This document shows, piece after piece, positions 1-64,000 of a stretch of 64,000 nucleotides of DNA. The stretch is taken from assembly GCA_018653315.1 (NCBI GenBank), contig JABIAL010000021.1, positions 3,029-67,028 of the forward strand, in the 5' to 3' direction. Below the pieces are notes generated by a model that searched no databases, had not been told where the DNA came from, and was given only the letters and a program-made list of their open reading frames with translations. This stretch comes from a bacterium. GTDB taxonomy: Bacteria > Patescibacteriota > Patescibacteriia > UBA1558 > GWA2-36-10. Both the position numbers and the translations under genes were made by a program. The number at the start of each line of letters is the position of its first letter. Positions within the stretch are counted from its first letter, which is position 1.

Positions 1-38
1 AAGCGTTGTCATTCTATGTAGAATTGAGCTTTTAATAC

Positions 39-1004
39 TTAATCATTTTCATCTTCAATCTCCCCTACTAATTCTTCCAATAAATCTTCCATGGTTATCA
101 GGCCAATTACCTGATCTTCATTTTTTCTCTTAACAATGGCCATGTGGCTCTTTTTTTGTCTCATCTTAGCAAAAAGCTTATCTATCTTCGTATCTTCTGT
201 TACTTCTAAAATCGCTTGAATAAAATTTTCTAAGGGCTCCTCTCTTTTGTCACTATTCAAAATCTTCATTACATCTATAACATGAACATAACCAATAATA
301 TTATCTTTGTTGTTGCTATATACTGGGTAACGACTAAGTCCTTCTTGAGCCATAAAATACGCTACCTGATCAATTGCCGCATCTTTATTTAAAACAGCTG
401 CCTTATAAAAAGAAGTCATTACTTCTTTAACTATCTTATCGTTAAAAGATAAAACATTCATAATCATCTCGTGTTCTTCAAAATCAATCACCCCTTCTTC
501 TACTGCTAAACGGCTAAGCGCCTTAAATTCTTTTTCTGATACTATTTCTGGTTGTGCTCCTTTGGTTAAAACATATAAAACCTTTTCCATTAAAAACACG
601 ATGGGGAAAAATAAAATTTGCAAAGAATAAACCAAAGGTGCAAATAATAAGGACATTTTAGCAGCATTTATTTGAAACCAAGCTTTAGGGTACATTTCAC
701 CAAAAACTAAAATCAAAACAGTCATTACGCCAGTAGCAATACCAACACCAGCTGAACCAAATCTTTCTATCGCCCACATAGTAGCCAAAGAAGCAGCTCC
801 AATATTAACCAGATTATTACCTAATAAAATAATAGCCAATAATCTCCGTTTATTATTTAATAATTTCTGTAATATTTGCGAATTTGTTTTATTGGCTAAA
901 ACTAGCGATCTTAGTTTAGCAGAGGAGAGTGAAAATAAGGCGATTTCCATTCCAGAAAACCAACCAGATAGTAATATGAGTATAACTAATATAATTAAGG
1001 TCAT
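39..1004 (-). CDS. CorC/TlyC-family (DUF21 + CBS pair) hemolysin-like / Mg-Co efflux-type membrane protein
   Basis: 321 aa. N-terminal 4-TM DUF21-like region, followed by CBS-pair-like segments and a CorC-type C-terminal domain. Confidence 0.75.
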   Translation of the reverse strand: MTLIILVILILLSGWFSGMEIALFSLSSAKLRSLVLANKTNSQILQKLLNNKRRLLAIILLGNNLVNIGAASLATMWAIERFGSAGVGIATGVMTVLILVFGEMYPKAWFQINAAKMSLLFAPLVYSLQILFFPIVFLMEKVLYVLTKGAQPEIVSEKEFKALSRLAVEEGVIDFEEHEMIMNVLSFNDKIVKEVMTSFYKAAVLNKDAAIDQVAYFMAQEGLSRYPVYSNNKDNIIGYVHVIDVMKILNSDKREEPLENFIQAILEVTEDTKIDKLFAKMRQKKSHMAIVKRKNEDQVIGLITMEDLLEELVGEIEDEND

Positions 1005-1251
1005 GTTTTTTTGTTATTAAAAAATACCCGCAAAAACAGGTATTACTATTTATTAAGTTGATTATTTTTTATCTTTGTAGGGTTTGGTTCTTCTAAACTA
1101 CTCATATCTATATGATAGCAAATTTTTTCTTTTAAGTCACTATCACTGATCAAGTTATTAATAAGCCATGAAGGATAAGCTGAGATTTTTAAAAATGATT
1201 GCGACGTGCCATCCGTAGCTTCGAGCGTAAATGAGAAGCGGAAGCGAAGGA

Positions 1252-1326
1252 TGGTGACCCCACCAGGAATCGAACCTGAATCTAGAACTTAGGAGGTTCT
1301 TGTTTTATCCGTTAAACTATGGGGTC
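1252..1326 (-). tRNA. tRNA-Arg (anticodon CCT)
   Basis: The reverse complement folds as a cloverleaf. Acceptor GACCCCA/TGGGGTC, anticodon stem AGAAC/GTTCT with loop CTCCTAA, T-loop TTCGATT, encoded CCA. Confidence 0.75.
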
Positions 1327-1697
1327 TAAAAATTCCCGAGAATTATGAAATTATGCTTTGATTTTACTTAATATTAAATAAAATAATGTGTCGTAAAATA
1401 TTGTTTATTAAGCTCTTTTTTTAGAATATTTTAGTTAAAAAATCAAACTTATTATCCAAAAAATACAAAACTACAAAAACAAACAATAAGCCTAAGGATA
1501 AAAACATTGACCTTCTAATATCGCTTTTCAAAGATACTATTTTGTCCATAATCTTTTTTATTTATTTATAAAGTATTAGTATTGTATTATAAGCAAATAA
1601 AAAAGTCTATCCCAAGCTATATTATTAATTAAATACGCTTTTGACTTTTTCATAGTTTTGCCCTAAGATAAACTAGCTTATAATTGATATTTAACTT

Positions 1698-2171
1698 ATG
1701 TTTAGCAAAAATCAACCTGTACATCAGGTAAAAAACATTGAAACTATTATCGGCCCATCAGTTAAAGTCGAGGGCGACTTCACAGGTGAAGGGGACTTAG
1801 TGATTGAAGGAATGCTAGTTGGTAATCTGTCCACCAAAAATAATTTAAAAGTTGGACAAAATGCTATTATTCAAGCAACAGTTAAAGCAAACAATGCTTT
1901 TATCTCTGGCAAAGTAAAAGGTGACATCACTGTTAAGGGTAAACTAGAGATCACCAGCACTGCTGTTATTTTGGGCGATATTAAGGCTCAAATTATCTCC
2001 ATCGAAAGCGGGGCTTTAATCAAGGGTTCTCTTGTGATGTCTGTTGGTGAAATAAAAATGGAAACCGAAGAGGTAATTGAAGAAAAAATAAAACCAACAA
2101 GCAAAGAAGAAAAGGTAGTAGAAAAAATAAAAGTCGCAGACCTCGAGCGAAGCCAAGAGGAAGATAAATAA
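1698..2171 (+). CDS. bactofilin (polymer-forming cytoskeletal protein) with acidic K/E-rich C-terminal tail
   Basis: 157 aa. The repetitive beta-helical bactofilin core (VKVEGDFTGEGDLVIEG...ISGKVKGDITVKGKLEI) is recognisable by eye. Confidence 0.8.
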   Translation: MFSKNQPVHQVKNIETIIGPSVKVEGDFTGEGDLVIEGMLVGNLSTKNNLKVGQNAIIQATVKANNAFISGKVKGDITVKGKLEITSTAVILGDIKAQIISIESGALIKGSLVMSVGEIKMETEEVIEEKIKPTSKEEKVVEKIKVADLERSQEEDK

Positions 2172-2180
2172 ACGGAGGGT

Positions 2181-2927
2181 ATGTATCTTTATATTTACGA
2201 TTCTTTTTTGAATCATAAAAAATATAACGATCTCTTAATTAAAATAGAAAAGCGAATTACTGACCTAGGGATCAAAGGCAAGGTAGCCAGATTGTCTGTA
2301 CTAAAAAACATGAAGGAACTTATTCTTGATGGAGTAAGAGATGGAGTACAGACGGTGGTGGTCATTGGTAACAACCAAAGCTTTGCTAAAGTCATCAACA
2401 TCGTAGCCGATCTTGATGTTACTTTGGGTTTTGTGCCAGTAGATAATAATAGCTCTATTGCTAAAATGTTAGGTGTGCCGCCTGGTGTATTGGCTTGTGA
2501 GATTTTAGCTTCTCGGATTATCAAAAAAATAGATCTTGGTAAAATAAACAATCACTACTTTATTGATCATGCTGAAATTATTAATGGTGATGTAGTAATT
2601 GAATATGCTAATTTCAAAATTACCCCAACCACTAATGAAAACAAAATTACTCTTTATAATTTTGCTGGACAAAATATAAGCGTCGGTTCAAAACCGGCCG
2701 ATGGTATCTTAGAGGCTGTTATTACTCCGGTGAAATCAACAATGTTTGGCAAAAAGACTATTCCTGAAACCGTTCTGCCGTTTACTAAAATTAAGATTGG
2801 TAGTAATTCCGAAGAACAAGTTTCTATTGTTACTGATGAACAAATAATAATGAAAACGCCAGCTGAAATTGTTGTGGCACCACAAAAATTAAAAATTATT
2901 GTTGGCTCAGACCGACACTTTGAATAA
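2181..2927 (+). CDS. DAGK/YegS-like lipid-kinase-fold protein with degenerate catalytic motifs
   Basis: 248 aa. VVVIGNNQSF and GFVPVDNNSSIAKMLGV align to the GGDGT and PxGTGNDxAR motifs of DAGK_cat, but the catalytic residues are replaced. Confidence 0.4.
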   Translation: MYLYIYDSFLNHKKYNDLLIKIEKRITDLGIKGKVARLSVLKNMKELILDGVRDGVQTVVVIGNNQSFAKVINIVADLDVTLGFVPVDNNSSIAKMLGVPPGVLACEILASRIIKKIDLGKINNHYFIDHAEIINGDVVIEYANFKITPTTNENKITLYNFAGQNISVGSKPADGILEAVITPVKSTMFGKKTIPETVLPFTKIKIGSNSEEQVSIVTDEQIIMKTPAEIVVAPQKLKIIVGSDRHFE

Positions 2928-3005
2928 TAAAAAATAACACCTCATAATTTGTCATTCTGAATTTATTTCAGAATCTAACAAACTTAATATTTAATACTAG
3001 CTAGA

Positions 3006-3034
3006 CCCTGAATCAAGTTCAGGGTGATTTTTTT
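3006..3034 (+). terminator. rho-independent terminator downstream of the 2181-2927 CDS
   Basis: Hairpin CCCTGAA-tcaag-TTCAGGG followed by TGATTTTTTT. Confidence 0.6.
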
Positions 3035-3070
3035 AAAAGGAATTTTTTTATTTGACGAAATTTATATAAA

Positions 3071-3110
3071 TAAAAAACCACCCCAAGTGTAGTCGAAGGG
3101 TGATTTTTTT
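3071..3110. terminator. bidirectional hairpin terminator (serves yidC on the minus strand)
   Basis: CACCC...GGGTG stem with a T-run on the plus strand and an A-run (T-run on minus) on the other flank. Shares the GGGTGATTTTTTT tail with the 3006 terminator. Confidence 0.45.
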
Positions 3111-3113
3111 AAT

Positions 3114-3836
3114 TTAAGATTTTGTTTCGACAACTTCTACTTCTGGTTTCTTTTTCTTAAACCCTAGTACCATATATTGTTGGAAAACTGAGAACAAAGT
3201 AGTTAGCAACCAATAAAAAGTAAGTCCAGCTGGAAAACTTGCTCCGATAACAATGGTAATTATTGGCAAGAAATACATCATCTGATTAGTCATGGCAGCC
3301 GCTGGATTTTTAGCCTTACTCTTACTCATCATCATCTTAGATTGCCAAAACTGAGCTGCGCCAGCTAACACTGCTAGCACGATGCTTTTATCACTTAAGT
3401 TCAAAAAACCAAAAGCCATAATATCCAAAGATTGTGGATTGGCTACAAAAGTATATAATGAACTGCTATCAAAAATCGCTCCGTCTTTTAACTCATTGAA
3501 AAATACCCGATAAATCGCGAACAAAAAAGGAAGTTGAACCAACATTGGTAAACAAGATCCAAAGGGATTAATTTTTCTTTCTTTATATAGTGCCATTATT
3601 TCCGGCCCCATCTTTTCTTTATTGTCTTTGTATTTTTCTTTGATCGCTTCTATCTCTGGTTGAATGGTTTGTAAAGATTTTTGTGATCTAATTGCTTGTT
3701 TGGACAGGGGATACAAAATCAAACGAACAATGATAGTCAAAAAGACTATTGCTAGACCAAGATCTTGCCAGGCAATAGTATTGTATAAAAAAACTAATAA
3801 ATTAAAGATTGGTTGGTAAAAAATGGTAAAAAACAT
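3114..3836 (-). CDS. yidC: membrane protein insertase YidC (short form)
   Basis: 240 aa polytopic protein. Sits in the conserved rpmH-rnpA-yidD-yidC order, with characteristic C-terminal TM pattern and a basic tail. Confidence 0.85.
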   Translation of the reverse strand: MFFTIFYQPIFNLLVFLYNTIAWQDLGLAIVFLTIIVRLILYPLSKQAIRSQKSLQTIQPEIEAIKEKYKDNKEKMGPEIMALYKERKINPFGSCLPMLVQLPFLFAIYRVFFNELKDGAIFDSSSLYTFVANPQSLDIMAFGFLNLSDKSIVLAVLAGAAQFWQSKMMMSKSKAKNPAAAMTNQMMYFLPIITIVIGASFPAGLTFYWLLTTLFSVFQQYMVLGFKKKKPEVEVVETKS

Positions 3837-3890
3837 TGTTATCTTTTTTTATTTAATAAATAATTACGTGTATTATACAGTATATATATT

Positions 3891-4163
3891 TTATAATAAA
3901 GGATCATCTCCACCCTTAGCCCAAGGATGACAACGAAAAATTCGTCGCATGCCCTTGAATCCTCCTTTAACTGCTCCATATTTTTCTATCGCTTGATAGG
4001 TATATTCAGAACAATGTGGTTTAAATCGGCAGTGCCCAAGTGGGTATTTATATTTAAACCAACCCATGTCTGGTGATAACGTGTGTTGGTATATCCGAAT
4101 CAGTACTAATAAAAAAATTCTTAGTGGTCTTTCTAAAAAATAATAAACCTCATTTACCCGCAT
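3891..4163 (-). CDS. yidD: membrane protein insertion efficiency factor YidD
   Basis: 90 aa. CRFxPxCSEY and HPWAKGGDDP motifs. Positioned between rnpA and yidC. Confidence 0.8.
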   Translation of the reverse strand: MRVNEVYYFLERPLRIFLLVLIRIYQHTLSPDMGWFKYKYPLGHCRFKPHCSEYTYQAIEKYGAVKGGFKGMRRIFRCHPWAKGGDDPLL

Positions 4164-4497
4164 AAACTCCTATTTTAGCTAATGCAAATTTAAACTGTTT
4201 AGTAATGGTAGCAAAGTCTAGTTCTAATGCCTTTTTTCTAGCAATAACCAAAATCGAATAACCATCCTTAATATCTGGTAATAAATCTTTAATTGCTTCT
4301 CGCATTTGTCTTTTAATGCGATTTCTAGCAACTGCTTTTTTATCTACCTTAGTAGAAACCACAAAAGCTATTTTACTTGGTTTTTCTTTGGTCTTTTGAT
4401 ATTTAATAATAAATTCAGGCAAAAAAAACGTCTGACCCTGACGGATCAAACTTTTTATTTCCGTTTCTTTATGTAATCTATAAGCTACTGGTAACAT
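4150..4497 (-). CDS. rnpA: ribonuclease P protein component
   Basis: 115 aa basic protein of RnpA type, located downstream of rpmH. Confidence 0.85.
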   Translation of the reverse strand: MLPVAYRLHKETEIKSLIRQGQTFFLPEFIIKYQKTKEKPSKIAFVVSTKVDKKAVARNRIKRQMREAIKDLLPDIKDGYSILVIARKKALELDFATITKQFKFALAKIGVYAGK

Positions 4498-4581
4498 AGC
4501 ACTTAAACTTAAAACCTTACTAACTAATAGCTTCGTAGTGAAGTTTTCATGTTTAGATAAATTTTATAATAAAAAACACCC

Positions 4582-4722
4582 TTAGACAGTAAGACTATCT
4601 CTCTTTTTGATACGACGTCTTTTTAGTATGTTGCGACCACCATTTGTTGCCATTCTTGCTCTAAAACCATGTGTTCTAGCTCTTTTTCTGGTTTTTGGTT
4701 GGTACGTTCTTTTAGTAGCCAT
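4582..4722 (-). CDS. rpmH: 50S ribosomal protein L34
   Basis: Not in the ORF track because it is under 60 aa. The minus strand translates to [46 protein letters not shown], a canonical L34. Confidence 0.85.
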
Positions 4723-4741
4723 GAATTTATTTATTATAATC

Positions 4742-4762
4742 CCTGCCTACCGGACAGGCAGG
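4742..4762. repeat. copy A of the palindromic repeat family (CCTGCCTaCCGGaCAGGCAGG)
   Basis: Inverted arms CCTGCCT/AGGCAGG around a CCGG core. Lies between the rpmH start and the dnaA upstream region. Confidence 0.6.
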
Positions 4763-4836
4763 CGCCTTCTAATGAGAAAAGTTAAATTGAACTGCTTTAA
4801 GATAACATGTTTTTATTATTTTGACAAGGCCAAACC

Positions 4837-4845
4837 TTGTCCACA
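4837..4845 (+). promoter_or_regulatory. DnaA-box-like 9-mer TTGTCCACA upstream of dnaA
   Basis: One mismatch to TTATCCACA. Lies in the AT-rich rpmH-dnaA spacer. Confidence 0.3.
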
Positions 4846-4955
4846 GTAACCCACATTTTATTAACACCTTATTAACTATTGACCCGTTTAAGTAAAACTA
4901 AATTTATGGTATATTGTATGATATTGATTAAAAAACTACCAAAAAATCATAAAAT

Positions 4956-6323
4956 ATGAGTAATCACGATAAAAATTGGCAAAGTGTGTTAGGAGAACTG
5001 GAGCTTTTAATTAGCCGGGCTAATTTTACAACCTGGTTCAAAAACACTTTTATTTTTGAAACCGGTGAAAAAGAAGTGATTATTGGTGTGCCAAATGCCT
5101 TTACTAAGGTTTGGCTGGAAAAGAAGTACCATAAAAACATCGTAAAAGCTTTAGGAAACGTGTTATCAAAAAGTAATCTACAGGTTATCTACAGGGTAGC
5201 AAACCAAGATAATTCAACTAATGTTAGCAAAAAAACAATAAATCCTGTTAAAATATCTGAGCCACCTGTGAATAACTTTAATGAAAACAGAAGCTCTAAT
5301 CGCTTTGGTCTAAACCCTAAATATACCTTTCAAAGCTTTATTGTTGGCCCCGGTAATGAACTGGCTCAGGCAGCCGCTCAGGCAGCCGCTAAAAAACCAG
5401 GTGAATTATACAACCCCTTATTTATTTACGGTGGTGTTGGCTTAGGTAAAACCCATTTAGTACAGGCTGTTGGAAACTATCTTTTAGCTAAGGATAGCAC
5501 AAAAAAAATATTATACATCAATAGTGAAAAGTTTACTAATGACTTTATTTATGCTATTAAAAATGGCCGTACCGAACAATTTAAACAAAATTATCGTGAA
5601 GTTGATGTCTTATTAATAGATGATATTCAATTTATCGCTGGAAAAGAGCAGACTCAGGAAGAATTTTTCCACACTTTTAATGCTTTACACCAAAATAACA
5701 AACAAATAGTCATTTCCTCAGATAGACCGCCAAAGGCTATTCCGGCTATTGAAAGTCGTTTAATTTCTCGTTTTGAGTGGGGAATGATAGCTGATATCTC
5801 TTTTCCTGATCTAGAAACAAGAATGGCTATTTTAGAGGTAAAGTGCCAAGAAAAAAACTGTGTTCTAGACGAAGATATCATTACTTATATTGCTAAAAGT
5901 ATTCAAGATAATATTAGAGAGCTAGAAGGGGCACTTAATAGAATTATTGCCTTTCATCAATTAAACAACACTAAACCAAGCCTTGAGAGCGTCCGTTCTA
6001 TTTTGGGTGGTATTTCTGCCAACCCAAAACGAGCCGGATTAACTGTTAAAAAATTACTGAGCATTGTAATTGACTTTTATGGTATTTCTTTAGATGATAT
6101 TTTAGGTAGCAGTAGAAAAAGAGAATTAGTCACCCCTCGTCAAATAGCGATGTTTTTAATGCGAGAAGAGCTTAAATCGTCTTATCCTAGCATTGGACAG
6201 GGTTTAGGGGGTAGAGACCACACCACGGCGATGCATGCTTGTATAAAAATAACAAAGATCATCGATGTTGATGAAAAAATAAAAAATGACGTGGCTGTTT
6301 TACGCCAAAAAATGTATGAATAA
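4956..6323 (+). CDS. dnaA: chromosomal replication initiator protein DnaA
   Basis: 455 aa. Walker A GGVGLGKTHL, AAA+ box, and the C-terminal DNA-binding domain signature. Confidence 0.95.
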   Translation: MSNHDKNWQSVLGELELLISRANFTTWFKNTFIFETGEKEVIIGVPNAFTKVWLEKKYHKNIVKALGNVLSKSNLQVIYRVANQDNSTNVSKKTINPVKISEPPVNNFNENRSSNRFGLNPKYTFQSFIVGPGNELAQAAAQAAAKKPGELYNPLFIYGGVGLGKTHLVQAVGNYLLAKDSTKKILYINSEKFTNDFIYAIKNGRTEQFKQNYREVDVLLIDDIQFIAGKEQTQEEFFHTFNALHQNNKQIVISSDRPPKAIPAIESRLISRFEWGMIADISFPDLETRMAILEVKCQEKNCVLDEDIITYIAKSIQDNIRELEGALNRIIAFHQLNNTKPSLESVRSILGGISANPKRAGLTVKKLLSIVIDFYGISLDDILGSSRKRELVTPRQIAMFLMREELKSSYPSIGQGLGGRDHTTAMHACIKITKIIDVDEKIKNDVAVLRQKMYE

Positions 6324-6593
6324 ATCCCCTTAATAAGCTGTTAATAAACACTGGATAGAAGCTAAGTGCTTTGTTAATAAATAACGACTTATCAACACAC
6401 TTTTTTCACAAAGCAAAACTTATTCACATTTTCAAAAACATAAACACCACTAATCAACCGTTTATCCCAAGTTAAAATTCATCGTTTTGAATAAAAAAGT
6501 TTAACAAAATTAAATAAAACCCCACACTTATTAACATATCAACAGGCCTTACTACTACTACTATTTATATATAAATAACTAATATATAATTAT

Positions 6594-7688
6594 ATGCACT
6601 TAAGTTGCACACAAGAAAATCTAAATAAAGGACTAGGACTGGTCTCACATATTGCCAATAAAAATAGCAACCTACCAATCTTAAATAATGTTCTCTTAAA
6701 AGCAGGTAAGAACGGCTTAACTTTAGTTACGACTGATCTAGAGATAGGGATTAAGGTTTTTGTTAGAAGCAAGGTAGAGGAAGAGGGTAGTTTTACAGTA
6801 GCTGCTAAACTATTAAATGAATTTATAGGTTTATTGCCAAGAGAAAATATAAATATAGCATTAAAAGAAGATAATCTTTATATTAAAAGCCAAAACCACA
6901 AAACCAATATTAAAGGATTAGAGGCCGAAGACTTTCCACTTATTCCAGAGATCGAAAAAGAAAATGAAGTTGAATTAAGTATTACAGAATTTAAAACAGC
7001 CCTAAGCCAAACCGTATTCGCCGCTTCTTTGGATGGTTCTCGAGCAGAAATCAACGCTGTTAACTTTTGTTTTTCCAAAGATGAACTAATAATGGCAGCC
7101 ACAGATAGTTATCGTTTAGCCGAAAAAAGATTAAGTATAAACAATAGTCAGGAGAAGTCGTTAATTATTCCACTGAAAACAATTCAGGAATTATTAAGAA
7201 TCCTAAACGACCAAGCAGAGCAGAAATTAAAGCTTTATTTTAATGAAAATCAAATCATGTTTGTTTTTGATGGGGTGGAATTAATTTCTCGTGTAGTAGA
7301 AGGGAAGTATCCAGACTATCAACAAATTATACCAAGTGATTTTAGCACTACTGCAAAATGTGAAACAAACAAGCTTATTCCTGCTATAAAATCCGCTGCT
7401 TTGTTTTGTAAACAGGGCATAAATGACGTTCGCTTAAGTTTTGCTAAAAATGAAATTGTAATTGCCTCTGCTTCTTCTGCTGTTGGTGAAAATGTTATTA
7501 AAGTGCCAGCTGAGGTTACCGGTGATGAGAACGACATTGTTTTTAACTTTAGATATTTATTAGATGGCCTAAGCAACATTGGCAAACAAGAGGTTGTGTT
7601 TAATATTAATAACAACGCCTCACCTGGTTTGTTACAAGGTAAAAATAATAAAAACTATCTTTATTTGATTATGCCAATTAGACAATAA
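6594..7688 (+). CDS. dnaN: DNA polymerase III beta sliding clamp
   Basis: 364 aa with three-domain clamp architecture. Located immediately downstream of dnaA. Confidence 0.9.
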   Translation: MHLSCTQENLNKGLGLVSHIANKNSNLPILNNVLLKAGKNGLTLVTTDLEIGIKVFVRSKVEEEGSFTVAAKLLNEFIGLLPRENINIALKEDNLYIKSQNHKTNIKGLEAEDFPLIPEIEKENEVELSITEFKTALSQTVFAASLDGSRAEINAVNFCFSKDELIMAATDSYRLAEKRLSINNSQEKSLIIPLKTIQELLRILNDQAEQKLKLYFNENQIMFVFDGVELISRVVEGKYPDYQQIIPSDFSTTAKCETNKLIPAIKSAALFCKQGINDVRLSFAKNEIVIASASSAVGENVIKVPAEVTGDENDIVFNFRYLLDGLSNIGKQEVVFNINNNASPGLLQGKNNKNYLYLIMPIRQ

Positions 7689-7693
7689 AATAA

Positions 7694-8257
7694 ATGATCT
7701 CTTTTTTACAAGGAAAAATTTTTCAGAAGAACGAAAGAAACATTACACTACTAGTAAACAACATTGGTTATAAGATTTTTTTAAACCAACTTTTTTTGAG
7801 CGAGCTTAAGTTAGAACAAGAGGCGCGGTTTTTTATTCACACGCATATTAAAGATGACGCCTTTGATTTGTATGGGTTTAGAAATACAGATGAGTTGGAA
7901 TTTTTTATACAATTACTATCTGTATCTGGTGTTGGTCCAAAAAGTGCGGTTAATATTTTGGGTTTAGCGAAACTAAATGATTTAAAAAAAGCCATTACCA
8001 GTGGTGATCCGAGTATTTTACAAAAAGTAGCAGGCATCGGTAAAAAAACAGCCGAAAGATTAGTGGTGGAGTTAAAAGAAAAAATAATTACCGACCTATC
8101 AGAGGCATTTATTCTTGGCGACGATGATAATCAAGTAGTAGAGGCTTTGGTATCCTTGGGTTATAAAGAAAAAGACATTAAAGTGCTAATTAAAGATTTA
8201 AAACTAGAGGGTAGTCTAGCTGATAAAGTTAAAATGACACTAAGGTCAATCAATTAA
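7694..8257 (+). CDS. ruvA: Holliday junction branch migration protein RuvA
   Basis: 187 aa with HhH motifs (SVSGVGPKSAVNIL, VAGIGKKTAERL) and an RuvA C-terminal domain. Confidence 0.85.
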   Translation: MISFLQGKIFQKNERNITLLVNNIGYKIFLNQLFLSELKLEQEARFFIHTHIKDDAFDLYGFRNTDELEFFIQLLSVSGVGPKSAVNILGLAKLNDLKKAITSGDPSILQKVAGIGKKTAERLVVELKEKIITDLSEAFILGDDDNQVVEALVSLGYKEKDIKVLIKDLKLEGSLADKVKMTLRSIN

Positions 8258-8267
8258 TAAATAAAAT

Positions 8268-9284
8268 ATGTTTATTTCTAGAAATATTTTAAACCACGAT
8301 AATTTTTTGGCCGAAGAATTTATTTCCGGAGCTTTTTTACAAGGCTCGATCTGGAAAGATTTTTTAGAGGCTCAAAAGAAAGAACTATGGCAACTAACAA
8401 TTACAAATCAAGAAAACAAGGTTTTAGCACTCTGTGTTTTTTATGAAAATAGACTGTGGTTTGGTAAGAGTTATTTATATGCGCCAAAGGGGCCAATTTT
8501 TAGTAATGAATTAAGCGAAGCAGAAAAACAAGAGGCCTTAAGCTTGATTCTTTCTCAAATTAGAGACATAACTATTGCCACACATCGTTACGAAGAGCTT
8601 TTTTGTAAACTAGAACCAAACACGACTGTTTTAGCACCACCTGAATTAAACAACGAAGACACAGTTCAACCAAAAGACACGCTTGTTTTAGAGCTAGATA
8701 AAACAGTGGAGCAATTATTAGCTGACATGCACCCAAAGACAAGGTATAACATTGCCTTGGCTAATAAAAAAGGAGTAAAAATAAGAGTAAGTCAAAAACA
8801 AGAAGATTTAAAACATTTTTTAAGTTTAATAAAAAAAACCGCCTCTAGACAACAGATAAATACACACTCAGAAAAATATTATCAGATTTTATGGCAAAGT
8901 CTATTAAAAAATAACACCGGCAAATTATACTTAGCAGAAATTAATGGAAAAATTGTAGCAGCTAATTTGTTAATAGAGTTTGGCAATGCCGTTACTTATC
9001 TACATGGTGCTTCTGATTATGAACATCGAAAATTTATGGCACCACACTTGTTACAATGGCAGGCCATTAAGGATGCTAAGGAAAATAATTTTGAGATTTA
9101 TGATTTTTGGGGAATTGCTCCAGCCGATGGCAGTAAACCAAAATGGGAGGGATTTACTAGATTTAAAAAAGGCTTTGGTGGTAGAATAATATCATACCCA
9201 GGAACAAAGATTTTTGTTTATAATAGACAGTGGTATAGTCTTTATTTATTAGCCAAAAAAATATTAAGTATTATAAAAAAATAA
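8268..9284 (+). CDS. FemAB-family peptidyl/aminoacyl transferase (peptidoglycan branch formation)
   Basis: 338 aa. FemABX-like segments (YLHGASDYEHRKFMAPHLLQWQAIKDAKENNFEIYDFWGI). Confidence 0.65.
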   Translation: MFISRNILNHDNFLAEEFISGAFLQGSIWKDFLEAQKKELWQLTITNQENKVLALCVFYENRLWFGKSYLYAPKGPIFSNELSEAEKQEALSLILSQIRDITIATHRYEELFCKLEPNTTVLAPPELNNEDTVQPKDTLVLELDKTVEQLLADMHPKTRYNIALANKKGVKIRVSQKQEDLKHFLSLIKKTASRQQINTHSEKYYQILWQSLLKNNTGKLYLAEINGKIVAANLLIEFGNAVTYLHGASDYEHRKFMAPHLLQWQAIKDAKENNFEIYDFWGIAPADGSKPKWEGFTRFKKGFGGRIISYPGTKIFVYNRQWYSLYLLAKKILSIIKK

Positions 9285-9285
9285 T

Positions 9286-9510
9286 ATGAAAGAAGTTTTG
9301 ATGCCAGAAATAAAAAGTGATCCAAGCACTGATTTTGTGGTAGATTCAAAATCAGATCCAGAACACGACATACACAAGGGTAATTGTTCTTCTTGTGGTA
9401 ATGAGTTTTCTATTTTTGTTCCTAAAAAAGACAAGGGCTGCAGTGTAGGCACTGCCGGAGAACTTGATAAAACATTAGAGACAAAACTTTGCCCTAATTG
9501 TAGAGATTAA
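9286..9510 (+). CDS. small zinc-ribbon protein (CxxC...CxxC), hypothetical
   Basis: 74 aa with CSSCGNEF...CPNCRD. Tightly packed between the FemAB-like gene and the Mur ligase. Confidence 0.35.
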   Translation: MKEVLMPEIKSDPSTDFVVDSKSDPEHDIHKGNCSSCGNEFSIFVPKKDKGCSVGTAGELDKTLETKLCPNCRD

Positions 9511-9511
9511 T

Positions 9512-10804
9512 ATGTTAAAAAAAGCCATCAAAAAAATATTACCAGTATTTTGTTTAAGTTGTTACCACTGGTCTTTAGCTAGATTGGCTGCTTTTTTATT
9601 TGGCCACCCAAGTGAAAAATTAATCGTGATTGGTGTGACTGGAACCAATGGAAAAACTACCACGGTTAACTTAATTGCTCAATTATTAGAGTGTTTAGGA
9701 AACAAGGTAGGATTGAGCTCTACTGTGAATTTTAAACTTGCTGAAAAAGAGTGGTTAAACAATAAGAAGATGACCATGCTTGGTCGTTTTCAAACTCAAG
9801 CCTTATTAAGACAAGCAGTCAATGCTAGTTGTTCTTATATGGTCATAGAAAGCTCATCACAGGGTGTAGCTCAGTTTCGCCACCTAGGAATCAACTATGA
9901 TTTAATGGTCTTTACAAACCTCTCTCCTGAGCACATTGAAGCTCATGGTGGTTTTGATAATTATCGAGCAGCCAAAGAAAAGCTTTTTAAACATTTAGTC
10001 AAAAATAAGAGAAAAAAAATAAATAATAACATAATTAATAAAATTATTATTAGCAACATTGATGATCAAGAAAATAAAAGATTAGAAAAAATAAAAGCAG
10101 ATAACTTTTTGACTTATGGTTTTAAAAATAAAGCAGACCTACAAGGACGCGATTTGGTTTTAGAAAATGCTTTAGCGAAATTCAAGGTTAATGAGCAAAA
10201 AATTACTACTAATTTTTTAGGTGAGTTTAGTGCTTATAATGTTTTAGCTAGCCTAGCTGTTATTAAGGCTTTGAATTTAGATTTTAAAAAAGCACTCACC
10301 TGTAAATTAAAAGGAGTACCAGGGCGACAGGAGCTTGTTGACTGTAAACAGAATTTTAAAGTGATGGTGGATTATGCACCAGAGCCAGAATCTTTAAAAC
10401 AACTTTATTCTGCCATTAAAGAATTAAAATATAATAAATTAATTCATGTCTTAGGTTCTTGTGGTGGTGGTCGCGACAAGGCTCGTCAATCAATTCTCGG
10501 TCAAACGGCAGATAAAATGGCTGATGTAATTATTATCACTAACGAAGATCCATACGACGACGATCCGCAGCAGATTATTGATAAGGTAGCTGTTGGTGCT
10601 AAAAGTAAAGAAATTAATAAAAACTTATTTAAAATATTAGATAGAAAAGAAGCGATTAACAAAGCTTTGTCGCTGGCTAGTGATGGCGACTTAGTTTTGA
10701 TTACCGGCAAAGGAGCCGAACAAGCTATTTGTGTGGCTAACAATAAAAAAATTCCCCACGATGATCGCGAGGTTGTAAAAAGATATTTTCAAAATTTAAA
10801 ATAA
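9512..10804 (+). CDS. Mur ligase family protein, MurE-like (UDP-MurNAc-dipeptide:diamino acid ligase) with short N-terminal domain
   Basis: 430 aa. P-loop VIGVTGTNGKTTT, FTNLSPEHIEAHG and ITNEDPYDDDP motifs typical of MurE. Confidence 0.7.
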   Translation: MLKKAIKKILPVFCLSCYHWSLARLAAFLFGHPSEKLIVIGVTGTNGKTTTVNLIAQLLECLGNKVGLSSTVNFKLAEKEWLNNKKMTMLGRFQTQALLRQAVNASCSYMVIESSSQGVAQFRHLGINYDLMVFTNLSPEHIEAHGGFDNYRAAKEKLFKHLVKNKRKKINNNIINKIIISNIDDQENKRLEKIKADNFLTYGFKNKADLQGRDLVLENALAKFKVNEQKITTNFLGEFSAYNVLASLAVIKALNLDFKKALTCKLKGVPGRQELVDCKQNFKVMVDYAPEPESLKQLYSAIKELKYNKLIHVLGSCGGGRDKARQSILGQTADKMADVIIITNEDPYDDDPQQIIDKVAVGAKSKEINKNLFKILDRKEAINKALSLASDGDLVLITGKGAEQAICVANNKKIPHDDREVVKRYFQNLK

Positions 10805-10826
10805 AAAACCACTAAAAAATAAATTT

Positions 10827-11045
10827 ATGTTTCATGAAAAACATTCCAGAACAATAGTTAAATCTATTACCTGGCGTTTATTAGCCTTTGGAGCAACCGT
10901 CATTGTTTTACAATTAATGATTAATGATTGGCAAACATCGTTATTACATTCAGTGATTATTCATTCTATCAAGACGGTCTTATACTACATTCATGAGAGA
11001 TTGTGGAATATGAGCAACTTTGGTCAGGAATTAAAAACTAGATAA
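10827..11045 (+). CDS. small membrane protein (DUF2061-like), hypothetical
   Basis: 72 aa with two hydrophobic helices. Confidence 0.4.
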   Translation: MFHEKHSRTIVKSITWRLLAFGATVIVLQLMINDWQTSLLHSVIIHSIKTVLYYIHERLWNMSNFGQELKTR

Positions 11046-11123
11046 CTTTAAACACTCGGTGATCCCGAGTGTTTTTTAGCAAAAAGAAAACCGGCGCGTG
11101 GAATGCGTCGGTTGAGTTACTTG

Positions 11124-11528
11124 TTAGTGGACCTCATTGCCCTTTCTGGTTGTCTCTGTTGCGTTGCCCAGAATAAGACCCAGAACAACACCCATGATAA
11201 AGCCCAGAATAAGACCCAGAATACCGCCTAGCATACCATCCAGAATAAGACCCAGAACCATACCTAGAGCGACACTTAGAATACCGCCTAGCATAATACT
11301 CAGAGCAGCACCTAGGGGGGCACCTGGAAACCTTATTAATATCCATAGGTTGGCATAGCTAAACCAGACTAAAAAGAAGAATGGTATAGTCATATGCTGA
11401 TGGAAGTTGATCATCCGAGCGGATACAGAGATGCTCTCAGGCAGGGGTAGCGAAAACATCAAATACGACCAGCTAGCCACTAGTAATCCAAAAACTACAC
11501 TACGCGGGGTCATTTTGTCCCAATTCAT
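11124..11528 (-). CDS. glycine-zipper (GxxxG-repeat) membrane protein, hypothetical
   Basis: 134 aa. C-terminal half is tandem GxxLG units (LGMVLGLILDGMLGGILGLILGFIMGVVLGLILG), encoded by ~12-nt periodic repeats. Confidence 0.45.
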   Translation of the reverse strand: MNWDKMTPRSVVFGLLVASWSYLMFSLPLPESISVSARMINFHQHMTIPFFFLVWFSYANLWILIRFPGAPLGAALSIMLGGILSVALGMVLGLILDGMLGGILGLILGFIMGVVLGLILGNATETTRKGNEVH

Positions 11529-11845
11529 GATGGGCTCCTAGAATTTAAACACACTAATGAAAATAACAATCAATATAGTAATATAGCACATAAAACATAT
11601 TTTGTCAATAGTATTTATGCTTATTTGTTAATTTTGTTAGTAAAAATAAGCTTTCTACGTGATTTTAGAGGATAAATGTGGATAACTTGAGGGTAAGTGA
11701 CTACTTTTGTGTATAAAAGAGCTGAAATTAGGGCAAAGTTTAAGATAATTTGACAAATAACAAAAAGTACATCTAGATTGTTTGCGCTAATGCTAGCTAA
11801 TAAGTTTAGAAAAATAAGAAAATTAGCAAATTTAGATACTTGTTA

Positions 11846-11874
11846 TTGACAAAGTCTATTTTTTCTTGTAATAT
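11846..11874 (+). promoter_or_regulatory. sigma70-like promoter ~160 bp upstream of rpoB
   Basis: TTGACA (11846-11851), 17-nt spacer, TAATAT (11869-11874). Confidence 0.45.
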
Positions 11875-12030
11875 ACACTCATGTTAATTTCCCTGACTAA
11901 CCAAGTTTAGTCTTAAATTAAACAAGCTGACCTCAAAAGTAAACGAGGTGAGTTTATTTTTTGCGCAAATTTTTTGTGATAAACAAAAAGTATCTCGAAA
12001 GTGCTTTTAAAAATTATTTTTTGAACTTCT

Positions 12031-15000
12031 ATGTCCCAAGTTAAAGCCCCAACTAAGACACGTCAATTTTTTACTAATTTACGAGAAGCTATCCCTCTAA
12101 CGGATTTAGTGGAAATCCAAAAAAAATCATACAACTGGTTTTTTAAAGAAGGCCTAAAGGAATTATTTGAGGAAATCTCTCCAATCACAGATTTTATTGG
12201 TCGTGATTTAGAATTATATTTATTAGATTATTATTTAGACGAGCCTAAGTTCGACGAACTTACTACTAAGTCTAAAAATATAACATATGAAGCACCACTT
12301 AGGGTAAAGGTGCGTTTGACTAACAAAAAAACCAACGAAGTTAAAGAGCAAGAAATTTATCTTGGTGATTTTCCAGTGATGACCGATCGTGGTACTTTTG
12401 TTATCAATGGTGTAGAGCGAGTAATTGTCTCACAATTAATTCGTAGCGCCGGTGTTTTCTTTACTTCACAAATTTTACGTGGTCGCCGTTATTACGGAGC
12501 CAAGATTATTCCTAATCGTGGAGCCTGGCTTGAAATTGAAACTGATGCCAATGGAATTATCTATGTAAAAATAGATCGTAAACGTAAAGTGCCCATCACA
12601 GCACTATTACGTGCTTTTGGTTATGATTCTGATGAAAAAATTACCGAATTATTCAAAGATATTGATACTCATCCAGAAGTAAGGTTTATTCAAAATACAC
12701 TTGCTAAAGATATTTCACACAATGAAGCAGAGGGTTTAAAAGAAGTTTATAAACGTGTCAGACCAGGAGACTTGGCTACGGTTGATAACGCTAGGTCTTT
12801 GATTCACTCGATGTTTTTTAATTTTGATCGTTATGATTTTAGTCGAGTTGGTCGTTATAAGATTAATGCTCGTTTTAGTTTAGATATTCCAAACAACAAA
12901 GAAACCAGGGTTTTACGTCGTGAGGATTTAATTTTGGTAATCGCTGAAATTGTTAAATTAAATTTATCTCAAGCAGATGCAGATGATATTGATCATTTGG
13001 GTAATCGTCGAGTACGGGCAGTTGGTGAATTAGTACAAAATAAATTTAGAGTTGGTTTAGCTAGAATGGAAAGAATCGTACGTGATCGTATGAGTACTTT
13101 GGATGTAAATAATATTAGTCCAAGTCAATTGATTAACGCCAGACCAGTTATTGGATCGATTAAAGAGTTTTTTATGAGCTCTCAATTATCTCAGTTCATG
13201 GATCAAGTAAATCCATTAGCCGAGTTGGAACATAAACGTCGTTTATCTGCCATGGGTCCCGGTGGTTTATCTCGTGAAAGAGCTGGCTTTGAAGTTCGTG
13301 ATGTACATCGTACTCACTATGGACGTATTTGTCCGATTGCTACTCCTGAAGGACCAAACATTGGTTTAGTTGGTCACCTAGCTGCTTACGCTAGAGTGAA
13401 TGATTTTGGTTTTATTGAAACTCCATTTAGAAAAGTTTTTCATGATGTAGACAATGATCCAAAGATGACTGCTGGTAAAATAGCCAGAGTAGGTATTAAA
13501 AATATTGTAAAAGCAGGTGAAGAAATTACAGATAAAATCGCTAAAGAATTAGCTAAAGATAAAGAGCTAGAAACAATTGCTATTAAACCAGTTGTTACTA
13601 ATGAAATTACTTACTTAGATGCTTTCGAAGAAGAGAGATATAATACCACCGCTGCTACTACACCAATTGATGAAAATGGGTATTTTATAAATGATTATGC
13701 AGAAATTAGAATCAATGGTGTACCTAGTTTTGATAAGGTAGAAAAAGTTGATTTATTTGACGTTGCGCCAAATCAAATTATTAGTATTGCTACTTCTTTG
13801 ATTCCGTTTTTAGAGCATGATGATGCGGTACGTGCTTTAATGGGAACAAACATGCAACGGCAAGCGGTGTCCCTGATTAGACCAGAGGCTCCTATTGTTG
13901 GTACCGGTATAGAAGCGCGGGCTGCCCAAGATTCTGGACAAGTGGTAGTAGCTAAAGAGGACGGAAAGGTTAGCTATGTTGATGGAAGTCGAGTAGAATT
14001 GACAGACAAAGACGGTGTGACAACTAATTATGATTTACAAAAGTTTTCTCGTTCCAATACCTCTACTAGTATGAATCAACATCCAATTGTAGATAAGGGT
14101 GATAAAATTAAAAAAAGTCAGCCAATTGCTGATGGAGCAGCTACCGATCAAGGAGAGTTAGCTCTTGGTCAAAATATGTTAGTAGCTTATATGACTTGGG
14201 ATGGTGGTAACTACGAAGATGCTATTTTGATTTCACAACGAGTAGTAAAAAGAGATAATTACACATCTATTAGTATTGAAGATTACTCTATTGATATTCG
14301 TGATACAAAACTTGGACCAGAACAAATTACCAGAGACATTCCAAACATCAGCGAAGAAAAATTAAAAGATTTAGATGAAGAAGGAGTTATTCGTATTGGT
14401 GCTAATGTTGGTTCTGGAGATATTTTAGTTGGTAAAATTACCCCAAAAGGTGAAACGGAATTATCAGCTGAAGAAAAACTATTAAGAGCCATCTTTGGTG
14501 AAAAGGCCAAAGATGTTCGTGATAGTTCACTTTATTTAAAACACGGAGAGCACGGTAAGGTTATTGATGTTAAGATTTTTTCTCGAGAAAATAGTGATCG
14601 ATTACCAGCTGGTGTAATTAAGAGCGTGCAGATAACCATTGCTCAATTACGTAAGATTCAAGTTGGCGATAAGATGGCCGGACGTCATGGTAATAAAGGT
14701 GTTATTTCTCGTGTCATTCCAGAAGCAGATATGCCATTTTTAGCAGACGGTACGCCAGTAGACATTGTTTTAAATCCACTTGGTGTTATTTCTCGTATGA
14801 ACTTAGGACAGTTGTTAGAAACTCATTTAGGTTTAGCAGCACGTACCTTGGGATACAAGGTAGCTAGCCCAGCCCTAAATGGTGTTAGTGAAGAAAAGAT
14901 TAGAGAAGAATTAGAAAAAGCAGGTTGGCCAGCCGACGGTAAGTTGCAACTTTATGATGGTCGTAATGGTGAAGCGTTCCACCATAAAACCACCACTGGT

Positions 15001-15456
15001 GTTGCTTATATGTTGAAATTAAATCATTTAGTGGAAGAAAAAATTCACCAAAGATCCATTGGTCCTTACTCATTGGTTACTCAACAACCTTTGGGTGGTA
15101 AAGCTCAATTTGGTGGCCAGAGATTTGGTGAGATGGAAGTCTGGGCCTTAGAGGCCTACGGAGCTGCTAATACCTTGCAAGAGATCTTAACTATCAAATC
15201 AGATGATGTTCCAGGCAGATCAAAGGCTTACGAAGCAATCATCAAAGGCGAGTCAATTGATCGTCTTAATGTACCGGAATCCTTTAATGTTTTAGTTAGA
15301 GAATTAAAAGGCTTGGGATTAGATGTTGAACTACTTGGTCAACGTGAGAAAAAAATTGAAAAAATAAACCCAGAGACAGCTAAGACTTTAGATGAACAAG
15401 CACCGGTGATAGTCGATCCAAAAGAGAAGTCTACCGATGAGCAAGCTAAAGAATAA
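12031..15456 (+). CDS. rpoB: DNA-directed RNA polymerase subunit beta
   Basis: 1141 aa, unmistakable RpoB blocks. Confidence 0.97.
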
Positions 15457-15506
15457 TCTTTAGTAGCATAAATAATTTAAAATTTTTCATAAATTAAAAT
15501 AACAAT

Positions 15507-18500
15507 ATGCCTACTCCTTCATCAACAAAAACCACATTCATGGTTCCAGAACAAAATGCTGTTTTGGAGTTTGATGCTGTTAAATTAAAACTAGCCTCTC
15601 CGGAAGATATTCATGGCTGGTCACATGGCGAAGTGGTAAAGCCAGAGACTATTAATTATCGTACTCAAAAACCAGAAAAAGATGGCTTGTTTTGTGAAAA
15701 GATTTTTGGACCCTCAAAAGATTGGGAGTGTTATTGTGGTAAATATAAAAGGATTCGTTACAAGGGTATTGTTTGTGATAAGTGTGGAGTAGAAGTAACC
15801 AGAGCAATTGTTCGTCGTGAACGCATGGGACACATTGATCTAGCCGCACCTGTTTCACATATTTGGTTTTTACGTGGTATTCCTTCCAAGATTGGTCTAG
15901 TGCTTGATCTTGGTGTGCAAGCTTTAGAAAAAGTTATTTACTTTGCTAGTTTTATTGTTAATCATATTGATGAAAGTGCTCGTAAAGAAACTATCGAACA
16001 AATTAAAGGTGAATTAAAGAGTAAACGTAAACAAATTGACAATGAATTTGATCAAAGAGCACAAGAGATAAATAATCGTAAAGTTAAATTATTAGCTGAT
16101 GGCGGATCAAAGGCAAAGATAGAAAAACAAATTACTCAAGAAATTACCGATTTGAATGTTGCTAAAATTGATAAACTAAAAAGTTTAGAAGAAGCGGCTG
16201 ACACAGCTACAAAAGAATTAAAAGAGTTACACGAATTACAGATTATTTCTGAAACTAAATACCAAGACCTAGCTTTGCGTTATGGACATGTGTTTGAAGC
16301 CGGTATTGGTGCAGAGGCAATTCGTAATTTATTAAAGAAAATCGATTTAAAAGCTTTGTCAAAACATTTAGATCAAGAAATTGAAAAAGCTATTGCTTCA
16401 AAACAAAAGAAATTAATTAGACGCTCTCGTTTAATTAAGAGTTTAGTAGTTAACGGCATTCGTCCCGAGTGGATGATCATGACTACTATTCCAGTTATCC
16501 CACCAGACTTAAGACCAATGGTTCAATTAGATGGTGGACGATTTGCTTCTTCAGATTTAAATGATTTATATCGTCGAGTTATCAATCGTAATAATCGTTT
16601 GAAGAGATTAAAAGAGTTAAATGCTCCAGAGGTAATTCAACGTAACGAAAAACGGATGTTGCAAGAGGCGGTTGATGCCTTAATTGATAATAATGCTCGT
16701 CATGGTAAGACCGTAACCTCTTCTACCGGACAAAAGAGAATGTTGAAGAGTATTGCTGACATGTTAAAAGGTAAACAAGGTCGTTTTAGACAAAATTTAC
16801 TTGGTAAACGTGTTGATTATTCTGGTCGTTCCGTTATTGTAGTTGGTCCCCACCTAAAGCTTCATCAATGTGGTTTACCAAAAACAATGGCTTTAGAATT
16901 ATTTAGACCATTTGTAATCTCTCAATTGATTAAAAGAGAACTAGTTCATAATGTTCGTTCAGCTAATCGTTATATCGAAGCTGGATACAGTGAGGTTTGG
17001 GGTATTTTAGAAGAAATTATCGCTGATGCTTATGTATTATTAAATCGTGCACCAACCTTGCATCGTTTAGGTATTCAAGCTTTCCAGCCAATCTTAATTG
17101 AGGGTAAGGCCATTCAGTTGCATCCATTGGTTTGTACAGCTTTTAACGCCGATTTTGATGGTGATCAAATGGCCGTACACGTTCCCTTAACAGAGGCAGC
17201 TAAAGACGAAGCAGCTAACCTTATGTTAGCTAGTAAAAATCTATTAAAACCAGCCACTGGTGATCCAGTAGTAGTGCCAAGTCAAGATATTGTTTGGGGC
17301 ACCTATTATTTGACTTATGTTGATGAAAAAACCGAGGTTAAGAAGATTTTTGCTGACGAAGATGAAGCGGAAAGAGCCTTTGCTTTAGGGCATATTAAAT
17401 TACAAGATTTAATTAAAGTCAGAATCACTAAAGAGGATGACAAAATAACAGAGACATCGGTTGGTCGTATTTTGTTTAATAAAGAATTACCAACTAACAT
17501 GTCTTTTGTTAATAAAGTTTTAGACAAAAAAGGCTTAGGTAATATTGTTGCTCAGATTTTTAGGGAATTTAGTCGAGAAGAAACCGTAGAGTCTTTAGAT
17601 AGGATTAAAGATATTGCTTTTAAATATATTACAGCTTCTGGTTTTTCTTGGGGCATGGGAGATATTCCAAAATTTCCCAAGAAAAAAGAAATGATCGAAG
17701 AGGGGGAGAAAAAAGTACAAGAAATCAGAGAGCAGTATAACCAAGGTTTGTTAACTGATCATGAAAGATATATTAAGGTTATTGAGGTTTGGACAGTTGT
17801 TAAAAATAAGATCAGTGAAGAGAGCGCTGGAATTTTTACGCCAGATAATTCTATTTCTACTATTATTAATTCCGGAGCACGTGGTTCTTGGTCACAGATG
17901 ATTCAAATCATGGGTGTTAAGGGTTTGGTTATTAATCCAGCTGGTGATATTATCGAGCTGCCGATTAAAGCAAACTTCCAAGAAGGTTTAGACGTATTGG
18001 AATATTTTATTTCAACTCATGGTACTCGTAAGGGTTTATCAGACACTGCCTTGCGTACAGCTAATGCTGGCTACTTAACTAGGCGTTTGGTAGATGTGTC
18101 GCAAGACTTGGTAATTTTGGAAAATGATTGTAAGGATACCGAAGGCATGATTCTTACTAGGGAGGAAAGTCAAAAATTACAAGAAACATTACCAGAAAGA
18201 GCTAAAGGGAGAACTTTGGCTGATGGTATTGTTGATCCAAAAACTAATAAAGTAGTGATTAAAAAAGGTACCTTGATTACCCAGGAACTAGCTAATAAAA
18301 TTAAAGAAATAGACCCAGAACAAATTAAGATTCGTTCCCTTTTATCTTGTCAGGCTGTTAGAGGTGTTTGTCAAAAATGTTATGGGCATGACTTAGGTTA
18401 CAATGAAGTAGTGAAGCTAGGTACAGCTGTTGGTGTGGTTGCTGCTCAAAGCATTGGTGAGCCAGGCACGCAGTTAACTATGAGAACTTTTCACACTGGT

Positions 18501-19400
18501 GGTGTGGCTAGTGAGGCTGATGTAACTCAAGGTTTACCACGAGTAGAAGAGTTGTTTGAGGCACGCACGCCAAAGAAAAATTCTATTTTAGCGCCGATAG
18601 CGGGACAGCTGGAAATTTCCGGTGTTGATCAATTGGTTAGTAAGGATAATCGCATTGTTAAAATTAAAACTACTGATACCAGAACAGAAGAATATCGGGT
18701 AGAAAAATCCGCTAAACTAAAAGTTGAAGATGGTGAAGAGGTAAAGCCAGGACAAACCTTATACATCATCAATCAAAAAGAAGAACGAACAGCCTTAGGT
18801 GGTTTAATTAAGATTAAAAATAGTAAATTAACAGTTCATGCTAAAGCTGGAGAAGAAGTAGAGGTAATTATTCCAGCTGGTTATAATCTTTGGGTTAAAG
18901 ATAAGGAATTTGTTAGCGAAGGCCAACAATTAACCGAAGGCAGTGTAGATCTACATGAGTTATATGAACATCGAGGACGTTTAGAAGTACAAAAATACAT
19001 TATTAATGAGATTAAACATATTTATGCTTCTCAGGGACAAAATTTAGATGATAAACATATTGAATTAATTGTTAGGCAGATGTTTTCTAGAATATTTGTT
19101 AGAGATGTTGGGTCAACAGAGTTATTACCAGGAGAGATTATTACTTATACTCAATTTAAAGAAGCAAACATAGCAACTAAAGGTGACAAGGCCACTGGAG
19201 ATGTATTATTACTAGGCATTACTAAGGCTTCTTTATCAGCTGACTCATTTTTATCTGCTGCATCTTTTCAAGAAACAGCTCGCGTATTAATTGACGCTGC
19301 TATTACTGGTAAAGTGGATCATTTAAGGGGCTTAAAAGAAAATGTCATTATTGGTCGTAAGATTCCAGCTGGTACTGGTTTTGTAGAAGATAAAAAATAA
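15507..19400 (+). CDS. rpoC: DNA-directed RNA polymerase subunit beta'
   Basis: 1297 aa with NADFDGD catalytic motif and zinc-binding cysteines. Confidence 0.97.
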
Positions 19401-19425
19401 GCTTTATTTCGTTAAAATTTTTTAA

Positions 19426-19460
19426 AAACAGCCTAAAATCACGGGCTGTTTTTGGTTTTC
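19426..19460 (+). terminator. rho-independent terminator after rpoC
   Basis: ACAGCC-taaaatcac-GGGCTGT followed by TTTTTGGTTTTC. Confidence 0.65.
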
Positions 19461-19558
19461 TTTTTTGCTATAAATATGTTAAAATATAGTATATTTAAGA
19501 CTTTTTCTGTTACTTATTAAGACAGAGTAGTTTTAGACTTAAATTCATTAATCGATTT

Positions 19559-21865
19559 ATGGCAAGAAGAAAAAAATACAAAAAACGAGGACGACCACAA
19601 ACTCGTCGTTATGAAGAGGAAGATTATCAGAGTGGTTGGTCGTTAGATTCTGAAACTAAAAAAGCAATTATTATAGTGATAATATTTTTAGCAGCCTTTT
19701 TGGGCTTGTTGTCTATGTTTGATGCTGCCGGTGCTTTTGGCGGTTTCTTGTCATCTGTTATGTCTTATGTTTTTGGTTGGGGTGATTGGTTATTTATTTT
19801 ATTATTATTATTTTTAGGTTATATATTATTAAATAGTGAAAAATATCTAGTACGAATTACTAACTACATTGGTTTAGTTTTAATTATCCTTGCTTATTCT
19901 GGTTTGTTTGATTTATTTATTGGAAACATTAATTATCAACAAGTAGTTGATACCGGTAAAGGAGGAGGAGCTTTGGGTTATGGAATTAGTGGGTTATTGG
20001 AAAACTTTTTGGGCTTTTGGGGAGCACTTTTAATTTTAATAGCTGCCTTATTAGTCGGCCTACTATTAGGTTTCAACACCTCCTTTAGGGCCATGGTAGA
20101 CAGAGCTAAGACGCTGGGCATTTTAAAAGAAAAATTATTACCAGAGGATAATGAAGAGGGCGAGTATGAAAATGATGACATTGAGGATGAAAATGCTTTT
20201 GTAGAAGAAGATGACACTGAAGAAGGTGGTGATTACGAAGAAGAAACCACTCAGGATGACGGAGACGAAGAAGAGGAAGACATTGAAGAAGAGGAGAAAT
20301 TGATTGCCACTACAACTACTGCTAAAAAAGTTCGTAAGATTATTATGCCGATGGAACTTTTAACTCACGCTCATTCTAAACCTAGCTCTGGTGACATTAA
20401 TGCTAATATGAGCAAAATTAAGGGCACCTTAGAAAACTTTGGTATTGAAGTTACTATGGGCGAAGTAAACGTGGGTCCGACTGTTACTCAATATACCTTA
20501 CGTCCAGCCGAAGGAGTTAAGTTGTCTCAAATACTAACTTTACAAAATGATTTAGCTCTATCTTTAGCAGCACATCCTTTACGTATTGAGGCACCGATTC
20601 CTGGTAAATCATTAGTAGGTGTTGAGGTGCCAAATCAGACCGTTTCCCTGGTTAAAATTAGAGAAATATTAGAAAGCGAAGCTTATTCCAAACGAAAAAA
20701 TAATCTACATATTTCTTTGGGACGTGATGTAGCAGGCACACCATTGATGGCCAATCTAGCTAAGATGCCCCATCTTTTGATTGCCGGAGCTACTGGTTCT
20801 GGTAAATCGGTTTGTATTAATAATGTTATTACTAGCTTAATTTATCAGAACTCTCCAGATGAATTAAAATTTATTATGGTCGATCCAAAGCGGGTAGAGT
20901 TAGCGGCGTATAATGATATTCCACACTTATTAACTCCAGTTGTTCATGAGACAGATAAGACTATCAATGCTTTGCGTTGGGCGGTCAAAGAAATGGACGA
21001 TCGTTATAAGCTCTTACAAGCGGCCGGTAAAAAAAATATCGAGTCATATAATAAATCAGTCATTGTTAATAAGATTCCTTATATTGTTATTATTATTGAT
21101 GAGTTAGCTGATTTAATGCAGACAGCAGCTAAAGAAGTAGAGGCGGCAATTATTCGTTTAGCACAAATGGCTAGAGCAATCGGTATTCATTTAGTTTTGG
21201 CTACCCAGCGCCCATCAACCAATGTAATAACTGGCTTAATTAAAGCTAACATTACCTCGAGGATTGCTTTTTCAGTTGCTTCAAATATTGACTCAAGGAC
21301 CATTATTGATTCAGCTGGGGCAGAAAAATTATTAGGCAATGGCGACATGTTATTTGTTACGGCTGAATCAAGTCACCCAAAACGTATTCAAGGAGCATTT
21401 ATTTCAGAAGAAGAGATAAATAGCGTAACAGATTATGTTAAGAGTCAAGCTGAGCCAGAGTACAAAGATGCGGTAGTAGAAAAAAGTAGTGGTTCATTTA
21501 CCGGTTTGTCATCTAACGGTGGTGATTATAATGATGAATTGACCTTAGACGCCAAAGAGATTGTTATTAAGGCTGGTAAAGCATCAGCTACATTATTGCA
21601 ACGTCGTTTGCGTGTTGGTTATGCTCGCGCGGCTAGATTACTGGATATTTTAGAAGAAATGGGCGTGGTTAGTCCAGCCGATGGCTCTAAACCAAGAGAG
21701 GTTTTTATTTCACAAGAAGAACTTGAAGAAAATTTTTCTTCTGATTTAGACGAAGAAGCCCTTCGACAAGCTCAGGATGACGAAGGTGGTCAAACAGAGC
21801 TTGAAGATTTTGAGGAGGAAGAAGATTCAGAAGGTGAACACGAAGACGAAGAGGAGGATAGATAA
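19559..21865 (+). CDS. ftsK: DNA translocase FtsK/SpoIIIE
   Basis: 768 aa. N-terminal TM segments, acidic linker, motor domain with Walker A GATGSGKS, and a gamma-like C-terminus followed by an extra acidic tail. Confidence 0.9.
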   Translation: MARRKKYKKRGRPQTRRYEEEDYQSGWSLDSETKKAIIIVIIFLAAFLGLLSMFDAAGAFGGFLSSVMSYVFGWGDWLFILLLLFLGYILLNSEKYLVRITNYIGLVLIILAYSGLFDLFIGNINYQQVVDTGKGGGALGYGISGLLENFLGFWGALLILIAALLVGLLLGFNTSFRAMVDRAKTLGILKEKLLPEDNEEGEYENDDIEDENAFVEEDDTEEGGDYEEETTQDDGDEEEEDIEEEEKLIATTTTAKKVRKIIMPMELLTHAHSKPSSGDINANMSKIKGTLENFGIEVTMGEVNVGPTVTQYTLRPAEGVKLSQILTLQNDLALSLAAHPLRIEAPIPGKSLVGVEVPNQTVSLVKIREILESEAYSKRKNNLHISLGRDVAGTPLMANLAKMPHLLIAGATGSGKSVCINNVITSLIYQNSPDELKFIMVDPKRVELAAYNDIPHLLTPVVHETDKTINALRWAVKEMDDRYKLLQAAGKKNIESYNKSVIVNKIPYIVIIIDELADLMQTAAKEVEAAIIRLAQMARAIGIHLVLATQRPSTNVITGLIKANITSRIAFSVASNIDSRTIIDSAGAEKLLGNGDMLFVTAESSHPKRIQGAFISEEEINSVTDYVKSQAEPEYKDAVVEKSSGSFTGLSSNGGDYNDELTLDAKEIVIKAGKASATLLQRRLRVGYARAARLLDILEEMGVVSPADGSKPREVFISQEELEENFSSDLDEEALRQAQDDEGGQTELEDFEEEEDSEGEHEDEEEDR

Positions 21866-21871
21866 TATTAA

Positions 21872-22576
21872 TTGTTTTTGATGGCAAGTTGGCAAAGAAA
21901 AAAAATTAGCAAAGGACAGACAATTGCGGATAGATTCAAAAAAACTCGTTTAGAACAAGACCTGAGTTTAACCGATGTTCATCAAGCTACTAAAATCCAA
22001 ATAAAATATTTGGAAGCATTAGAAGATGGTGATTATCAGGCCCTACCGGGAGAAATTTATATTAGAACCTGGATAAAAATTTATTCAGAGTTTTTAAATT
22101 TACCAAAGCACGAATTATTAGCTGATTATAAATTAGAAAAAATAATTAGAGCCAAAACAGATCAACCAGAAAAAGTAAGCAAACAAACAAGTTCGAAATT
22201 TTCTTTTAAAAAGCGTTTAATGAAAATTTTGAGACCATATTTTTTAAAAAGAGCGGCAATTGTTTTAATACTTTTAATTTTTTTGAGTTATTTAGCTTGG
22301 GAAATAAACAATATTGTTTCACCGCCGTTTATTAATATTACTGATCCGGCTAATAATATAAAAACTATAGACAGTAGCATTGATATTATCGGACAAACAG
22401 AACCGGAAGTTCAATTAATGATTAATAATGAATTAGTATTGTTAGATAAGCAGGGGTATTTCATTGAAAATATTAATTTATCACCTGGCTTGAATAAATT
22501 ACAGATAAGTGCTAAAAAGAAGCATAGCAGGGCTCAAGTAGTAGAATTGAAAATTTTACGTGAGACCGCAGAATAG
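21872..22576 (+). CDS. RodZ-like HTH (XRE-type) single-pass membrane protein
   Basis: 234 aa. N-terminal HTH, central TM helix and an extracytoplasmic C-terminal domain. Confidence 0.45.
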   Translation: MFLMASWQRKKISKGQTIADRFKKTRLEQDLSLTDVHQATKIQIKYLEALEDGDYQALPGEIYIRTWIKIYSEFLNLPKHELLADYKLEKIIRAKTDQPEKVSKQTSSKFSFKKRLMKILRPYFLKRAAIVLILLIFLSYLAWEINNIVSPPFINITDPANNIKTIDSSIDIIGQTEPEVQLMINNELVLLDKQGYFIENINLSPGLNKLQISAKKKHSRAQVVELKILRETAE

Positions 22577-22635
22577 TTTATATATTATTAAATGAGCAAG
22601 TAAACAGGCTGCTTGCTCTATAGAGGAAGAAACGT

Positions 22636-23649
22636 ATGAGTGAAAAAAAGAAAGTTACAGGCGTAAAATTTAGTCAGGAAACCGAAAATGCTATTGCCCA
22701 AATTCGTAGTCGTTTTGGCGATGGGTCTATTATGAAATTAGGCGAAGCTAGGGCAATGAACGTAGAAGCAGTTAGTACTGGATGTTTATCTTTAGACATG
22801 GCCTTGGGTGTTGGTGGAGTACCAAGAGGTAGAATTGTAGAGATTTATGGTCCAGAAGCTTCTGGTAAAACTACTCTAGCGCAACACATAGTAGCCGAGA
22901 TACAAAAACAAGGTGAAATAGCTGCTTTTGTTGACGCTGAGCACGCTTTAGATCCGGAATATGCTAAAAAAATTGGAGTAAACATTGATGAGTTGCTAAT
23001 TTCTCAGCCAGACACTGGAGAACAGGCCTTAGAAATTGTTGAAACCCTAGTTCGCTCTAATGGTGTAGCTGTGATAGTGGTTGATTCAGTGGCTGCTTTA
23101 GTACCCAAAAAAGAGATTGAAGGTGACATGGGTGATTCGCATATGGGGTTACAGGCTCGTTTGATGAGTCAGGCATTGAGAAAATTAGCCGGCATAGTAC
23201 ACAAAAGTAATACTACTATTATCTTCATCAATCAGATTCGCATGAAAATCGGAGTTTTCTTTGGTAACCCAGAGACGACTACTGGTGGTAATGCTTTGAA
23301 ATTTTATTCTTCAGTTAGAATTGAAGTTAGACGCTCAGCTCAAATCAAACAAGGAGAAAAAATCATTGGTAATCAAGTTAAAGCTAAGGTAGTAAAAAAT
23401 AAAGTAGCTGCACCATTTAAGAATACTACTTTTGACATTATGTATAACGAAGGTATTTCACTTGCTGGAGATATCTTAGATACTGGTTTAACATTTGAGG
23501 TTATTTCTAAATCTGGTAATTCATATAGTTACGGTGATGTTAAATTGGGAGTCGGTAGAGAAACCGTTAAAAGATATTTAAAAGAAAATCCAAAATTAAT
23601 CGCAGAAATTAGAAAAAAGATTTGGCAAGAATACAAAGCGGCTGAATAA
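22636..23649 (+). CDS. recA: recombinase RecA
   Basis: 337 aa. Walker [10 protein letters not shown] and the L1/L2 loops. Confidence 0.97.
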
Positions 23650-23736
23650 AAAATGTAAATAAAACTAAACATAATCCCCTGCTTCTTTAGAAAACAGGGG
23701 ATTGTTTTAAGCAATTATTTTCGCTATAATATCCTT

Positions 23737-25164
23737 ATGTCAACAGCTAATAAAATATTTACTAACACTATTTGGCAGGTAGCTATTAGGGCTATCAGTA
23801 TTTTGATTGGGATAATAAATCTAGGTTTTATTACTCGTATTTTAGGAGCTACAAACTTTGGATTTTATACTACAATTTTTGCCTTTGTCCAAATGTTCAT
23901 GATTCTAGCTGATCTTGGTTTGTATTTAACCCTTTTAAGAGAGGTCTCTAGTACGGATTCTAAAAAAGATGAAACTAAAATAGTTAATAATATTTTTACT
24001 ATTCGTCTTGTATCCTCACTTATTTTATTATCTGCTGCTCCATTTGTAGTTCAACTATTCCCCTATGCGCCAGAAGTCAAAACTAACTTGATTTATTTTT
24101 TAATAGCTTTCTTTTTCCAAAGCCTTACTTCTACCTTGTCTGCTGTTTTTGCCAAAAAATTTGCTATGCCTAAAGTGGCCTTAGCAGATTTAATAAATAA
24201 GCTACTCTATTTAGGTATTTTGGGGTATTTATTTATTATGGGTGGTAAGCTGTCAGCGGTTTTATTGGGTAACTCTATTACACAGGTAATTGCTTTTATT
24301 ATTTTCTTTATTTTTTTACGTAAATATATAAAATTACGTTTTGCTTGGGATTTTATTTATTGGCGACAAGTAATGATTCAAACTTGGCCCTTGGCCTTAA
24401 CTGTGGTTTTAAATTTAGTTTATTTTAAGGCTGACACTTTAATTTTGTCTATTTTTGCCAGTCCTAAAGATGTAGGTTTATATGGTGCTCCTTATCGTAT
24501 TTTAGAAGTACTAACAACCTTTCCGCATATGTTTATGGGTTTAATTTTGCCTTTGTTTACTGCAGCTTGGTTGAAAAAAGACTTGTTTAAGTTACGTCAA
24601 ATTTATCAAAATTCTTTTGATTTTTTTGTTATGTTGACTATTGGTTTTATGATAGTCATCTGGCTAGCTAGTAGTTCTATTATGTCTGTTTTAGCGGGTT
24701 CTGAATTTATTGCCTCTGGACCAATTTTAAATATTTTGATTATTGCTACAACAGCTATTTATTTTGGTACGCTATTTACCTATTTAGTTGTAGCGATGTC
24801 TTTACAAAAAAAGATGATAAAATATTTTTTAATATCAGCCATCGTTGGTTTAGTGGGGTATTTTATTTTAATTCCAAAGTTTGGTTATTTAGCAGCAGCT
24901 TGGATGACAGTAGTAGTTGAAGTGATTATTTGGATATTTGCTTATTGGGTAGTAAAAAAGCATGTTAATTTAAAAACAGACATGACAGTTGTTTGGAAGA
25001 GCGGTGAGGCAGCTTTTGCAGCCTTGTTCGTTGGTTGGTTATTACATAATTTTCATCCATTAATCATGTCGGCGGTAGCCTTATTAGTTTATACTGCTTT
25101 ATTATATTTTTTAAAAGCAATCGATAAACAAGCAATTAAGCAATTACTTAACAAAGAAAGTTAA
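23737..25164 (+). CDS. Wzx-like oligosaccharide flippase (polysaccharide biosynthesis / MOP superfamily)
   Basis: 475 aa with about 12-14 TM helices and a Polysacc_synt-like N-terminus. Confidence 0.6.
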   Translation: MSTANKIFTNTIWQVAIRAISILIGIINLGFITRILGATNFGFYTTIFAFVQMFMILADLGLYLTLLREVSSTDSKKDETKIVNNIFTIRLVSSLILLSAAPFVVQLFPYAPEVKTNLIYFLIAFFFQSLTSTLSAVFAKKFAMPKVALADLINKLLYLGILGYLFIMGGKLSAVLLGNSITQVIAFIIFFIFLRKYIKLRFAWDFIYWRQVMIQTWPLALTVVLNLVYFKADTLILSIFASPKDVGLYGAPYRILEVLTTFPHMFMGLILPLFTAAWLKKDLFKLRQIYQNSFDFFVMLTIGFMIVIWLASSSIMSVLAGSEFIASGPILNILIIATTAIYFGTLFTYLVVAMSLQKKMIKYFLISAIVGLVGYFILIPKFGYLAAAWMTVVVEVIIWIFAYWVVKKHVNLKTDMTVVWKSGEAAFAALFVGWLLHNFHPLIMSAVALLVYTALLYFLKAIDKQAIKQLLNKES

Positions 25165-26456
25165 TGTTAGAAATTTTAGCTATAATTTGTTTGGGAGGAT
25201 TTTTACTGATAGCCAAGCGTAGTGTTGTCTGGGCCTTGGCGTTAATAATTTTATTGTTGCCTAGTTATTTATGGCGCCTAGATTTCTTAGGCTGGCCAAC
25301 AACCTTTTTGGAATTAATGATTGTTGGATTATTTATTTTTTGGTTAATTAAACAACAGCGACGACAAAAAATTAATTGGCGCCTAAGTGGTTTTGCTAAT
25401 AGGATAGCTAAACCATGGCGTTATTTCATATTAACTTGGTTATTGGTCAGTGTTATTGCTTTGATTTTTAATTTTAATTTATCAGCTCTTGGTTTATGGC
25501 GAGCATATTTTTTGGAACCAATTTTATTTTTATTAATATTTTTATACTCTGTTAAAAATAAAGAAGATCGACAAATTATATTTTATGGCCTAGGTGGTTT
25601 GGTTGTGTGGTTAGCTTTTGTTGCTATCTGGCAGAGTTTTACGGCCTGGAATTTACCAGCTGCTTATAATGAGCCTAATATTAAAAGGCTAACTGCAGTT
25701 TTTGCTTATCCTAATGCTTTGAGTTTATTGATCGCGCCTATTACGGCCTGGTTTACTGGTCTATGGCTAAGCAGTAAACATAAAAGTAAAGAGCTGGCTT
25801 ATTTAGGAGTAATCTTTTTAGGAATTTTATTATTAGTTTCCACCAAGAGCGAAGGAGCACTGTTGGCTTTTGGCTTTAGTTTATTATTTTATTTTTTCTT
25901 TGCCAAAATAGCCAATAAAAAGAAGTTGGCATTAGTTATAATTTTAATTCTAGCCATATTTTTGACACCTGCTAAAAATTATATTACTCAAGCTACAAAC
26001 GATATTTTACAGCCAAACTCGAATCAACATACAAGCTCTTTAGCTGTACGTAGTTTGCAGTGGCAGGAAACTACAGAATTATTACAGGATCATTGGCTGG
26101 TCGGAGCGGGTATTAATGGTTACCAAAAAATGATGGTAAATTACCATCAAATTACTTGGTTGGAAATATTTTTATATCCCCACAATATATTTTTGAATTT
26201 TTGGGTAGAATTAGGCTTCTTAGGTTTGCTACTTTTTATTACTTTGATGTCTTATTTAGCTAGAACGTGCTATGGGCTAATTAAAAATCAACATTATCTA
26301 GCCTGGGCCCTGACCTTGGCTTGGTTAACTTGGTTTGTTCATGGCTTAGTCGATGTGCCGTATTTTAAGAATGATTTAAGCGTTTTATTTTTTATATTAT
26401 TAGGACTTACTATACTAGCTGTTCGTGATAATAAATCCAACTCACGATTGTTATAA
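25164..26456 (+). CDS. O-antigen ligase/polymerase-like (Wzy_C family) membrane protein
   Basis: 430 aa polytopic protein with a large loop region in the C-terminal third, typical of the WaaL/Wzy fold. Confidence 0.5.
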   Translation: MLEILAIICLGGFLLIAKRSVVWALALIILLLPSYLWRLDFLGWPTTFLELMIVGLFIFWLIKQQRRQKINWRLSGFANRIAKPWRYFILTWLLVSVIALIFNFNLSALGLWRAYFLEPILFLLIFLYSVKNKEDRQIIFYGLGGLVVWLAFVAIWQSFTAWNLPAAYNEPNIKRLTAVFAYPNALSLLIAPITAWFTGLWLSSKHKSKELAYLGVIFLGILLLVSTKSEGALLAFGFSLLFYFFFAKIANKKKLALVIILILAIFLTPAKNYITQATNDILQPNSNQHTSSLAVRSLQWQETTELLQDHWLVGAGINGYQKMMVNYHQITWLEIFLYPHNIFLNFWVELGFLGLLLFITLMSYLARTCYGLIKNQHYLAWALTLAWLTWFVHGLVDVPYFKNDLSVLFFILLGLTILAVRDNKSNSRLL

Positions 26457-27801
26457 AATACAAGATCCCAAAAATATGAAAGATAGCTGGCGTGGTAATG
26501 TTGATTAACATTATCGCTAAAACGCTAGCTAATAAACCGAGATATAATTCTTGGTTTTTTGTTTGTTCAAAAACACGTTTCATTAAAAAGCCTAGTAAAA
26601 TTAAAGTAAATAGTAATCCAGCTAGTCCCCACTTAATCCAAATTTCGAACCAACCCCAATCAAAATGACGAGTGTTTATTTCATCAGTAATTACGCTCTG
26701 TCCCAAGCCTTGTCCCAAGATAGGCGCATCTTTTATCATGTCTACAATAGGCGGCAATAGCTCCATTCGGCTTTGTGAACTGACCTCTGTTTGGGGTGCG
26801 GTAATGCCACTAAATTTTATACCTAAAATTCCCCAGCCATTATCTGCACCTTGGCTGCTGACAATATTTATTATCGTAAATATACTAAAAATAATTAGAA
26901 TATTTAAAATAAGTATTTTAAACCAGCTTCTCCAGCTATTTTTATATTTCAAAATTAATAAACCGAGTAGTAACCCCAAAATATAAGCGCGAGAAATATT
27001 TAAACTAAAAATTAAACCACTTAACAATAATAAAACTAAATAAAAATTATGTTTATACTTTAACCAAGCCGTAGAGATGATCAAAATCACGGGCACCAGT
27101 AACAATTGCTCAGGAAAAACTATGCGCCAGAAATAAATGCTAGAGGCAGTGATTTTAGCTAAGGCAAAATCGCGCAACCAATTATAATAAGGTTGATGAA
27201 GTACAGCTAGATCAGTAGTAAATAAAATAAAATTAAATAAAGTCCAGGAAGCACTACTTATTAACCAGACAAAAAGCAATCGCGCTAAAAAGATTTTGTT
27301 ATTTTTATTTTTCCAAAAGTGATAAAGAGGAAAGATTAAGAAAATAAAAATTATCGGAATCAAATCCTGAATGATTAGTGGCAGAGGATTATGATTTTGC
27401 CAACCAATCAATGCAGCGGCAAATATGATGACAAAAAATATTGATAAGCTATAAACTATTTTTTTTGGCAGCTGTAATAATTCTTTGTGTTTTAGACTAT
27501 AAGAAAAATATAAAATCAAGAAAACTATAGTTAATAAAGTTCTCAATGACATGTCAGTTAATTCAAAAAAATGTCCTACGCCACCAAGTAGATATTCAGC
27601 TAATAAAAACTGTAAGGCATAATGCCAATTTTTATTAAATAAGTAAATTAGTATTATTAAAGCACTAATAACAACTAGGCCTTGTAAAAAAACAGCATCT
27701 CTTAAAGTAAAAGATAATAGTCTAACAGAAAAAAAGGCTAAAATTAGCCAATAAACTTGAGTAGAAATTATCTTTGCTTTTATATTGGAAAATGCTAACA
27801 T
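26410..27801 (-). CDS. O-antigen ligase/polymerase-like (Wzy_C family) membrane protein, paralog
   Basis: 463 aa polytopic protein. Its 3' end overlaps that of the preceding gene by 47 nt (convergent). Confidence 0.5.
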   Translation of the reverse strand: MLAFSNIKAKIISTQVYWLILAFFSVRLLSFTLRDAVFLQGLVVISALIILIYLFNKNWHYALQFLLAEYLLGGVGHFFELTDMSLRTLLTIVFLILYFSYSLKHKELLQLPKKIVYSLSIFFVIIFAAALIGWQNHNPLPLIIQDLIPIIFIFLIFPLYHFWKNKNNKIFLARLLFVWLISSASWTLFNFILFTTDLAVLHQPYYNWLRDFALAKITASSIYFWRIVFPEQLLLVPVILIISTAWLKYKHNFYLVLLLLSGLIFSLNISRAYILGLLLGLLILKYKNSWRSWFKILILNILIIFSIFTIINIVSSQGADNGWGILGIKFSGITAPQTEVSSQSRMELLPPIVDMIKDAPILGQGLGQSVITDEINTRHFDWGWFEIWIKWGLAGLLFTLILLGFLMKRVFEQTKNQELYLGLLASVLAIMLINITTPAIFHIFGILYFITIVSWIYYHEQLV

Positions 27802-27828
27802 AACATAGATATTGTAACATTATTTTAT

Positions 27829-27848
27829 GGAGGCGTGCTAGAGTGGTT
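27829..27848 (+). pseudogene. truncated 5' fragment of tRNA-Ser (first 20 nt) fused to a palindromic repeat
   Basis: GGAGGCGTGCTAGAGTGGTT matches the 5' end of the intact tRNA-Ser 88 nt downstream at 18 of 20 positions. It lacks anticodon and T arms. Confidence 0.5.
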
Positions 27849-27868
27849 CCTGCCTGCCGGCAGGCAGG
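27849..27868. repeat. copy B (perfect 20-bp palindrome CCTGCCTGCCGGCAGGCAGG) of the repeat family
   Basis: Perfectly self-complementary. Immediately follows the truncated tRNA-Ser fragment. Confidence 0.7.
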
Positions 27869-27916
27869 TAATAAGGCGATCCCGCCAGAGGCGGAAATAA
27901 TGATAATTTATATTTT

Positions 27917-28004
27917 GGAGGCGTGGCAGAGTGGTTTAATGCGTTGCTTTCGAAAAGCAATGTCTCGCAAGGGACCGAGGGTTCGAATCCTTCCGCCTCC
28001 GCCA
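27917..28004 (+). tRNA. tRNA-Ser (anticodon CGA)
   Basis: Acceptor GGAGGCG/CGCCTCC, anticodon stem TTGCT/AGCAA with loop TTCGAAA, long variable arm, T-loop TTCGAAT, encoded CCA. Confidence 0.8.
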
Positions 28005-28032
28005 ATGTTTATTTTAAATTAATTTAAATCAT

Positions 28033-29148
28033 ATGAAAAACGCAAAAAAAATCATTGACTCTTTATTGACCGGTACCGGCATTACTATCAATGGATCAAA
28101 TGTTTATGATCCGCAAGTACACAACGATAAGTTTTATAGCCGAGTTTTAAGAGGTGGTTCTTTAGCGCTTGGCGAGTCTTATATGGATGGTTGGTGGGAC
28201 TGTGAAAAACTTGATCAGTTTTTTCATAAGGTTCTCAAAGCAAATTTAGATGAACGCATTAAGAAAAATTTAGACTTAATGCTTAGAATTGCCTGGAATT
28301 TTGTTTTAAATCCAGGTAGAGAATCCAAGGCTTTTGAAGTAGGTGAAAAGCATTATGATATTGGTAATGCTTTATATCGTCAGATGCTTGATAAACGCCT
28401 TACCTATACTTGTGGTTATTGGAAAGACGTACAAGATTTAGATGAGGCAGAAGAAGCAAAATTAGACTTAGTTTGTAGAAAGATTGGACTTAATACTGGA
28501 CAGAGTATATTAGATATTGGTTCTGGTTGGGGCAGTTTCATTGGCTATGCTGCTGAAAAATATGATGCTCATACAGTTGGCTATACTATTTCCAGAGAAC
28601 AAAAAGAACTAGCCGACGAGATGTATAAAAAATATTCCGCTGAAACCAGGTTACAAGATTATCGTAATATTAATGAAAAATTTGACCATGTTGTTTCAAT
28701 CGGGATGTTTGAACATGTGGGCTATAAAAACCACCGTACTTTTATGAAGGTTGCTAGTAAGTCATTAAAAGATGATGGTTTATTTTTGTTACATACTATA
28801 GCTGGTAATAAGTCAGTCAAAGCGACTGATTCCTGGATTAATAAACATATTTTTCCAAATAGCATGTTGCCATCTATGACTCAGATCGGCAAAGCAATTG
28901 AGGGATTATTTGTGATAGAGGACGTGCATAATTTTGGTCCTGATTATGATAAGACATTGATGGCTTGGTTTGCTAATTTTGATAAGGCTTGGCCAGGGAT
29001 AAAACAAAATTATTCCGAACGTTTTTATCGTATGTGGAAATATTATCTTTTGTCCTGTGCTGGTAGTTTTCGAGCTAGACGTATTCAATTATGGCAAATT
29101 GTTTTGTCTAAACATGGAGTCGCTAATGGATATAAATCAGTTAGATAA
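28033..29148 (+). CDS. cfa: cyclopropane-fatty-acyl-phospholipid synthase family SAM-dependent methyltransferase
   Basis: 371 aa. CMAS-family blocks (YDIGNALYRQML, LDIGSGWGS SAM-binding motif, conserved C-terminal region). Confidence 0.8.
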   Translation: MKNAKKIIDSLLTGTGITINGSNVYDPQVHNDKFYSRVLRGGSLALGESYMDGWWDCEKLDQFFHKVLKANLDERIKKNLDLMLRIAWNFVLNPGRESKAFEVGEKHYDIGNALYRQMLDKRLTYTCGYWKDVQDLDEAEEAKLDLVCRKIGLNTGQSILDIGSGWGSFIGYAAEKYDAHTVGYTISREQKELADEMYKKYSAETRLQDYRNINEKFDHVVSIGMFEHVGYKNHRTFMKVASKSLKDDGLFLLHTIAGNKSVKATDSWINKHIFPNSMLPSMTQIGKAIEGLFVIEDVHNFGPDYDKTLMAWFANFDKAWPGIKQNYSERFYRMWKYYLLSCAGSFRARRIQLWQIVLSKHGVANGYKSVR

Positions 29149-29227
29149 TAGCTCGTAATTATTGATATTTTATACATAATCAGTAACACATCTATTGGGT
29201 TGCCGGTTTTTTTGTTATAATGAAAAT

Positions 29228-29818
29228 ATGAAAAAAATACAGACAACGATGAGTACGCGTATACTATTATTGGTTAATATATTTCCGATTATTGGGATTA
29301 TATTTTTTGATTGGAATATTTTCAGTATCTTTTTTCTATATTGGGCAGAATCAGCAGCAATAGGTATTTTTAATATTTTCAAGATGTTTAAAATTGGTGG
29401 TCCACTTTCTGTGCCATTGGTAATATTTTTTATATTCCATTACTCGGTTTTTATGATGGCTCATTTGATGTTTATCATGGTCTTATTTAATCCAGGAGGC
29501 ATGTTGATGGTAATGAATCAATCAGATTTAATAATTTATTTCAAAGATATTTATATTGTTTTGGCATTTATATTTATTAGTCATGGTTTTTCATTTGTAG
29601 TTAATTTTTATCAAAAAAAAGAATACAGCAAAACAACCTTAGGTAAACAAATGGGTGCTCCGTATGCTCGCATCATAATAATGCAACTAGCTATTATATT
29701 TGGTGGTTTTTTACTGATGTTATTGCATAGTCAAATATTAGTGGCTATATTGTTAGTTGCTCTTAAGATATTCTTTGATCTTAAGGCACATAATAAAGAA
29801 CATTTAATAAAAACATGA
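29228..29818 (+). CDS. polytopic membrane protein, hypothetical
   Basis: About 5-6 TM helices. Start chosen at MKKIQTT rather than the upstream ORF start. No recognisable motif. Confidence 0.35.
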   Translation: MKKIQTTMSTRILLLVNIFPIIGIIFFDWNIFSIFFLYWAESAAIGIFNIFKMFKIGGPLSVPLVIFFIFHYSVFMMAHLMFIMVLFNPGGMLMVMNQSDLIIYFKDIYIVLAFIFISHGFSFVVNFYQKKEYSKTTLGKQMGAPYARIIIMQLAIIFGGFLLMLLHSQILVAILLVALKIFFDLKAHNKEHLIKT

Positions 29819-30411
29819 AAAAAATAGTTCTCACTGGCGGTCCATGTGGAGGAAAGACTACTTTTCTCGAGGCTCTAGAAAAAGAGCTTGGTGCAAATAT
29901 TATTATTGTGCCAGAAGCAGCGACTATTTTGTTGAGTGGTGGTTTTTTGGAACCGAACAAAGACATTTCTTGGTCTGAAGATTGGCAAACAGCATTTGAA
30001 TACGCTGTTTTTCATTTGCAAAAATCTCTTGAAGAAACAGCTATACTACAGGCTAAAGAAAAGGGAATCTCTGTGTTAGTTTGTGATCGAGGCTCTTTGG
30101 ACGCGGCGGTTTTTTTACCTGGAGGCTTGGGGCAAGCACAATTATTACTTAATCTTGATGTGACCAGTGAAAGATTACGATACCACGCAGTACTTCATTT
30201 AGAGTCTTTGGCAACAGCTGATTCAGATAAATATAGCTCAGCAGGTAACGGGCATCGTATTGAGTCATTAGAGCAAGCAAAGAAAATGGAATTACTCTCG
30301 CAAGAGGTTTGGTCGCAGCACAAAAATTATTTTTTTATTGACGGGCAAAGAAGTGTAGATAGTAAAATTGGAGAAGCTCTAGATTTAGTAAGAAAGATTT
30401 TAGACACGTAG
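29815..30411 (+). CDS. P-loop ATPase of the AAA_28 / NadR-like predicted ATPase family
   Basis: 198 aa with Walker A GGPCGGKTT. A 4-nt overlap with the upstream membrane gene suggests co-translation. Confidence 0.55.
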   Translation: MKKIVLTGGPCGGKTTFLEALEKELGANIIIVPEAATILLSGGFLEPNKDISWSEDWQTAFEYAVFHLQKSLEETAILQAKEKGISVLVCDRGSLDAAVFLPGGLGQAQLLLNLDVTSERLRYHAVLHLESLATADSDKYSSAGNGHRIESLEQAKKMELLSQEVWSQHKNYFFIDGQRSVDSKIGEALDLVRKILDT

Positions 30412-30476
30412 TAAGGATATAAAAGAAGATAAGTTTTTTAGTTTACATATTTTGCTATTTTTAGTATAATATAGTC

Positions 30477-31337
30477 ATGAAAAAAGTTCGTAAAGCAATT
30501 ATTGCTGTGGCTGGTTCCGGAACAAGATTGTTGCCAGCTACTAAATCAATGCCAAAAGAAATGTTGCCCATTGTTGATAAACCAATTATTCAACTTGTAG
30601 TTGAAGAGCTGGTTGCTGGAGGGATAGAAGATATAATTTTGGTTACAAAATGGGACAAAAAACCACTCGAAGACCATTTTGATTATTCATGGGCTTTAGA
30701 ACACGATTTAGCTGAATCGGGTAAGATGGCCAAGCTAAAAGAGATTAGAAAAATTTCTGAAATGGCAAATTTTATCTATATCCGCCAAAAAGGACCCTAT
30801 GGCAATGGTACCCCTGTTTTATCTGCAGCCAGTTTAGTTCAAGATGAGCCATTTATGTATGTTTGGGGAGATGATTTAGTTAAATCAAAAACATCATTTG
30901 CCAAACAAATGATTGATGACTATAACGAAACAGGCCATTTAATGATCGGGGTACAAAAAGTGCCACGTAATCAAGTTGATAGGTATGGAATCGTTAGTAT
31001 TAAAGATAGAAAAACCATGCAATTAGACGGCATCATTGAGAAGCCAAGTATAAAAGAAGCACCTTCTCAGCTAGCTGATTTTGGTCGGATGATTTTGAAT
31101 CAAGACATCATAGAAATACTTAAGAAGACAAGATTAGGAAAAGGCAATGAATTATGGATTGTTGATGCTATCCGTGACTACATTAAAGCGGGCGGAGAGT
31201 TTTACGCTAAAGAAGTACAAGATGGAGAATGGCTAACTACTGGGGATCCATGGAATTTGTTAAAAGCGAATTTAGAATATGCAAGTGACAGAAAAGATTT
31301 AAAGACTTTATTAAAGAGGTATTTAAAAAATTTATAA
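30477..31337 (+). CDS. galU: UTP--glucose-1-phosphate uridylyltransferase
   Basis: 286 aa. AGSGTRLLPATKSMPKEMLPIVDKP N-terminal signature. Confidence 0.85.
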   Translation: MKKVRKAIIAVAGSGTRLLPATKSMPKEMLPIVDKPIIQLVVEELVAGGIEDIILVTKWDKKPLEDHFDYSWALEHDLAESGKMAKLKEIRKISEMANFIYIRQKGPYGNGTPVLSAASLVQDEPFMYVWGDDLVKSKTSFAKQMIDDYNETGHLMIGVQKVPRNQVDRYGIVSIKDRKTMQLDGIIEKPSIKEAPSQLADFGRMILNQDIIEILKKTRLGKGNELWIVDAIRDYIKAGGEFYAKEVQDGEWLTTGDPWNLLKANLEYASDRKDLKTLLKRYLKNL

Positions 31338-31340
31338 GCT

Positions 31341-32702
31341 ATGCCTAGACTGCGAATTCTTACTATTATTTTATTTGGAGTGTTCATCATGACCACTGGT
31401 TTTGGTTGTAAGCAAAGCATTACCAATAAAGAAGAGTTTAAGCCAATTTCTTTAGAGTATTGGGGAGTTTGGGATACGCCGGGGCAGATGGCTAGTGTAA
31501 TCAATGCTTATCAGGACACCCATCCAACTATTAAGGTGAGATACAAAAATTTTCGTTATGATGAGTATGAACAAAAATTATTAGAAGCAGCCTGGGAAGA
31601 CAGAGTGCCTGATTTGTTCATGATCCCTGTTTCTTGGTTACCAAAATATCAAGAGCGTTTACAGGCAATTCCAAAAAGCGTTAAAATTCCTATTTTAGAA
31701 ATGCAGGGCACTATTAAAAAAGAAGCCGTGCCAGTGTTAAAAACTATTAATAGTTTATCTTTGCGTGATATTAAAGATCGTTATGTTAGTGTTGTTTATG
31801 ATAATGTAATTAGAGAAGGAGAAATTTACGGCTTACCATATTCTGTTGATTCATTGGTTACTTTTTATAATTCAGATTTATTAACAGCTTCAAATATTCC
31901 CGAACCAATAGAAGATTTTCATGATTTAGTTGAACAGATTCAAAAAGATGGTCTTTCTAAGATAGGGACTGGCAATAGAATTATACAGGCTGGTGTAGCC
32001 ATGGGTGGCACAGATAACATTCCTCGTTTTTTTGATATCTTGTCCAGTATTATGATGCAAAATGATGTTGAGCTGAAAGGGAGTAATTTTAATCCCTTAC
32101 AAAGTAAGGACTCAACACGGTACATGGCAGAGGCAATTGGTTTTTATACAGATTTTGCTAATCCTAATAAGTCAGTATTTTCTTGGGATGATAGTTTACC
32201 AGACGCCTTTGAAATATTTACACAAGGTAAGTTAGCTTATTTTTTTGGTTATAGTTATCATGCTGACGAATTACGTAAACGAGGCGTCCAGTTTGATTGG
32301 GATATAACTAATTTTCCTAAAACCAGAGGTGCAGAGGGTGATAAATATTATAGCAATTATTGGATAAACGTTGTTCCGAAAAAATCAAAAAATAAAGACG
32401 CAGCTTGGAATTTTATTCAAAGTGCAACTAGTAAAGATTTGGTGGTTAATTATTTAGATACTAATAAAAAACCAACAGCCTTAAGAGCCTTAATAAAAGA
32501 TCAGTTAGAAGATGATGAGGTGAGAGTTTTTGCTTCACAAGTTTTAGCCGCAGATAATTGGTACAAGGGTTATGATCTTACAGCAGCAGAAATGTATATG
32601 GCAGATTTTATAGAAGACCTATTATCAGGAGAGCTTAATCTTGATGAAAGTGGTTTAGGGTTTTTGGTTCAGCGCATTCGCCGTACCTATCAAGCACGAT
32701 AA
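31341..32702 (+). CDS. ABC-type extracellular solute-binding lipoprotein (family 1, sugar/oligosaccharide type), orphan
   Basis: 453 aa. Lipobox-like TTGFGC after a signal peptide. No permease or ATPase genes are adjacent. Confidence 0.55.
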   Translation: MPRLRILTIILFGVFIMTTGFGCKQSITNKEEFKPISLEYWGVWDTPGQMASVINAYQDTHPTIKVRYKNFRYDEYEQKLLEAAWEDRVPDLFMIPVSWLPKYQERLQAIPKSVKIPILEMQGTIKKEAVPVLKTINSLSLRDIKDRYVSVVYDNVIREGEIYGLPYSVDSLVTFYNSDLLTASNIPEPIEDFHDLVEQIQKDGLSKIGTGNRIIQAGVAMGGTDNIPRFFDILSSIMMQNDVELKGSNFNPLQSKDSTRYMAEAIGFYTDFANPNKSVFSWDDSLPDAFEIFTQGKLAYFFGYSYHADELRKRGVQFDWDITNFPKTRGAEGDKYYSNYWINVVPKKSKNKDAAWNFIQSATSKDLVVNYLDTNKKPTALRALIKDQLEDDEVRVFASQVLAADNWYKGYDLTAAEMYMADFIEDLLSGELNLDESGLGFLVQRIRRTYQAR

Positions 32703-32714
32703 TTTTTTAATAAT

Positions 32715-33677
32715 ATGAAAAAAGTATTAAACTTAGCAATTTTATTTTCTTTGTTAGCTATGCCAAGTATGGCTAGTGCTGGATTTTTGGATAAGTTAAG
32801 TTGCGTAAAAGGGGGGCTAAATTGTAGTCTTGATGAAGTAGCAACTAGTTTTGTTTTACTTACAAAATTTTTAATTAGCGCAATTGGTGTGGCAGCTCTA
32901 TTGTATTTTATTTGGGGTGGCGTCCAATTACTTACCTCTTATGGTAACATGGAAAGGATAAAGCGCGGACAACAAATAATGTGGCACACTATGTTTGCCA
33001 TGGTAATTACTTTTAGTAGTTTTTTATTAGTTGAATTTTTTATTAATGATATTTTAAATGCTGATGACCAGGTAGTTGCTATGTGCGGTACCGAGCCAAT
33101 ACACAAACAATGTAATGAGCATGAAAAAAATTATGTTTGCACTGGGCATCAATTTCCAATAGAGCAAGATGCTTACAATGGTTTATGTGTGCCAAAATGC
33201 CAATTACAAAATTGGCTAGAAGAAGATACTTGGTTGTGTCTTGATAAAAGTATCGCTGAAGATGTTGTTGGAGATGGTAAATTTGATGGTTGTTCAAATC
33301 CAAATGACCTATGTGTTAATGCAAATAAACTACCCATTAAAGAGTTAATTCAAGAGACTAATTCTTTAAATATTGATATTAATATAACTGAGTACGTTGG
33401 TTGTTGTGTGAATGGCATACAATCATGTATTACTAAAGAATCAGAAGTGGCTTGTCATAATCTTGATCCTAATGCTGCTTGGTTTAATGTTTCTTGTGAC
33501 GAGGTGGGAATGTGCCAAGATGGTTATCATGCTGATCCTGGTTGTTGCCTTGGTATTCAAGATGGTAATGTTGTAGAGTGTTTGGAAATAGAAATAGGGG
33601 TGTGTGCATGGGATGATGGTATAACAGCAGAATTTTATGCTGACACCACTTGTCCACCTGAACCGCCATGTTTATAA
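32715..33677 (+). CDS. VirB2/TrbC-like two-TM pilin-type domain fused to a ~200-aa Cys-rich extracytoplasmic domain
   Basis: 320 aa. Signal peptide and two TM helices with a GG-x-x-LL-TS-x-G loop resembling the four downstream paralogs, then more than 20 cysteines in the C-terminal 200 aa. Confidence 0.45.
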   Translation: MKKVLNLAILFSLLAMPSMASAGFLDKLSCVKGGLNCSLDEVATSFVLLTKFLISAIGVAALLYFIWGGVQLLTSYGNMERIKRGQQIMWHTMFAMVITFSSFLLVEFFINDILNADDQVVAMCGTEPIHKQCNEHEKNYVCTGHQFPIEQDAYNGLCVPKCQLQNWLEEDTWLCLDKSIAEDVVGDGKFDGCSNPNDLCVNANKLPIKELIQETNSLNIDINITEYVGCCVNGIQSCITKESEVACHNLDPNAAWFNVSCDEVGMCQDGYHADPGCCLGIQDGNVVECLEIEIGVCAWDDGITAEFYADTTCPPEPPCL

Positions 33678-33692
33678 TTTAATTCTTATAAT

Positions 33693-34043
33693 ATGTTAAA
33701 CAAAAAGAAAAATATTTTATTTACCTTGTTTTTATTGAGCGTACCTTGGTGTGTCCAAGCGGGCACGGCACTACATAATCCATTAGAGGGTAGTGCTAGT
33801 GATTTTCCAACATTAATTGGTGGTGTTATTAGAGGAATGTTGGGTGTAGTGGGGGCAGTAGCCTTAATTATGATTGTTATCGGAGGTATTACTTGGATGA
33901 CTTCATCTGGTAATGCTGATAGGGTACGCCGTGGCAAAGACACATTGGTTTGGGCGGTCATTGGTTTAACTGCTATATTTTTAAGTTACGCAGTTGTTAA
34001 TTTTATATTTGATGCCGTTGTTAGAGGTGGCTCAGGATCTTAG
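33693..34043 (+). CDS. VirB2/TrbC-like (T4SS-pilin-like) small two-TM protein, paralog 2
   Basis: 116 aa. Signal peptide, TM1, loop GGITWMTSSGNADRV, TM2. Confidence 0.5.
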   Translation: MLNKKKNILFTLFLLSVPWCVQAGTALHNPLEGSASDFPTLIGGVIRGMLGVVGAVALIMIVIGGITWMTSSGNADRVRRGKDTLVWAVIGLTAIFLSYAVVNFIFDAVVRGGSGS

Positions 34044-34044
34044 G

Positions 34045-34073
34045 TTGAATAAATGACATTTTTGTTTTATAAT
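34045..34073 (+). promoter_or_regulatory. sigma70-like promoter for paralog 3
   Basis: TTGAAT, 17-nt spacer, TATAAT (34068-34073). A strong AAGGGGGTGA Shine-Dalgarno sits before the ATG at 34115. Confidence 0.45.
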
Positions 34074-34114
34074 AATTGTATGAAATTATGTTTTTATAGA
34101 AAGGGGGTGAAAAA

Positions 34115-34462
34115 ATGAACAAAATAATTACAAGTTTATTATTGTTAGCTCCAATGGCCGCTTCAGCTGCTACCAATCCGTTTGGTGTTGATGATTTAAC
34201 ATCTACAGGCTTGGGTACACAAGATTTAAAGACAACCATTGCTAGTATTATTAATGTTGTTTTAGGATTCTTAGGAATCATCGCTACTTTAATTATTCTT
34301 TTAGGTGGTTTTAAATGGATGACCTCTCAAGGTAGTTCTGAAAAAGTAGATGAGGCTAAAAAACTTATCGGTGCTGGTGTTGTAGGATTAGTCATAGTAT
34401 TAGCAGCTTATGCTATTGCTAGATTTGTTTTGACAAATGTTTATGAGGCAACAACCGCATAA
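34115..34462 (+). CDS. VirB2/TrbC-like small two-TM protein, paralog 3
   Basis: 115 aa. Loop GGFKWMTSQGSSEKV. Confidence 0.5.
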   Translation: MNKIITSLLLLAPMAASAATNPFGVDDLTSTGLGTQDLKTTIASIINVVLGFLGIIATLIILLGGFKWMTSQGSSEKVDEAKKLIGAGVVGLVIVLAAYAIARFVLTNVYEATTA

Positions 34463-34559
34463 CAGGCTTATTATAGTCTAGACTATAGTAGGTCATGCAA
34501 GTGACCTACTAAAGTGTAGATTAAAATAGTACCGGTATAATAAATCAAAAAACAAACAG

Positions 34560-34904
34560 ATGAACAAAATAATTACAAGTTTATTATTACTAGCTCCGAT
34601 GGCCGCTTCAGCTGATCTTAGTGATCTTGGTTATGATGATTTAGATTCTGTACATTTGGGTACGCAAGATCTAAAGACAACTATTGCTAGTATTATTAAT
34701 GTAGTTTTAGGATTCTTAGGAATCATCGCTACTTTAATTATTCTTTTAGGTGGTTTTAAATGGATGACCTCTCAAGGTAGTACTGAAAAAGTAAGCGAAG
34801 CTAAAAATCTGATCGGCGCTGGTGTTGTAGGATTAGTCATAGTATTAGCAGCTTATGCTATTGCTAGATTTGTTTTACGAGAAGTTTATCAAGCAACTTA
34901 TTGA
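34560..34904 (+). CDS. VirB2/TrbC-like small two-TM protein, paralog 4 (near-identical recent duplicate of paralog 3)
   Basis: 114 aa, about 95 percent nucleotide identity to paralog 3 except for a ~50-nt segment encoding the mature N-terminus. Confidence 0.5.
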   Translation: MNKIITSLLLLAPMAASADLSDLGYDDLDSVHLGTQDLKTTIASIINVVLGFLGIIATLIILLGGFKWMTSQGSTEKVSEAKNLIGAGVVGLVIVLAAYAIARFVLREVYQATY

Positions 34905-34949
34905 TATATTTTAGCATAGTTTATATTAAGTATTTTTAACAAAATAAAC

Positions 34950-35324
34950 ATGAAACATAAAATATTTTTTACATTTTTGTTATTATTACCAATGCAAGCA
35001 GCTGCGTCAGCAGCGCAGGATGGATTAGATGCTGCCGCTGCCCAGGCTGGACTTAATACTGATCGTAGTGTTATTGATATGATTGCCATTGTGATTAATG
35101 CAATTTTGAGCTTGTTAGCAATGATTTTTATTGTGTTGATTATCTTAGGTGGTTTTCGTTGGATGACTTCAGCTGGAAATGCTACAAAGGTAGATTCTGC
35201 TAAACAGACTATATCAAATGCAGTTATTGGTTTAGTAATAGTTGTGGCTGCTTATGCTATTGCTACATTTGTATTAGGAGCAGTAGTTGGTAGTACTAGT
35301 GGCGGTGGAGTTACACAACCTTAA
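34950..35324 (+). CDS. VirB2/TrbC-like small two-TM protein, paralog 5
   Basis: 124 aa. Loop GGFRWMTSAGNATKV and a Gly/Ser-rich C-terminus. Confidence 0.5.
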   Translation: MKHKIFFTFLLLLPMQAAASAAQDGLDAAAAQAGLNTDRSVIDMIAIVINAILSLLAMIFIVLIILGGFRWMTSAGNATKVDSAKQTISNAVIGLVIVVAAYAIATFVLGAVVGSTSGGGVTQP

Positions 35325-35344
35325 TTTATTTTAAGTATAAAAAG

Positions 35345-35376
35345 AACCCGCGTTTGTTTTCAAACGCGGGTTTTTG
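35345..35376. terminator. bidirectional rho-independent terminator
   Basis: AACCCGCGTTTG-tttt-CAAACGCGGGTT flanked by an A-run and a T-run. Separates the pilin-like array from the convergent lipoprotein gene. Confidence 0.7.
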
Positions 35377-35390
35377 ATTCTTAGAGACGA

Positions 35391-36038
35391 TTACTCGATG
35401 CTAATCACCCAATCAACGAGCCGCCCGTTTAACTCGGCATCCTTTTTAATGTTATTGATGCGAGTTACATATTTCATCTTCCGGTTTTGGGAAGCATTGA
35501 TTGGCTGGTAATAAATGGTGATATTACCAGGTGTCATAGCGGTCATCTCGCTAACCTGGCCGACATTCAGAACACCATATTGATGTCCTTTACTGTCCCA
35601 GATACGACACTTCCAGCGTGTCGAATTGATGATTACACCACTTTGCAACACTATGTTGCGTAATAGCATCTCATCAATCCTGACGACCTGTACACCACCC
35701 CATCTGGCGGTGCGCTTGATCGGTGCCACAATTTCTTCGCTACTCCAACCATTTTCCTCCCACGTTTTGACCAGAATAGTGATCTGATCTCTTCTGGCGA
35801 TTGATTCACTGTGAGAGCATCCTGTGTTGAGTTCCATATAATGCATTCCTGGTTCTTGTTTGATGCGCACCATATAGCGTTCATCTTCGCTGGTGTTTTC
35901 AAATCTCCACTCAGATTTTTTTTCATCATAGTCTTCTCCACCATGATAGGCGGGTCGGACTGTTCCGGCGCAATTACTCAAAATCAGCATCATTGCTAAT
36001 AATGAACAAAAAGCCACCATTTTTTTCAGCGTTTTCAT
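35391..36038 (-). CDS. lipoprotein, hypothetical (GC-richer than surroundings)
   Basis: 215 aa. Signal peptide with lipobox LSNCAG. No recognisable domain. The gene looks about 10 points GC-richer than its neighbours by eye. Confidence 0.45.
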   Translation of the reverse strand: MKTLKKMVAFCSLLAMMLILSNCAGTVRPAYHGGEDYDEKKSEWRFENTSEDERYMVRIKQEPGMHYMELNTGCSHSESIARRDQITILVKTWEENGWSSEEIVAPIKRTARWGGVQVVRIDEMLLRNIVLQSGVIINSTRWKCRIWDSKGHQYGVLNVGQVSEMTAMTPGNITIYYQPINASQNRKMKYVTRINNIKKDAELNGRLVDWVISIE

Positions 36039-36152
36039 CTTGAACTCCTCTTCGTTGTTTTGTTATTATAGAACTTTATATTGTCTATATATTACCATAT
36101 TTTATAGATTTTGTCAATAGGTATCATTTTTTAGCTATGTTATAATTTAAAC

Positions 36153-38009
36153 ATGCTTTTTTTGTCTAAAATTCGCTTATTTATCGATAAATATAGTAAA
36201 CAACTACTATGGCTATTAATTATCGCCTACGGGCTATTTTTTGGCTATTTAAGCCTCTTAAAGCTTGATTATTTCATCTATAACAATTTTGATCTTAGTA
36301 TTTTTAACCAGGTTTTCTACAACACCCTAAATGGTAATTGGCTGGAGATGACTATTAATTTACACACTTATTTAGCTGATCATTTTACGCCAATTATTTT
36401 TTTACTATTACCAATCTATGCTTTAAAAATTGGCCCAGAAAATTTGTTAATCATCCAGTCTTTTTCTTTGGCTCTGGCTGCTTGGCCACTATATTTAATT
36501 ACTCACAAAGTTTCACGTAATAATTTATTAGCTTTAAGCGTGGCTATATTTTGGCTGTTAAATCCTTTTGTGCATTATGCTAATATCTATGAGTTTCATT
36601 TATTAACCCTTGCTCCATTTTTCTTTTTTTGGTGTTTTTATTTTTATCAAGAAAATAAATTTAAACCATTTATAGTTTTATTTGCCATAGCGTTATTAAT
36701 CAGAGAAGATGTTTCTTTATTCTTGTTAGGTTTTTCTATTTTAGCATTTTTAGATAAAAAAGATTGGCGTTGGAAGTATTTAGTACCCATCATTTCGTTG
36801 ATTTATTTTTTTGTCGCCTTACGAATAATAGATTATTTCTCTCCTGACGGAGCTTATAAATTTTTAGCTTATTATGGTTGGCTGGGAGGTTCGGATGTTT
36901 TATCCATTGCTTGGTCATTTGTTTCTCATCCTATTAAAGTCTTATTGCATGTCTTTAGTTGGCAAAATATAAGCAGTGCTTTAATTGTTTTATGGCCATT
37001 TTTATTTTTACCACTCTTAAAATCAAAGTACTTACTTTTATCTCTAGTGTCATTTTCAGCTACTCTTTTAACGGCTACTAGTTTTGCGTCAATTATATTT
37101 TATACGCACTACAGTTTATTTATTTTACCAAGTATCTTTATTTGCTTTATTTTTTCTTTGCACAGTTTGAAATTTTCTAAGCATAAAAGTTTTATTTATT
37201 TATTATTAGCTACCACGGTAATTTATCTAGCTATTTTCTTATCCCCTATAAAAAGTTTATTAACTTACCCATTTGATAAACAAGGGCTTGATTATCGACA
37301 AGAGGTCTTAGAACAAATTGGAGACCAAGCTACTATTGCGGCTAGCACATCATTTTTACCAGACTTAAGTAGCAGAGAAACAGTGTACCCTGTTAGTTAT
37401 AGTTATTTTGGTGGTGGTCAGTTTTTGATAGAAGATTTTGACTTACCACTAGTTGATTATATTTTAATAGATTATAAAAACTTTTTTGTAGATATGGCAG
37501 CTACTAATGCAACATTTTTTTCAACCGAAAGAAAGGTCATGATGAATAGTCGTTGGGGCGATAAACTACAAAAATATTCTTTAATTTGGGCCAAAAACGA
37601 TATTTTATTATTCCAGAATAAAGAACAGGTTGCAGAAGGTTTGTTTTTAACAGAAGTATTATCAGAACAAGAAGAACAGTTTAAAGACAATTATAATTTA
37701 ATTTTTGACAGTTATTTTGATAATCAAAATAATATTTTAGAGCTAAAGTTAAACTCCAACTTATTGTCAGATAAACATTTAATTCGTTTTTATCGTGATG
37801 ATTATTATTTTGATTTACCGCTAGCCTACTCTTTATTTTCGGCTGAGTCAGATGTTATTGATAAGACAATAATGGTGAAATATTATCTAAGTTCAGATGT
37901 TAAATCTTACCAGGTATTTACTTGGCAGGCTGAAAATATACTAGGGCTAGTTGGCGAGGCTTTATCTGATTTTAAATTGCAGTCAATAATTGATCAGACA
38001 TCATTATAA
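36153..38009 (+). CDS. large polytopic membrane protein with C-terminal extracytoplasmic domain (GT-C-fold/DUF2079-like), hypothetical
   Basis: 618 aa. About 12 TM helices in the first 400 aa, then a soluble ~200-aa tail. Confidence 0.4.
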   Translation: MLFLSKIRLFIDKYSKQLLWLLIIAYGLFFGYLSLLKLDYFIYNNFDLSIFNQVFYNTLNGNWLEMTINLHTYLADHFTPIIFLLLPIYALKIGPENLLIIQSFSLALAAWPLYLITHKVSRNNLLALSVAIFWLLNPFVHYANIYEFHLLTLAPFFFFWCFYFYQENKFKPFIVLFAIALLIREDVSLFLLGFSILAFLDKKDWRWKYLVPIISLIYFFVALRIIDYFSPDGAYKFLAYYGWLGGSDVLSIAWSFVSHPIKVLLHVFSWQNISSALIVLWPFLFLPLLKSKYLLLSLVSFSATLLTATSFASIIFYTHYSLFILPSIFICFIFSLHSLKFSKHKSFIYLLLATTVIYLAIFLSPIKSLLTYPFDKQGLDYRQEVLEQIGDQATIAASTSFLPDLSSRETVYPVSYSYFGGGQFLIEDFDLPLVDYILIDYKNFFVDMAATNATFFSTERKVMMNSRWGDKLQKYSLIWAKNDILLFQNKEQVAEGLFLTEVLSEQEEQFKDNYNLIFDSYFDNQNNILELKLNSNLLSDKHLIRFYRDDYYFDLPLAYSLFSAESDVIDKTIMVKYYLSSDVKSYQVFTWQAENILGLVGEALSDFKLQSIIDQTSL

Positions 38010-38045
38010 GTAGTATATTAATATATTTATTTAAATCAAAGAAAA

Positions 38046-38120
38046 AATCCCCACCGTTTCGGCTTTGCTCAAGATGGGGATTAAAAAATCCCCACCAGGC
38101 ATGGATGCGGGGATTATTAT
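38046..38120 (+). terminator. two tandem hairpins with identical ATCCCCA/TGGGGAT stems
   Basis: AAAAAATCCCCACC...GGGGATT repeated twice after the 36153-38009 CDS. Confidence 0.45.
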
Positions 38121-38323
38121 ATCAAAATTTGATTTTTTTGACTGATTAATTAATGTAAATTACTATAGCAAACTTATCTTATTACGGATCATCATTTTCG
38201 TCAAGAAGCTTTTTCTATGTTTTATTAATGATTGATTTTTTCAGGGTTTTTTGCTAAGATGATAATAATGTACAGGCATAAATAGATAATATTTATGCTT
38301 TTAAATTGTTAAGCTTCCAATTT

Positions 38324-39031
38324 ATGAGCGGACATTCTAAATGGTCAACAATTAAACGCGCTAAAGATATTAAAGATGCCAAGCGTAGTAATTTATTTAC
38401 CAAGCTTTCTAAAAATATTGCTGTGGCGGCTCGTGGTAATCCTGATGTAGATACTAATTTTAAATTACGCATGGCCATTGATAAGGCTAAGGGCTTAAGT
38501 ATGCCCAGGGATAATATTGAGCGAGCTGTAAAAAAAGCTGCTGGTGTTAGCGGCGAAGGCGCAATTGATAGTTTATTATATGAAGCTTATGGTCCAGAAG
38601 GAGTGGCAATTATCATTGATGTTTTAACAGATAATAAAAACCGCACAGTTTCTAATATTAAACACATCATCACTAAGTGTGGTGGTAATTTAGGTAATAG
38701 TGGCAGTGTATTATGGATGTTTGAAATGAAGGGTGAAATTGCATTACTTAAGCCAGAGCTAGATGATGATCAAGAATTGGCTATTATAGAAGCCGGAGCA
38801 GAAGATATCATTAGGCATGATCAGCAAATAATAATAATTACCAATAAAGATGAGCTGTCTAAGCTTAAAGATAAATTGCAAACCTTAGATCTAGAAACTA
38901 GTAGTGCTGACATTGTTTATTTAGCCAAAGAAAAAGTACCAGTAAAAGATGAAGAAAGGCTTTTGAAGATTTTAGAGGCACTAGACGATGACGATGACGT
39001 TAATAATGTGTATACTAATGCTGACATCTAA
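38324..39031 (+). CDS. yebC: YebC/PmpR family DNA-binding transcriptional regulator
   Basis: Start placed at the conserved MSGHSKWSTIKRAKD N-terminus. The track ORF starts 18 nt upstream. Confidence 0.85.
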   Translation: MSGHSKWSTIKRAKDIKDAKRSNLFTKLSKNIAVAARGNPDVDTNFKLRMAIDKAKGLSMPRDNIERAVKKAAGVSGEGAIDSLLYEAYGPEGVAIIIDVLTDNKNRTVSNIKHIITKCGGNLGNSGSVLWMFEMKGEIALLKPELDDDQELAIIEAGAEDIIRHDQQIIIITNKDELSKLKDKLQTLDLETSSADIVYLAKEKVPVKDEERLLKILEALDDDDDVNNVYTNADI

Positions 39032-39546
39032 TGAGTATTTCGGCAACAAAATTAAATACAGATGAAATTATTCTCGGTATAGACCCAGGTGTAGCTGACA
39101 CTGGTTTTGGAGTAATTAAAAAAAATGGCAATAAGCTTACTTTTATAGAAGCTGGTAGCATTCAAACAGCTAAAACAGAAGACCTACCGACTCGTCTGGA
39201 AATTATTTATCAGACCATGCAAGAATTATTGTTTAAACACAAGCCAGACTTAGTAGCAGTAGAAAAATTATATTTTGCTCGTAATGTGACTACTGCCTTA
39301 GATGTTGGTCAAGCACGTGGTGTGGTTATCCTAGCTATTAAAAAACATAAAATAGATATTTTAGAATTTACGCCTTTACAGATAAAACAAGCAGTGACCG
39401 GTAGTGGTAATGCAGACAAAAGACAAGTTGGTCTGATGGTTAAGGCGATTTTACATATAGCAGAGGTTCCCAAGCCAGATGATGCGGCTGATGCGGTGGC
39501 AGCGGCTATCTGTGGGGCCTTCTTTAATAAGAAATTAGTAAAATAA
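39031..39546 (+). CDS. ruvC: crossover junction endodeoxyribonuclease RuvC
   Basis: 171 aa with ILGIDPG N-terminus and RuvC catalytic acidic residues. Sits in the classic yebC-ruvC pairing. Confidence 0.9.
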   Translation: MSISATKLNTDEIILGIDPGVADTGFGVIKKNGNKLTFIEAGSIQTAKTEDLPTRLEIIYQTMQELLFKHKPDLVAVEKLYFARNVTTALDVGQARGVVILAIKKHKIDILEFTPLQIKQAVTGSGNADKRQVGLMVKAILHIAEVPKPDDAADAVAAAICGAFFNKKLVK

Positions 39547-39549
39547 AAT

Positions 39550-41034
39550 ATGAAACCATTAAAAATTGTTTCAGTTTCAGCTGAGCTAGATCCTTTTTCT
39601 AAAACAGGTGGATTAGGTGATGTAGCTCGTTCATTGCCTAAAAGTTTACATCGTTTAGGGCACAATGTTATTGCTATTACGCCTTTGTATAGCAAGCTTA
39701 TTGATAGAAAGAAGCATAAGCTAGAAAAAATTTATAGTGACGTAAAATTACAAATTGATAAAGAAAATACCGTAAGCGTTAGTTACTACCGTGGTCAATT
39801 AATGCCTGGATTGTCTGTTTATTTTGTGCGTTGCGATAAATATTTTGGTCGTAAAAAGTGGCCGTATGTATCAGACAATGAGGGTGCTAGGTTTTATTTA
39901 TTCGATGTAGCTGCTCTTAAATTAATATCTTTATTAAAATTTAAAGCTGACATTATTCATTGTCATGATTGGCACACGGGGCTTATTCCTTATTTAAAGA
40001 AAAAGCGTTTTAATCGTAGTAAAACCTTGGCTAATACAGCGACTGTTTTTACTATTCATAATTTAACTTTTCAGGCTGGTATAAATTGGTGGGAGATTCC
40101 AGTAAAATATCGAGACAAAGGAAAGGGTTCTTTACCTTTATTTAAAGATCGAAAAATAAATTATACCAATTTTGCTAAACGAGGTATTTTATATGCTGAT
40201 ATTATCAATACTGTATCTGAAACTTATGCTGATGAGATAATCAAAAAGAATTTTGGTCAAGATTTACATCGTATTCTAGTTAATCGTAAACATAAACTTT
40301 TTGGTGTGGTAAATGGTATTGATTATAATAATTATAATCCTCAGACTGACCCAGGATTAAAGAAAAGATACTCAGTAGATACCATACATCGTAAGATTGT
40401 TAACAAGCGTCATTTACAAAAAGTATTTAAGTTGCCAGTTGATGATCGTATGCCGATTATAGGTTTTACTTCTCGTATTGCCGAACAAAAAGGGTTTGAT
40501 TTATTGCTGGATATTTTGTCTACAGTTTTATTACGTGATGTGCAGGTAATTATTATGGGCGATGGAGACAAAAATCTAATTGAGCGGATTAATAAGATGA
40601 AAAAGAAATTTCCTGGTAAAATATGTCAGTTACCATTTTATGTAAATCGTAAATTAGAATCTTTGGTTTATGCGGGTGGTGATTTTTTATTATTACCGTC
40701 TAGATTCGAACCCTGTGGTACTACTCAGATGATTGCTTTTCGTTATGGTTGTGTGCCAATTGTGCGTTCTACTGGTGGTCTGTCAGACACAGTGGTTAAT
40801 TTTGATCCTATAGATTACAAAAAAGGCAATGGCTTCACTTTTAAAAATTATAATTCCCAAGAATTATTAGTAGCCATTACTCGGGCTCTAGAAACATATA
40901 AATATAAAAACACTTGGAAAGATTTAATGCGTCGGGGGATGAGGGTTTCATTTTCTTGGGATTTACCGGCTCAAAGATATTTGGATTTATACAAAAAAGC
41001 TAAAAAATTTAAACATGAAGAAGAAAAGTCATGA
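39550..41034 (+). CDS. glgA: glycogen/starch synthase (GT5, ADP-glucose type)
   Basis: 494 aa. KTGGLGDV N-terminal motif and GT-B C-terminal E-x7-E region. Confidence 0.85.
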   Translation: MKPLKIVSVSAELDPFSKTGGLGDVARSLPKSLHRLGHNVIAITPLYSKLIDRKKHKLEKIYSDVKLQIDKENTVSVSYYRGQLMPGLSVYFVRCDKYFGRKKWPYVSDNEGARFYLFDVAALKLISLLKFKADIIHCHDWHTGLIPYLKKKRFNRSKTLANTATVFTIHNLTFQAGINWWEIPVKYRDKGKGSLPLFKDRKINYTNFAKRGILYADIINTVSETYADEIIKKNFGQDLHRILVNRKHKLFGVVNGIDYNNYNPQTDPGLKKRYSVDTIHRKIVNKRHLQKVFKLPVDDRMPIIGFTSRIAEQKGFDLLLDILSTVLLRDVQVIIMGDGDKNLIERINKMKKKFPGKICQLPFYVNRKLESLVYAGGDFLLLPSRFEPCGTTQMIAFRYGCVPIVRSTGGLSDTVVNFDPIDYKKGNGFTFKNYNSQELLVAITRALETYKYKNTWKDLMRRGMRVSFSWDLPAQRYLDLYKKAKKFKHEEEKS

Positions 41035-42188
41035 AAAAAATAAATTGGGTTAATTTTTTACACATCTATCAGCCACCTTGGCAGGACAAGGGGGTTATCG
41101 AACAGGCTTCTAGTGAAAGCTATGAGTATTTATTTGGTTTATTAGATAAGTACCCAAAGTTTATAACCACCTTAAACATTACTGGATCTTTAGTGGAGCA
41201 ATTAGAGGAATTTCGTCCGGACTTGTTAAAGCTTTTGCAGGCTTTGATAAAAAAAGGAAAAGTAGAATTAACCGGTTCAGCTAAATATCACGCTTTATTA
41301 CCATTGTTACCAACGGAAGAGATTAAAAGGCAAATTTTACTTAACGAAGAAATTTTAAGTAAATATTTTTTTAAAAAACCAGTTGGTTTTTATATGCCAG
41401 AAATGGCTTATAGTAAAAAGGTAGCCGAGATTGTAAAAGACTTTGGTTATCAATGGATCGTTTTAGATGCTATCAACCTTGATTCAAAAAAAGAAGATGA
41501 TATTTTATATGAAATCAAAAATGTTGGTTTAAAAGTTATTTTTAGAGATCGTAAGATTTCTAAAAGCTACCCAGCTGAAGTAATTTATAAAAAATTAAAA
41601 CAAAAAAACAAAAAAACAGAGACAATCATCACAGGAACAGACGGCGAAATGTATGGACATTTTCATAAAGACTGGCAAGGACATTTAGAAAAGATTTTAC
41701 AAGATGATCACTTAAGCATTCAAAGCGTCAGTCAATATATTAATAATTTAACAGATAATAAAGTTAAAAAAGTTAAATTATTAACAGCTTCTTGGGAAAC
41801 CACAGCAAAAGAGTTAAAAAAAGGCGTAGCCTTTGCTTTATGGCAAGACCCAAAAAATAAAATTCATCGAGATTTATGGAAGCTAACAAAATTAGCTATT
41901 AAAATAGTAAATCAAAATACTAAAGATTCAAGTTGGAAATGGGCTCGTTGGCATTTAGACAGGGGGCTAGCTTCTTGTACTTTTTGGTGGGCTTCAGCCA
42001 CTAAGCCCTCAGATTTTTCTCCTTTGACTTGGAATCCAGATATGATAGATAATGGTAGTGAGGAGTTAGTGCGTAGTGTTAGGTCTTTACATAAAATAAA
42101 GACCAGTCAAAGATTAAAAGCGGAGCGTCTGTATATTCAAATCAAGAAAAACACCTGGGAAACACATTGGCGTAAATATCATAAATAA
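41031..42188 (+). CDS. glycoside hydrolase family 57-like protein
   Basis: 385 aa. N-terminal NFLHIYQPP, resembling the GH57 HQP block. Shorter than typical GH57 branching enzymes. Confidence 0.45.
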   Translation: MKKINWVNFLHIYQPPWQDKGVIEQASSESYEYLFGLLDKYPKFITTLNITGSLVEQLEEFRPDLLKLLQALIKKGKVELTGSAKYHALLPLLPTEEIKRQILLNEEILSKYFFKKPVGFYMPEMAYSKKVAEIVKDFGYQWIVLDAINLDSKKEDDILYEIKNVGLKVIFRDRKISKSYPAEVIYKKLKQKNKKTETIITGTDGEMYGHFHKDWQGHLEKILQDDHLSIQSVSQYINNLTDNKVKKVKLLTASWETTAKELKKGVAFALWQDPKNKIHRDLWKLTKLAIKIVNQNTKDSSWKWARWHLDRGLASCTFWWASATKPSDFSPLTWNPDMIDNGSEELVRSVRSLHKIKTSQRLKAERLYIQIKKNTWETHWRKYHK

Positions 42189-42207
42189 ATTTTTAATATA
42201 AAATACC

Positions 42208-43278
42208 ATGCAGAAATCAGAAGTTTCAAAGAAGGATAAAGAACAAATTGTTAAATTAGCCGACCAAGATTTTGTTACTAGAATATTGAATAAAAGGTTA
42301 GCAGAGTATTATCCAGATTTTAGTAAAATTAAGAAAATTAAATTAACGCCTTATAAACATCATATTGGTAAGACTGGCGTTGTTTTTGTGGTTGGCTATG
42401 AAATAGATTATCTTAGTACAGAGGCTAAAAATAAATCTTTACACGTTTTTGCCACCGGTCATTCAGATAATTCTCGAAAGGCAGCTTTTGAAAAGTTAAC
42501 ATTTTTGTATAACAATGGTTTTAATCAAGGAAAGTTTCAAGTTACTCGCCCTTTATTTTTTGTAGATGAGCAAAAAGGTTTTTTTTATGAAGCATCAGAA
42601 GGGAAGAGTTTATTTGCTCATTTTCAAGAAGATGATAGTTTAGATTTAAATAATGCACTCAAATTAACAGCGGGCTGGGCGCATGAGCTACATCATTTGC
42701 CAGTTGATCATAACTTTGCTTGGCCAAAATTTTCAGTTGCTAACATGATCCCATCGCCAAAACATTTTTTGCCAGATCTAATGAAGCATGATAAAGATTT
42801 TGGGCAGCAAGTAAAAAAAGTTGTGTCTGATATAAAAAATTGGGAAAAAGAGTTTAATAAATCACTAGAGCCTCATTTGATTTATGGTGATTATCATCCA
42901 GAAAACGTAATTATAGAAAGTTTAGTCACCGACCATTTGCGGATGATTGATTTTACCGATGTGGCTATAGGCGATCCAATGACAGATTTGGGTACATTTT
43001 TGCAACAGGTAGATTTTATGGGTCATCGGTTTTTTTCTCGTGATAAAATAAACCAAATAAAAAAATATTTTGTAGAAGCGTATTTTAATAAAGAGTTATC
43101 TGAGATTGAGGCAAATTTTTTTCAAAGAATGAATCTCTATCAAGCATGGACAGCATTACGCACGGCAGTATTTTTATTTTATATGCACAAAGATGATTCA
43201 GTGCATGCTTTATTTAAGGAAGTTGAAAAGTATTTAGAATTGATTAAAGAAGAAAAGAAAGAAATAAATTTACAATAA
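42208..43278 (+). CDS. APH/CotS-fold phosphotransferase (kinase), substrate unknown
   Basis: 356 aa with Brenner-like YGDYHPENVI and DFTDVAIGDP (DxD) motifs. Confidence 0.5.
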   Translation: MQKSEVSKKDKEQIVKLADQDFVTRILNKRLAEYYPDFSKIKKIKLTPYKHHIGKTGVVFVVGYEIDYLSTEAKNKSLHVFATGHSDNSRKAAFEKLTFLYNNGFNQGKFQVTRPLFFVDEQKGFFYEASEGKSLFAHFQEDDSLDLNNALKLTAGWAHELHHLPVDHNFAWPKFSVANMIPSPKHFLPDLMKHDKDFGQQVKKVVSDIKNWEKEFNKSLEPHLIYGDYHPENVIIESLVTDHLRMIDFTDVAIGDPMTDLGTFLQQVDFMGHRFFSRDKINQIKKYFVEAYFNKELSEIEANFFQRMNLYQAWTALRTAVFLFYMHKDDSVHALFKEVEKYLELIKEEKKEINLQ

Positions 43279-43281
43279 GAT

Positions 43282-43872
43282 ATGTCACACAAAATAATTT
43301 TTGAAGGAGCAGAATTAACTGGTAAGAGTTGGCTAATGAGTCAGGTCTATGACCACATTGAGCCAAAATATAACAGTGGCAATAAAATTTTAGATGGTTG
43401 TCATTGGTTTAATTGCGATGTCGGTATTTTTGGTACAAAATATGGTCAAGTAGCTTTGCAAAAGTATCTAGAATTGACCGAAGAATTAAAAGAGGCCAAT
43501 GTAATGCTAGAAAAGTTTCATCTTAGCGAAGCAGTTTACCAAAAATTATACAATAATCAAAATTTCCTGCCTGCCGGCAGACAAGGTGATTTTTCAGCTA
43601 TAGAAAATCGTTTACAAAAATTAAACACTAAAATAATCTTGGTTACTTTTCCAGAAGATGAAAAAATTATACAGGCTCGTTTACAAGATCGGCTAAATCT
43701 TTACCCCCATTATGAAAAAATAGCTCAAGCTCCAACAGACTACATAAAACAGCAACGGCTATTTAAAGAACTAATAAAGCAAAGTAAGCTAGAATATCTA
43801 ATTATAGAAACAAATAAATTACCAGATGAGAGTCTGGTTGATAAAATATTGCAATTTATTGGTGAAAAATAA
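43282..43872 (+). CDS. small P-loop protein, possible nucleoside/nucleotide-kinase fold, hypothetical
   Basis: 196 aa with Walker A-like GAELTGKS. Carries an in-frame copy of the palindromic repeat (encoding FLPAGRQ). Confidence 0.35.
   Translation: MSHKIIFEGAELTGKSWLMSQVYDHIEPKYNSGNKILDGCHWFNCDVGIFGTKYGQVALQKYLELTEELKEANVMLEKFHLSEAVYQKLYNNQNFLPAGRQGDFSAIENRLQKLNTKIILVTFPEDEKIIQARLQDRLNLYPHYEKIAQAPTDYIKQQRLFKELIKQSKLEYLIIETNKLPDESLVDKILQFIGEK
43566..43586. repeat. copy C of the palindromic repeat family (CCTGCCTGCCGGCAGaCAaGG), inside a CDS
   Basis: Left arm and core are perfect; the right arm is degenerate. It is in frame within the 43282-43872 CDS. Confidence 0.55.
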
Positions 43873-43984
43873 TAGCTATTTATAAAAACGATTCTTCTTT
43901 AATAAGGGTCGTTTTTTGATTTTTTAATGTTTTTGATATGTGATATAATACTAGTGTTTAGTTAATATTTGAATATAAATAAAA

Positions 43985-45466
43985 ATGCAAAATAAAAATA
44001 AATTGTCCGTATTATTCGTTGGTGCAGAGTTGGCTCCGCTAGTTAAAGTAGGCGGTCTAGGTGATGTCATGGGCGCTTTACCAAAAAGTCTAGTTAAACA
44101 AGGTGTAAATGTTAGTATGATTATACCTTTTTATGGAGTTATTGATGCAAAGAAATTTAAAACCAAATTAGTTAAAAAAAATATTAAGTTTAACATTGAT
44201 GGCCAACCAGCTAAATTTGATTTATACCAGACTTTTTTGCCGGGTACCAAAATCATAATTTTTTTAGTTAAACATAAATTATTTATAAATAAGGATATTT
44301 ATGTCGGGGGACGAAGGTATATGAAAGGCAGAGTTTATTCTCGATCCATTGGTGATATTGAAAGATTTGTTTTTTTCAGCAAGGCTGTCGCTGAAACTAT
44401 TAGATCAATGAAATGGAAAATAGATGTAGTTCATGCCCATGATTGGCATACCGCTTTGTTACCAACTTTTATTGATGAATATAGTTTGGAAGATAAAAAT
44501 TTTTCTAACATCAAAACTTTATTTACGATTCATAATTTAGCTAATCAAGGAATTTCTAGTTTAGACATAGTAGATTATGGAGGCCTACATCATGATTTAA
44601 CTCCAGCCTTAATGGAGGATTATTATGATAAAGATGGTGATAAAATTGATATGATGAAAATAGGTATTTTATCAGCTGATCTGATAAATACTGTTAGCCC
44701 AAGTTATGCCAAAGAAATTTTAACTAAAGAATACGGAGAAAAATTGGAAACTTATTTACTACGTCGTAAAAAGCATTTATTTGGCATTGTAAACGGTATT
44801 GATTTGGATCTATTTAATCCTAACAAGGATAAGTTTATCTATAAAAAGTATAATGCCAAAAATAGAAAAATAAATAAGCAATTTAATAAACAAGCTTTGC
44901 AGGCTGAAATGAAATTACCAAAAGAGGATGTGCCAGTGTTAGGTTTAGTGAGTCGCTTGGTTAATCAAAAAGGTTTAGATATTTTAGTGCCGGCTTTAGA
45001 TAAATTATTAGCTAAACAAGATGTGCAGGTTATTATATTAGGTACTGGACAGCCTGAGCATGAACAGGCTTTCAAAAAATTGGCTAAAAAATATCCTACA
45101 AAATTATCTGCAAATATTACTTTTAATATTGCCATGGCTCAAAAAATATACGCTGGGAGTGATTTTTTCTTAATGCCATCTGCATTTGAGCCTTGTGGTT
45201 TAGGACAGATGATGGCTATGCGCTACGGTACATTACCATTAGTCAGGGCCACTGGTGGTCTTAAGGATACAGTGAAACATAGTATTACTGGAATAGTTTT
45301 TAAAAAATATACTCAAACAGCCATGAGAAAAGCACTTGAGCAAGCGATTAGACTTTATAAAAATAAAGTGAAGTTTAATAAGATGGTGTCCACTGCTATG
45401 CGACAAGATTTTTCTTGGGACCAGTCAGCCAAAGAGTATATTAAGCTTTACAAAAAATTAATTTAA
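43985..45466 (+). CDS. glgA: glycogen/starch synthase paralog (GT5)
   Basis: 493 aa. KVGGLGDV motif. Divergent from the first copy. Confidence 0.85.
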   Translation: MQNKNKLSVLFVGAELAPLVKVGGLGDVMGALPKSLVKQGVNVSMIIPFYGVIDAKKFKTKLVKKNIKFNIDGQPAKFDLYQTFLPGTKIIIFLVKHKLFINKDIYVGGRRYMKGRVYSRSIGDIERFVFFSKAVAETIRSMKWKIDVVHAHDWHTALLPTFIDEYSLEDKNFSNIKTLFTIHNLANQGISSLDIVDYGGLHHDLTPALMEDYYDKDGDKIDMMKIGILSADLINTVSPSYAKEILTKEYGEKLETYLLRRKKHLFGIVNGIDLDLFNPNKDKFIYKKYNAKNRKINKQFNKQALQAEMKLPKEDVPVLGLVSRLVNQKGLDILVPALDKLLAKQDVQVIILGTGQPEHEQAFKKLAKKYPTKLSANITFNIAMAQKIYAGSDFFLMPSAFEPCGLGQMMAMRYGTLPLVRATGGLKDTVKHSITGIVFKKYTQTAMRKALEQAIRLYKNKVKFNKMVSTAMRQDFSWDQSAKEYIKLYKKLI

Positions 45467-45470
45467 ATAT

Positions 45471-46397
45471 ATGCCAAAATCAGAAATTAGAAAAGATTAT
45501 ATTCAGGAGAAGTATGTTATTATTGCTCCAAAACGTGGTAAAAGACCACATGATACAATCAAACCCAAGAAATATCATAAACCTTTGACAACTTGTGTTT
45601 TTTGTCCAGAATCTCTGCAAAAGACCAAGAGCTTATACCGGGTAGGTGGTAAGAATAATTGGAGTTTAAATGTTATTCCTAATAAATTTCCAGCCGTATC
45701 TTTAGATAATCCTAAAGCCTACGGACAACAAGAAGTAGTTGTTGAATCATCTGATCATACTAAGGAACTAGAGGATTTGTCGGTGACTCATATTGCTAAT
45801 TTATTGACAGCTTATCAAGAAAGAACGCGAGCTATTTCTCGTAATAAGAAAATTGAATATATTTTAATTTTTAAAAATGATGGTGGTGTAGCTGGGGCTA
45901 GTTTACAGCATGCTCATTCCCAAATTTTTGCTACTAAATTTTTACCACCTCATTTATTTGATAAATCACAACGACAGCAGGCATATAAATTAGAGCATGG
46001 TCACTGTGTTTACTGTGACGTGATTGCTAAAGAGTCTAAAAGTCCACGTTTAGTGTATAAAGATAAAAACATCATTGCTTTTACGCCATATGCTTCAACA
46101 TTTAATTATGAGATTTGGATCATGCCATTGAAACACAGAGATAATATTACAGAGTTAACTGTGGCTGAAAAGAAATCTTGGGCTAAAATTTTAAAACATG
46201 TTTTAATTAAGATTGGCTTGTTAGATTTACCTTATAATTTTTATTTTCATCAAGTGATTAATGATAATGACCAGCATTTATATATGAAGGTAGTGCCACG
46301 GGGTTCTGTTTGGGCTGGAGTAGAGATCGGATCAGGATTAATTATCAATCCAATTTTACCAGAAGACGCGGCTGAATTTTATAGGCAAGGATTGTAA
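45471..46397 (+). CDS. GalT-like HIT-family nucleotidyltransferase (hexose-1-phosphate uridylyl/adenylyl-transferase or NDP-glucose phosphorylase-like)
   Basis: 308 aa. CVFCPE zinc-knuckle-like N-terminus and HAHSQ (HxHxQ) active-site motif. Confidence 0.6.
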   Translation: MPKSEIRKDYIQEKYVIIAPKRGKRPHDTIKPKKYHKPLTTCVFCPESLQKTKSLYRVGGKNNWSLNVIPNKFPAVSLDNPKAYGQQEVVVESSDHTKELEDLSVTHIANLLTAYQERTRAISRNKKIEYILIFKNDGGVAGASLQHAHSQIFATKFLPPHLFDKSQRQQAYKLEHGHCVYCDVIAKESKSPRLVYKDKNIIAFTPYASTFNYEIWIMPLKHRDNITELTVAEKKSWAKILKHVLIKIGLLDLPYNFYFHQVINDNDQHLYMKVVPRGSVWAGVEIGSGLIINPILPEDAAEFYRQGL

Positions 46398-46426
46398 TTA
46401 ACACTTAAGACATTTTGTAAAAATAA

Positions 46427-46449
46427 AAACCCAGCTTTAAAGCTGGGTT
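46427..46449. terminator. bidirectional terminator between the glucan cluster and tyrS
   Basis: AAAACCCAGCTTTAAAGCTGGGTTTTTA, a perfect palindrome flanked by an A-run and a T-run. Confidence 0.7.
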
Positions 46450-46462
46450 TTTATAGTTTGGA

Positions 46463-47668
46463 TTATTTTATTTTAGCAAATTTTCTTTTGCCAGCTTGGA
46501 TAATATCTCCAGATTTTATATTTATATCGTCTTTCCAAGAAGCTATTTTTTCTTTATTCAGTCTCATTCCTCCGCCGTCAATCAATCTTCTGGCCTCACC
46601 TTTTGAACTAATAAATTTTAGTTTAATTAGTAAATCAATAGGACTGATTTTTCCTATTTGCACATTGAATTCTGGCATCTCATCTGGATTTTCTTTTTTA
46701 GAAAATACTTTAGTAAAATTATCAGCAGCTAGTTGGGCTTTTTTTTCGCTATGAAATATTTTTGTTATCTCTAAGGCTAATCTTAATTTAGCATCTTTTG
46801 GATTAGCTGCTTGGATTATTTTTTTAATTTCATTTAAAGACAAATGAGTATTGTGAATAAATAATATTTCTATCATTTCATCTGGTTGAGACATAATTTG
46901 TCCGTACATGTCGTTAGCAGAAACATCTAAAAATACACCAGTGCCTTTGCTCTTAGACATTAGCTCGCCTGTCTTTGGATTTTCCATCAAAGTTACAGCA
47001 ACTACAAATTTTTCTTTGTTGTTTATTTTTCTTTGTAATGTGCGACCAGCCAAGGCATTGAAGATTTGATCTGTTCCACATATTTCTACATCTACATCCA
47101 TGGCTACACTGTCATAGCCTTGTAACATTGGGTAAAGGAATTCATGTAAATGGATAGGTTTGTTTTCTTTAAGGCGTTTTTGAAACATATCCCTTTCAAT
47201 TGTTTGTTGAACAGTAAAATTACTAGCCAACTTCATTAAATCTTCTAACTTTAGTTTAGCTAACCAGTCATTGTTGTACATTATCTTTGGCGGATTTATT
47301 TTATCTGAAAAACCCATTAATGGCCGGATTAATTTCTTCCATTTTTTTACATTATTCAATACATCTTTGCGCGTTAATTGTTTACGCGTTTTTGATTCGC
47401 CGGTTGGATCACCGATACGAGCCGTAAAGTCACCAAATAAAATTATAACCTCATGACCTAGCTTTCTAAATTTTTCTAAGAGTATAAAATTTTTGGCGTG
47501 GCTTAAATGTAAGGTTGGTGCAGTAGCATCAAAACCAATGTAAAGCTTTAATTTTTCACCGCTTAATAATTTTTTTTCAAAGTCTTCTTTTTTAGGTAAA
47601 ATTTCAACAATAGTACCCCGATCTAGCAGCTCTTGTATTTGTTTCGGATCTGTATTAACTTTAGGCAT
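46463..47668 (-). CDS. tyrS: tyrosine--tRNA ligase
   Basis: 401 aa. KMSKS motif (LMSKSKG) and a C-terminal S4 domain. Confidence 0.9.
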   Translation of the reverse strand: MPKVNTDPKQIQELLDRGTIVEILPKKEDFEKKLLSGEKLKLYIGFDATAPTLHLSHAKNFILLEKFRKLGHEVIILFGDFTARIGDPTGESKTRKQLTRKDVLNNVKKWKKLIRPLMGFSDKINPPKIMYNNDWLAKLKLEDLMKLASNFTVQQTIERDMFQKRLKENKPIHLHEFLYPMLQGYDSVAMDVDVEICGTDQIFNALAGRTLQRKINNKEKFVVAVTLMENPKTGELMSKSKGTGVFLDVSANDMYGQIMSQPDEMIEILFIHNTHLSLNEIKKIIQAANPKDAKLRLALEITKIFHSEKKAQLAADNFTKVFSKKENPDEMPEFNVQIGKISPIDLLIKLKFISSKGEARRLIDGGGMRLNKEKIASWKDDINIKSGDIIQAGKRKFAKIK

Positions 47669-47783
47669 AATAATGGAATTTTTAATTAATTATATTTAAA
47701 TTATAGCTTATTTCTGGTATAATTTAAATACCTTGAATCAGGGTTAATAATAACACTCTATTATAGTATAATTTTAATGAAAT

Positions 47784-50696
47784 ATGTCTAATTTTCACAA
47801 ACGACAACTTAAGAACGATAATGGCTGGCAGCATCATAAAATACATGATATTAAGCCAATTAAAATCAAGAAAAAATCTCGGTTTTTTAAATTTAGATGG
47901 CCTAACTTCAAAAGAAAAAAGCTTAGAAATAGTAGCTTGGCTAAAAGATTAGCACGGCGTTTATGGCCTTATGCTTTGGGAGTCTTTTTTATTGGTGGTA
48001 TATTTTTTGTAGGTCTTGTTGCCTGGTATTCCAAAGATCTTCCAGATCCGAACAAAATTATGGATCGTTCAGTGCCTTTGAGCACCAAAATTTTTGATCG
48101 CACCGGTGAAGTTTTATTGTATGAAATTCATGGACCAGAAAAAAGAACTCTGATTACCCTGGACCAAATACCTCAATATGCTATTGATGCTACCATTGCC
48201 ATTGAAGATAAAAATTTCTATGAACATGGTGGTATTTCTGTTTGGGGAATATTGCGTGGACAAATTATGCCTCGTTTGCAAGGTAAGAGAGCACAGGGCG
48301 GATCTACTTTGACCCAACAATTTGTAAAGAATGCTATTTTGACCAACGAACGGGCCTTGTCTAGAAAAATAAAAGAATGGATATTATCTTTTCGTTTAGA
48401 ACAAAAGTTTTCTAAGGAAGAAATTTTACAATTATATTTTAATGAGATTCCTTATGGTAGTTCTGCTTATGGCATAGAGTCAGCGGCTGGATATTATTTT
48501 GATAAGCCAGCTAAAGATTTGACCTTAGCCGAAAGTGCTATTTTAGCAGCCTTACCACAGGCGCCATCTTATTTTTCACCTTATGGAAATAACAAAGAAG
48601 GCTTAATTGCTCGTCAGCATGTAATCTTGGACTTAATGACTAAGCAGGGACTTATCACTGACTTAGAAGCGGAAAATGCCAAGAGTGAAGAATTGCAATT
48701 TAAAAAACGCCAAGAAAATATTAAAGCGCCTCATTTTGTGATGTATATCAGGCAGTTGTTAGCAGAAGAATATGGTGAAGCAGTTATAGAGCAAAGTGGC
48801 TGGAAAATTATTACGACACTAGACTGGGAATTACAACAAAAAGCTGAAGAAATTATTGATGAGTTAGCCGAAAGTAATCAAGAAAGATTTAATGCTTCTA
48901 ATGCTGGCTTGGTGGCACTAAACGTTGAGAACAGTGAGATCTTAGCGATGATTGGTTCTCGTGATTATTTTAATGATGAAATAGACGGACAAGTAAATGT
49001 CACCTTAGCTGAACGTCAACCAGGTAGTTCTTTAAAGCCCTTGGTTTATCTAACTGCTTTTGAGCAAGGTTATCGTCCAGATACAATGTTGTTTGATTTA
49101 ACAACAAATTTTGCTTCGGCTGGTGATGATTACAGGCCATTAAATTATGATTTAGAAGAACGTGGGCCAGTAACCATTCGGCAGGCTTTAGCTGGGTCAT
49201 TAAACATACCGGCTGTGAAAACTTTATACTTAGCTGGTCTAGATAATGTAGTAAAATTAGCTAAAGATTTTGGTTATACCACCTTAGGAGATAGAGATCG
49301 TTATGGCTTGTCTTTAGTGTTAGGTGGTGGCGAGGTAAAATTATTAGAACATGTAAATGCTTACGCGTCTTTTGCCAGAGAGGGTGTTTATAAAGATTCT
49401 TTGCCAATTTTAGCTATTGAAGATTCTGAAGGTAAAGAGATAGAGGATAATAAAGACAATAAAGGCAGAAGAATTTTAGATAAAGATAAAGTCAGATTAC
49501 TAAATGATATTTTATCAGACAATGCGGCTAGGTCTTATGTGTTTGGAGAGAGTAATTATTTGACTTTACCAGATCGTCCGGTAGCTGCTAAAACAGGTAC
49601 TACAAATGATTATCGAGATTCATGGACTATTGGTTTTACGCCACAAATAGCACTCGGTGTTTGGGCTGGTAATAATGATAACTCTGCTATGTCTAATGGA
49701 GCTAGTGGTTCACAAGTAGCTGGGCCCATTTGGAATAAAGTAATGCGTGAATTGACTAAAAATTTACCGGTGGCAGGTTTTGCTAAGACAGAATTAAATA
49801 GTTGCCGAAAACCAATGGTTTGTGGGGAATTGTCAGATGAAGAAATTATCAAGATAGATAAGATGTCTGGATTATTAGCTACAGAATATACTCCTTATAC
49901 TCAAATTGAAGAAAGAAAATATTTACAAGTACATAATATTTTGCAATATGTAAATCGTAATGATCCATTAGGAGCGCCTTTAGATGACCCAAGTCATGAT
50001 TCGCAATATGGTTTATGGGAAGAGCCCGTGCAGGCTTGGGCAGACGAACAAGGTTATTTAACAGAAGAGCCGCCAACGGAATATGATGATATTCATTTAG
50101 CACATTTACGTCCTAGTGTTGATATTAGTTATCCAAGTAATAATCAAACGGTTAAAAATAACACTTTCACCTTGCAGGTAAATTCAAGTGCGCCACTTGG
50201 TGTAGGGCGAGTAGAATATTTTATTGATGGTCAAAAAGTTGGACAATCTACTAACTCACCTTTTAGTTTCAATTATCAGGTTAATCCATTGTTAAGTAAT
50301 GGCAAACATCAGTTAAAGGCTATGGCTTTTGATGGTTTAGAAAATTGGCAAGAAGATATTATTGAGTTTAATTTACAGAGTGATCGTTCTTCCGATGAAT
50401 TTAGTTTATTATGGTTAGCGCCAGATAATGGAATGAACATTGCTCAAGCTGATTTACCCTATACTGCGCATTTAAAAATAACTAACCCAGATAAAATTAA
50501 AAAGATAGATTTTTATTATCTAGACCCATCTGATCATTCTCATTGGTTTGCTTTTATCGAACATCCAGGAGAAGATATTATAACTAACTGGGGCAATAGC
50601 GATTATGAGCCAGGGGTGTATAAATTATATTTAATGATCAAGGATATAAATGATCGTTTCATAAGTTCACCACCAATTGTTGTTAATATTCAATAG
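47784..50696 (+). CDS. class A penicillin-binding protein (PBP1A; GT51 transglycosylase + transpeptidase) with ~300-aa C-terminal Ig-like extension
   Basis: 970 aa. GT51 block (IAIEDKNFYEHGG), and SSLK / SLN / KTGTT transpeptidase motifs. Confidence 0.9.
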   Translation: MSNFHKRQLKNDNGWQHHKIHDIKPIKIKKKSRFFKFRWPNFKRKKLRNSSLAKRLARRLWPYALGVFFIGGIFFVGLVAWYSKDLPDPNKIMDRSVPLSTKIFDRTGEVLLYEIHGPEKRTLITLDQIPQYAIDATIAIEDKNFYEHGGISVWGILRGQIMPRLQGKRAQGGSTLTQQFVKNAILTNERALSRKIKEWILSFRLEQKFSKEEILQLYFNEIPYGSSAYGIESAAGYYFDKPAKDLTLAESAILAALPQAPSYFSPYGNNKEGLIARQHVILDLMTKQGLITDLEAENAKSEELQFKKRQENIKAPHFVMYIRQLLAEEYGEAVIEQSGWKIITTLDWELQQKAEEIIDELAESNQERFNASNAGLVALNVENSEILAMIGSRDYFNDEIDGQVNVTLAERQPGSSLKPLVYLTAFEQGYRPDTMLFDLTTNFASAGDDYRPLNYDLEERGPVTIRQALAGSLNIPAVKTLYLAGLDNVVKLAKDFGYTTLGDRDRYGLSLVLGGGEVKLLEHVNAYASFAREGVYKDSLPILAIEDSEGKEIEDNKDNKGRRILDKDKVRLLNDILSDNAARSYVFGESNYLTLPDRPVAAKTGTTNDYRDSWTIGFTPQIALGVWAGNNDNSAMSNGASGSQVAGPIWNKVMRELTKNLPVAGFAKTELNSCRKPMVCGELSDEEIIKIDKMSGLLATEYTPYTQIEERKYLQVHNILQYVNRNDPLGAPLDDPSHDSQYGLWEEPVQAWADEQGYLTEEPPTEYDDIHLAHLRPSVDISYPSNNQTVKNNTFTLQVNSSAPLGVGRVEYFIDGQKVGQSTNSPFSFNYQVNPLLSNGKHQLKAMAFDGLENWQEDIIEFNLQSDRSSDEFSLLWLAPDNGMNIAQADLPYTAHLKITNPDKIKKIDFYYLDPSDHSHWFAFIEHPGEDIITNWGNSDYEPGVYKLYLMIKDINDRFISSPPIVVNIQ

Positions 50697-50774
50697 TTAC
50701 GATAAAAAAACACCCCTTGACGACTCGGCTGAGCTCGCCGTAGCCTATGCTTAGGGTGTTTTTAATACTTGTTA

Positions 50775-51026
50775 TTAATAACCTTCATTAGCGTGCATTT
50801 TATTTATTTGTTCAATGTCTAGATTGTTAGCGTTAACATAAGAGTTGTTAATAGAGTTTAAAATGATCATTAGTAGCCCTAAAATTAAAATGATCATTGA
50901 TAGCCATAACGGTAGCAAAACATCAAATAGGTTAATAAAACCAATGATTGCTAAGGCTATTAAAAATAGTCCAACAAAAATATTAAAATATATAGGACAA
51001 GTACAGTATTTACCCATATCTATCAC
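50775..51026 (-). CDS. small two-TM membrane protein, hypothetical
   Basis: 83 aa, hydrophobic core. Isolated between terminators. Confidence 0.3.
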   Translation of the reverse strand: MIDMGKYCTCPIYFNIFVGLFLIALAIIGFINLFDVLLPLWLSMIILILGLLMIILNSINNSYVNANNLDIEQINKMHANEGY

Positions 51027-51150
51027 CCCCTTATTTTACTCTCTAATAGTTTTATAGTAGCTATTTTTACTTTATTTGGCAATTATTGGATTATTTAGTA
51101 TAGTAGATCAGTTAAGATAGTTTTTGTTTATTATATAAGTTTTCAAAATA

Positions 51151-51906
51151 ATGAGACCAAAATTAAGTGAACAACAGTGGCTAAATATGTTTGATGATAA
51201 TCAAGCTGGTGTTTATCTGATCGATAAATTAAAAGGCGATAACTCTTTTCGGGCTGTTTCAGTTTTGCGTAAATTATTAGACATCAAAAAAGTAGGTTTT
51301 GCTGGTACATTAGATCCGTTAGCTTCTGGTTTGTTAATTTTAGCGTCAGGTAAGGCAACGCGGATGCTAGATTGGTTTCATGTTTTACCAAAAACTTATC
51401 AGGCAGATATTAAATTTGGCTTTACCTCGCCTACTTACGACTTAGAAGGTGACTTGACCACAACCACTTCAGCTAAGGAATTTAATTTAGCAGAATTAGA
51501 AAATAAGCTTGCGGAGTTTATTGGTAAGCAAGAACAAACAGCACCAATATTTTCTGCTAAAAAAGTGGACGGCAAAAAATTATATCAGTCGGCTCGCCAA
51601 GGTAAAAAAATAACCCCACCAAAAAGTAGAGTGACTATACATGGATTAAAAATAGTAAATTTTAATTATCCAAATTTAGTATTAGAAGCTAGAGTATCTA
51701 CGGGCACTTATATTCGTAGCTTGGCACATGATCTTGGAGAGACATTGAGCACGGGAGCGGTGCTTACAGACTTAAGACGAACGGCTATTGGAGATTTTTT
51801 AGTAGAACAAGCGATTAGTCTAGCTGATTTAGATAAGATTAAATTAGCTCAATACAAAATAAAACCAGTTGATGCTAAAAAGTATCTAGATCAATATCCT
51901 GTTTAG
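51151..51906 (+). CDS. truB: tRNA pseudouridine(55) synthase
   Basis: 251 aa. GTLDPLASGLLIL catalytic Asp motif. Confidence 0.85.
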   Translation: MRPKLSEQQWLNMFDDNQAGVYLIDKLKGDNSFRAVSVLRKLLDIKKVGFAGTLDPLASGLLILASGKATRMLDWFHVLPKTYQADIKFGFTSPTYDLEGDLTTTTSAKEFNLAELENKLAEFIGKQEQTAPIFSAKKVDGKKLYQSARQGKKITPPKSRVTIHGLKIVNFNYPNLVLEARVSTGTYIRSLAHDLGETLSTGAVLTDLRRTAIGDFLVEQAISLADLDKIKLAQYKIKPVDAKKYLDQYPV

Positions 51907-52120
51907 TAACATCTTTAATGTATCTTTCGATATATACTTCTGAAAAATGAGTTTGTCGCATTTTACGGGCAAAGTCAGAAATAGCCATTTGGCCAACGCC
52001 CATTTTACCTAATTTGTTAGCGTATTTTTCATTAAATTTTTTGGTGCTAGTAACAGAGTCAGTGGAATTGTACAGTTTTTCTATTACCAGCATTTGATCC
52101 CTATAAGAGATATAATACAT
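51875..52120 (-). CDS. hypothetical small protein
   Basis: 81 aa ORF in the truB-rpsT gap, overlapping the truB 3' end by 32 nt. No motif recognised. Confidence 0.2.
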   Translation of the reverse strand: MYYISYRDQMLVIEKLYNSTDSVTSTKKFNEKYANKLGKMGVGQMAISDFARKMRQTHFSEVYIERYIKDVTKQDIDLDTF

Positions 52121-52265
52121 AATATCTTAGCTTAATAGCCCTTTTAAATCATAATTTATTGTTAGTATATCATCGATTATAATTATTGACAAAAAATAGG
52201 GTTTATGTTAACATAGTCAGGTCTTTTATTTCTAAAGATATTATTACTTTAAAGGAAAAGAATTT

Positions 52266-52574
52266 ATGCCAAATAAGAAATCTGCTATTAAATATTTGAG
52301 AAAGAGTAGCAAAAGAAATGAACAGAGCTCTCTAGTTAAACGTAACATCAAAGAGGTTATTAAGCGTGGTAAAAAAGCCATTGCTGATGATACTATCAAA
52401 GATAGTGCCAAAGAAATATCTCATGATTTACAAAAAGCTATTGATAAAGCTGTAAAATCTGGAATCATGAAATCTAATACTGGAGATCGTAAAAAGTCTC
52501 GTTTTATGGATAAAATGAACAATGCTTTAAAAACTACTTCAGAAGTTAAAGAACAAGTTGCAGATAAAAAATAA
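52266..52574 (+). CDS. rpsT: 30S ribosomal protein S20
   Basis: 102 aa, basic, with MPNKKSAIKYLRKSSKRNEQ N-terminus. A TTGACA...TAACAT promoter-like pair lies about 40-75 bp upstream. Confidence 0.75.
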   Translation: MPNKKSAIKYLRKSSKRNEQSSLVKRNIKEVIKRGKKAIADDTIKDSAKEISHDLQKAIDKAVKSGIMKSNTGDRKKSRFMDKMNNALKTTSEVKEQVADKK

Positions 52575-52640
52575 ACTAGATTAAATTTAAAAACATCCCC
52601 CATCTTTTTAGAGAATAGAGGATGTTTTTTATTTGCATTT

Positions 52641-53624
52641 TTATAATTTTTCAATCATTTGGGCGAATAGCAATCTTTCTTTACCCTGCCCAGTTTTAAG
52701 CTTGGCATCTATTGTTAATAATTGTTGATAGATTTTTTTGAGTTCCGCTAAAGTATATAATTTGCTCATGGCTAGTGTTTTGCTAGCTACAAAAGTATGT
52801 ATTTTTAGTGTTTGCGAAATAGCAAAGCTGTTATTGATTTTTTCACTTAATATTTTTACTTTAATCAAAGTTCTAAATTGACTAGTAATCATGGTCAAGA
52901 TATATAGGCCATTAACGCCGCTATTTAGTTGATCTTCTAATAATTTCAAAGCCCTAGCTTTGTCTTTTTTACCCAGAGCATCGATAAAATTAAAAATATT
53001 ATCATCAGCCTTAGCTTGAACTAATTCTTTAACTTCGTCTATTATAATTTCGGGATTTTGACTAAAGTGGATTAGCTTATTTATTTCTTGATCAAGTTGC
53101 CAAAGATTATTACCAACAGAAGCTAGTAATAATTGTCTGGCTATTGGCTGAATAGTTTTATTATTAGCTTGGCATTTTTTATTTATCCAAGCATTTATTT
53201 TGTCAGGAGATAGTGCATTAAATTCTTCGGTATATTTGAATTTTTTTAAAGTCTTATAAAGTTTTTTTCTTAGATCCGGTTTTGAAGCTTGCCAAAAAAT
53301 AAGATAATTTTCTTCAGGACTATCGCTTTGCTTAGCTAAATATTTTATTAGTTCATCTTGAAAAGAAGCTAGCTTTTTGTTATCAAAAATATTTTTGATA
53401 ACAATTAATTTTTTAGGAGCCAAAAATCCAGTAGCCGTGACTGATCTAAAAAAATCATCAATAGCCATAGTGTCACCATCCAGGCTTTCGATATTGTGCC
53501 CACCTTGGTCAACCGTCGTTTGAAATTTAGCCTTGATGGCATCTATTTTATTTTTAGCACGGAAAGAATCCTCGCCGTAAAAGAAAAATATCATTTGATT
53601 TATAAGCTTTCTAATTTGTTCCAA
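52641..53624 (-). CDS. holA: DNA polymerase III delta subunit
   Basis: 327 aa, HolA-like N-terminus (FFYGEDSF). Confidence 0.75.
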   Translation of the reverse strand: MEQIRKLINQMIFFFYGEDSFRAKNKIDAIKAKFQTTVDQGGHNIESLDGDTMAIDDFFRSVTATGFLAPKKLIVIKNIFDNKKLASFQDELIKYLAKQSDSPEENYLIFWQASKPDLRKKLYKTLKKFKYTEEFNALSPDKINAWINKKCQANNKTIQPIARQLLLASVGNNLWQLDQEINKLIHFSQNPEIIIDEVKELVQAKADDNIFNFIDALGKKDKARALKLLEDQLNSGVNGLYILTMITSQFRTLIKVKILSEKINNSFAISQTLKIHTFVASKTLAMSKLYTLAELKKIYQQLLTIDAKLKTGQGKERLLFAQMIEKL

Positions 53625-56314
53625 TTAGGGCCAACTTCTACCTCGGCTATTAAAGGAACAGATAATTTATAAATTTCTTCCATTGTTTGTTTAATGAATT
53701 TGGCTACTTTTTTTACTTCTGATTTCGGAACCTCTAGTACTAGTTCATCATGTACTTGTGAAATCATTTTAGACTTCTTGCTTATTTTTGGCAAGCCTTG
53801 GTGAACTTTGATCATAGCCAATTTCATCAAGTCAGCAGCTGTACCTTGCAAAGGCATATTTGTGGCCATACGTTCAGCAGAGGCTCGTAACATTGGCATA
53901 GAGGAGTTTATGTCTGGTAAGTATCTACGTCGACCAAAGATAGTCTGTACATAGCCTTTATCATGAGCGAAATCTTTTGTTTGATCAATAAATTCTTTAA
54001 TTTTTTTATAGATAGAAAAATATTTTTCAATAAATTCTTTAGCCTCAGTACGATTCATATCTGTCCGTTGAGCTAGTCCTAGTGAGCCTAAACCATAAAG
54101 CACGCCAAAGTTAACCTCTTTAGCCGTACGACGGATATCCTTAGTAACATCTTTTAGTGATATTTTGTGTATTTCAGCTGCTGTACGGGCATGAATATCT
54201 TCACCTTGTTTAAAACTAGTGGTCATTTTCGGATCCCTGGATAAAGCAGCTGCTAGTCTTAGTTCGATTTGAGAATAATCAGCTGCTAGTAACATATAAT
54301 CACGAGGAGCTACAAAAGCTTGGCGTATTCTACGACCCAAGGCAGTGCGGATAGGAATATTTTGTAAATTTGGGTCAGAAGAAGATAATCTGCCGGTAGC
54401 TGTCACTGCCTGGTTAAAGCTAGTATGAATTCGTTTGGTTTTTGGGTTAACAAGTTCGGGCAGGGCTTTAATATAAGTAGATTGTAACTTTGTTAGTTCA
54501 CGATATTGGATGATTAGTGGAATTATTTCATGACGATCCAGCATTTTTTCTAATTCTGAAGCAGCAGTAGATAATCCGGTTTTAGTTTTTTTAATTCTAT
54601 CTGTAGATATTTCTAAATCTTCAAATAATATTTTTTTAAGTTGCAGAGGAGAAGATATATTAAATTCAGATCCAGCTAGCTTAAAAATTTGTTTGCTAGT
54701 TTTTTTAATTTCAATAGCAAATTCTTTTTCCATGGTTTTTAAGAATTTTACATCCAAAGAAATGCCATTAAGCTCCATTTCAGCTAAGACAGGCACTAGC
54801 GGTAGCTCCATTTTGATAAGCAAATCATAATTTTTTTTATCTTTAGTTTCTGGTAATAGTTTTTGATACAAACGCCAAGTTATATCTGCATCTTCTGCGC
54901 CATACCAAGCTAGTTTATCTGGATTTATTTTAGTAACATCAATATCTTTTTTATTTTTTGGTTTTTCTTCAAACAGATCGACTAGTTTTAGTTTGTTGTA
55001 GCCTAAATATGAAAAAGCTAGCTCTTCTAATTTTAGACCACGGTTTGAGTTAGACAGAAAAGCGGCTATTAGTGTATCAAAAGCAATCCCAGCTACAGTA
55101 ATATCTAAAGTTTTTAAAACCTTGTAATCGAATTTTATATTATGTCCGATTTTACCAATAGTTTGATCTTCAAAAATTGGCTTTAGTTTTAGCAAAGCGT
55201 ATTCTTGAAATTTTTTGTCTTTCAAATCAATATAATAAGCAGTCTTGGCTTGCCAAGAAAAAGATAAACCTAAAATATCGGCGGTAATTACATCAAGGCC
55301 AGTTGTCTCTGAGTCAAAGGCAAATATTTCTTGCTGTTTTAATTTTTCTAAGAAGTTATCAAATTGTTTTTCGTCTTTAATAATATGGTAGTTAGCATCT
55401 TTTCGACTTATATCTACAATAGGTTCATTAACAATAGCTTGAGTGGTTGGAATTTTATTTATTAAAGTCTTAAATTCAAATTTTTGGAATATTTGATAAA
55501 CCTCTTCTGGATCAAAGTCACCAAATTCAGTATCTTTTAGTTGCCAATCAAGTTTCATGTCAGTGACAATGGTAGCTAGTTCCTTACTTAAGAAAGCGGC
55601 TTCTTTATCGTCTATTAATAATTGCCTAGTACGGTCTTTTATTTTATCGCTATCAATATTCTTATAAACCCCTTCTAGGCTATTGAAATTTTTTAGTAGG
55701 TCAGTCGCTCCTTTTAGTCCAATACCACGGACGCCAGCAATATTATCTGATGCATCACCTTGAATAGCTTTAAGATCAATGATTTGTTTTGGCTCTAAGC
55801 CGTATTTTTCTATTACCGCCTGGGTATCATAAATAATAATATCATTAAAGCCACGTTTGAGAGTAACTACTTTCACACGGTCATTAACCAGTTGTAAGGC
55901 ATCATGATCACCGGTGACAATGTATACTTCTATGTCTTTATATTTATTATAGATTTCATTAGCGATGGTGCCTAAGATATCATCTGCTTCAAAACCAGCC
56001 TTAGATAGTGTTGGTATTTTTAAAGCAGCCAAGACATTTTCAGCCAAAGGTATTTGATCATAAAATTCATCAACTTGTTTTACCCGGTGAGCTTTATAGC
56101 TGGCAGATTTTTCATGTCTAAAAGTTGGCTCTGGTAAGTCAAAAGCAGCTAAGACATAGTCCGGTTTTGTTTGTTTGATAATATTCAAAACTAAAGAAGT
56201 AAAGCCATAAACAGCGTTTACCATTAGATTGTCTTTGGTGTGTAATGGTGGTATTGCATGCCAGGCTCGATGGAGTAAGGCATGGGAGTCAATAATGATG
56301 AATTTCTTAGCCAT
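53600..56314 (-). CDS. polA: DNA polymerase I (5'-3' exonuclease + 3'-5' exo-like + polymerase domains)
   Basis: 904 aa. Pol A motifs A (DYSQIELR), B (RRxAKxxNFGxxYG) and C (QVHDELV). Confidence 0.95.
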   Translation of the reverse strand: MAKKFIIIDSHALLHRAWHAIPPLHTKDNLMVNAVYGFTSLVLNIIKQTKPDYVLAAFDLPEPTFRHEKSASYKAHRVKQVDEFYDQIPLAENVLAALKIPTLSKAGFEADDILGTIANEIYNKYKDIEVYIVTGDHDALQLVNDRVKVVTLKRGFNDIIIYDTQAVIEKYGLEPKQIIDLKAIQGDASDNIAGVRGIGLKGATDLLKNFNSLEGVYKNIDSDKIKDRTRQLLIDDKEAAFLSKELATIVTDMKLDWQLKDTEFGDFDPEEVYQIFQKFEFKTLINKIPTTQAIVNEPIVDISRKDANYHIIKDEKQFDNFLEKLKQQEIFAFDSETTGLDVITADILGLSFSWQAKTAYYIDLKDKKFQEYALLKLKPIFEDQTIGKIGHNIKFDYKVLKTLDITVAGIAFDTLIAAFLSNSNRGLKLEELAFSYLGYNKLKLVDLFEEKPKNKKDIDVTKINPDKLAWYGAEDADITWRLYQKLLPETKDKKNYDLLIKMELPLVPVLAEMELNGISLDVKFLKTMEKEFAIEIKKTSKQIFKLAGSEFNISSPLQLKKILFEDLEISTDRIKKTKTGLSTAASELEKMLDRHEIIPLIIQYRELTKLQSTYIKALPELVNPKTKRIHTSFNQAVTATGRLSSSDPNLQNIPIRTALGRRIRQAFVAPRDYMLLAADYSQIELRLAAALSRDPKMTTSFKQGEDIHARTAAEIHKISLKDVTKDIRRTAKEVNFGVLYGLGSLGLAQRTDMNRTEAKEFIEKYFSIYKKIKEFIDQTKDFAHDKGYVQTIFGRRRYLPDINSSMPMLRASAERMATNMPLQGTAADLMKLAMIKVHQGLPKISKKSKMISQVHDELVLEVPKSEVKKVAKFIKQTMEEIYKLSVPLIAEVEVGPNWNKLESL

Positions 56315-56440
56315 AATAGGTATATAATTAACTGATTTCTATGTTGATTTTAGCATTTTTAAGGTAGAAAAGAAACCCAATAATATTAAATTAAAACGAA
56401 CAAAAAACAAGCTCTTTGCTTGTTTAGATATCATTTTTTA

Positions 56441-56514
<74 letters not shown>

Positions 56515-56565
56515 TTAAATTAAGACTATTACAATCTACCAGATTTTGATATATTTTTCAAGGTA

Positions 56566-56596
56566 ATAAAAAACCCTGTCTTTTTTTGACAGAGCC
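56566..56596 (-). terminator. rho-independent terminator on the minus strand downstream of the tRNA-Gly/Leu unit
   Basis: On the minus strand: CTCTGTC-aaaaaaa-GACAGGG followed by TTTTTTATT. Confidence 0.45.
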
Positions 56597-56880
56597 TAGA
56601 ATTATAGTCCGTACTTATTTAGATTGGTGTTGTGCTTCCTAATCATTTTATATATTAGTGGATAGCTAATTACAGAATTTGGTAATAAATAACCAGTTAA
56701 TACACCAAGCATCATCGGACTAAAACTAATCATATCGTGTAACATTGGGTATTATAAATTTTAATGATTAATTCTTATATTTAAAAGTGCAAGACAATTA
56801 TTTTAGCATACTTCGACAATATCATCTAGGGTATAAGTGTGGATAAAATAAAAAACAGCTACTGAAAGCTGAGTTTTATA

Positions 56881-56966
56881 TGGTACCGGCGATCGGACTT
56901 GAACCGATACGGCCAAAGGCCACAGGATTTTAAGTCCTGCGTGTCTACCAATTCCACCACGCCGGC
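56881..56966 (-). tRNA. tRNA-Leu (anticodon TAA)
   Basis: Acceptor GCCGGCG/CGCCGGT, anticodon stem CAGGA/TCCTG with loop CTTAAAA, long variable arm, T-loop TTCAAGT, CCA. Confidence 0.8.
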
Positions 56967-57101
56967 ATAGACACCAAAATTTTTGTTTTAAATTTACACT
57001 TTCCGAGTTTGTACAATTCTCGAAGCGAAGCGTAGACCCTGAGTAAAATCGAAGGGCACCACGCCGGCTTATAAATAACAATCCCGTATCAACGGGATCT
57101 T

Positions 57102-57178
57102 TGGAGCGAGTGACCGGATTCGAACCGGCGACCTTTTCCTTGGCAAGGAAACGTTCTAGCCAACTGAACTACACTCGC
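57102..57178 (-). tRNA. tRNA-Gly (anticodon GCC)
   Basis: Acceptor GCGAGTG/CACTCGC, anticodon stem TTTCC/GGAAA with loop TTGCCAA, T-loop TTCGAAT, CCA. Confidence 0.8.
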
Positions 57179-57246
57179 AAATTAAAAATGATCGTTTTGC
57201 TAAAATATTTTCCGACAGTAACAATCCTAAGATAATCTACCTGTCC

Positions 57247-57283
57247 TGAGCGAGTGAAAGGAGTCGAAGGAAACTACACTCGC
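57247..57283 (-). pseudogene. decayed, internally deleted tRNA-Gly copy
   Basis: GAGCGAGTGA...GTCGAAGG...AACTACACTCGC retains both acceptor-stem halves and part of the T-arm of the adjacent tRNA-Gly. The D and anticodon arms are missing. Confidence 0.4.
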
Positions 57284-57336
57284 AATAAATAAAGAGCATA
57301 AATATTATACTGGAAAACAGCTAAAAGTCAATAGTT

Positions 57337-58134
57337 TTATGCTCTATTTAATAAATTGATTTTTTTGAGATTTTGACGAATTATAGTGTGTATTTTATGA
57401 TTTGTAGCTAGTAATGAAGTAGCTTTTTGTTCCCATTGCTTGTTCTGAAAATCTGTTGTTTTACCACCAGCTTCACGGATTAAAATTATACCAGCGGCTA
57501 TATCCCAAAGCTTTGGTTTAGAGACAATAAGTGCATCAGTGTGTCCGGCGGCTACCATAGCTAGCTCTAAGGTGGTACTGCCAAAATGACGACAGTCACG
57601 AGCATTTTCATGAAGGTGGTGATATATTTTGTAGGCCTGACGATGACTAGCTAAGTCTTGTCCATGACAATAAGTACAAAAAGCCTTTTTTAGTTTGTCG
57701 ATTTTGGAAACTGTTATTTTTTTATTATTACGATAAGCTCCTTGTCCTTTTACTGCCCAATACATTTCATCCAAGATAGGCATATAAGTAACGCCTAAGA
57801 CAACTTTATTTTTGTAAAATAAGCTAACTGAAACAGTAAAGAGAGGATTATGAATTGTAAAATTACTAGTGCCATCTAATGGATCAATGGTCCAAAAATA
57901 ATCACTTATTTTATTATTCAGACCGCTTTCTTCAGACAATAAAGCATAGTCTGGGAAATGTTTATTAAGATGTTTTAAAATAATATCTTCAGATTTTTTG
58001 TCACACCAAGTGACGATTTCATCGGCTGCTTTATACTTAGCTTGACCCCTGGTCCATTTAATAAATTCTTTTTCTAACCAAACGCCAGCTTCTTTAGTGG
58101 CTTTTTTTACAATTTTTAATTCTTTATTATACAT
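57337..58134 (-). CDS. inositol monophosphatase / FBPase-like family phosphatase
   Basis: WTIDPLDGTSNF metal-binding motif. Start placed at MYNKELKIV, an internal Met of the longer track ORF, to avoid overlapping the upstream pilin gene. Confidence 0.7.
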   Translation of the reverse strand: MYNKELKIVKKATKEAGVWLEKEFIKWTRGQAKYKAADEIVTWCDKKSEDIILKHLNKHFPDYALLSEESGLNNKISDYFWTIDPLDGTSNFTIHNPLFTVSVSLFYKNKVVLGVTYMPILDEMYWAVKGQGAYRNNKKITVSKIDKLKKAFCTYCHGQDLASHRQAYKIYHHLHENARDCRHFGSTTLELAMVAAGHTDALIVSKPKLWDIAAGIILIREAGGKTTDFQNKQWEQKATSLLATNHKIHTIIRQNLKKINLLNRA

Positions 58135-58189
58135 AATATCCAGATTAAAATGGCGGCGGCGTAAAATTAATAAATAGAAAGACAAAAAA

Positions 58190-58645
58190 TTAAAATACAG
58201 GAAGTACAATGTCACCGCAACCTGTGGATGGAGCACAAAGAATAAATTCACCAGGAGAGCTGTCTATGAGGTGAATTGACAGTACGTAATCTTGATTGGC
58301 GCTAGTTCCTACATTATTCCATTCCCAGCCATCGGCTGGTGGAGGCCAATTTTGCTCGCCACTGCAAATGGATTTATCAATTGCTGGTATTTTTGCTGGA
58401 CCACCGTCATACAAATCACAATCTGGGCAAAGCGCTTTGTCATCATATGCACATAAGATCAGAATAGGCTTAATGACGCTTACGATTTGTTTCATGGCTC
58501 CTCGTCTAGCTTTAGCTCTAGCTGAATTAACACCAATCACACCGACACTAGTAATAATACCAATGATAGCTATAACCACTAATAACTCAACCAGAGTGAA
58601 TCCTAATAAGTTTTTCTTTTTATTTTTATATTTCATATTAAGCAC
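58190..58645 (-). CDS. type IV pilin / pseudopilin with Cys-rich C-terminal domain
   Basis: 151 aa. Class III prepilin leader with cleavage motif LLGFTLVELLVVIAIIGI. Confidence 0.7.
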   Translation of the reverse strand: MLNMKYKNKKKNLLGFTLVELLVVIAIIGIITSVGVIGVNSARAKARRGAMKQIVSVIKPILILCAYDDKALCPDCDLYDGGPAKIPAIDKSICSGEQNWPPPADGWEWNNVGTSANQDYVLSIHLIDSSPGEFILCAPSTGCGDIVLPVF

Positions 58646-59153
58646 ATGTTCCAGTTACCTTACAGTTATTATTGCAGCAATCAAAATCTATTGAGCAAGC
58701 CTTGGTTGATCCAGCGCAAGCACAAGTTACATCTATTCCTTCTCCGCAATTAGATTCAGTGCAATATATATATTCGTCTGCGTCTGATTTTTTAATTTCA
58801 TAACAAAATTGACCAGTTTGATAAGTTGATTTTGATTTTTGATAAATATAATCATCAAAACTCGCCCAACGCCAACTGTTTAAAAAGTTCCAACACAAAT
58901 ATTCAGGAGGACCTGGTGTATTCGTGCCATTGCATTGTGTTCCAGCGCATTGTAATTCTGAATTACTATCTAAACAAAGCATGGCCATGGTCTGCATGTC
59001 TTTCATTTGAGTTACCACCTTGGTCTTTTCTGCTTTATCGATAGCTGAACGGACATTTATAACACTAACACTGGTCAGAATGCCAATAATGGCAATAACA
59101 ACTAGTAATTCTACTAGAGTGAAACCTAATAAGTTTGTATTTTTATTTTTCAT
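58638..59153 (-). CDS. type IV pilin with Cys-rich C-terminal domain
   Basis: 171 aa. Prepilin motif LLGFTLVELLVVIAIIGIL, and at least 15 Cys in the globular head. Confidence 0.7.
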   Translation of the reverse strand: MKNKNTNLLGFTLVELLVVIAIIGILTSVSVINVRSAIDKAEKTKVVTQMKDMQTMAMLCLDSNSELQCAGTQCNGTNTPGPPEYLCWNFLNSWRWASFDDYIYQKSKSTYQTGQFCYEIKKSDADEYIYCTESNCGEGIDVTCACAGSTKACSIDFDCCNNNCKVTGTCA

Positions 59154-59667
59154 TTAATAAGATCAATTGTGCTTTTAAGTTGTCTAGGTTTACTATAGCA
59201 AAAGTAGGCATAAAATAAATATTAGCTATGTTTCCTGGGCATAATATTTTTGTATTTCTCCATTTTTCTTCCCATGGTTTATGAGTATGACCGTATAGCG
59301 CTAAATCATATTGTTTTTTTGATTTAGGTAAAGCCTTATTTACTACTTGCGGATAATGAGCAAAAAAAATTTGCTTATTTTCAATCTCAGCTGTGCCAAC
59401 ATTAGGGAACAGGGTAATATTTTTAATTTGTTTTCTGATATTTTCTTCACCTAAAATATCATGATCAACATTACCCATTACAGCCCAACTAGGAATATTT
59501 AGATTATCTATAATTTGCCAAGCCTCTATACTTTGAACATCACCAGTACAAATAAGATAATCAATCTTTTCTTCTTTGATAATACTTAAGGCTTTTTCCA
59601 GATTGGGAATGTTATCATGGATATCAGAAATAACAGCTAGTTTTGACATAGCTATATTATAACACAT
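59143..59667 (-). CDS. metallophosphoesterase (YfcE/MJ0936-like)
   Basis: 174 aa. The DIHDN, GDV and GHTHKP motif set. Confidence 0.75.
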   Translation of the reverse strand: MCYNIAMSKLAVISDIHDNIPNLEKALSIIKEEKIDYLICTGDVQSIEAWQIIDNLNIPSWAVMGNVDHDILGEENIRKQIKNITLFPNVGTAEIENKQIFFAHYPQVVNKALPKSKKQYDLALYGHTHKPWEEKWRNTKILCPGNIANIYFMPTFAIVNLDNLKAQLILLNEK

Positions 59668-59715
59668 TATCTAAGTAAAAACCCTATTAAGATAGACTCA
59701 ATAGGGTTTTAGTAG

Positions 59716-60141
59716 TCATGATACAGTGACATGTTGGATCTCCGGTCCATGTACTAGCATCGCAGTGATGCATCGTTCAGCATCGCCTTGATGAGGACCA
59801 AGTAATGGAAAAAAAGCTCGGCAAAAACGTGTCTGATTGTTTGACCACCAATTTCTAATAAAACTAGGTAGATTGTCTTTTACACCCATTCGGTCACGAC
59901 AATCGCATGAGTCTAGAAAAATTAGCACTTCTAATAGCAGTAGATTGGCGATCTCATTAGTAGTAAGACATACGGGTATTCCTTGTAAATCACTGGCTGA
60001 TTTAAAGTATACCGCCATATGTAAATCACTTACTAATGATTCATGGTGAATTAGCTTCCATCTAAAGTGGCATCTATATTGCTCTAATAGTTCCTGTGAA
60101 AGTGGATTTGTTAGGTCAAGGGTATGTTCTCCTATTTGCAT
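59716..60141 (-). CDS. hypothetical protein (GC-richer than surroundings)
   Basis: 141 aa with no recognisable motif. Several Cys/His residues. Composition is noticeably less AT-rich than neighbours. Confidence 0.3.
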   Translation of the reverse strand: MQIGEHTLDLTNPLSQELLEQYRCHFRWKLIHHESLVSDLHMAVYFKSASDLQGIPVCLTTNEIANLLLLEVLIFLDSCDCRDRMGVKDNLPSFIRNWWSNNQTRFCRAFFPLLGPHQGDAERCITAMLVHGPEIQHVTVS

Positions 60142-60243
60142 GACTCCTCCTAGTGTTAGTTTTTTTGAAAAAGAGCGGGCTTAAGGGCAAGAATAAGCTT
60201 ATCACTAAAATAATGAATCGTAAAGACTTTGTTTGAGCTAATA

Positions 60244-61473
60244 TTAGAGGTATTTTTTTGCTTTAAATTTATCTGGCCAGTGTTGTTGAGCGGATATTTC
60301 TTCTTTGGTGGCATTAGGAGCATATTTATAGCCCTTGCCATAATTAAGGTTTTTCATTAGCTTGGTCGGAGCATTACGCAAAACCAATGGCACGCCCATA
60401 TGACTAGTTTCAGAGGCATCTTTGGCTGCTTGAGTATAGGCAGTATATAGTTTGTTAGATTTTTTTGTTTTAGCTAGATACACTACTGCTTCAGCTAGAG
60501 CTAATTTACACTCTGGTAAGCCAACAAAATGAACAGATTCTTTAGCAGCAATAGTTATCAATAAAGCATGGCTATCAGCAATGCCAACATCCTCTGAAGC
60601 AAAGCGAATTAAACGACGAGCAATATATAGAGGGTCTTCTCCACCTTCTAGCATACGAGCCAGCCAATATAAGGCGGCGTCAGGGTCTGAGTCTCGTAAG
60701 CATTTATGTAAAGCCGAAATAATATTGTAATGCTCATCAGCATTTTTGTCATAGTACAAAACGGAGCTCTGAATAGCTTCTTTAATATCACTTTCATTTA
60801 AAGTAACTTCTTTTTTACCATGACTGGCAATCTCTAGGGCAGTTAATAGACTACGGGCGTCTCCCATAGAAAAATCTAGTAGAATATTTGTTGCTTTTTT
60901 ATTTAATTTTAATTTTAATTCACCCAAGCCAATTTTTTTGTCAGCCAAAGCCTTTTTTAAAATTTGTTTTAAATCTTTTTCTTCTAAATGTTTTAATGTT
61001 AACACTCGACAGCGAGATAATAGAGCAGAGTTAACAGAAAAAGATGGATTTTCAGTAGTGGCACCAATCAAGGTTAAAATTCCCTGCTCAACATGAGGCA
61101 ATAAGACATCTTGTTGAGCTTTATTAAAGCGATGAATTTCATCTAAAAATAAGATAGTTTTAGTTTGGAAAAAGTTTAGATCTTCCTCGGCTTGTTTAGC
61201 TAATTTTTTGATATCTGCTACCCCAATCAACGTAGCGCTAGAAGCAATAAAGTTTGCTTTGGTATTTTCGGCTATTATTTTAGCTAATGTTGTTTTACCG
61301 ACACCTGGTGGCCCCCAAAAAATTATAGAACTCAAAGAATTATTTTCAAGCATTTGAGTTAAGATTTTCCCAGTTCCCAAAATATGCTCTTGACCAAAAT
61401 AGTGTTTAAGCTCTTTCGGGCGTATTTTATCGGCTAACGGTTTATGATCTATCATAAGTTTACCCAGCACCAC
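60244..61473 (-). CDS. rarA: replication-associated recombination protein A (AAA+ ATPase RarA/MgsA)
   Basis: 409 aa. Walker A GPPGVGKTTLA and MgsA-like C-terminal domains. Confidence 0.9.
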   Translation of the reverse strand: MVLGKLMIDHKPLADKIRPKELKHYFGQEHILGTGKILTQMLENNSLSSIIFWGPPGVGKTTLAKIIAENTKANFIASSATLIGVADIKKLAKQAEEDLNFFQTKTILFLDEIHRFNKAQQDVLLPHVEQGILTLIGATTENPSFSVNSALLSRCRVLTLKHLEEKDLKQILKKALADKKIGLGELKLKLNKKATNILLDFSMGDARSLLTALEIASHGKKEVTLNESDIKEAIQSSVLYYDKNADEHYNIISALHKCLRDSDPDAALYWLARMLEGGEDPLYIARRLIRFASEDVGIADSHALLITIAAKESVHFVGLPECKLALAEAVVYLAKTKKSNKLYTAYTQAAKDASETSHMGVPLVLRNAPTKLMKNLNYGKGYKYAPNATKEEISAQQHWPDKFKAKKYL

Positions 61474-61596
61474 TTTATTAATGATGACTGATTAATATTT
61501 AAAAAATTAATAAGAAATAATTTTAATAATTGGCTTAGCACCGATTTTCTTAAAAGTGGTGCTGGGTTTATCTTAGCAAGTTTTAGTTATAATAAA

Positions 61597-61622
61597 AAGT
61601 CCCCCTGTTAAGGGGGATTTAG
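61597..61622 (-). terminator. rho-independent terminator downstream of tig
   Basis: On the minus strand: TCCCCC-ttaaca-GGGGGA followed by CTTTTTATT. Confidence 0.5.
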
Positions 61623-61646
61623 GGGGTTGGAGTATATCTTTGAGTT

Positions 61647-62948
61647 TTATTTCCTGCCTGCCGGTAGGCTAGGTACTATTTTTTTGCTAATAAATTCAAT
61701 GATTTTACGGTTGGTCAAAGCATTGGCTAAGTATTGACGATAGTGTGGAGTTTTCAGATCTTTTAAAGCTTGTTCATTGCCTTGGTAGCCAACTTCTTGT
61801 TTTTTTAGCTCATCATCTACTTCTTTAGCTTCTACTTTGATTTTTTCGGTTTCTGCTAATTTACGTAGAACCAAAGCAGCGTTAACTCGTTCCATGGCTT
61901 GAGGTCGGAAATCTTTTTCTAAATCTTCTTGAGTTTTTTTAATAGATTTCAAATAGCCAGCCATTTCCATTCCTTGTTGTTGGATATTGTGTTGCAATTC
62001 ATGAGTCATTTTATGTACCTCTGATTTTATCAATGTCTCTGGTAACGCTTCAATTTTTGCAGCAGACACTACAGTTTCAATTGCTTCTTTTTCTATGCGT
62101 TGTTGTTCTTTTTGTTTTTTTTCTTTGACAATATTTTCTTCAAGTTGTTTTAGTAATGCTTCTTTAGTTTCAAAACCAATACCCTTAGCAAAGTCATCAT
62201 TGACTTCTGGCATGTTTCTTTCGTAAATGCCCAAAACTTTTACTTTGAAGTTAGTTAGTTTGCCAGCTAAATTTTCTTGGAAATATTTATCTGGAAATTT
62301 AAGATCAAAGTTTAATTCATCACCAGCTTTAGTGCCAACAATTTTTTCTTCAAAACCAGGAATCATTTGTCCTTGTCCTAAAATAATTGGATGCTTGCTA
62401 CTTTTACCGCCTTCAATAACAACTTTGTTTATAGAAGCCTCAAAGTCAACTTCTACTTTGTCACCTTGATTGGCTACGCGCTCAACTAATTTTTCTTCTA
62501 CACGCATGTTTGTTAATTGCTCTAAAGTTTTTTTGATATCATCCTCTTCAGCCTTAACTTCTTTTTTCTTCAATTCTTTATTTTGCCATTCACCAAGAGT
62601 AACCTCTGGTAACAAAGAAACTATCGCAGTATAAACAACGGGATTACCAGGAGCTAATTTTTCTACTTTTATTTCTGGCTGGCCAATTGTTTCTATTTTT
62701 TCTTTAGTCACAGCATTATAGAAAGATTCATTTATAATTCCTTCTAAAGCTTCTTGCCAGATATTCATTTCACCGACTTTAGCCTTCACTAAATCATAAG
62801 GAGCCTTTCCAGGACGAAAGCCAGGAATTTTAGTTTGTTGAGCTAATTTAGTAGCTGCTCGATCTAAGTGAGGCTTGATTTCTTCTAAACTAACCTCAAT
62901 TTTTAGTTCAATTTGTTTTTTTTCTAGATCTTTTTTATCAATTTTCAT
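61647..62948 (-). CDS. tig: trigger factor (ribosome-associated PPIase chaperone)
   Basis: Ribosome-binding N-domain, FKBP-like middle and C-terminal arm. Start placed at MKIDKKDLEKKQIELKIEV, but the track ORF extends to 63104, so the start is uncertain. The last 6-7 codons (LPAGRK-stop) are encoded by a copy of the palindromic repeat. Confidence 0.8.
   Translation of the reverse strand: MKIDKKDLEKKQIELKIEVSLEEIKPHLDRAATKLAQQTKIPGFRPGKAPYDLVKAKVGEMNIWQEALEGIINESFYNAVTKEKIETIGQPEIKVEKLAPGNPVVYTAIVSLLPEVTLGEWQNKELKKKEVKAEEDDIKKTLEQLTNMRVEEKLVERVANQGDKVEVDFEASINKVVIEGGKSSKHPIILGQGQMIPGFEEKIVGTKAGDELNFDLKFPDKYFQENLAGKLTNFKVKVLGIYERNMPEVNDDFAKGIGFETKEALLKQLEENIVKEKKQKEQQRIEKEAIETVVSAAKIEALPETLIKSEVHKMTHELQHNIQQQGMEMAGYLKSIKKTQEDLEKDFRPQAMERVNAALVLRKLAETEKIKVEAKEVDDELKKQEVGYQGNEQALKDLKTPHYRQYLANALTNRKIIEFISKKIVPSLPAGRK
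61653..61673. repeat. copy D of the palindromic repeat family (CCTGCCTGCCGGtAGGCtAGG) overlapping the tig stop codon
   Basis: Left arm and core are perfect, right arm degenerate. Encodes the terminal LPAGRK of tig. Confidence 0.55.
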
Positions 62949-63063
62949 TAGGTTTTTATCAATTTTAAGTAGGCTGAGTATAGCCAAAATCGTCTTTTTT
63001 GTCAATAAAAAAGACCTACCACGTGGTTGTGATAGGTTCTTTGCTAATGTAAGGTGCATAGGC

Positions 63064-63990
63064 TCAGTCAGGCCATTCTTCTTCTTTATTACCGAAACGA
63101 TCATCGAACAACTTGCCAGCTAAGAGCATTAGATAAGCCAGGAGTTTTCCGCAAGCGATGTAGATGATCAGAAGCAAGTTGAAGTGGAAGTAGCTAAAGT
63201 TTGTTTCCGGTAGCAACATATCTACATAAATAGTGACGTAAACAAGAGCAAGGAGCAATCCATGAACAATGAACATTAGTCCACCCGTATCACCTGAGGA
63301 TTCTAGTGGAGAAAAGAATGCGAATATAAATGATCCCATGATTCCGATGACAGTGAACATCAAGAACCATCCACTGCCTTGATAGGTAACCATCAGATTG
63401 ATGAATATCAAAGCACATAGGTAATAGATAATACTGACCCAACCAAGGGGATGGAAATGTTTTTCTTTGGCTTTGTTGCGAATTATCCAGAATAAGGAAA
63501 AACCCAGTAAAGCTAGCAAGCCAAATAGATAGATTGAGTCGACCTCTTTGTTTGCCGGTAAGTTGTAAGCTGAATATGCGAACGATTCGTTTTTTGGATT
63601 AAAGGTCAGTAAACAAATTATATATTCGCCACTAAGCACTGGTGCCCTCCAAGGAGGTAGTAGTTTGGCGGAGTGCCACTCATATGATTCCAGCTTGTTG
63701 GTGTCAGGCTCCTCACCAATCATTCGACGTAATTGCCAAAGTCTTCGTAGGTCTTGGTGAGTGTTCTCAGGGATGGCATAGGCGGCCTTGAGTTCAACTG
63801 GACGAGTAAGATTGATCTGAATGGTTTCCTGACGATAGAACATCAGAGAGTCGCCAATGATTTGTGAACTCTCTTTAATATTTGATGTGTATGTGCTGTC
63901 TGGTTCTGGCATCGGATCAGCCGATGCACCGACATTAATTAGTAACATTGCCAGGTAAATAAGGTAAAAAAATGACGACTTCATAATCAT
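63064..63990 (-). CDS. signal-peptide-bearing polytopic membrane protein, hypothetical
   Basis: 308 aa. N-terminal signal peptide, ~150-aa extracytoplasmic domain, then 4-5 TM helices. Somewhat GC-richer than the genome background. Confidence 0.35.
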   Translation of the reverse strand: MIMKSSFFYLIYLAMLLINVGASADPMPEPDSTYTSNIKESSQIIGDSLMFYRQETIQINLTRPVELKAAYAIPENTHQDLRRLWQLRRMIGEEPDTNKLESYEWHSAKLLPPWRAPVLSGEYIICLLTFNPKNESFAYSAYNLPANKEVDSIYLFGLLALLGFSLFWIIRNKAKEKHFHPLGWVSIIYYLCALIFINLMVTYQGSGWFLMFTVIGIMGSFIFAFFSPLESSGDTGGLMFIVHGLLLALVYVTIYVDMLLPETNFSYFHFNLLLIIYIACGKLLAYLMLLAGKLFDDRFGNKEEEWPD

Positions 63991-64000
63991 CCTCCTTGTC

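Follow-up and report, generated by a model that had tools for sequence, protein, structure and literature searches.

A palindrome-bearing fragment upstream of the tRNA-Ser(CGA) gene in a Patescibacteria contig: a probable rearrangement scar rather than the edge of a genomic island

Tyrosine-integrase islands and prophages leave partial tRNA copies as attachment-site scars, and in classical tRNA islands it is the 3′ end of the tRNA that is repeated at the far boundary. Short mobile GC-rich palindromes in AT-rich genomes are represented by the Rickettsia palindromic elements and the GC clusters of yeast mitochondria, and REP elements, which are species-specific, are mobilized by RAYT transposases. 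Phage T4 SegB is a free-standing GIY-YIG homing endonuclease encoded in a tRNA gene region (PMC2330249). Here we analyze a tRNA-Ser locus in a 64,000-nucleotide stretch of DNA, referred to below as the window, and propose, with a probability of roughly 0.55, that 88 bp at 27829-27916 are a rearrangement scar that represents the ORF-less form of a cassette and does not mark an island boundary.

The working tRNA-Ser(CGA) gene is found at 27917-28004 by ARAGORN and scores 58 bits against the Rfam tRNA family. As the preliminary description had stated, a 20-nt copy of its 5′ end lies upstream at 27829-27848, matching at 18 of 20 positions with CT in place of GC (2 mismatches), and is joined directly to a perfect 20-nt palindrome, here referred to as PAL; the 88-nt distance given there is that from the start of the fragment to the start of the working tRNA-Ser. 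No match of this type to the tRNA-Ser was obtained in 100 shuffles. The repeat reaches about 20 nt 5′ of the tRNA start (27809-27848 against 27897-27936, 78% identity). Nucleotides 1 to 20 of the fragment cover the acceptor 5′ strand, the D-stem 5′ strand, and the D-loop, and behind PAL the tRNA sequence continues with a 10-mer, TAATAAGGCG, that agrees at 8 of 10 positions with the tRNA of a sister lineage represented by L001 (chance, about 8e-4) and at 6 of 10 with the working tRNA. The spacer that follows consists of a small hairpin, CCGCC-AGA-GGCGG (27882-27894), and an AT-rich stretch up to the working tRNA; by eye, it shows no sequence resemblance to either the spacers or the cassettes in the loci discussed below. 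Three independent assemblies of this species (L087, L090, and L091) show an identical structure, so the scar is not an assembly artefact. An adapter or assembly origin was also rejected on the grounds that MEGAHIT and SPAdes assemblies of different samples give identical structures and that decayed copies of PAL exist.

Table 1. Positions of the features discussed in the text (window coordinates unless a contig is named)
Feature	Position	Strand	Basis or remark
Tract of lower divergence from the sister lineage	26335..29949		Best two-breakpoint segmentation
Old upstream region (promoter/leader) of the resident tRNA-Ser	27799..27828	+	27/30 vs 30 nt upstream in L001
Ancestral tRNA-Ser remnant, nt 1-20	27829..27848	+	20/20 vs L001 tRNA, 18/20 vs working tRNA
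PAL, perfect 20-bp palindrome CCTGCCTGCCGGCAGGCAGG in the remnant D-loop	27849..27868		tRNA sequence continues straight after it
Ancestral tRNA-Ser remnant, nt 21-30	27869..27878	+	TAATAAGGCG vs L001 TAATAGGGCA, 8/10
38-nt spacer	27879..27916	+	Without counterpart in L001; positioned like the 44-nt spacer in unit 2 of L186
Working tRNA-Ser(CGA); 5′ part (at least nt 10-48) of an allele other than the resident one	27917..28004	+	11 differences from L001
cfa, cyclopropane-fatty-acyl-phospholipid synthase	28033..29148	+	PF02353, E 5.7e-84
Left 22-nt direct repeat TAATGAAAATATGAAAAAAATA, duplicate of the AAA_28 start region	29218..29239	+	91% identity to 29805-29826
DUF6498 polytopic membrane protein gene	29249..29818	+	PF20108, E 4.7e-51
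Right 22-nt direct repeat, holding the true AAA_28 start codon	29805..29826	+	Junction alignment with L001
AAA_28 P-loop protein gene	29815..30411	+	PF13521, E 2e-21
Second, decayed PAL copy in a P-loop kinase-like gene	43566..43586	+	In-frame 21-nt insertion, LPAGRQG
Third copy, PAL-like and decayed, at the very 3′ end of the trigger factor gene	61653..61672		3 mismatches to PAL
Loci of the same layout on other contigs	L186 (Ser-GGA), L215 (Val-GAC), L209 (two sites), L128, L180, L230 (Arg-TCG), L235 (Leu)

In the sister lineage (L001 to L003), a single tRNA-Ser occupies the orthologous site, and exactly the 88 bp of 27829-27916 are missing; the window, L087, L090, and L091 have them, whereas L001 and L004, the latter a member of a second related lineage, do not. 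The old upstream region still stands at its original site beside the start of the divergent Wzy_C gene, whereas the 30 nt now 5′ of the working tRNA match the L001 upstream sequence at 12 of 30 positions. The working tRNA differs from that of L001 at nt 10, 11, 25, 26, 28, 29, 30, 42, 43, 44, and 48, mostly by paired stem changes, and its last 40 nt contain 0 differences. Since all 11 differences fall within nt 10-48, the 5′ part of the working tRNA appears to have been replaced. T11 of the fragment is common to L001 and occurs neither in the working tRNA nor in L004, and with L004 as the outgroup, the derived states differ between fragment and working tRNA, a comparison that rests on three lineages and on stems whose changes can be fast. 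Because the fragment and its upstream region match L001, the working tRNA differs from it, and the derived states are not the same, a simple in-place duplication fits poorly. Such a local event would have consisted of slippage or unequal exchange that produced a tandem duplicate of the upstream region and the 5′ third of the tRNA, followed by decay and a later PAL insertion, with no cassette and no import. That the repeat takes in sequence upstream of the tRNA is consistent with this course, and survivorship could place PAL in fragments, as PAL in a working single-copy tRNA is probably counterselected. However, decay predicts the reverse of what is seen: the supposedly dead copy is identical to the sister over its first 20 nt, and it is the working gene that carries the changes, some of which (nt 11 and 25) restore the outgroup state.

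In the explanation that we favor, a small rearrangement would have struck the resident tRNA-Ser(CGA) gene and placed a new upstream region, together with a new tRNA 5′ part of a different allele, before the remaining body of that gene. The original upstream region and the initial ~30 nt of the original tRNA would thereby have been left stranded on the 5′ side, with PAL in the D-loop of the stranded piece.

PAL is an insertion, and one that also occurs in frame in a protein gene. The 20-mer was found at no fewer than 167 sites that are distinct by their flanks, from 35 viral and at least 120 metagenome stretches, and its expected count in shuffles of the window is 0. The contigs that carry it have GC contents of 0.29-0.71 and include phage-like and Patescibacteria-like sequence, i.e., they are not of one lineage. 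Sites often lie within hairpin loops and tRNA genes, nested hairpins inside PAL-type loops are seen in L016 and L231, and contig L088 begins inside PAL. The window itself has two further, decayed copies (Table 1). The insertion in the kinase-like gene is missing in 8/8 homologues; the orthologous DNA of L262 reads TTT directly followed by TGA, so that the window has a clean 21-nt insertion with no target duplication, and a protein with the in-frame decayed PAL was found on 20 contigs. The ORF whose final codons the third copy overlaps, 61647-63104, has matches to Trigger_N, FKBP_C, and Trigger_C. PAL has a stop codon in no frame and can therefore persist inside genes. A target-site duplication was rejected, as there is none at 102 of the 167 listed sites and a single base at 54, with cases of 14 nt and 8 nt as exceptions; the flanks of the listed sites show just a weak purine tendency at −1 and a pyrimidine tendency at +1. 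We conclude that PAL is a tiny mobile insertion that makes no target duplication and often enters existing hairpin loops. The PAL string did not occur in the literature searched. Like the Rickettsia palindromic elements and the mitochondrial GC clusters, it occupies intergenic sites, RNA genes, and in-frame positions in proteins, but it differs from them in its length of 20-21 bp, in keeping the same sequence across the whole GC range given above, phage included, and in its preference for hairpin loops without target duplication. With REP elements it shares the character of a short GC-rich palindrome in many copies, often as intergenic hairpins; REPs, however, are species-specific and PAL is not. 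An assignment of PAL to the REP/RAYT system was rejected because there is no conserved GTAG/CTAC flank and no transposase-like family recurs within 1.5 kb.

The layout of the window locus, a 5′ tRNA fragment with PAL, then a small GIY-YIG gene or spacer, then an intact tRNA, recurs on seven other contigs (Table 1), which were found through PAL searches, so that the sampling itself accounts in part for the association of PAL with tRNA fragments; an eighth contig (L016), selected without PAL, has the same layout with another GC hairpin in that position of the D-loop. ORFs that lie between the fragment and the tRNA have GIY-YIG domains (PF01541, E 1e-14 to 1e-18). Such a gene lies between the two in five loci (L128, L180, L230, L235, and L016) and flanks the fragment in L186 and L209. 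When ORFs within 1.5 kb of PAL were clustered, no protein family but GIY-YIG recurred on contigs that are otherwise unrelated, and 7 of 14 GIY-YIG matches have a PAL within 350 nt. Viral contigs, scanned as an unbiased sample of GIY-YIG contexts, contributed three loci, the two new ones being without a tRNA link. In L186, the unit before the tRNA is built of the same parts as that of the window and is almost equal to it in size (16+20+10+44 nt vs 20+20+10+38 nt) and is a copy of the unit preceding the GIY-YIG gene. Within the 64-kb window, tblastn with three cassette proteins detected no GIY-YIG gene or recognizable remnant. The idea that PAL represents the joined terminal repeats of a GIY-YIG element was rejected, as separated PAL halves enclose no ORF. 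We found no paper on GIY-YIG/tRNA/palindrome cassettes in bacteria in the literature searched.

Recurrence of this design in Patescibacteria-like contigs that are unrelated makes it most likely, by analogy, that the window copy represents a GIY-YIG-associated, tRNA-targeted cassette in its ORF-less form. In most of the analogous loci (e.g., L186, L128, L016, L230, and L235), fragment and adjoining intact tRNA are identical, and local duplication therefore explains these loci as well as an imported allele does. The GIY-YIG genes that lie between fragment and tRNA, or flank the fragment, speak against a purely local event, which we regard as rather unlikely for the window. There are likenesses to homing of the SegB type (PMC2330249) in that related loci have GIY-YIG genes among or inside tRNA genes and that relatives differ by presence or absence at the window site, and the tract of lower divergence described below may be coinherited flank. 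The window differs in that it has no nuclease gene and that the 5′ part of the tRNA is duplicated and accompanied by a hairpin insertion, and the associated proteins of the other loci are only about 80-90 amino acids long, a bare predicted catalytic domain.

The tract of lower divergence around the tRNA has an identity to the sister lineage of 0.874 (2910 columns), compared with 0.773 outside (likelihood-ratio statistic, 156), and dS is 0.53 for Wzy2 and 0.50 for cfa, compared with 0.99-3.0 in 12 neighboring genes. The cassette may have come by break repair from a related donor, and such a route would also account for the tract. As sliding identity reaches its peak of 95-96% near the DUF6498 site and not at the tRNA, the tract may reflect a different exchange. 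It is also conceivable that PAL came first: its insertion into the D-loop would have disabled the sole tRNA-Ser(CGA), which was then rescued by DNA from a related strain, with homologous recombination toward cfa and illegitimate recombination at the opposite end, the disabled 5′ part staying in place. In favor of this order are that PAL has demonstrably inserted in this lineage, that the working tRNA represents another allele, that the tract spans the locus, and that the window has pilin-like genes, for which we assume a putative role in DNA uptake. Nevertheless, the tract also continues leftward past the scar for about 1.5 kb, unlike what a one-sided anchor predicts, an ordinary two-sided homologous replacement would have cleanly removed PAL, and the GIY-YIG genes in the same layout elsewhere are left unexplained. 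We consider this order of events improbable.

Under the favored explanation, the scar is probably neutral today and is perhaps transcribed within a long tRNA leader. A functional RNA, with the upstream piece serving as a structured 5′ leader, decoy, or attenuator for the expression of tRNA-Ser or cfa, seems very unlikely. The ancestral upstream region is intact, so fragment, PAL, and spacer are probably transcribed before the tRNA, and a predicted minimum-energy fold pairs GGAGGCG of the fragment with the tRNA's 3′ acceptor strand. The locus has an identical arrangement in all three assemblies, but these are of one species, so that covariation is not assessable; the folding z-score of fragment and tRNA is just −2.0, which is not informative, and the sister lineage does without the 88 bp. 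With permissive Rfam thresholds over 27700-28100, the tRNA alone was significant. The identity of the piece as P9 sRNA was rejected, its 25 bits falling below the gathering score of 43 and the match merely reflecting two hairpins. In a simple scan of 27790-27916, no promoter was found on the + strand.

The preliminary description took the tRNA copy as the edge of a small, GC-richer island that brought in cfa, a membrane protein, and an ATPase. Its account of the genes was accurate (Pfam), and cfa is a full-length match to PF02353 (CMAS) at 282 bits (curated cut-off, 27), with residues 98-356 covering profile positions 4-273 of 273. The composition is ordinary: windowed GC at 28-30.5 kb is 0.305-0.348, compared with 0.32-0.36 in the flanks, and relative to 53 window ORFs, the z-scores of cfa, DUF6498, and AAA_28 are +0.13, −1.87, and +1.34 for GC and +0.14, −0.11, and +0.45 for GC3. 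The order RecA / Polysacc_synt / Wzy_C, tRNA-Ser, cfa, AAA_28 is conserved in L001 to L003 and in L004 to L006, with cfa and AAA_28 in the same position at cfa identities to the window of 92% and 76%, respectively. Nor is cfa unusual in this lineage, as was supposed; homologues are common across Patescibacteria. Its best 120 homologues are 63-100% identical, and all of those with a name more specific than "bacterium," the only names counted, belong to the Parcubacteria/Patescibacteria radiation; among species-representative genomes, which hold no closer relative, the best match is 71% identical. Probes from the 5′ end, middle, and 3′ end of the tRNA, run with up to 3 mismatches on both strands of the 64 kb, returned the fragment at 27829 alone, and Pfam searches detected no integrase or recombinase in the ten ORFs at 22.6-33.7 kb or in the syntenic relatives over about 21 kb.

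A classical tRNA-targeted island, in which an integrase-type element carried cfa, the membrane protein gene, and AAA_28 and left the tRNA copy as its attachment scar, is thus hardly credible, even though some observations would suit it. As in attachment-site scars, a partial copy stands beside an intact tRNA, and the intact gene appears to be a chimera of resident and incoming sequence. The locus varies by lineage (HTH_11, DUF302, cupin, and Bro-N in L004 to L006 and DUF6498 in the window), cfa lies directly 3′ of other tRNAs in other Patescibacteria (Pro in L007, Glu in L010, Thr in L024, and Pro in L053), and other cfa homologues, 73-74% identical, occur in quite different contexts. In contrast to such scars, however, the repeat is of the 5′ and not the 3′ part, lies upstream of the tRNA, and encloses only 68 nt rather than kilobases, with no integrase among the neighbors and no distal repeat in 64 kb. 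The partial copy can accordingly be kept as an insertion or replacement scar at a flexible locus but not as an island edge, and there is no evidence that cfa was acquired on a tRNA-linked island, with synteny, composition, and the absent second boundary all against it. cfa and AAA_28 are old residents of the locus. DUF6498 is absent from L001 to L003 and has DUF302 and cupin in its place in L004 to L006; a close homologue is found only in its own species, the next best being 39% identical. Given this distribution and the 22-nt repeats that flank the gene, one gene and not three was recently gained, and DUF6498 is a lineage-specific, one-gene addition separate from the tRNA scar.

A wider reading, which we put forward tentatively and hold to be doubtful, is that PAL and its variants constitute a family of 20-21-bp hairpins that crosses phyla, copies itself into loops, and is maybe moved by GIY-YIG nucleases. 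The target loops would be the D-, variable, and T-loops of tRNAs, the tips of terminators, and PAL's own loops, and the mobilizers would act in trans as small single-domain GIY-YIG nucleases residing in anticodon loops of Patescibacteria tRNAs and in terminator loops. If true, this would amount to a selfish system not yet described, one by which tRNA genes are remodeled and arrays of fragment plus hairpin, nuclease, and restored tRNA are left behind.

In summary, the membrane-lipid modification gene cfa is best regarded as belonging to the clade's own gene set, with no evidence for its acquisition on a tRNA-linked island. A 20-bp palindrome acts as a mobile insertion in very different genomes, in frame in proteins and in tRNA genes, and in ultra-small bacteria tRNA genes appear to have been rebuilt recurrently around small GIY-YIG nuclease genes. 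If PAL and the GIY-YIG genes are linked, they would be a source of annotation errors, such as split tRNAs, spurious short ORFs, and contig breaks at the palindrome, and would offer a testable case of selfish elements that use tRNA genes without destroying them.

Upstream of the working tRNA-Ser(CGA) gene, the window contains the partial tRNA-Ser copy reported in the preliminary description (here referred to as the fragment), which corresponds to tRNA nucleotides 1 to 20 with two mismatches. As was also claimed there, the fragment is fused to a perfect palindrome, the 20-nt sequence CCTGCCTGCCGGCAGGCAGG (here referred to as PAL). Because no such match was obtained in shuffled sequences and the arrangement is identical in three independent assemblies of the window's species, we consider the structure to be real; a fourth contig breaks inside PAL. 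The duplicated stretch also takes in about 20 nt 5' of the tRNA-Ser start, and the genes said to follow the tRNA were found, namely, cfa (PF02353) and the genes for the DUF6498 and AAA_28 proteins. The coordinates of all window features are collected in the table.

Features of the window discussed in the text
Feature	Position	Strand	Remark
Low-divergence tract	26335-29949		Takes in one Wzy_C gene, the tRNA, cfa and the AAA_28 start
Scar (88 bp)	27829-27916		
Fragment	27829-27848		
PAL	27849-27868		Abuts the fragment
Working tRNA-Ser(CGA)	27917-28004		ARAGORN and Rfam calls agree
Tandem paralogous genes	33693-35324		Four small genes
215-aa ORF	35391-36038	minus	No Pfam match
P-loop kinase-like gene	43282-43872		
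Decayed PAL copy	43566-43586		In-frame 21-nt insertion in the kinase-like gene
Third PAL-like copy	61653-61672		3 mismatches; overlaps the 3' end (last codons and stop) of trigger factor
Trigger factor gene	61647-63104	minus	

The history of the locus can be read against the sister lineage (contig L001), which has a single tRNA-Ser and exactly 88 bp fewer than the window. The fragment is identical to the L001 tRNA at 20 of 20 positions, and the 10 nt 3' of PAL match nucleotides 21 to 30 of that tRNA at 8 positions (chance, about 8e-4). Upstream, 27 of the 30 nt preceding the fragment agree with L001, compared with just 12 of the 30 nt preceding the working tRNA. These matches before and after PAL as well as upstream show that 20 nt were cleanly inserted into the D-loop of a tRNA remnant of about 30 nt, which has stayed at its original site; that PAL is an insertion is firm. 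The working tRNA differs from that of L001 at 11 positions (nucleotides 10, 11, 25, 26, 28, 29, 30, 42, 43, 44, and 48). Most of these are paired changes in stems, and the final 40 nt are free of them; the window-type stems read GCA/TGC and TTGCT/AGCAA. With the more distant relative L004 as the outgroup, the fragment and L001 have in common a derived T11, and the working tRNA has the outgroup state at this nucleotide along with changes of its own elsewhere. A purely local duplication is unlikely: duplication in place followed by decay predicts a changed fragment beside an unchanged gene, whereas the dead fragment is unchanged and the working gene has changed 11 times. With moderate confidence, the pattern of differences suggests that the working tRNA had its 5' part replaced by a different allele that was brought in. 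That PAL came first and inactivated the tRNA, which was then rescued via DNA uptake, is less probable still.

The preliminary description had proposed a small genomic island comprising cfa, the membrane protein gene, and the AAA_28 gene. The block is not richer in GC than its surroundings: neither GC, measured in windows or gene by gene, nor GC3 stands out. The two related lineages used for synteny were retrieved via cfa homologues. In the sister lineage (three contigs, cfa 92% identical), the order is RecA, Polysacc_synt, Wzy_C, Wzy_C (minus strand), tRNA-Ser, cfa, AAA_28, GalU, SBP, and pilins, so that cfa and AAA_28 lie between tRNA-Ser and GalU there too; the window has the same order plus DUF6498. 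In the outgroup (three contigs, cfa 76% identical), RecA to the minus-strand Wzy_C, tRNA-Ser, cfa, and AAA_28 are kept, with other genes in between. No integrase was found among the neighboring genes in the window or the syntenic relatives, and apart from the fragment, no further tRNA-Ser piece is present in the whole 64 kb. Nor is cfa an oddity in this lineage, since among its best 120 homologues (63 to 100% identical), all those with a taxon name finer than "bacterium" belong to the Parcubacteria/Patescibacteria radiation. A classical cfa island at tRNA-Ser is thus ruled out by the gene order kept in two lineages, the normal GC and GC3, and the lack of a nearby integrase and of a second repeat in the 64 kb, and the scar is firmly not an island. 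At a wider range, cfa does move and its type of locus is flexible, yet the window's copy is old; homologues at 73 to 74% identity occupy other genomic contexts. In four other Patescibacteria-like genomes (L007, L010, L024, and L053), cfa lies at most 300 nt 3' of a same-strand tRNA (Pro-CGG, Glu-CTC, Thr-CGT, and Pro-GGG, respectively), which seems to be above chance expectation. No tRNA repeat bounding cfa was found in these four, the one exception being L053, where another tRNA-Pro-like sequence lies some 4 kb farther downstream.

DUF6498 is an insertion of one gene that has no connection with the tRNA scar. Its best homologue outside the window's species is only 39% identical, and it is bracketed by two copies of a 22-nt repeat that holds the AAA_28 start codon. 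The compositional outlier of the region is the 215-amino-acid ORF (GC, 0.438 [z, +2.7]; GC3, 0.477 [z, +3.8]), and a similar unannotated ORF occupies the equivalent position in the sister lineage. The four tandem paralogous genes, whose sister-lineage counterparts match T4SS_pilin, contain extended direct repeats, among them a pair of 300 nt at 88%, and diverge strongly from the sister lineage.

Divergence from L001 varies along the window: synonymous divergence (dS) amounts to 0.53 in the left-hand Wzy_C gene and 0.50 in cfa, to the right, compared with 0.99 to 3.0 for 12 neighboring genes. A two-breakpoint fit against L001 delimits a tract with an identity of 0.874, versus 0.773 outside (likelihood-ratio statistic, 156), which reaches about 1.5 kb left of the scar and about 1.3 kb right of the tRNA if the DUF6498 insertion, which does not align, is left out of the count. 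Such a tract suggests that lineages have recombined, and it fits an exchange, centered on the tRNA locus, in which the partner was a relative of L001. Because identity within the tract peaks near the DUF6498 site, we infer the tie to the scar only tentatively.

PAL itself is a mobile mini-insertion and adds a fresh variant to the short palindromic mobile elements. The decayed copy in the P-loop kinase-like gene encodes seven residues, LPAGRQG, that are missing from all eight aligned homologues, and orthologous DNA reads TTT|TGA at the insertion point, to which the window adds 21 bases without target duplication. On the plus strand, a T-rich stretch lies 3' of the third PAL-like copy. The exact 20-mer was found in 35 viral-contig and at least 120 metagenome-contig stretches, for at least 167 distinct sites, sometimes several per contig, on contigs with a GC content of 0.29 to 0.71 among the matches listed. 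Decayed variants and one tandem array occur as well; the latter, at positions 3916 to 4142 of L130, comprises at least 10 21-nt units of a variant (CATGCCTACCGGCAGGCAGG plus C), reaches the end of this viral contig, and could be either genuine or the product of a loop in the assembly. At the listed sites, no target duplication was found, and the preference for a purine/pyrimidine at the flanks is weak. On inspection, many PAL copies cap a hairpin that was already there (as in L153 and L200) or lie beside a terminator-like hairpin (L201 and L213), and hairpins are nested in PAL-type loops in L016 and L231. Being palindromic, PAL reads alike on both strands, and it lacks stop codons in all three frames (LPAGRQ, CLPAGR, and PACRQA). 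About 14 of the 167 listed sites lie in tRNA genes or fragments; for comparison, we estimate that far less than 1% of a bacterial genome consists of tRNA genes. The PAL string was not found in the searchable literature.

A layout of fragment plus PAL, then a gene or spacer, and then a tRNA recurs elsewhere. In L186, GGAGGGGTCGCATAGT|PAL|GGTCTAGTGC is followed after 44 nt by an intact tRNA-Ser(GGA) sharing its first 26 nt with the fragment, and a second fragment unit, with PAL altered by one base, lies just upstream, ahead of a GIY-YIG gene. L215 (tRNA-Val) and the first site of L209 have fragment plus PAL, a short spacer, and an intact tRNA, with the fragment unlike the adjoining tRNA in both. 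In L128, L180, L230, L235, and the second site of L209, fragment plus PAL extends up to the anticodon arm and a small ORF follows; fragment plus PAL is present twice in L230 and L235. An intact tRNA comes after the ORF in L128, L230, and L235, and at the second site of L209, the contig ends when no more than the beginning of another tRNA-Lys(CTT) copy has been reached. L016, which was retrieved via cfa, shares this layout, but the GC hairpin at the corresponding D-loop site is not PAL; most of the analogous loci were retrieved via PAL itself. All five ORFs tested (L128, L209, L180, L016, and L186) are GIY-YIG catalytic domains (E values of 1e-14 to 1e-18); for the ORFs of L230 and L235, the assignment comes from tblastn alone. 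Among the matches listed, no protein family other than GIY-YIG turns up repeatedly near PAL on contigs that are otherwise unrelated. All the DNA retrieved contains 14 GIY-YIG matches, 7 of them at most 350 nt away from a PAL. No published account of this tRNA-remodeling layout was found.

Further arrangements involve tRNAs or GIY-YIG genes. L121 carries a complete phage tRNA-Met in which PAL forms the variable arm, and a relative (L098) has PAL together with an adjacent 13-nt deletion. In L171 and L188, 3' tRNA fragments with PAL lie beside intact tRNAs; in L171 (positions 180 to 400), an intact tRNA-Ala stands between an upstream 5' fragment and a downstream 3' fragment with PAL in the T-loop, bordered by inverted repeats (ctgctattgcc/ggcaatagcag), and it looks as if a tRNA gene had been inserted into a tRNA gene. 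In L128 (822 to 1485), a tRNA gene is split after the start of the anticodon loop by about 560 nt encoding an HNH nuclease (ORF 907 to 1392), which looks like a putative intron; a fragment, PAL, and GIY-YIG unit immediately precedes it. Small GIY-YIG ORFs in L008 (about 11490 to 11790) and L191 (about 2080 to 2400) lie between arms of GC-rich inverted repeats (AACCCCGCCCTT...AAGGGCGGGGT and TACCCCGTTAG...CTAACGGGGTG, respectively), as if inserted into terminator hairpin loops.

By analogy with these loci, the 88 bp of the window are best read as an ORF-less form of a tRNA-targeted cassette scar. The event would have left behind the old upstream region and nucleotides 1 to 30 of the old tRNA, with PAL in the D-loop, followed by a 38-nt spacer and a tRNA whose 5' part would have arrived with the event. 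Involvement of a GIY-YIG nuclease at this scar is tentative, since tblastn found no such gene in the 64-kb window, the spacer has no resemblance by eye to other spacers or cassettes, and most analogues were found through PAL. A present-day function of the scar is not supported. The island idea was an ordinary one and is refuted; the interesting part is the scar with its palindrome, the more so should PAL turn out to form a single system with the small GIY-YIG nucleases.

Follow-up and report, generated by a model that had tools for sequence, protein, structure and literature searches.

A solute-binding-fold lipoprotein gene and a tandem array of VirB2/TrbC-type pilin homologues in an origin-proximal operon of Patescibacteria

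A chromosomal, origin-proximal operon of a Patescibacteria (CPR) bacterium is described, in which the gene of a solute-binding-fold lipoprotein (SBP), in many loci preceded by a galU homologue, is followed by the gene of a Cys-rich lead pilin and by four genes of short VirB2/TrbC-type pilins. The favoured explanation, to which a probability of about 0.5 is assigned, is that the encoded proteins are pilus or surface-filament subunits which act together with a carbohydrate-binding partner in host contact and whose assembly probably depends on a T4SS with its genes at another locus. Gene arrays of this kind are known, and what appears to be new is the SBP as first gene, the Cys-rich lead pilin, and the distance from VirB4.

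Patescibacteria are monoderm and host-dependent and represent a large share of uncultivated diversity. The function of their T4SS and unusual pilins has been called “completely unknown” (PMC11665869).

Organization of the locus

The whole stretch of DNA analysed (64 kb, hereafter the window) comes from the part of a Patescibacteria MAG chromosome that is close to dnaA, and it has the gene content typical of Patescibacteria (FemAB, N_methyl pilins, and small housekeeping operons). A distance of 28 kb separates the array, which is on the leading strand, from dnaA; an origin-proximal position has also been reported for Patescibacteria T4SS genes. It consists of five consecutive plus-strand genes (32715–35324), exactly as placed by the first-pass annotation, which also gave the correct length range (114–124 aa) for the four short members (Table 1). 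The GC content of the array genes is at the level of the host genome, and the neighbour described earlier as a GC-rich lipoprotein was found 3' of the array as a minus-strand lipoprotein-like gene with 43.8% GC versus 33.8% for the window. Sec-type leaders are present on all six envelope proteins, namely, the SBP and the five pilins.

Table 1. Coordinates of the operon features in the window.
Feature	Position	Strand	Evidence
GalU-like UTP-glucose-1-phosphate uridylyltransferase	30477..31337	+	Pfam NTP_transferase; NCBIfam galU 279 bits
SBP_bac_1 solute-binding-fold lipoprotein, carbohydrate type	31341..32702	+	PF01547 87 bits, PF13416 82 bits
Lead pilin P1, 320 aa	32715..33677	+	signal peptide, divergent VirB2-like hairpin, Cys-rich extension
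Short pilin P2, 116 aa	33693..34043	+	PF18895 42.5 bits; PF04956 26.6 bits
Short pilin P3, 115 aa	34115..34462	+	PF18895 36.4 bits; PF04956 30.0 bits
Short pilin P4, 114 aa	34560..34904	+	PF18895 35.4 bits; PF04956 29.4 bits
Short pilin P5, 124 aa	34950..35324	+	PF18895 36.8 bits
Bidirectional intrinsic-terminator-like hairpin, operon end	35345..35372	.	12-bp stem

A promoter of its own had been assigned to the array; with a gap of 12 nt between the SBP stop codon and the array start (and of 3 nt between galU and the SBP start) and with promoter-like sites at chance level (20 observed versus 22.4 ± 4.7 expected), this assignment was not supported. Among the array genes P3 is the only one with a strong Shine-Dalgarno-like upstream sequence (GGGGGTG). 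The terminal hairpin contains 7 GC pairs in its stem and a 4-nt loop, and since an A-run precedes it and a T-run follows it, the terminator is read as bidirectional, in agreement with the earlier proposal.

Short pilins of the array

Sequence comparison supports the array proteins as VirB2/TrbC-type pilin homologues of a Patescibacteria family. P2–P5 pass Pfam PF18895 (T4SS_pilin; 35–42 bits with a gathering cut-off of 26.6), and for PF04956 (TrbC/VirB2; cut-off 27.9) P3 and P4 are above the threshold, P2 is just below it, and P1 and P5 have no match; the pilin similarity proposed for the array is borne out by four copies in the first family, and the second is matched above threshold by two copies only. 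All 44 of 44 relatives match PF18895 and 17 of 44 match PF04956 (E < 0.001). The names given to relatives by JGI (“TRAP-type C4-dicarboxylate transport small permease” and “cytochrome bd subunit 2”), as well as single DctQ and Cyt_bd matches among relatives, were discarded as hydrophobic-helix noise.

Two hydrophobic segments were found in each of the five proteins, and the claimed VirB2/TrbC-type topology with a cleavable signal peptide, two hydrophobic helices, and a short basic loop was recovered. Two details of this description held in part: the signal peptide ends with AxA (ASA) in four genes but with VQA in the second gene (P2), and the conserved loop GG-x-x-W-M-T-S-x-G-[NS]-x-x-[KR]-V, ascribed to every gene, is present in genes 2–5, while gene 1 (P1) possesses only a degenerate form (GGVQLLTSYGNMERI). 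In 617 related pilin ORFs both Gly residues of the loop are conserved in ~100% and W, M, and T in 73–81% of cases, so the motif is a family signature rather than a chance resemblance.

The AF2 model of P5 (44 sequences) consists of a helix at residues 41–72, a turn, and a helix at residues 78–117, with pLDDT of 93–96 over most of the hairpin. The anticipated helical hairpin was predicted with confidence, but a Foldseek search of this model against PDB gave nothing significant (best E ~1; a SipB fragment, ATP synthase subunit c, and CnrX, each at E > 1), because a two-helix hairpin is too simple a shape to be discriminating. In the profile search of PDB sequences VirB2 (8cue) was reached only at E = 1.4; the top matches, designed “Pizza” repeats, align to the loop motif alone and were rejected as spurious. 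Searches by structure do not discriminate pilins from other proteins with a hairpin of helices.

Judging from its 86% amino acid identity to P3, P4 is a recent duplicate of this gene. The differences between the two cluster in the mature N-terminus, where over residues 19–36 16 nonsynonymous changes stand against 4 synonymous ones (dN/dS ~1.3 versus ~0.17 in the hairpin core), and by this measure the hairpin core is under purifying selection. An identical P5 protein is present on 23 contigs.

It is very improbable that the array is a remnant of an integrated conjugative element (ICE) or that it encodes small membrane proteins of an unrelated kind, for example holins or immunity proteins of bacteriocins. 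NCBIfam NF045849 (Mbov_0395 ICE pilin-like conjugal transfer protein) matches the array proteins with 13–38 bits, under its 40-bit cut-off, and the upper scores of 34–38 bits, a weak sub-threshold similarity to a Mycoplasma ICE pilin-like protein, speak for the ICE origin; however, Pfam pilin matches are above threshold, GC content is host-like, the hairpin core is constrained as described above, synteny extends over hundreds of genomes, and no integrase, relaxase, or toxin genes occur in the window. All three identities were rejected on the housekeeping gene context.

Lead pilin and conservation of the module

The first gene had been described as fused to a large Cys-rich domain, and P1 indeed has a C-terminal extension of ~200 residues, with 20 Cys in the last 200. 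Pfam alone does not place P1 in PF18895 (16.4 bits, below 26.6); a family HMM matches it with 43.7 bits (E = 9e-12), and PF18895 is present in its homologues P0046-49. Among 1.84e9 proteins no more than 8 representatives of the extension were found, each in the same position, and the Cys positions are conserved. Four or more Cys were counted for first pilins in 77% of loci versus 4% for later pilins. The AF2 model of P1 (6 sequences) has a mean pLDDT of 52.7, with values below 40 in the C-terminal 110 residues. According to these sequence data a long, Cys-rich first pilin seems to be characteristic of the module and appears to be new.

The order of SBP, long Cys-rich pilin, and 3–10 short pilins is kept in at least two Patescibacteria classes, and all homologues and syntenic loci derive from Patescibacteria MAGs. 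Copy number varies from 1 to 11 pilins per locus and the paralogues are highly divergent. In two related loci (L137 and L144) a 606-aa Big_5 protein and a 2,831-aa ORF have the same hairpin domain as their anchor at the N-terminus, which means that the hairpin can act as a plain membrane anchor.

Solute-binding lipoprotein and GalU

The SBP passes both Pfam families listed in Table 1, weakly resembles sugar SBPs of PDB and NCBIfam, and contains a lipobox-like G-F-G-C sequence with invariant G20, G22, and C23; the lipobox-like motif is present in 92 of 109 orthologues. In the first-pass annotation this protein was an “orphan” at the array edge, a bystander role that is contradicted by the orthologue loci, of which 72 of 75 have a pilin gene immediately after the SBP, often with overlapping stop and start codons. 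Conversely, an SBP is located upstream of the pilins in 29 of 38 pilin-seeded loci. On comparison of these sequences no partner of the array is conserved as strongly as the SBP, and its place as the conserved first gene of the module appears to be a new feature. Of 101 related loci, 67 have a galU homologue of the same orientation immediately 5' of the SBP, with a median gap of 1 nt; the score of the present galU is under the NCBIfam cut-off of 326.8 bits.

An unlikely explanation takes the SBP for an ordinary binding protein of an ABC transporter with its permease elsewhere; its adjacency to the pilins would then represent only inherited order or coregulation rather than a common structure, and the pilins alone would be T4SS pilus genes. 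The clear SBP_bac_1/SBP_bac_8 fold signature, the sugar-SBP relatives, and the synteny of galU and other envelope-sugar genes agree with such a role, but the SBP-pilin adjacency of 96% holds across SBP identities falling from 76% to 36% and across differing flanking genes, while the next-best SBP neighbour reaches no more than ~66% of loci. The frequent stop/start overlaps also speak against it, as does the finding that no cognate ABC permease or ATPase occurs in the window and no conserved permease/ATPase cluster in 80 loci.

Search for T4SS motor genes

Pfam analysis of every window ORF of at least 120 aa gave no match to VirB4, VirB6, or VirD4, which confirms the earlier statement on the 64 kb, and when the search was extended by ~16 kb beyond the window ends no VirB4, VirB6, VirD4, VirB3, or TrsD was detected in the window or beyond it. 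The sole FtsK/HerA-type ATPase of the window is a genuine FtsK, which has the 4TM, alpha, and gamma domains. Related loci were screened with Walker-A and size screens and with Pfam on neighbours, and a VirB4-like gene within ±10 kb was found in 0 of 160, nor did VirB6, VirB3, or TrsD occur within this distance; the candidates encountered in the window, beyond its ends, and around these loci were FtsK, SMC, ComM, UvrA-like, FtsH-like, and DnaA proteins only. As a module-wide trait the distance from VirB4 appears to be new. When 10 array-bearing ABY1 assemblies of about 0.8–1.2 Mb were cross-referenced to the published table, in its available part 6 of 10 were VirB4-negative; one of those listed as negative, GCA_000993535.1, has there just two VirB2 and one T4CP. 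In the available part of Table S3, GCA_000993875.1 is listed with a distal VirB2 array (genes 218–222) as well as a VirB4 cluster (genes 646–651), and GCA_000993845.1 also contains both.

These two groups of assemblies bear in opposite directions on a T4SS-independent envelope system, a possible but less probable reading, in which VirB2-like hairpins stay in the membrane, or self-assemble from it, without VirB4. The hairpins might then serve as anchors in oligomeric form, build a surface lattice, or provide a conduit, and with the SBP-fold lipoprotein and the Cys-rich first subunit as partners they might capture or import host carbohydrate. The lack of VirB4 linkage in the 160 loci, the VirB4-negative entries of the available table, the SBP as tightest partner with overlaps resembling translational coupling, and the anchor role of the hairpin in L137 and L144 are all in its favour. 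However, “No” entries for VirB4 can be explained by MAG incompleteness or by divergent VirB4, other genomes possess both a distal array and VirB4, and the variable copy number with divergent paralogues fits pilin variation better than a transporter of fixed stoichiometry. To our knowledge there is also no precedent for VirB2-type proteins working without VirB4. Equally doubtful, if not slightly more so, is the proposal that the SBP-coupled pilin operon is a distinct VirB4-less envelope system of ABY1/Paceibacteria-type Patescibacteria that recognises or taps the host surface; its VirB2-fold hairpins would be assembled along a different route, or remain embedded in the membrane, and would act with the carbohydrate-binding lipoprotein as their dedicated partner. 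If it were true that the pilins need no T4SS, “T4SS pilin” annotations in CPR genomes would have to be read differently, and comparison of the module in VirB4-positive and VirB4-negative genomes offers a test of the need for T4SS.

Proposed mechanism

In the favoured reading, a pilus or surface filament served by a distal T4SS, each pilin would be cleaved by signal peptidase I and remain in the membrane with both ends outside, and the basic signature loop R/K-W-M-T-S-x-G-N-x-x-K-V-x-x-A-K would face the cytoplasm, as suggested by the VirB2/TraA analogy and the positive-inside rule. By the same analogy subunits may be drawn from this membrane pool to build up a thin pilus or a filament on the surface for host-cell contact, the motor most likely being a VirB4/TrsD/VirB3/VirB6 T4SS with its genes in another part of the genome. 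The short paralogues could serve as alternative or mixed major subunits with diversifying exposed N-termini, and P1 could be a tip, base, or adhesin subunit with its disulfide-rich ectodomain outside. The membrane-anchored SBP-fold lipoprotein might bind a glycan on the host surface or else some other carbohydrate, namely, a sugar that has been released, and might work with the filament, possibly through direct contact with the pilins. Thus the operon offers a candidate ligand-binding component (SBP) and a candidate tip/adhesin subunit (P1).

The points counted for this distal-T4SS pilus are the Pfam and NCBIfam scores, hairpin model, topology, motif, and published arrays; the two assemblies with both array and VirB4 cluster; the SBP-pilin coupling, Cys enrichment of lead pilins, and near-dnaA position; and the fast-evolving exposed segments beside a conserved hairpin. 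Counted against it are the absence of VirB4 from the window with ~16 kb beyond its ends and from the surroundings of the 160 loci, the six VirB4-negative assemblies of the ten cross-referenced, and the poor discrimination of structure searches for such hairpins, and we know of no pilus seen in any lineage carrying the module.

Comparison with known systems

As in VirB2 (Agrobacterium T-pilin), TrbC (RP4), and TraA (F), a short basic loop connects two hydrophobic helices behind a cleaved signal peptide, both termini are predicted to be outside, and two copies match PF04956 above threshold. Unlike these pilins the array proteins belong to a monoderm host, have several paralogues, one of them fused to a 200-aa Cys-rich ectodomain, and have an SBP as operon partner and no linked VirB4, VirB5, or VirB6; of cyclisation or acetylation there is no sign for the present pilins.

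PrgZ and TraC are pheromone-binding lipoproteins of enterococcal plasmids, PrgZ being an OppA-type peptide binder, and ChvE is the sugar sensor of Agrobacterium vir induction, which is of Peripla_BP type and works via VirA. In common with the present operon, an SBP-fold protein is here tied to a T4SS or pilus and to sensing of partner-cell molecules, whereas the present SBP is a divergent SBP_bac_1 lipoprotein of carbohydrate type directly co-encoded with pilins, with no adjacent sensor kinase or permease. The VirB2 amplification in Bartonella and Anaplasma (cited in PMC12102498) is similar in its divergent tandem pilin copies and in the variation of exposed parts, but these are diderm intracellular animal pathogens with complete VirB systems.

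The first-pass annotation saw in the locus the best candidate for a novel system; in fact VirB2-like arrays of Patescibacteria, some far from virB4, have already been published (PMC10633639; PMC12102498). In Wang 2023 study an essential pilin series was described in the T4SS locus of Ca. Southlakia epibionticum (PMC10633639); those pilins are inside the T4SS cluster, whereas the present array is at least 30 kb from any VirB4. In Quinonero-Coronel 2025 study 441 arrays of 2–11 pilins were found in 383 assemblies, many of them away from virB4, and pilins were near virB4 in only 1,135 of 1,948 VirB4-positive assemblies (PMC12102498). The architecture of SBP, Cys-rich lead pilin, and short pilins is unmentioned in both papers, where the words “solute,” “substrate-binding,” and “ABC” occur 0 times, and the 86% identity of P3 and P4 exceeds the maximum of 54% reported for the published arrays. 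In other respects the present array is of the published kind: it falls under the VirB2-array definition of PMC12102498 (at least two genes in tandem, or with one non-pilin gene between, in a Patescibacteria genome), and it shares with those arrays the tandem PF18895/PF04956 genes (2–11 per array) of low pairwise identity and the chromosomal, often origin-proximal location in a monoderm host without relaxase.

Pilin genes and family assignment

The five tandem genes of the first-pass annotation were confirmed at exactly the same coordinates, which are collected with other features of the window in the table. Behind a Sec-type leader that ends in ASA (VQA in P2), every product has 15–25 polar residues and then two hydrophobic helices, the first of them long, on either side of a short basic loop. 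The loop motif earlier ascribed to every member is present in P2–P5, while in P1 it is degenerate; when 617 related ORFs (160 loci) were aligned with an HMM, conservation was about 100% for both glycines and 73–81% for W-M-T, and thus the motif is a true family signature.

Features of the window and their positions (nt)
Feature	Position	Strand	Description
Wzx-type flippase gene	23737-25164		envelope-glycan block
Wzy_C gene	25164-26456	+	O-antigen-ligase-like
Wzy_C gene	26410-27801	-	O-antigen-ligase-like
galU-like gene	30477-31337	+	precedes SBP
SBP	31341-32702	+	solute-binding-fold lipoprotein
P1	32715-33677	+	320 aa ORF, lead pilin
P2	33693-34043	+	116 aa ORF, short pilin
Promoter-like TTGAAT-17-TATAAT	34045-34073		immediately past P2 stop
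P3	34115-34462	+	115 aa ORF, short pilin
P4	34560-34904	+	114 aa ORF, short pilin
P5	34950-35324	+	124 aa ORF, short pilin
Hairpin	35345-35372		good bidirectional terminator
Lipoprotein-like gene	35391-36038	-	215 aa, GC 43.8%
Type IV pilin-like genes	58190-59153	-	two neighbouring genes with N_methyl motif
Membrane protein gene	63064-63990	-	308 aa

P2–P5 exceed the Pfam gathering score of PF18895 T4SS_pilin (35–42 versus 26.6 bits), and P3 (30.0 bits) and P4 (29.4 bits) also exceed that of PF04956 TrbC/VirB2 (27.9 bits), with P2 slightly under it (26.6 bits). P1 lies under the PF18895 gathering score (16.4 bits) and matches the family HMM at E = 9e-12, its homologues being PF18895-positive. 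All 44 aligned relatives match PF18895 and 17 of them PF04956, while against the Mycoplasma ICE pilin-like NCBIfam model the array comes near the cut-off without reaching it. The AlphaFold2 model of P5, built on 44 sequences, is a hairpin of two helices (41–72 and 78–117) joined by a turn, with pLDDT of 93–96. PDB fold and sequence searches with so simple a fold were not informative, so the pilin homology rests on profile scores and not on structure; the pilin interpretation is supported. Readings of the array as an ICE remnant, holins, or immunity proteins were rejected on context.

Pairwise identity within the array is 19–48%, with the exception of P3/P4 (86%), a pair that arose by recent duplication. 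The two signal peptides do not differ at the protein level, and the hairpin core shows dN/dS of about 0.17, while the mature N-terminal segment (residues 19–36) carries 16 nonsynonymous and 4 synonymous changes (dN/dS about 1.3, from small counts), the pattern of a scaffold under constraint that carries an exposed tip in the course of diversifying. P3 alone among the array genes is preceded, 5-6 nt ahead of its ATG (34044-34114), by a strong Shine-Dalgarno-like GGGGGTG, and it may be the major subunit, with the highest expression.

Lead pilin

Lead pilins are characteristically longer than the later pilins of an array (median 217 versus 135 aa) and far more often contain at least 4 cysteines (77% versus 4%). 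In P1 the C-terminal extension comprises about 200 residues with 20 cysteines; its proximal sub-domain (about 8 Cys) is common to lead pilins in 26 loci, and its distal part is found in 10 loci only. The extension has 8 matches in 1.84 billion representative proteins, all of about 300 aa with the extension at the same position, and P1 has 5 homologues in a 5.8-billion-protein set. The extension is therefore an ectodomain that evolves fast and is confined to lead pilins. On the VirB2 topology, where both termini are outside, it would lie in the extracellular space, in keeping with the conserved cysteines. The AF2 model of P1 was too poor for use.

Solute-binding protein and operon structure

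In relatives whose pilins are 66%, 44%, and 42% identical the order SBP, long pilin, short pilins recurs, even where every other flanking gene differs. The SBP-seeded scan, run on a single genome for each GTDB species, gave 280 relatives; the best 80 loci were retained, and every one comes from a Patescibacteria MAG (Nomura-, Uhr-, Buchanan-, Falkow-, Kuenenbacteria, and "Parcubacteria"). Of these best 80, 75 extend at least 600 nt past SBP, and in 72 of them a pilin gene comes directly next, frequently overlapping SBP by 4 or 8 nt; at least three pilins follow in 53 of the 63 with at least 3 kb downstream (median five, maximum 11). Reciprocally, in the pilin-seeded scan of JGI metagenomes 38 loci had enough upstream sequence, and in 29 of these the gene directly before the pilins was an SBP orthologue. 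A GalU-like gene precedes SBP in 67 of 101 loci (median gap 1 nt); no other neighbour is nearly so constant, and neither ABC permease nor ATPase is conserved nearby among related loci. SBP itself is a divergent SBP_bac_1 protein of the carbohydrate type, and its lipobox-like G-x-G-C is conserved. Hence SBP, previously called an orphan, is part of the pilin module, and its being a mere syntenic passenger is improbable.

Only 3 nt part galU from SBP, and SBP ends 12 nt before the array; promoter-like sites are as frequent as chance predicts, and a good terminator hairpin closes the array. The array is therefore the tail of a longer operon and not, as earlier proposed, a unit under a promoter of its own, while the bidirectional terminator stands. 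The downstream lipoprotein-like gene (window GC 33.8%) matches no Pfam or NCBIfam family; its place after the array is conserved only in the 8 closest relatives, and so it falls outside the conserved module. The two convergent Wzy_C genes (47 nt overlap) form with the flippase gene an envelope-glycan block whose position upstream of the operon is syntenic in about 25 related loci.

Variant architectures

In two metagenome contigs (JGI and ENA; L137 9998-20301 and L144) the T4SS_pilin hairpin is the N-terminus of a 606-aa Big_5 Ig-like-domain protein, followed by a 2,831-aa ORF also matching the pilin HMM; here the hairpin serves as the membrane anchor of giant surface proteins. L038 carries the array twice as a perfect mirror image flanking SBP (4879-7238, -; 11415-13774, +) with identical HMM scores, which reflects an inverted duplication or else an artefact of assembly. 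An opposite-strand insert of 1.3-5 kb, with genes for a GT2 glycosyltransferase and for proteins of 530-550 aa that have no Pfam family, parts the lead pilin from the rest in L027, L031, L035, L045, L046, and L071, and likewise in the SBP-less arrays L117, L129, L132, and L167. Many GTDB-representative MAGs titled "uncultured Gammaproteobacteria bacterium" (L012, L017, L021, L023, L025, L072, and others) carry the Patescibacteria-specific module and synteny, and these titles look like mislabels.

Secretion genes and proposed function

The window is an origin-proximal, low-GC stretch of a Patescibacteria chromosome, where GC skew climbs from the dnaA region, with dnaA, dnaN, ruvA, FemAB, Mur ligase, rpoB, rpoC, ftsK, recA, Wzx/Wzy, CMAS, galU, YebC, ruvC, glycogen synthases, TyrRS, PBP1, truB, holA, polA, type IV pilin-like genes (a separate pilus system), MgsA, and trigger factor. 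As first noted, no secretion ATPase is nearby: VirB4, VirB6/TrbL, and VirD4 domains are absent from window ORFs of at least 120 aa, FtsK is canonical, and matching contigs add no VirB4/VirB6/VirD4 for about 10 kb to the left and 6 kb to the right. The 308-aa protein has a signal peptide, an external domain of about 130 aa, and roughly 5 TM segments in its C-terminal part. Its gene shares about 40 nt with the end of the trigger-factor gene; the protein has no Pfam match even at E = 0.1, and a check of it as VirB6-like gave no support.

The most likely reading, with a probability of about 0.5, is a host-contact filament made by a T4SS encoded elsewhere. The pilins would be Sec-exported, inserted in the membrane as hairpins, and polymerised by the distal T4SS into a thin filament, with P1 as a minor subunit bearing the ectodomain and the SBP-fold lipoprotein as a carbohydrate-recognising partner. 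That the module works without VirB4 is the main alternative, rather unlikely though favoured by three observations: its consistent physical separation from VirB4 (no VirB4-like gene within +/-10 kb in any of 160 related loci), VirB4-negative genomes carrying it, and the same hairpin anchoring giant surface proteins. With Table S1 of PMC12102498, 10 array-bearing assemblies could be cross-referenced, 6 of them with "Presence of VirB4: No", all ABY1-class Uhrbacteria of 0.8-1.2 Mb. Among the rows listed there, 11 of 24 Uhrbacteria assemblies, roughly half, are marked VirB4-negative although they measure about 1 Mb, and the SBP-pilin module occurs in both VirB4-positive and VirB4-negative groups.

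Comparison with published pilin arrays

In Quinonero-Coronel et al. 2025 study (PMC12102498) PF04956 and PF18895 were applied to 3,035 genomes; VirB2-like pilins were found in 1,948 VirB4-positive assemblies, close to virB4 in only 1,135, and 441 arrays of 2-11 genes were reported, with T4SS genes tending toward dnaA proximity. For GCA_000993535.1 the component table of that paper gives two VirB2 and one T4CP and nothing else, while other genomes in it, for example GCA_000993875.1, combine a distal VirB2 array with a VirB4/TrsD/VirB3 cluster that has a pilin of its own. In Ca. Southlakia epibionticum a series of predicted pilins within the T4SS cluster is essential (Wang et al. 2023, PMC10633639). 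The function of Patescibacteria T4SS and pilins is described as unknown (PMC11665869), and a 2025 review regards these systems as the only ones in monoderms that may make pili of the conjugative type.

In PMC10633639 and PMC12102498 there is no mention of either a solute-binding protein or a lead pilin rich in Cys, and a full-text literature search of incomplete coverage found no such combination, so that the SBP-pilin architecture is provisionally considered unreported. The window locus is a member of the Patescibacteria VirB2 arrays of PMC12102498, and the new kind of system initially suggested is not supported. Compared with the published arrays it represents a strongly conserved sub-architecture, described in neither primary paper, which raises the testable question of whether these pilins depend on T4SS.

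Follow-up and report, generated by a model that had tools for sequence, protein, structure and literature searches.

The window, by which we mean the whole 64-kb stretch of DNA that was analysed, is a low-GC (about 33%) chromosome segment. It carries rnpA, yidC, dnaA and dnaN at 4150-7688, together with rpoB/rpoC, ftsK, recA, polA, glycogen genes and five tRNAs. About 27 kb from dnaA there is an array of VirB2-like pilin genes, whose first member encodes a pilin with a large C-terminal domain. This protein is called here the headed pilin, and its C-terminal domain the head. The genes and features of the locus are the following:

31341..32702, + strand: carbohydrate-type solute-binding protein (SBP_bac_1), with a GFGC motif that by eye resembles a lipoprotein lipobox
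32715..33677, + strand: headed VirB2-like pilin gene, first of the array; ATG start, 320 aa plus stop, 22 Cys
33693..34043, + strand: small VirB2-like pilin 1, 116 aa; PF18895, 42.5 bits
34115..34462, + strand: small VirB2-like pilin 2, 115 aa; above the PF18895 and TrbC cutoffs
34560..34904, + strand: small VirB2-like pilin 3, 114 aa; 85% identical to pilin 2, with the differences clustered at the two exposed termini
34950..35324, + strand: small VirB2-like pilin 4, 124 aa; PF18895
35345..35372, no strand: GC-rich hairpin of 12 bp, between the end of the pilin array and the convergent ORF
35391..36038, - strand: convergent 215-aa ORF with a lipoprotein-like N-terminus (LSNC motif, by eye); no family match

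The four small pilins all pass the gathering score of PF18895, and two of them pass that of TrbC/VirB2 as well. They lie downstream of the headed pilin gene on the same strand, which agrees with the first-pass annotation, where this gene had been described as the first of the array. The hairpin likely marks the end of the transcription unit. A promoter scan returned a site count not above chance.

This genetic organization is maintained wherever a related locus has sufficient flanking sequence: NTP-transferase, SBP_bac_1 lipoprotein, headed pilin and three or four small pilins, followed by the convergent lipoprotein-like ORF and then by DUF2079 and/or yebC-ruvC. The convergent ORF (~200-240 aa) keeps its position in all the related loci that extend that far. 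In every related locus extending upstream, the SBP_bac_1 gene is directly upstream of the headed pilin, which is the first pilin gene after it, and from the SBP stop to the pilin start there is either a gap of 7-12 nt or an overlap of 4-8 nt. An ABC permease for this solute-binding protein (SBP) was not found in the window. The headed pilin gene is a genuine, conserved VirB2-like pilin paralogue, placed first among the pilins of its operon.

Genes for VirB4, VirB6, VirB3 and VirD4 were found neither within the 64-kb window nor in up to 10 kb of sequence on either side of nine related loci, and for this reason a T4SS in the host organism is unproven from the locus. The only FtsK-like ATPase of the window has the complete FtsK architecture. 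In a survey of 3,035 Patescibacteria genomes, 441 arrays of 2-11 pilins were described, with ~25% identity within arrays; in the 1,948 VirB4-containing assemblies that carry such pilins, these were near virB4 in 1,135 and away from it in the other 813 (Quinonero-Coronel et al. 2025, PMC12102498). The array studied here is like those PF18895 arrays in its pilin module, its tandem divergent paralogues, its chromosomal origin-proximal site and its monoderm host. It differs from them in that it does not adjoin virB4 and is coupled to an SBP gene; furthermore, the members described in those arrays are small, "structurally conserved, sequence-divergent", with no folded C-terminal domain reported.

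Pilin module and topology

The N-terminal 114 aa of the headed pilin comprise three segments:

32715..32780, + strand: Sec-type signal peptide, aa 1-22 (MKK...MPSMASA|GFLD); P17 invariant and A22 nearly invariant in the family
32781..32846, + strand: mature N-terminal exposed segment, aa 23-44; motif GFLDxLxCxxxGxCxLxDV with the invariant Cys pair C30/C37
32847..33053, + strand: pilin hairpin, with helix 1 (aa 45-74), the basic loop SYGNMERIKRGQQ (aa 75-88) and helix 2 (aa 89-113); homologous to the PF18895/TrbC neighbours

The topology was laid out by a simple calculation of Kyte-Doolittle hydropathy and charge count, which gives a cleavable signal peptide (ASA|G), two hydrophobic helices and a short inter-helix loop with three K/R. 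The motif GFLDxLxCxxxGxCxLxDV after the signal peptide is a signature peculiar to the headed-pilin subfamily.

Against PF18895 the headed pilin itself is sub-threshold, with a score of 16.4 bits (E 0.0097; gathering cutoff 26.6 bits). Its orthologues P0016 (32.5 bits) and P0023 (32.6 bits) pass the cutoff, and there are precomputed PF18895 matches for P0002-P0005. When a profile of 19 family N-modules was compared by hhalign with a profile of 15 small neighbour pilins, a probability of 99.5% was obtained (E 1.6e-22, 107 columns), bearing out the earlier observation that the headed pilin and its small neighbours have one module in common. In addition, the loop motif W-x-T-S-x-G-N-x-(E/D)-(K/R)-(V/I) is present in both the headed-pilin N-modules and the small pilins. 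On the strength of these orthologue and profile matches, the N-module can be assigned to the PF18895 T4SS_pilin / PF04956 TrbC-VirB2 superfamily. The size of the headed pilin (320 aa) departs from the ~100-130 aa single-domain precursors of this superfamily, a difference that does not exclude homology.

Structural comparison did not confirm a VirB2 fold for the N-module, since the AF2 model of the full-length protein was poor (pLDDT 53) and Foldseek with the pilin part returned generic, non-discriminating helical hairpins, among them the conjugative pilin 8dfu only at E 3.4. A sequence comparison of the headed pilin with a PDB VirB2 chain gave no significant match (E 8). We also considered a type IV (N-methylated) pilin and rejected it: N_methyl gave no match to the headed pilin, the cleavage site (GFLDK) has no E5, and a polar Cys loop follows it. 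The same N_methyl model did match another protein of the window, which is a true type IV pilin. Likewise, a domain common to the head and to the other Cys-rich pilin of the window (58638..59153, a type IV pilin with 14 Cys) was discarded after hhalign found no relationship between them.

Among known families, VirB2/TrbC/TraA pilins (T-pilus, RP4, F-pilus) are alike in the signal peptide, the two helices with a basic loop and the termini outside. The mature proteins are of ~65-80 aa, often cyclised or C-terminally trimmed and without an extra domain, whereas the headed pilin adds 206 aa. The Mbov_0395 family (NF045849) of Mycoplasma ICEs is matched by the small neighbours at E 1e-8 to 1e-9, all below the curated cutoff (34-37 bits vs 40), and by the headed pilin only at E 0.055; this family model covers 80 positions and has no head domain.

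In VirB2/TraA-type pilins both termini are outside and the loop faces the cytoplasm or the lumen. The structures of the F- and T-pilus show both pilin termini on the outer surface and the loop lining the lumen. The head of the headed pilin is strongly acidic (36 D/E vs 8 K/R, net -28, zero Arg), and acidic heads are found in nearly all family members. Because the loop is basic (three K/R), the head has a net charge of -28 and a cleavable A-x-A signal peptide precedes the module, the positive-inside rule together with the VirB2/TraA precedent argues that the head lies outside the membrane. The first-pass annotation had also taken it for an extracytoplasmic domain, and a cytoplasmic head is opposed by this charge distribution.

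The cysteine-rich head

The head spans 206 aa (residues 115-320), in which the following parts can be distinguished:

33057..33344, + strand: head module 1, aa 115-210; 8 conserved Cys, predicted alpha/beta fold, AF2 pLDDT about 90
33345..33392, + strand: variable linker, aa 211-226; pLDDT <50, length different among relatives
33393..33533, + strand: head module 2 repeat a, aa 227-273; GCC-x6-C-x8-C-x13-C-x5-C
33534..33674, + strand: head module 2 repeat b, aa 274-320; GCC-x10-C-x7-C-x15-C-x5-C

Cysteine makes up 6.9% of the headed pilin, compared with 0.65% across the window's 44 ORFs that reach 150 aa or more. Two cysteines (residues 30 and 37) are just past the signal peptide, and the other 20 are within residues 124-319 (124, 133, 142, 158, 162, 175, 193, 200, 230, 231, 238, 247, 261, 267, 277, 278, 289, 297, 313 and 319). 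In the first-pass annotation, the C-terminal domain had been described as having ~200 aa and about 22 Cys in CxC, CC and CxxxC spacings. The length holds, and so does the number for the protein as a whole, with only 20 of the 22 in the C-terminal domain; CC occurs twice and CxxxC once, and CxC is absent among all 22 cysteines. Both peptides that it had cited as examples, VGCCVNGIQSC and DPGCCLGIQDG, are present in the protein.

The pattern of module 1 in the headed pilin is C-x8-C-x8-C-x15-C-x3-C-x12-C-x17-C-x6-C, and across the family C-x8-C-x5..9-C-x11..16-C-x3-C-x12..15-C-x15..23-C-x5..7-C. This module may consist of two 4-Cys halves, as suggested by relatives P0040 and P0036, since the former keeps only C1-C4 and the latter only C5-C8. 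In the linker, the 98% identical relative P0001 has a 6-aa deletion. The family-wide spacing of module 2, CC-x6..12-C-x4..8-C-x8..13-C-x5-C, occurs twice. From the single sequence the internal repeat is weak, its score being reached by 16 of 500 shuffles; in a profile-profile comparison repeat a matches repeat b at E 2.8e-4, with six of six Cys in register. The 6-Cys repeat thus appears convincing only with the family profiles, the spacing table and a relative that has a single repeat.

The AF2 model of the head is confident, with a mean pLDDT of 80. The head had no match in Pfam, NCBIfam, PHROG, PDB sequences or Foldseek. No adhesin, lectin or toxin fold matched it, nor did a knottin in Foldseek; a remote homology search against adhesin and toxin-like knottin folds was what the first-pass annotation had suggested. 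The disulfide-knotted head put forward there would be hypothetical. The head modules appear to be new folds.

The number of cysteines is even in each unit (8, 6 and 6 in the head and 2 in the N-terminal segment), and cysteines are gained and lost as whole modules; we infer from this that those of the head are disulfide-bonded, most likely in up to 10 disulfides, and C30/C37 may form an eleventh one in the N-terminal segment. They could instead be ligands of Zn, Fe or Cu clusters, with the head as an extracellular metal-binding or redox module. The CC and CxxxC motifs and the very acidic composition would suit such a role, and the cysteine count alone does not discriminate between the two. Besides, anoxic groundwater is the habitat of many Patescibacteria, and oxidative folding is less to be taken for granted there. 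We consider metal ligation very improbable, however: the cysteines come and go in whole 4-, 6- or 8-Cys units with an even number in each, His is scarce (5 of 206 residues), there are no CxxCH or CxxC pairs, and the compact AF2 fold is predicted without cofactors. Furthermore, extracellular disulfides are plausible in view of the enrichment in CPR of MdbA-like thiol-disulfide oxidoreductases, often adjoining VKOR (PMC6744442).

Relatives and modular variants

The first search recovered one 98% identical copy of the headed pilin, full-length relatives at 39-45% identity and two shorter ones. Relatives come from MAGs of "Candidatus Nomurabacteria" and "Parcubacteria", which identifies the genome studied here as one of Patescibacteria (CPR). 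With further searches the family reached about 35 cluster representatives. An ORF artefact, in which a small pilin would be read through into non-coding or frameshifted sequence, is refuted by the full-length orthologues (39-48% identity) in independent MAGs, where every Cys is aligned; moreover, the head profile recovers only the headed-pilin family and the predicted fold is confident, so we see practically no chance of a pseudogene fusion. The first-pass annotation had left room for a Cys-rich region that was frameshifted or not conserved. In relatives of 25-47% identity the head is in frame and keeps all its cysteines and their spacings.

An exhaustive search of 1.84 billion representatives with the head profile gave 20 proteins at E<=1e-3. 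In about 18 of them a pilin module comes first and the match starts directly behind it, at residue 95-152. Of the remaining two, P0019 is a spurious repeat protein, and P0020 is a pilin-less protein of 143 aa which starts inside module 1 and is apparently a truncated ORF. The head is therefore found essentially only in the context of the pilin module. In a scan with one genome per species (185,579 species), a full relative was present in only about six; the head family is narrow, restricted to a handful of uncultured genomes.

This distribution bears on whether the C-terminal domain could be cleaved off, and then discarded or released as a soluble Cys-rich factor (a toxin, a signal or a binding protein). 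TrbC/VirB2 pilins, for example RP4 TrbC, are known to be processed at the C-terminus, and a floppy segment between helix 2 and the first Cys of the head would offer a place for it. Against this, the known processed extensions are short (tens of residues) and not folded multi-module domains of 200 aa, no conserved cleavage motif is evident by eye in the alignments between helix 2 and C124, and the head is never a stand-alone gene, the sole pilin-less match being the apparently truncated P0020. We would hardly expect a cleaved pro-domain on these grounds.

The about 35 relatives (25-64% identity) keep the cysteines and their spacings, the latter almost invariant. In a comparison with nine full-length relatives, the mature pilin module was 48-64% identical and the head 32-47% overall, or 25-41% without the Cys columns. 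Since the pilin module and the cysteines are conserved and the remaining head residues are only 25-41% identical, the scaffold is fixed and the surface free to vary, a pattern typical of extracellular disulfide domains.

Several forms of the head were observed, all of them at the same chromosomal position. The commonest consists of module 1 only. The window protein and about eight more have module 1 plus two repeats; P0016 has the two repeats but no module 1, L012 a single repeat alone, and P0036 and P0040 half of module 1. In GCA_964638415.1 (L016) there are two headed paralogues in tandem: one has module 1 plus an unrelated Cys-containing domain of ~140 aa, and the other has module 1 plus two repeats. 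The ~140-aa distal domain (P0011) looked like a LAS/M15-type peptidase by its SxHxxG...D and HVH motifs; searches in Pfam, PDB and PHROG did not support this identity and detected no family. It should be mentioned that P0037, P0042 and P0044 are N-terminally extended, and that P0040 is extended at both ends.

Proposed role of the headed pilin

We propose that the headed pilin is a minor and specialised member of the pilin paralogues, whose disulfide-stabilised head is borne on a T4SS-type filament and makes contact with the host. This reading is the most likely one, though tentative, and we give it a probability of about 0.45. Once the protein has been exported by Sec and its signal peptide removed, the two hydrophobic helices would form a hairpin in the membrane, with its basic loop facing the cytoplasm and both pilin termini facing outside. 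The C-terminus would run ~10 residues past helix 2 and continue into the 206-aa acidic head, made up of the 8-Cys proximal module, the flexible linker and the two 6-Cys repeats, presumably held by disulfides. The small pilins of the operon would polymerise into a T4SS-type filament or conduit, and the headed pilin would probably join the same polymer through its conserved pilin module. It would do so in few copies, as a minority subunit and, most plausibly and most simply, as the first (distal) one. The head would then be shown on the outside or tip of the structure, in contact with the host cell surface; module 1 would serve as its constant stalk, and the distal, variable modules as an exchangeable, fast-evolving working end that touches the host.

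The main rival, which we hold to be unlikely but not markedly so, is a membrane-anchored surface protein, in which the hairpin would only be an anchor, without polymerisation, and the head would act at the cell surface; it could be a wall-spanning stalk, a receptor or a partner of the co-transcribed solute-binding lipoprotein. The lack of T4SS machinery near the locus, the tight coupling to the SBP gene and the start of the head only ~10 residues past helix 2 are all consistent with it. However, a mere anchor would not need a conserved pilin module and loop motif, and here the module is better conserved than the head and keeps the loop motif of the small pilins. In addition, the gene is always accompanied by three or four small pilins.

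Another arrangement would place the headed pilin all along the filament, or as its major subunit, giving a bottle-brush fibre with acidic Cys-rich domains. C-terminal fusions to F-pilin are displayed laterally on the pilus, and a rough geometry based on F- and T-pilus parameters leaves room for a radial module 1 of 10 kDa. Nevertheless, the operon retains four headless paralogues, a 206-aa head on each subunit would be crowded, and the architecture of the head differs between close relatives while the small pilins are constant; lateral decoration is in our opinion improbable, and less likely than the membrane anchor, as are the cleaved pro-domain and metal ligation.

A few headed or tip-borne proteins offer a comparison for the minor-pilin reading. 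Headed minor pilins, such as GspK, are known from type II secretion and type IV pili; they carry an extra domain that fits only at the filament tip, and they prime assembly. The concept is the same, a pilin-fold subunit plus an extra domain, but they belong to a different pilin class (type IV prepilin, N-methylated single helix), and the headed pilin is without the N_methyl motif. TraN of the F plasmid is a cysteine-rich mating-pair-stabilisation adhesin with 22 conserved Cys. It is likewise T4SS-associated, extracytoplasmic and devoted to cell-cell contact; the likeness is one of analogy only, as TraN is an outer-membrane protein of ~600 aa without a pilin module, and the Pfam TraN model gave no match to the headed pilin at E<=0.1. 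With the tip proteins VirB5/TraC/CagL the likeness is in the proposed role only, that of a minor tip component from which assembly is nucleated and which makes contact with the target cell (PMC12857230). Unlike the headed pilin, VirB5 is a soluble helical bundle without a pilin hairpin or a Cys-rich fold, and the headed pilin gave neither a Pfam match to VirB5/TraC at E<=0.1 nor a fold match.

The prevailing view takes VirB2-class pilins as minimal two-helix subunits and leaves target recognition by conjugative or T4SS pili to separate proteins (VirB5, TraN, PrgB). VirB5 has been reported as not found in Gram-positive T4SSs (PMC12857230), and no PrgB-type adhesin was detected in the survey of 3,035 Patescibacteria genomes (PMC12102498). 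A pilin with its own folded, fast-evolving and module-swapping head would fill this gap in target recognition for at least one clade. In this pilin class a swappable head was not to be expected.

VirB2-like pilin arrays of Patescibacteria have been proposed to form a pilus (PMC10633639, PMC12857230, PMC12102498). In the cultured Saccharibacterium "Ca. Southlakia epibionticum", the one species tested, epibiotic growth requires a six-gene array inside a T4SS cluster (Wang et al. 2023, PMC10633639), and a 2025 review found it "intriguing" that monoderms might have a T4SS pilus (PMC12857230). A filament of PF18895 proteins has been observed in no Patescibacterium, and the only CPR pili solved so far, the Pam pili, are unrelated Ig-like donor-strand filaments (bioRxiv 10.64898/2026.03.03.709456). 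The literature on these arrays (PMC10633639, PMC12102498, PMC12857230) mentions no pilin with an extra domain, and full-text searches on PF18895, T4SS_pilin and cysteine-rich VirB2-like gave nothing further. Database copies of the headed pilin are all named "hypothetical protein". The first-pass annotation's remark that a VirB2-like fusion to a Cys-rich domain had not been described agrees with these searches: the arrays were known, and what appears to be new is a member with an appended, modular, Cys-scaffolded head.

The headed pilin may be how these ultra-small bacteria touch their hosts. A more specific version, which we consider quite unlikely, would make it the receptor-binding tip of a T4SS pilus in Paceibacteria/Parcubacteria, with a constant 8-Cys stalk and exchangeable host-specificity modules (the 6-Cys repeats, or the unrelated 140-aa domain in the tandem paralogue), which together with the translationally coupled carbohydrate-type SBP would constitute a host-tapping apparatus for nutrient acquisition. 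If this were true, it would be the first VirB2-class pilin evolved into a modular adhesin, and from new disulfide-rich folds. The ~90-aa and ~45-aa disulfide domains would be an experimentally tractable handle for expression and binding screens, bearing on what the T4SS-type filaments of Patescibacteria touch and on why ultra-small bacteria keep them.

Genes flanking the pilin array

The pilin array is bordered on both sides by genes that recur in the related loci:

31341..32702 (+), carbohydrate-type solute-binding protein (SBP), SBP_bac_1, with weak MalE/GanS-like NCBIfam matches
35391..36038 (-), convergent ORF of 215 aa with a lipoprotein-like N-terminus (LSNC motif, by eye)

In the SBP, a GFGC motif similar to a lipoprotein lipobox was recognized by eye. 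An SBP gene lies directly 5' of the array in every related locus that reaches upstream of the pilin gene (the window and loci L001, L003, L005-L008, L010, L012, L016 and L017 from other genomes), and in the related loci the SBP and pilin genes are either separated by 7-12 nt or overlap by 4-8 nt. Translational coupling is predicted between the SBP gene and the VirB2-like pilins. No ABC permease or ATPase was found in the 64-kb window.

On the other side of the array, the convergent ORF matched no Pfam or NCBIfam family. All related loci reaching that far have a counterpart of 203-240 aa immediately 3' of the pilin array, and the convergent ORF may be part of the functional unit of the array.

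One of these loci deserves a comment on its origin. The contig of L007 (CAZXZY010000004.1) is titled 'uncultured Gammaproteobacteria bacterium' in its record; its gene-for-gene synteny is with Parcubacteria/Nomurabacteria loci, and it encodes a protein that differs from the related protein P0002 by one residue. This bin has probably been contaminated or given the wrong label.

Variation among the pilins

Protein P0001 is 98% identical to the headed pilin, and the main difference between them is a 6-aa deletion in the IKELIQE region. The deletion lies within the linker joining head module 1 to head module 2 (window 33345..33392), where model confidence is low, and its position is consistent with this linker being a flexible spacer. 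In L016 (GCA_964638415.1), two headed pilins are found in tandem:

L016 8001..10039, P0007 (317 aa; module 1 and two 6-Cys repeats) and P0011 (358 aa; module 1 and an unrelated ~140-aa distal domain with Cys and His residues)

In P0011, this distal domain had no match in Pfam, PDB or PHROG. It carries the motifs SCHYGG...AVD and DHVHAS, which may be reminiscent of LAS/M15 peptidases.

Among the small VirB2-like pilins of the window, two adjacent genes are close copies:

34115..34462 (+), small VirB2-like pilin
34560..34904 (+), small VirB2-like pilin

Their products share 85% identity (98/115 positions), with the signal peptide and both helices identical, and 14 of the 17 differences map to either the N-terminal segment of the mature protein or its C-terminal tail, the parts expected to lie at the filament surface. 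The pair looks like a recent duplication followed by surface diversification.

In unrelated Patescibacteria, the PF18895 pilins P0037, P0040, P0042 and P0044 have their extracellular extensions at the N-terminus instead. That of P0042 spans ~100 aa with several Cys (CDLCGYCPP...), that of P0044 is rich in Thr/Ser, and P0040 presents Cys pairs at its N- and C-terminal ends. These N-terminal extensions suggest that 'decorated' VirB2-like pilins may be more widespread than the headed-pilin clade.

A second Cys-rich pilin and the replication origin

Another Cys-rich pilin, of the type IV class, is encoded in the window:

58638..59153 (-), type IV pilin of 171 aa (Pfam N_methyl, LLGFTLVELL)

It contains 14 Cys (8.2%) and its C-terminal end is CACAGSTKACSIDFDCCNNNCKVTGTCA. 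No relationship to the VirB2-type head was detected by hhalign, so two pilus systems with Cys-rich extracellular pilin heads are present here.

The window also includes the replication-origin genes:

3114-3836 (-), yidC
4150..7688, replication-origin gene set, including rnpA (-)
4956-6323, dnaA
6594-7688, dnaN

In many Paceibacteria, virB4 is reported to be close to dnaA (PMC12102498); there is no virB4 in the window, which extends 5 kb left and 58 kb right of dnaA. The cumulative GC skew of the window climbs from ~6 kb on.

Follow-up and report, generated by a model that had tools for sequence, protein, structure and literature searches.

The window, by which we mean the whole 64-kb stretch of DNA that was analysed, represents chromosomal, housekeeping DNA of an ultrasmall bacterium of the Patescibacteria with a GC content of 33%. 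It contains the rnpA-yidC/dnaA-dnaN region at 3–8 kb, which coincides with the minimum of the GC skew, and further carries the ftsK, recA, ruvC, polA and tyrS genes. At a distance of about 28 kb from dnaA, five tandem pilin paralogs form an array at 32715–35324, in which the two genes of interest, referred to here as genes A and B, occupy positions three and four (Table 1). Both had been described as tandem open reading frames in an initial annotation of this DNA, and both were found intact, with exactly the coordinates assigned there. Searching the 64-kb window with an HMM derived from the four short paralogs of the array did not yield any further pilin copy elsewhere. The same HMM recognised the first gene of the array (36.9 bits, E = 4.6e-11), which scored sub-threshold against Pfam T4SS_pilin (16.4 bits); strains vary in an 18-bp in-frame indel inside this gene (33337–33354).

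Table 1. Position of the pilin gene array, its sub-features and the genes next to it in the window.
Feature	Position	Strand	Evidence
Solute-binding-protein (SBP) lipoprotein gene, directly 5' of the array	31341..32702	+	Pfam SBP_bac_1/SBP_bac_8
Array gene 1, N-terminal pilin-like module with Cys-rich C-terminal extension of ~200 aa	32715..33677	+	Paralog HMM
Array gene 2, VirB2-like pilin paralog, 116 aa	33693..34043	+	PF18895 42.5 bits; PF04956 26.6 bits
Shine-Dalgarno sequence GAAAGGGGGTGA of gene A	34099..34110	+	Comparison of upstream regions
Gene A, anchor VirB2/TrbC-like pilin, 115 aa	34115..34462	+	PF18895, PF04956
Gene A, signal peptide	34115–34168	+	
Gene A, divergent N-terminal patch	34169–34210	+	
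Gene A, loop-proximal tract	34337–34372	+	
Gene A, divergent tail	34433–34459	+	
RNA stem-loop directly 3' of gene A	34468..34538	+	Folding, covariation
Gene B, extra copy of the gene A coding sequence, 114 aa	34560..34904	+	PF18895, PF04956
Gene B, divergent patch	34614–34655	+	
Gene B, loop-proximal tract	34782–34817	+	
Gene B, divergent tail	34878–34901	+	
Array gene 5, VirB2-like pilin paralog, 124 aa	34950..35324	+	PF18895 36.8 bits
DUF2079 polytopic membrane protein, conserved downstream neighbour	36153..38009	+	PF09852 192 bits; synteny in relatives

The array is part of a conserved gene block consisting of an NTP-transferase gene, the SBP lipoprotein gene, the pilin genes, the DUF2079 gene and yebC. 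Among 30 related loci, at least 23 share this block and have the SBP lipoprotein gene immediately 5' of the pilin genes. The arrays of the relatives typically comprise 3–9 genes. Pfam scans of the open reading frames of the 64-kb window did not reveal any gene for VirB4, VirB6 or VirD4 as the ATPase or channel components of a type IV secretion system (T4SS). In the relatives, no T4SS ATPase or channel genes were present within 6 kb of the array, the genes found there being the syntenic ones for the NTP-transferase, the SBP, the DUF2079 protein and YebC. Because no T4SS machinery gene lies near the array, the products are assigned as T4SS pilus subunits by their sequence family alone.

The description of both products as pilin-like in the initial annotation was borne out by Pfam scores above the gathering thresholds. 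The gene A product scored 36.4 bits with PF18895 (T4SS_pilin, cutoff 26.6) and 30.0 bits with PF04956 (TrbC/VirB2, cutoff 27.9), the gene B product 35.4 and 29.4 bits, respectively. We retrieved about 1,790 homologs, nearly all of which contain PF18895 and essentially all of which derive from metagenome-assembled genomes (MAGs) of Patescibacteria, the nearest relatives coming from Komeilibacteria, Nomurabacteria and Parcubacteria MAGs. Genes 2, A, B and 5 also match the NCBIfam model NF045849 over the whole hairpin (E = 1e-8 to 1e-10). This model represents the Mbov_0395 family of pilin-like conjugal transfer proteins from Mycoplasma ICEs; the scores of 34–38 bits stay below its curated cutoff of 40, and by the rule of NCBI the proteins are therefore not members of that family. 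These hits are in line with the suggestion that the T4SS of Patescibacteria is related to the conjugation systems of monoderms.

Both the sequence and an AlphaFold2 model of the gene A protein, which was built with 58 homologs, show two hydrophobic helices, connected by a short loop, behind a signal peptide. The model consists of a signal helix (residues 2–16), a disordered segment (17–37) and a helical hairpin (38–69 and 75–114), whose helices are predicted with pLDDT values above 90. The proteins thus resemble the TraA/T-pilin/TrbC family in being small, signal-peptide-bearing helical hairpins which match Pfam TrbC/VirB2 above the threshold. A Foldseek comparison of the model with the PDB did not produce a significant match, the helical hairpin being too simple a fold, and a profile search of PDB sequences returned spurious matches only, leaving no detectable similarity to solved pilins by either route. 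Both products are predicted to be exported via the Sec system, cleaved after the motif ASA and inserted as a two-helix hairpin. With this topology, about 19 N-terminal and 8 C-terminal residues would reside outside the cell, and the short loop would be on the cytoplasmic side, or on the lumen side if the protein builds a filament; cleavage site, topology and filament formation of A and B are all deduced from these predictions.

Genes A and B share 87.8% of 336 aligned coding nucleotides (41 differences), which is lower than the value of about 95% given in the initial annotation, even when a divergent patch at codons 19–32 is left out (92.5%). The identity of the proteins amounts to 86–87%, compared to 29–44% between A and the other paralogs of the array, and a pair with at least 80% identity was present in 9 of the 75 arrays examined. 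The 18-aa signal peptide is the same in both proteins, as first noted, and is encoded with three synonymous nucleotide differences. The first helix and loop had likewise been considered identical, which holds for residues 33–74 (LGTQ, helix 1 and GGFKWMTSQGS) but not for the adjacent start of helix 2 near the loop, where the three replacements S75T, D79S and K83N are encoded by eight changes within nucleotides 223–258. On either side of this loop tract, A and B agree exactly over runs of 78 and 59 nucleotides. The divergent block indeed begins just after the predicted cleavage site behind ASA, where some 16 residues had been reported to differ almost wholly; we found 9 of 14 residues and 19 of 42 nucleotides changed, and G24, D26, D27, L28 and S30 were kept in both copies. 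The difference reported for the C-terminal end was confirmed for five or six of the last nine residues. The clustering of the changes is pronounced, as none of 20,000 permutations produced a 42-nt window with 19 differences, and codons differing at all three positions were observed five times (0.2 expected). The homology extends from the ATG to about codon 112, and there is none between the flanks of A and those of B, so the duplicated unit at this locus is the coding sequence only.

The exposure of the divergent segments assumed in the initial annotation agrees with the AlphaFold2 model, in which the disordered N-terminal segment carrying the patch is predicted to be extracytoplasmic and would be expected to be exposed. 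In the F-pilin TraA, the N- and C-termini are located at the exterior of the filament, where phages attach, and the loop lines the lumen (Costa et al. 2016, PMC5018250). By analogy to this topology, the differences between A and B would map to the exterior and to three lumen-proximal residues.

Since the DNA is of metagenomic origin and the copies share long exact repeats, A and B may be taken for alleles of one gene from two strains, which an assembler laid in tandem. This alternative had already been raised in the initial annotation and is refuted by the recurrence of the arrangement in independent MEGAHIT, NCBI and JGI assemblies, together with the different flanks of A and B. The identical tandem pair, including the unique 97-nt spacer with the stem-loop, was found at the DNA level in MEGAHIT k141 contigs from several samples, in GCA_018657795.1 (NCBI) and in JGI 3300022916; GCA_018657795.1 is 100% identical and exhibits both loop tracts in their own genes (a/b), whereas JGI 3300072015 matches through the exact A and B proteins only. 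The assemblies in which these A/B sequences recur derive from ENA, NCBI and JGI. We therefore regard a chimera of two strains as practically negligible and as the least probable of the explanations considered.

In a gene for a surface protein, a short divergent stretch with sharp borders and identical sequence on both sides also calls to mind an exposed epitope that is varied in a programmed manner, through cassette recombination of the pilE/pilS type or through a diversity-generating retroelement (DGR). The cassette-like hypervariability proposed at the outset was, however, contradicted by the observation that neither patch nor tail varies among about 17 independent assemblies, although the power of this comparison is low with strains that are 99.5–100% identical. 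The variable patch thus turned out to be fixed among strains, an outcome which the initial annotation had itself named as refuting its proposal and which formally does so, with little power at strain distances of 0.1–0.5%. No donor copy of either patch or either tail was found by short-word BLAST in the window and about 115 related loci, and the loop tract only matched its counterpart in gene A and the orthologous genes, leading us to reject a silent-cassette donor. Of the 19 patch mismatches, no more than 5 (A) and 4 (B) fall on adenines, and no reverse transcriptase domain was present among the open reading frames scanned against Pfam. Because the mismatches are not adenine-specific and no reverse transcriptase was seen, a DGR was rejected as well, and programmed hypervariation in either form is very improbable and in effect refuted for this window. 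An import of the patch and tail of B from an allele of the L010/P0008 type was also dismissed, as the B patch matches that of L010 in 6 of 16 residues and the A patch in 9 of 16, and only an 18-nt match (EVYQAT) remains in the tail of B.

The age of the gene pair was estimated from synonymous divergence. In the core, we determined a dS of about 0.18 and a dN of 0.026, and the gene-wide dS amounts to 0.24. The resulting dN/dS of about 0.14 indicates purifying selection on the core and argues that both copies are functional. Gene B is intact in every assembly covering it. The synonymous divergence between A and B is 50–100 times the divergence among the sampled strains (0–0.5%), and the duplication long predates the sampled population; the very recent duplication originally postulated is not compatible with these values, given strains of 99.5–100% identity. 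The segment-wise dN/dS comparison suggested there was carried out and yielded a dN of 0.81 and a dS of 0.40 for the patch, as opposed to 0.024 and 0.19 for codons 33–106.

A further account of these differences would be that the gene was simply duplicated and then drifted neutrally in its least constrained parts, with neither selection for difference nor gene conversion. The family-wide entropy is compatible with this view, because the N-terminal segment and the tail (2.09 and 1.94 bits, core 0.46–0.72 bits) are the least constrained segments of the family, and so the first to diverge in any duplicate, and they are the same two that differ between A and B. On the other hand, the replacements in the patch exceed what drift would give: pN in the patch (0.495; 16 of 32 sites) is 2.4 times the gene-wide pS (0.206; 16.5 of 80 sites; Fisher p = 0.005, for a window of 14 codons chosen post hoc in one pairwise comparison), and its 19 nucleotide differences compare with a neutral expectation of about 8.6 (binomial p = 3e-4). 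The excess of codons changed at all three positions also speaks against drift, as do the three loop-proximal replacements, one of them a triple-nucleotide change, which affect the most conserved segment of the family. Taken together, we consider neutral drift improbable. Within the patch alone, the dN/dS of about 2 is not significant. The conserved residues in or next to the patch show one difference in nine codons; because they keep identical codons, the patch seems to be about as old as the core, with an excess specific to replacements. Judging from this sequence pattern, the excess fits selection for different surfaces. The diversifying selection initially suggested is thus supported as far as past replacements above the gene-wide synonymous rate are concerned (with the post hoc window just mentioned), but not as an ongoing process, since no present variation was seen.

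Patch and tail together also show a somewhat higher synonymous divergence than the core (8 of 19 vs. 8 of 51 sites, p = 0.03). This would likewise be expected if the duplicate is older and its core has been homogenised, with repeated conversion between A and B keeping signal peptide and core alike, whereas in patch and tail the conversion tracts are halted by heterology or selection. The exact runs of 78 and 59 nucleotides beside the loop tract are in line with such concerted evolution, and the same pattern is strong in independent paralog pairs of two related loci: in L001, the core dS of 0.23 contrasts with 1.2 in the patch and saturation in the tail (p = 1e-4), and in L011, the core dS of 0.04 contrasts with 0.3–0.5 at the ends (p = 8e-4). 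In a third locus, L048, the cores are 99.2% identical at the nucleotide level and the N-terminal domains unrelated. From these sequence comparisons, core homogenisation seems indeed to occur in this pilin family.

Concerted evolution of A and B appeared to gain further support from contigs in which the loop tract with its eight linked sites is that of the other copy. The tracts read b/b in one contig (L081) and a/a in four (L082, L083, L084 and L086), and gene B carries tract a in one MEGAHIT k141 contig (L087). However, these mosaics track the assembler: the homogenised tract was present in all five SPAdes NODE_ contigs but in only one of seven MEGAHIT k141 contigs (Fisher p ~0.015, calculated by hand). 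The maximum k of metaSPAdes is usually 55. Because the shared repeats of 78 and 59 nucleotides are longer than that, a collapse of the assembly bubble would give exactly the a/a and b/b configurations, and the mosaic loop tracts are probably assembler artefacts. We therefore no longer treat the strain mosaics as proof of gene conversion. An apparent reciprocal swap of the A and B loop tracts in P0001 and P0002 was discarded too, as the sequences do not stem from one and the same contig, and the combinations that occur are a/b, a/a and b/b. The patch itself also counts against the older date, since one synonymous change in about 6.3 sites favours a core-like age by about 10 to 1 (hand calculation). 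With the position of gene B described below as an additional counter-argument, concerted evolution of an old duplicate strikes us as possible but rather unlikely. The gene conversion put forward initially for the patch is not supported there; for the core it is possible, with strain evidence that is confounded by the assembler. The course of events that we favour is one duplication, after which the two ends facing the exterior diverged at an accelerated rate, probably as an adaptation.

This reading of a single duplication is consistent with the position of the two genes. Gene A is the positional orthologue of a single-copy gene in the relatives, and the comparison of the flanks shows gene B to be an insertion specific to the lineage of the window. 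Duplications of the anchor gene are found elsewhere, with a unit containing Shine-Dalgarno sequence and stem-loop in L001 and with the extra copy upstream in L002 and L008, whereas it is located downstream in the window. These different positions indicate independent events, which is at variance with an old pair shared by concerted evolution.

The two copies also differ in their non-coding surroundings. Comparison of the upstream regions revealed GAAAGGGGGTGA in front of gene A as the sole strong Shine-Dalgarno sequence of the array; it is conserved, preceding the orthologue in L001, L002, L003, L008, L010 and L011, and no strong counterpart is present before gene B or genes 1, 2 and 5. Directly behind gene A, we detected a 70-nt RNA stem-loop with a folding energy of −32.4 kcal/mol (z = −6.1), which combines an invariant 19-nt 5' arm, TAGTCTAGACTATAGTAGG, with a covarying apical stem and is present after the orthologous gene across the clade. 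Among its 19 pairs, 98.2% of the cells are paired and four pairs exhibit compensatory changes, a covariation score that was reached by none of 500 shuffles. The pairing tolerates G-U on the sense strand, and a covariance model accordingly scores the sense strand higher (58–85 bits) than the antisense strand (30–56 bits). The 19-mer of the 5' arm was also looked for in metagenome contigs by an unbiased scan, and all 38 occurrences were located within 60 nt after a pilin ORF. An Rfam scan of 34000–35400 did not return a match over the stem-loop, and an intrinsic terminator was rejected because the scan did not flag it as such and no U-tract follows. A short literature search yielded no description of the element. 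Gene B, in contrast, is equipped with neither a Shine-Dalgarno sequence nor a 3' stem-loop and sits behind the stem-loop of A. As gene A possesses the only strong Shine-Dalgarno sequence together with the conserved 3' stem-loop, we read its product as the abundant major subunit, and that of B, for lack of the former and because of its location behind the latter, as a lower-abundance alternative or minor subunit. The expression ratio with A as the major subunit and B as the lower-abundance variant is thus deduced from these sequence features and would apply if they act as expected.

Combining these observations, we lean towards the explanation that gene B is a lineage-specific copy of the anchor pilin gene A with a constrained core and diverged ends, A providing the major and B the minor subunit. 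Gene B would have arisen as an extra copy of the gene A coding sequence (dS ~0.2), after which the hairpin core would have remained under strong purifying selection, perhaps with occasional homogenisation by gene conversion. Replacements would have accumulated faster than neutral in the two outward-facing ends, and less so at the three loop-proximal residues, resulting in two subunits with a common assembly core and different exterior surfaces. Selection may have acted for a distinct surface facing a host, a partner cell or a phage. A more far-reaching proposal, which we put forward only tentatively and consider doubtful as a whole, is that the stem-loop is an undescribed clade-wide cis-regulatory RNA and that short-tract conversion between A and B is still ongoing in the marine population.

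Arrays of VirB2-like genes are known from other Patescibacteria, for which 2–11 genes per array with a mean paralog identity of 25% and a maximum of 54% have been reported by Quinonero-Coronel et al. (2025, PMC12102498). According to Wang et al. (2023, PMC10633639) and a further paper (PMC12857230), such an array is essential in Southlakia epibionticum. The array of the window corresponds to the known ones in consisting of tandem genes for small PF18895/PF04956 proteins, each with a Sec signal and two hydrophobic helices, and in its chromosomal location fairly near dnaA. It differs in the A/B pair of 86–87% identity (maximum 54% in PMC12102498) and in its placement within the SBP lipoprotein-array-DUF2079 block instead of next to virB4 or virB6, and the conserved 3' RNA stem-loop marking the anchor gene may be a further difference.

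A similar distribution of variability has been described for the VirB2 paralogs of Anaplasma phagocytophilum, which vary mainly N-terminally and near the C-terminus, and the Anaplasmataceae VirB2 paralogs have been interpreted as an organelle that is exposed at the surface and varies antigenically (Al-Khedery et al. 2012, PMC3556328). Both systems share multiple tandem copies and variation at the same two ends. However, the Anaplasma genes belong to a diderm intracellular pathogen, are located beside virB4-2 and comprise 8–15 paralogs differing between strains (PMC3556328), whereas the array of the window is from a monoderm environmental host, has no adjacent ATPase gene and displays no detected variation between strains. 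The locus is therefore a further example of a pattern known from the pilin gene arrays of Patescibacteria and Anaplasma; the differences between A and B are as expected for this protein family, and only the high similarity of the pair is unusual.

Several aspects of the locus are of wider relevance. Two paralogs of such an array can be nearly identical, in contradiction to the highest identity published, 54%. Caution is called for because tandem paralogs of this kind can be homogenised in the assembly of metagenomes, with a result that mimics gene conversion. The most novel item at the locus is the conserved stem-loop. If the proposed regulatory role is true, the RNA would act as a processing, stability or attenuation signal or as a protein-binding site and would set the ratio of the major VirB2-like pilin to the variant subunits encoded behind it. 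Likewise, ongoing conversion, if true, would yield mosaic pilins whose core is homogenised, with the exterior-facing ends kept apart by selection. Few gene sets have been shown to be essential for a cultivated Patescibacterium to live as an epibiont, and the VirB2-like pilin arrays belong to them. The pair of A and B represents a natural experiment in which a near-identical assembly core is combined with differences where a filament would face the outside. These differences indicate which residues to mutate or swap in work on the recognition of hosts or partners.

The pilin array lies in a conserved gene neighbourhood. At least 23 of 30 related loci (L001–L030, compared with window positions 31341–38009) keep the order NTP-transferase, SBP lipoprotein, pilin array, small lipoprotein, DUF2079 membrane protein and YebC, with the small lipoprotein gene on the minus strand. 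Because no gene for an ABC permease or ATPase was found near that of the SBP lipoprotein, the latter is an orphan. The array is linked to SBP and DUF2079 genes, not to T4SS ATPases. The replication-origin region is located about 28 kb upstream, which agrees with the published remark that T4SS components of Patescibacteria are often encoded near dnaA, and the array is co-oriented with replication. The small lipoprotein encoded behind the array matched no known family and varies in length between strains (215 vs. 209 aa). The type IV pilin-like protein encoded further downstream (Table) represents a pilus system other than that of the array within the same window.

Features in and around the pilin array
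Feature	Position	Strand	Description
Replication-origin region	3114–7688		yidC and rnpA (−), dnaA and dnaN (+), GC-skew minimum
Array gene 1	32715–33677	+	pilin-like two-helix module fused to a C-terminal domain of ~200 aa
Conserved RNA stem-loop	34468–34538	+	directly 3' of the anchor pilin gene
Terminator-like hairpin	35345–35372		strong, bidirectional; between array gene 5 and the small lipoprotein gene
Small lipoprotein gene	35391–36038	−	convergent with the array
171-aa protein	58638–59153	−	type IV pilin N-terminal methylation motif (PF07963)

The C-terminal domain of the array gene 1 product is cysteine-rich and gave no Pfam or NCBIfam match, and relatives encode versions of this product of 210–360 aa at the same position. 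A role as a tip or adhesin-like subunit is possible for the product. The Cys-rich extension contains an in-frame 18-bp indel polymorphism (window 33337–33354), resulting in proteins of 320 vs. 314 aa. Each of the two length variants is found both with the a/b and with the a/a configuration of the loop-proximal tracts in the third and fourth array genes, giving all four combinations. Three contigs carrying the a/a configuration (L082–L084) differ from the window by eight SNPs within 65 nt (28941–29005) at the 3' end of a cyclopropane-fatty-acid-synthase-like gene, compared to about 0.1% elsewhere; the appearance of this cluster suggests a tract of recombination or a further assembly effect.

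The 5' arm of the stem-loop (TAGTCTAGACTATAGTAGG) is invariant even between genomes with saturated coding synonymous sites, covariation is seen in the apical stem, and G-U tolerant pairing is restricted to the sense strand. We found neither a U-tract on its 3' side nor a corresponding Rfam family, and a pilin ORF precedes it in all 38 independent metagenome occurrences.

Mosaic paralog pairs were also observed in the arrays of related loci. The cores of the paralogs are 99.2% identical at the nucleotide level in L048 (2648–3752) and 88.7% identical in L062 (4658–5727), combined in both cases with unrelated N-terminal domains, some of which are Cys-rich. The reverse mosaic is represented by one pair in L020 (5511–6354), which shares an identical N-terminus and carries a divergent loop. 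Modular shuffling appears to be common in the pilin family.
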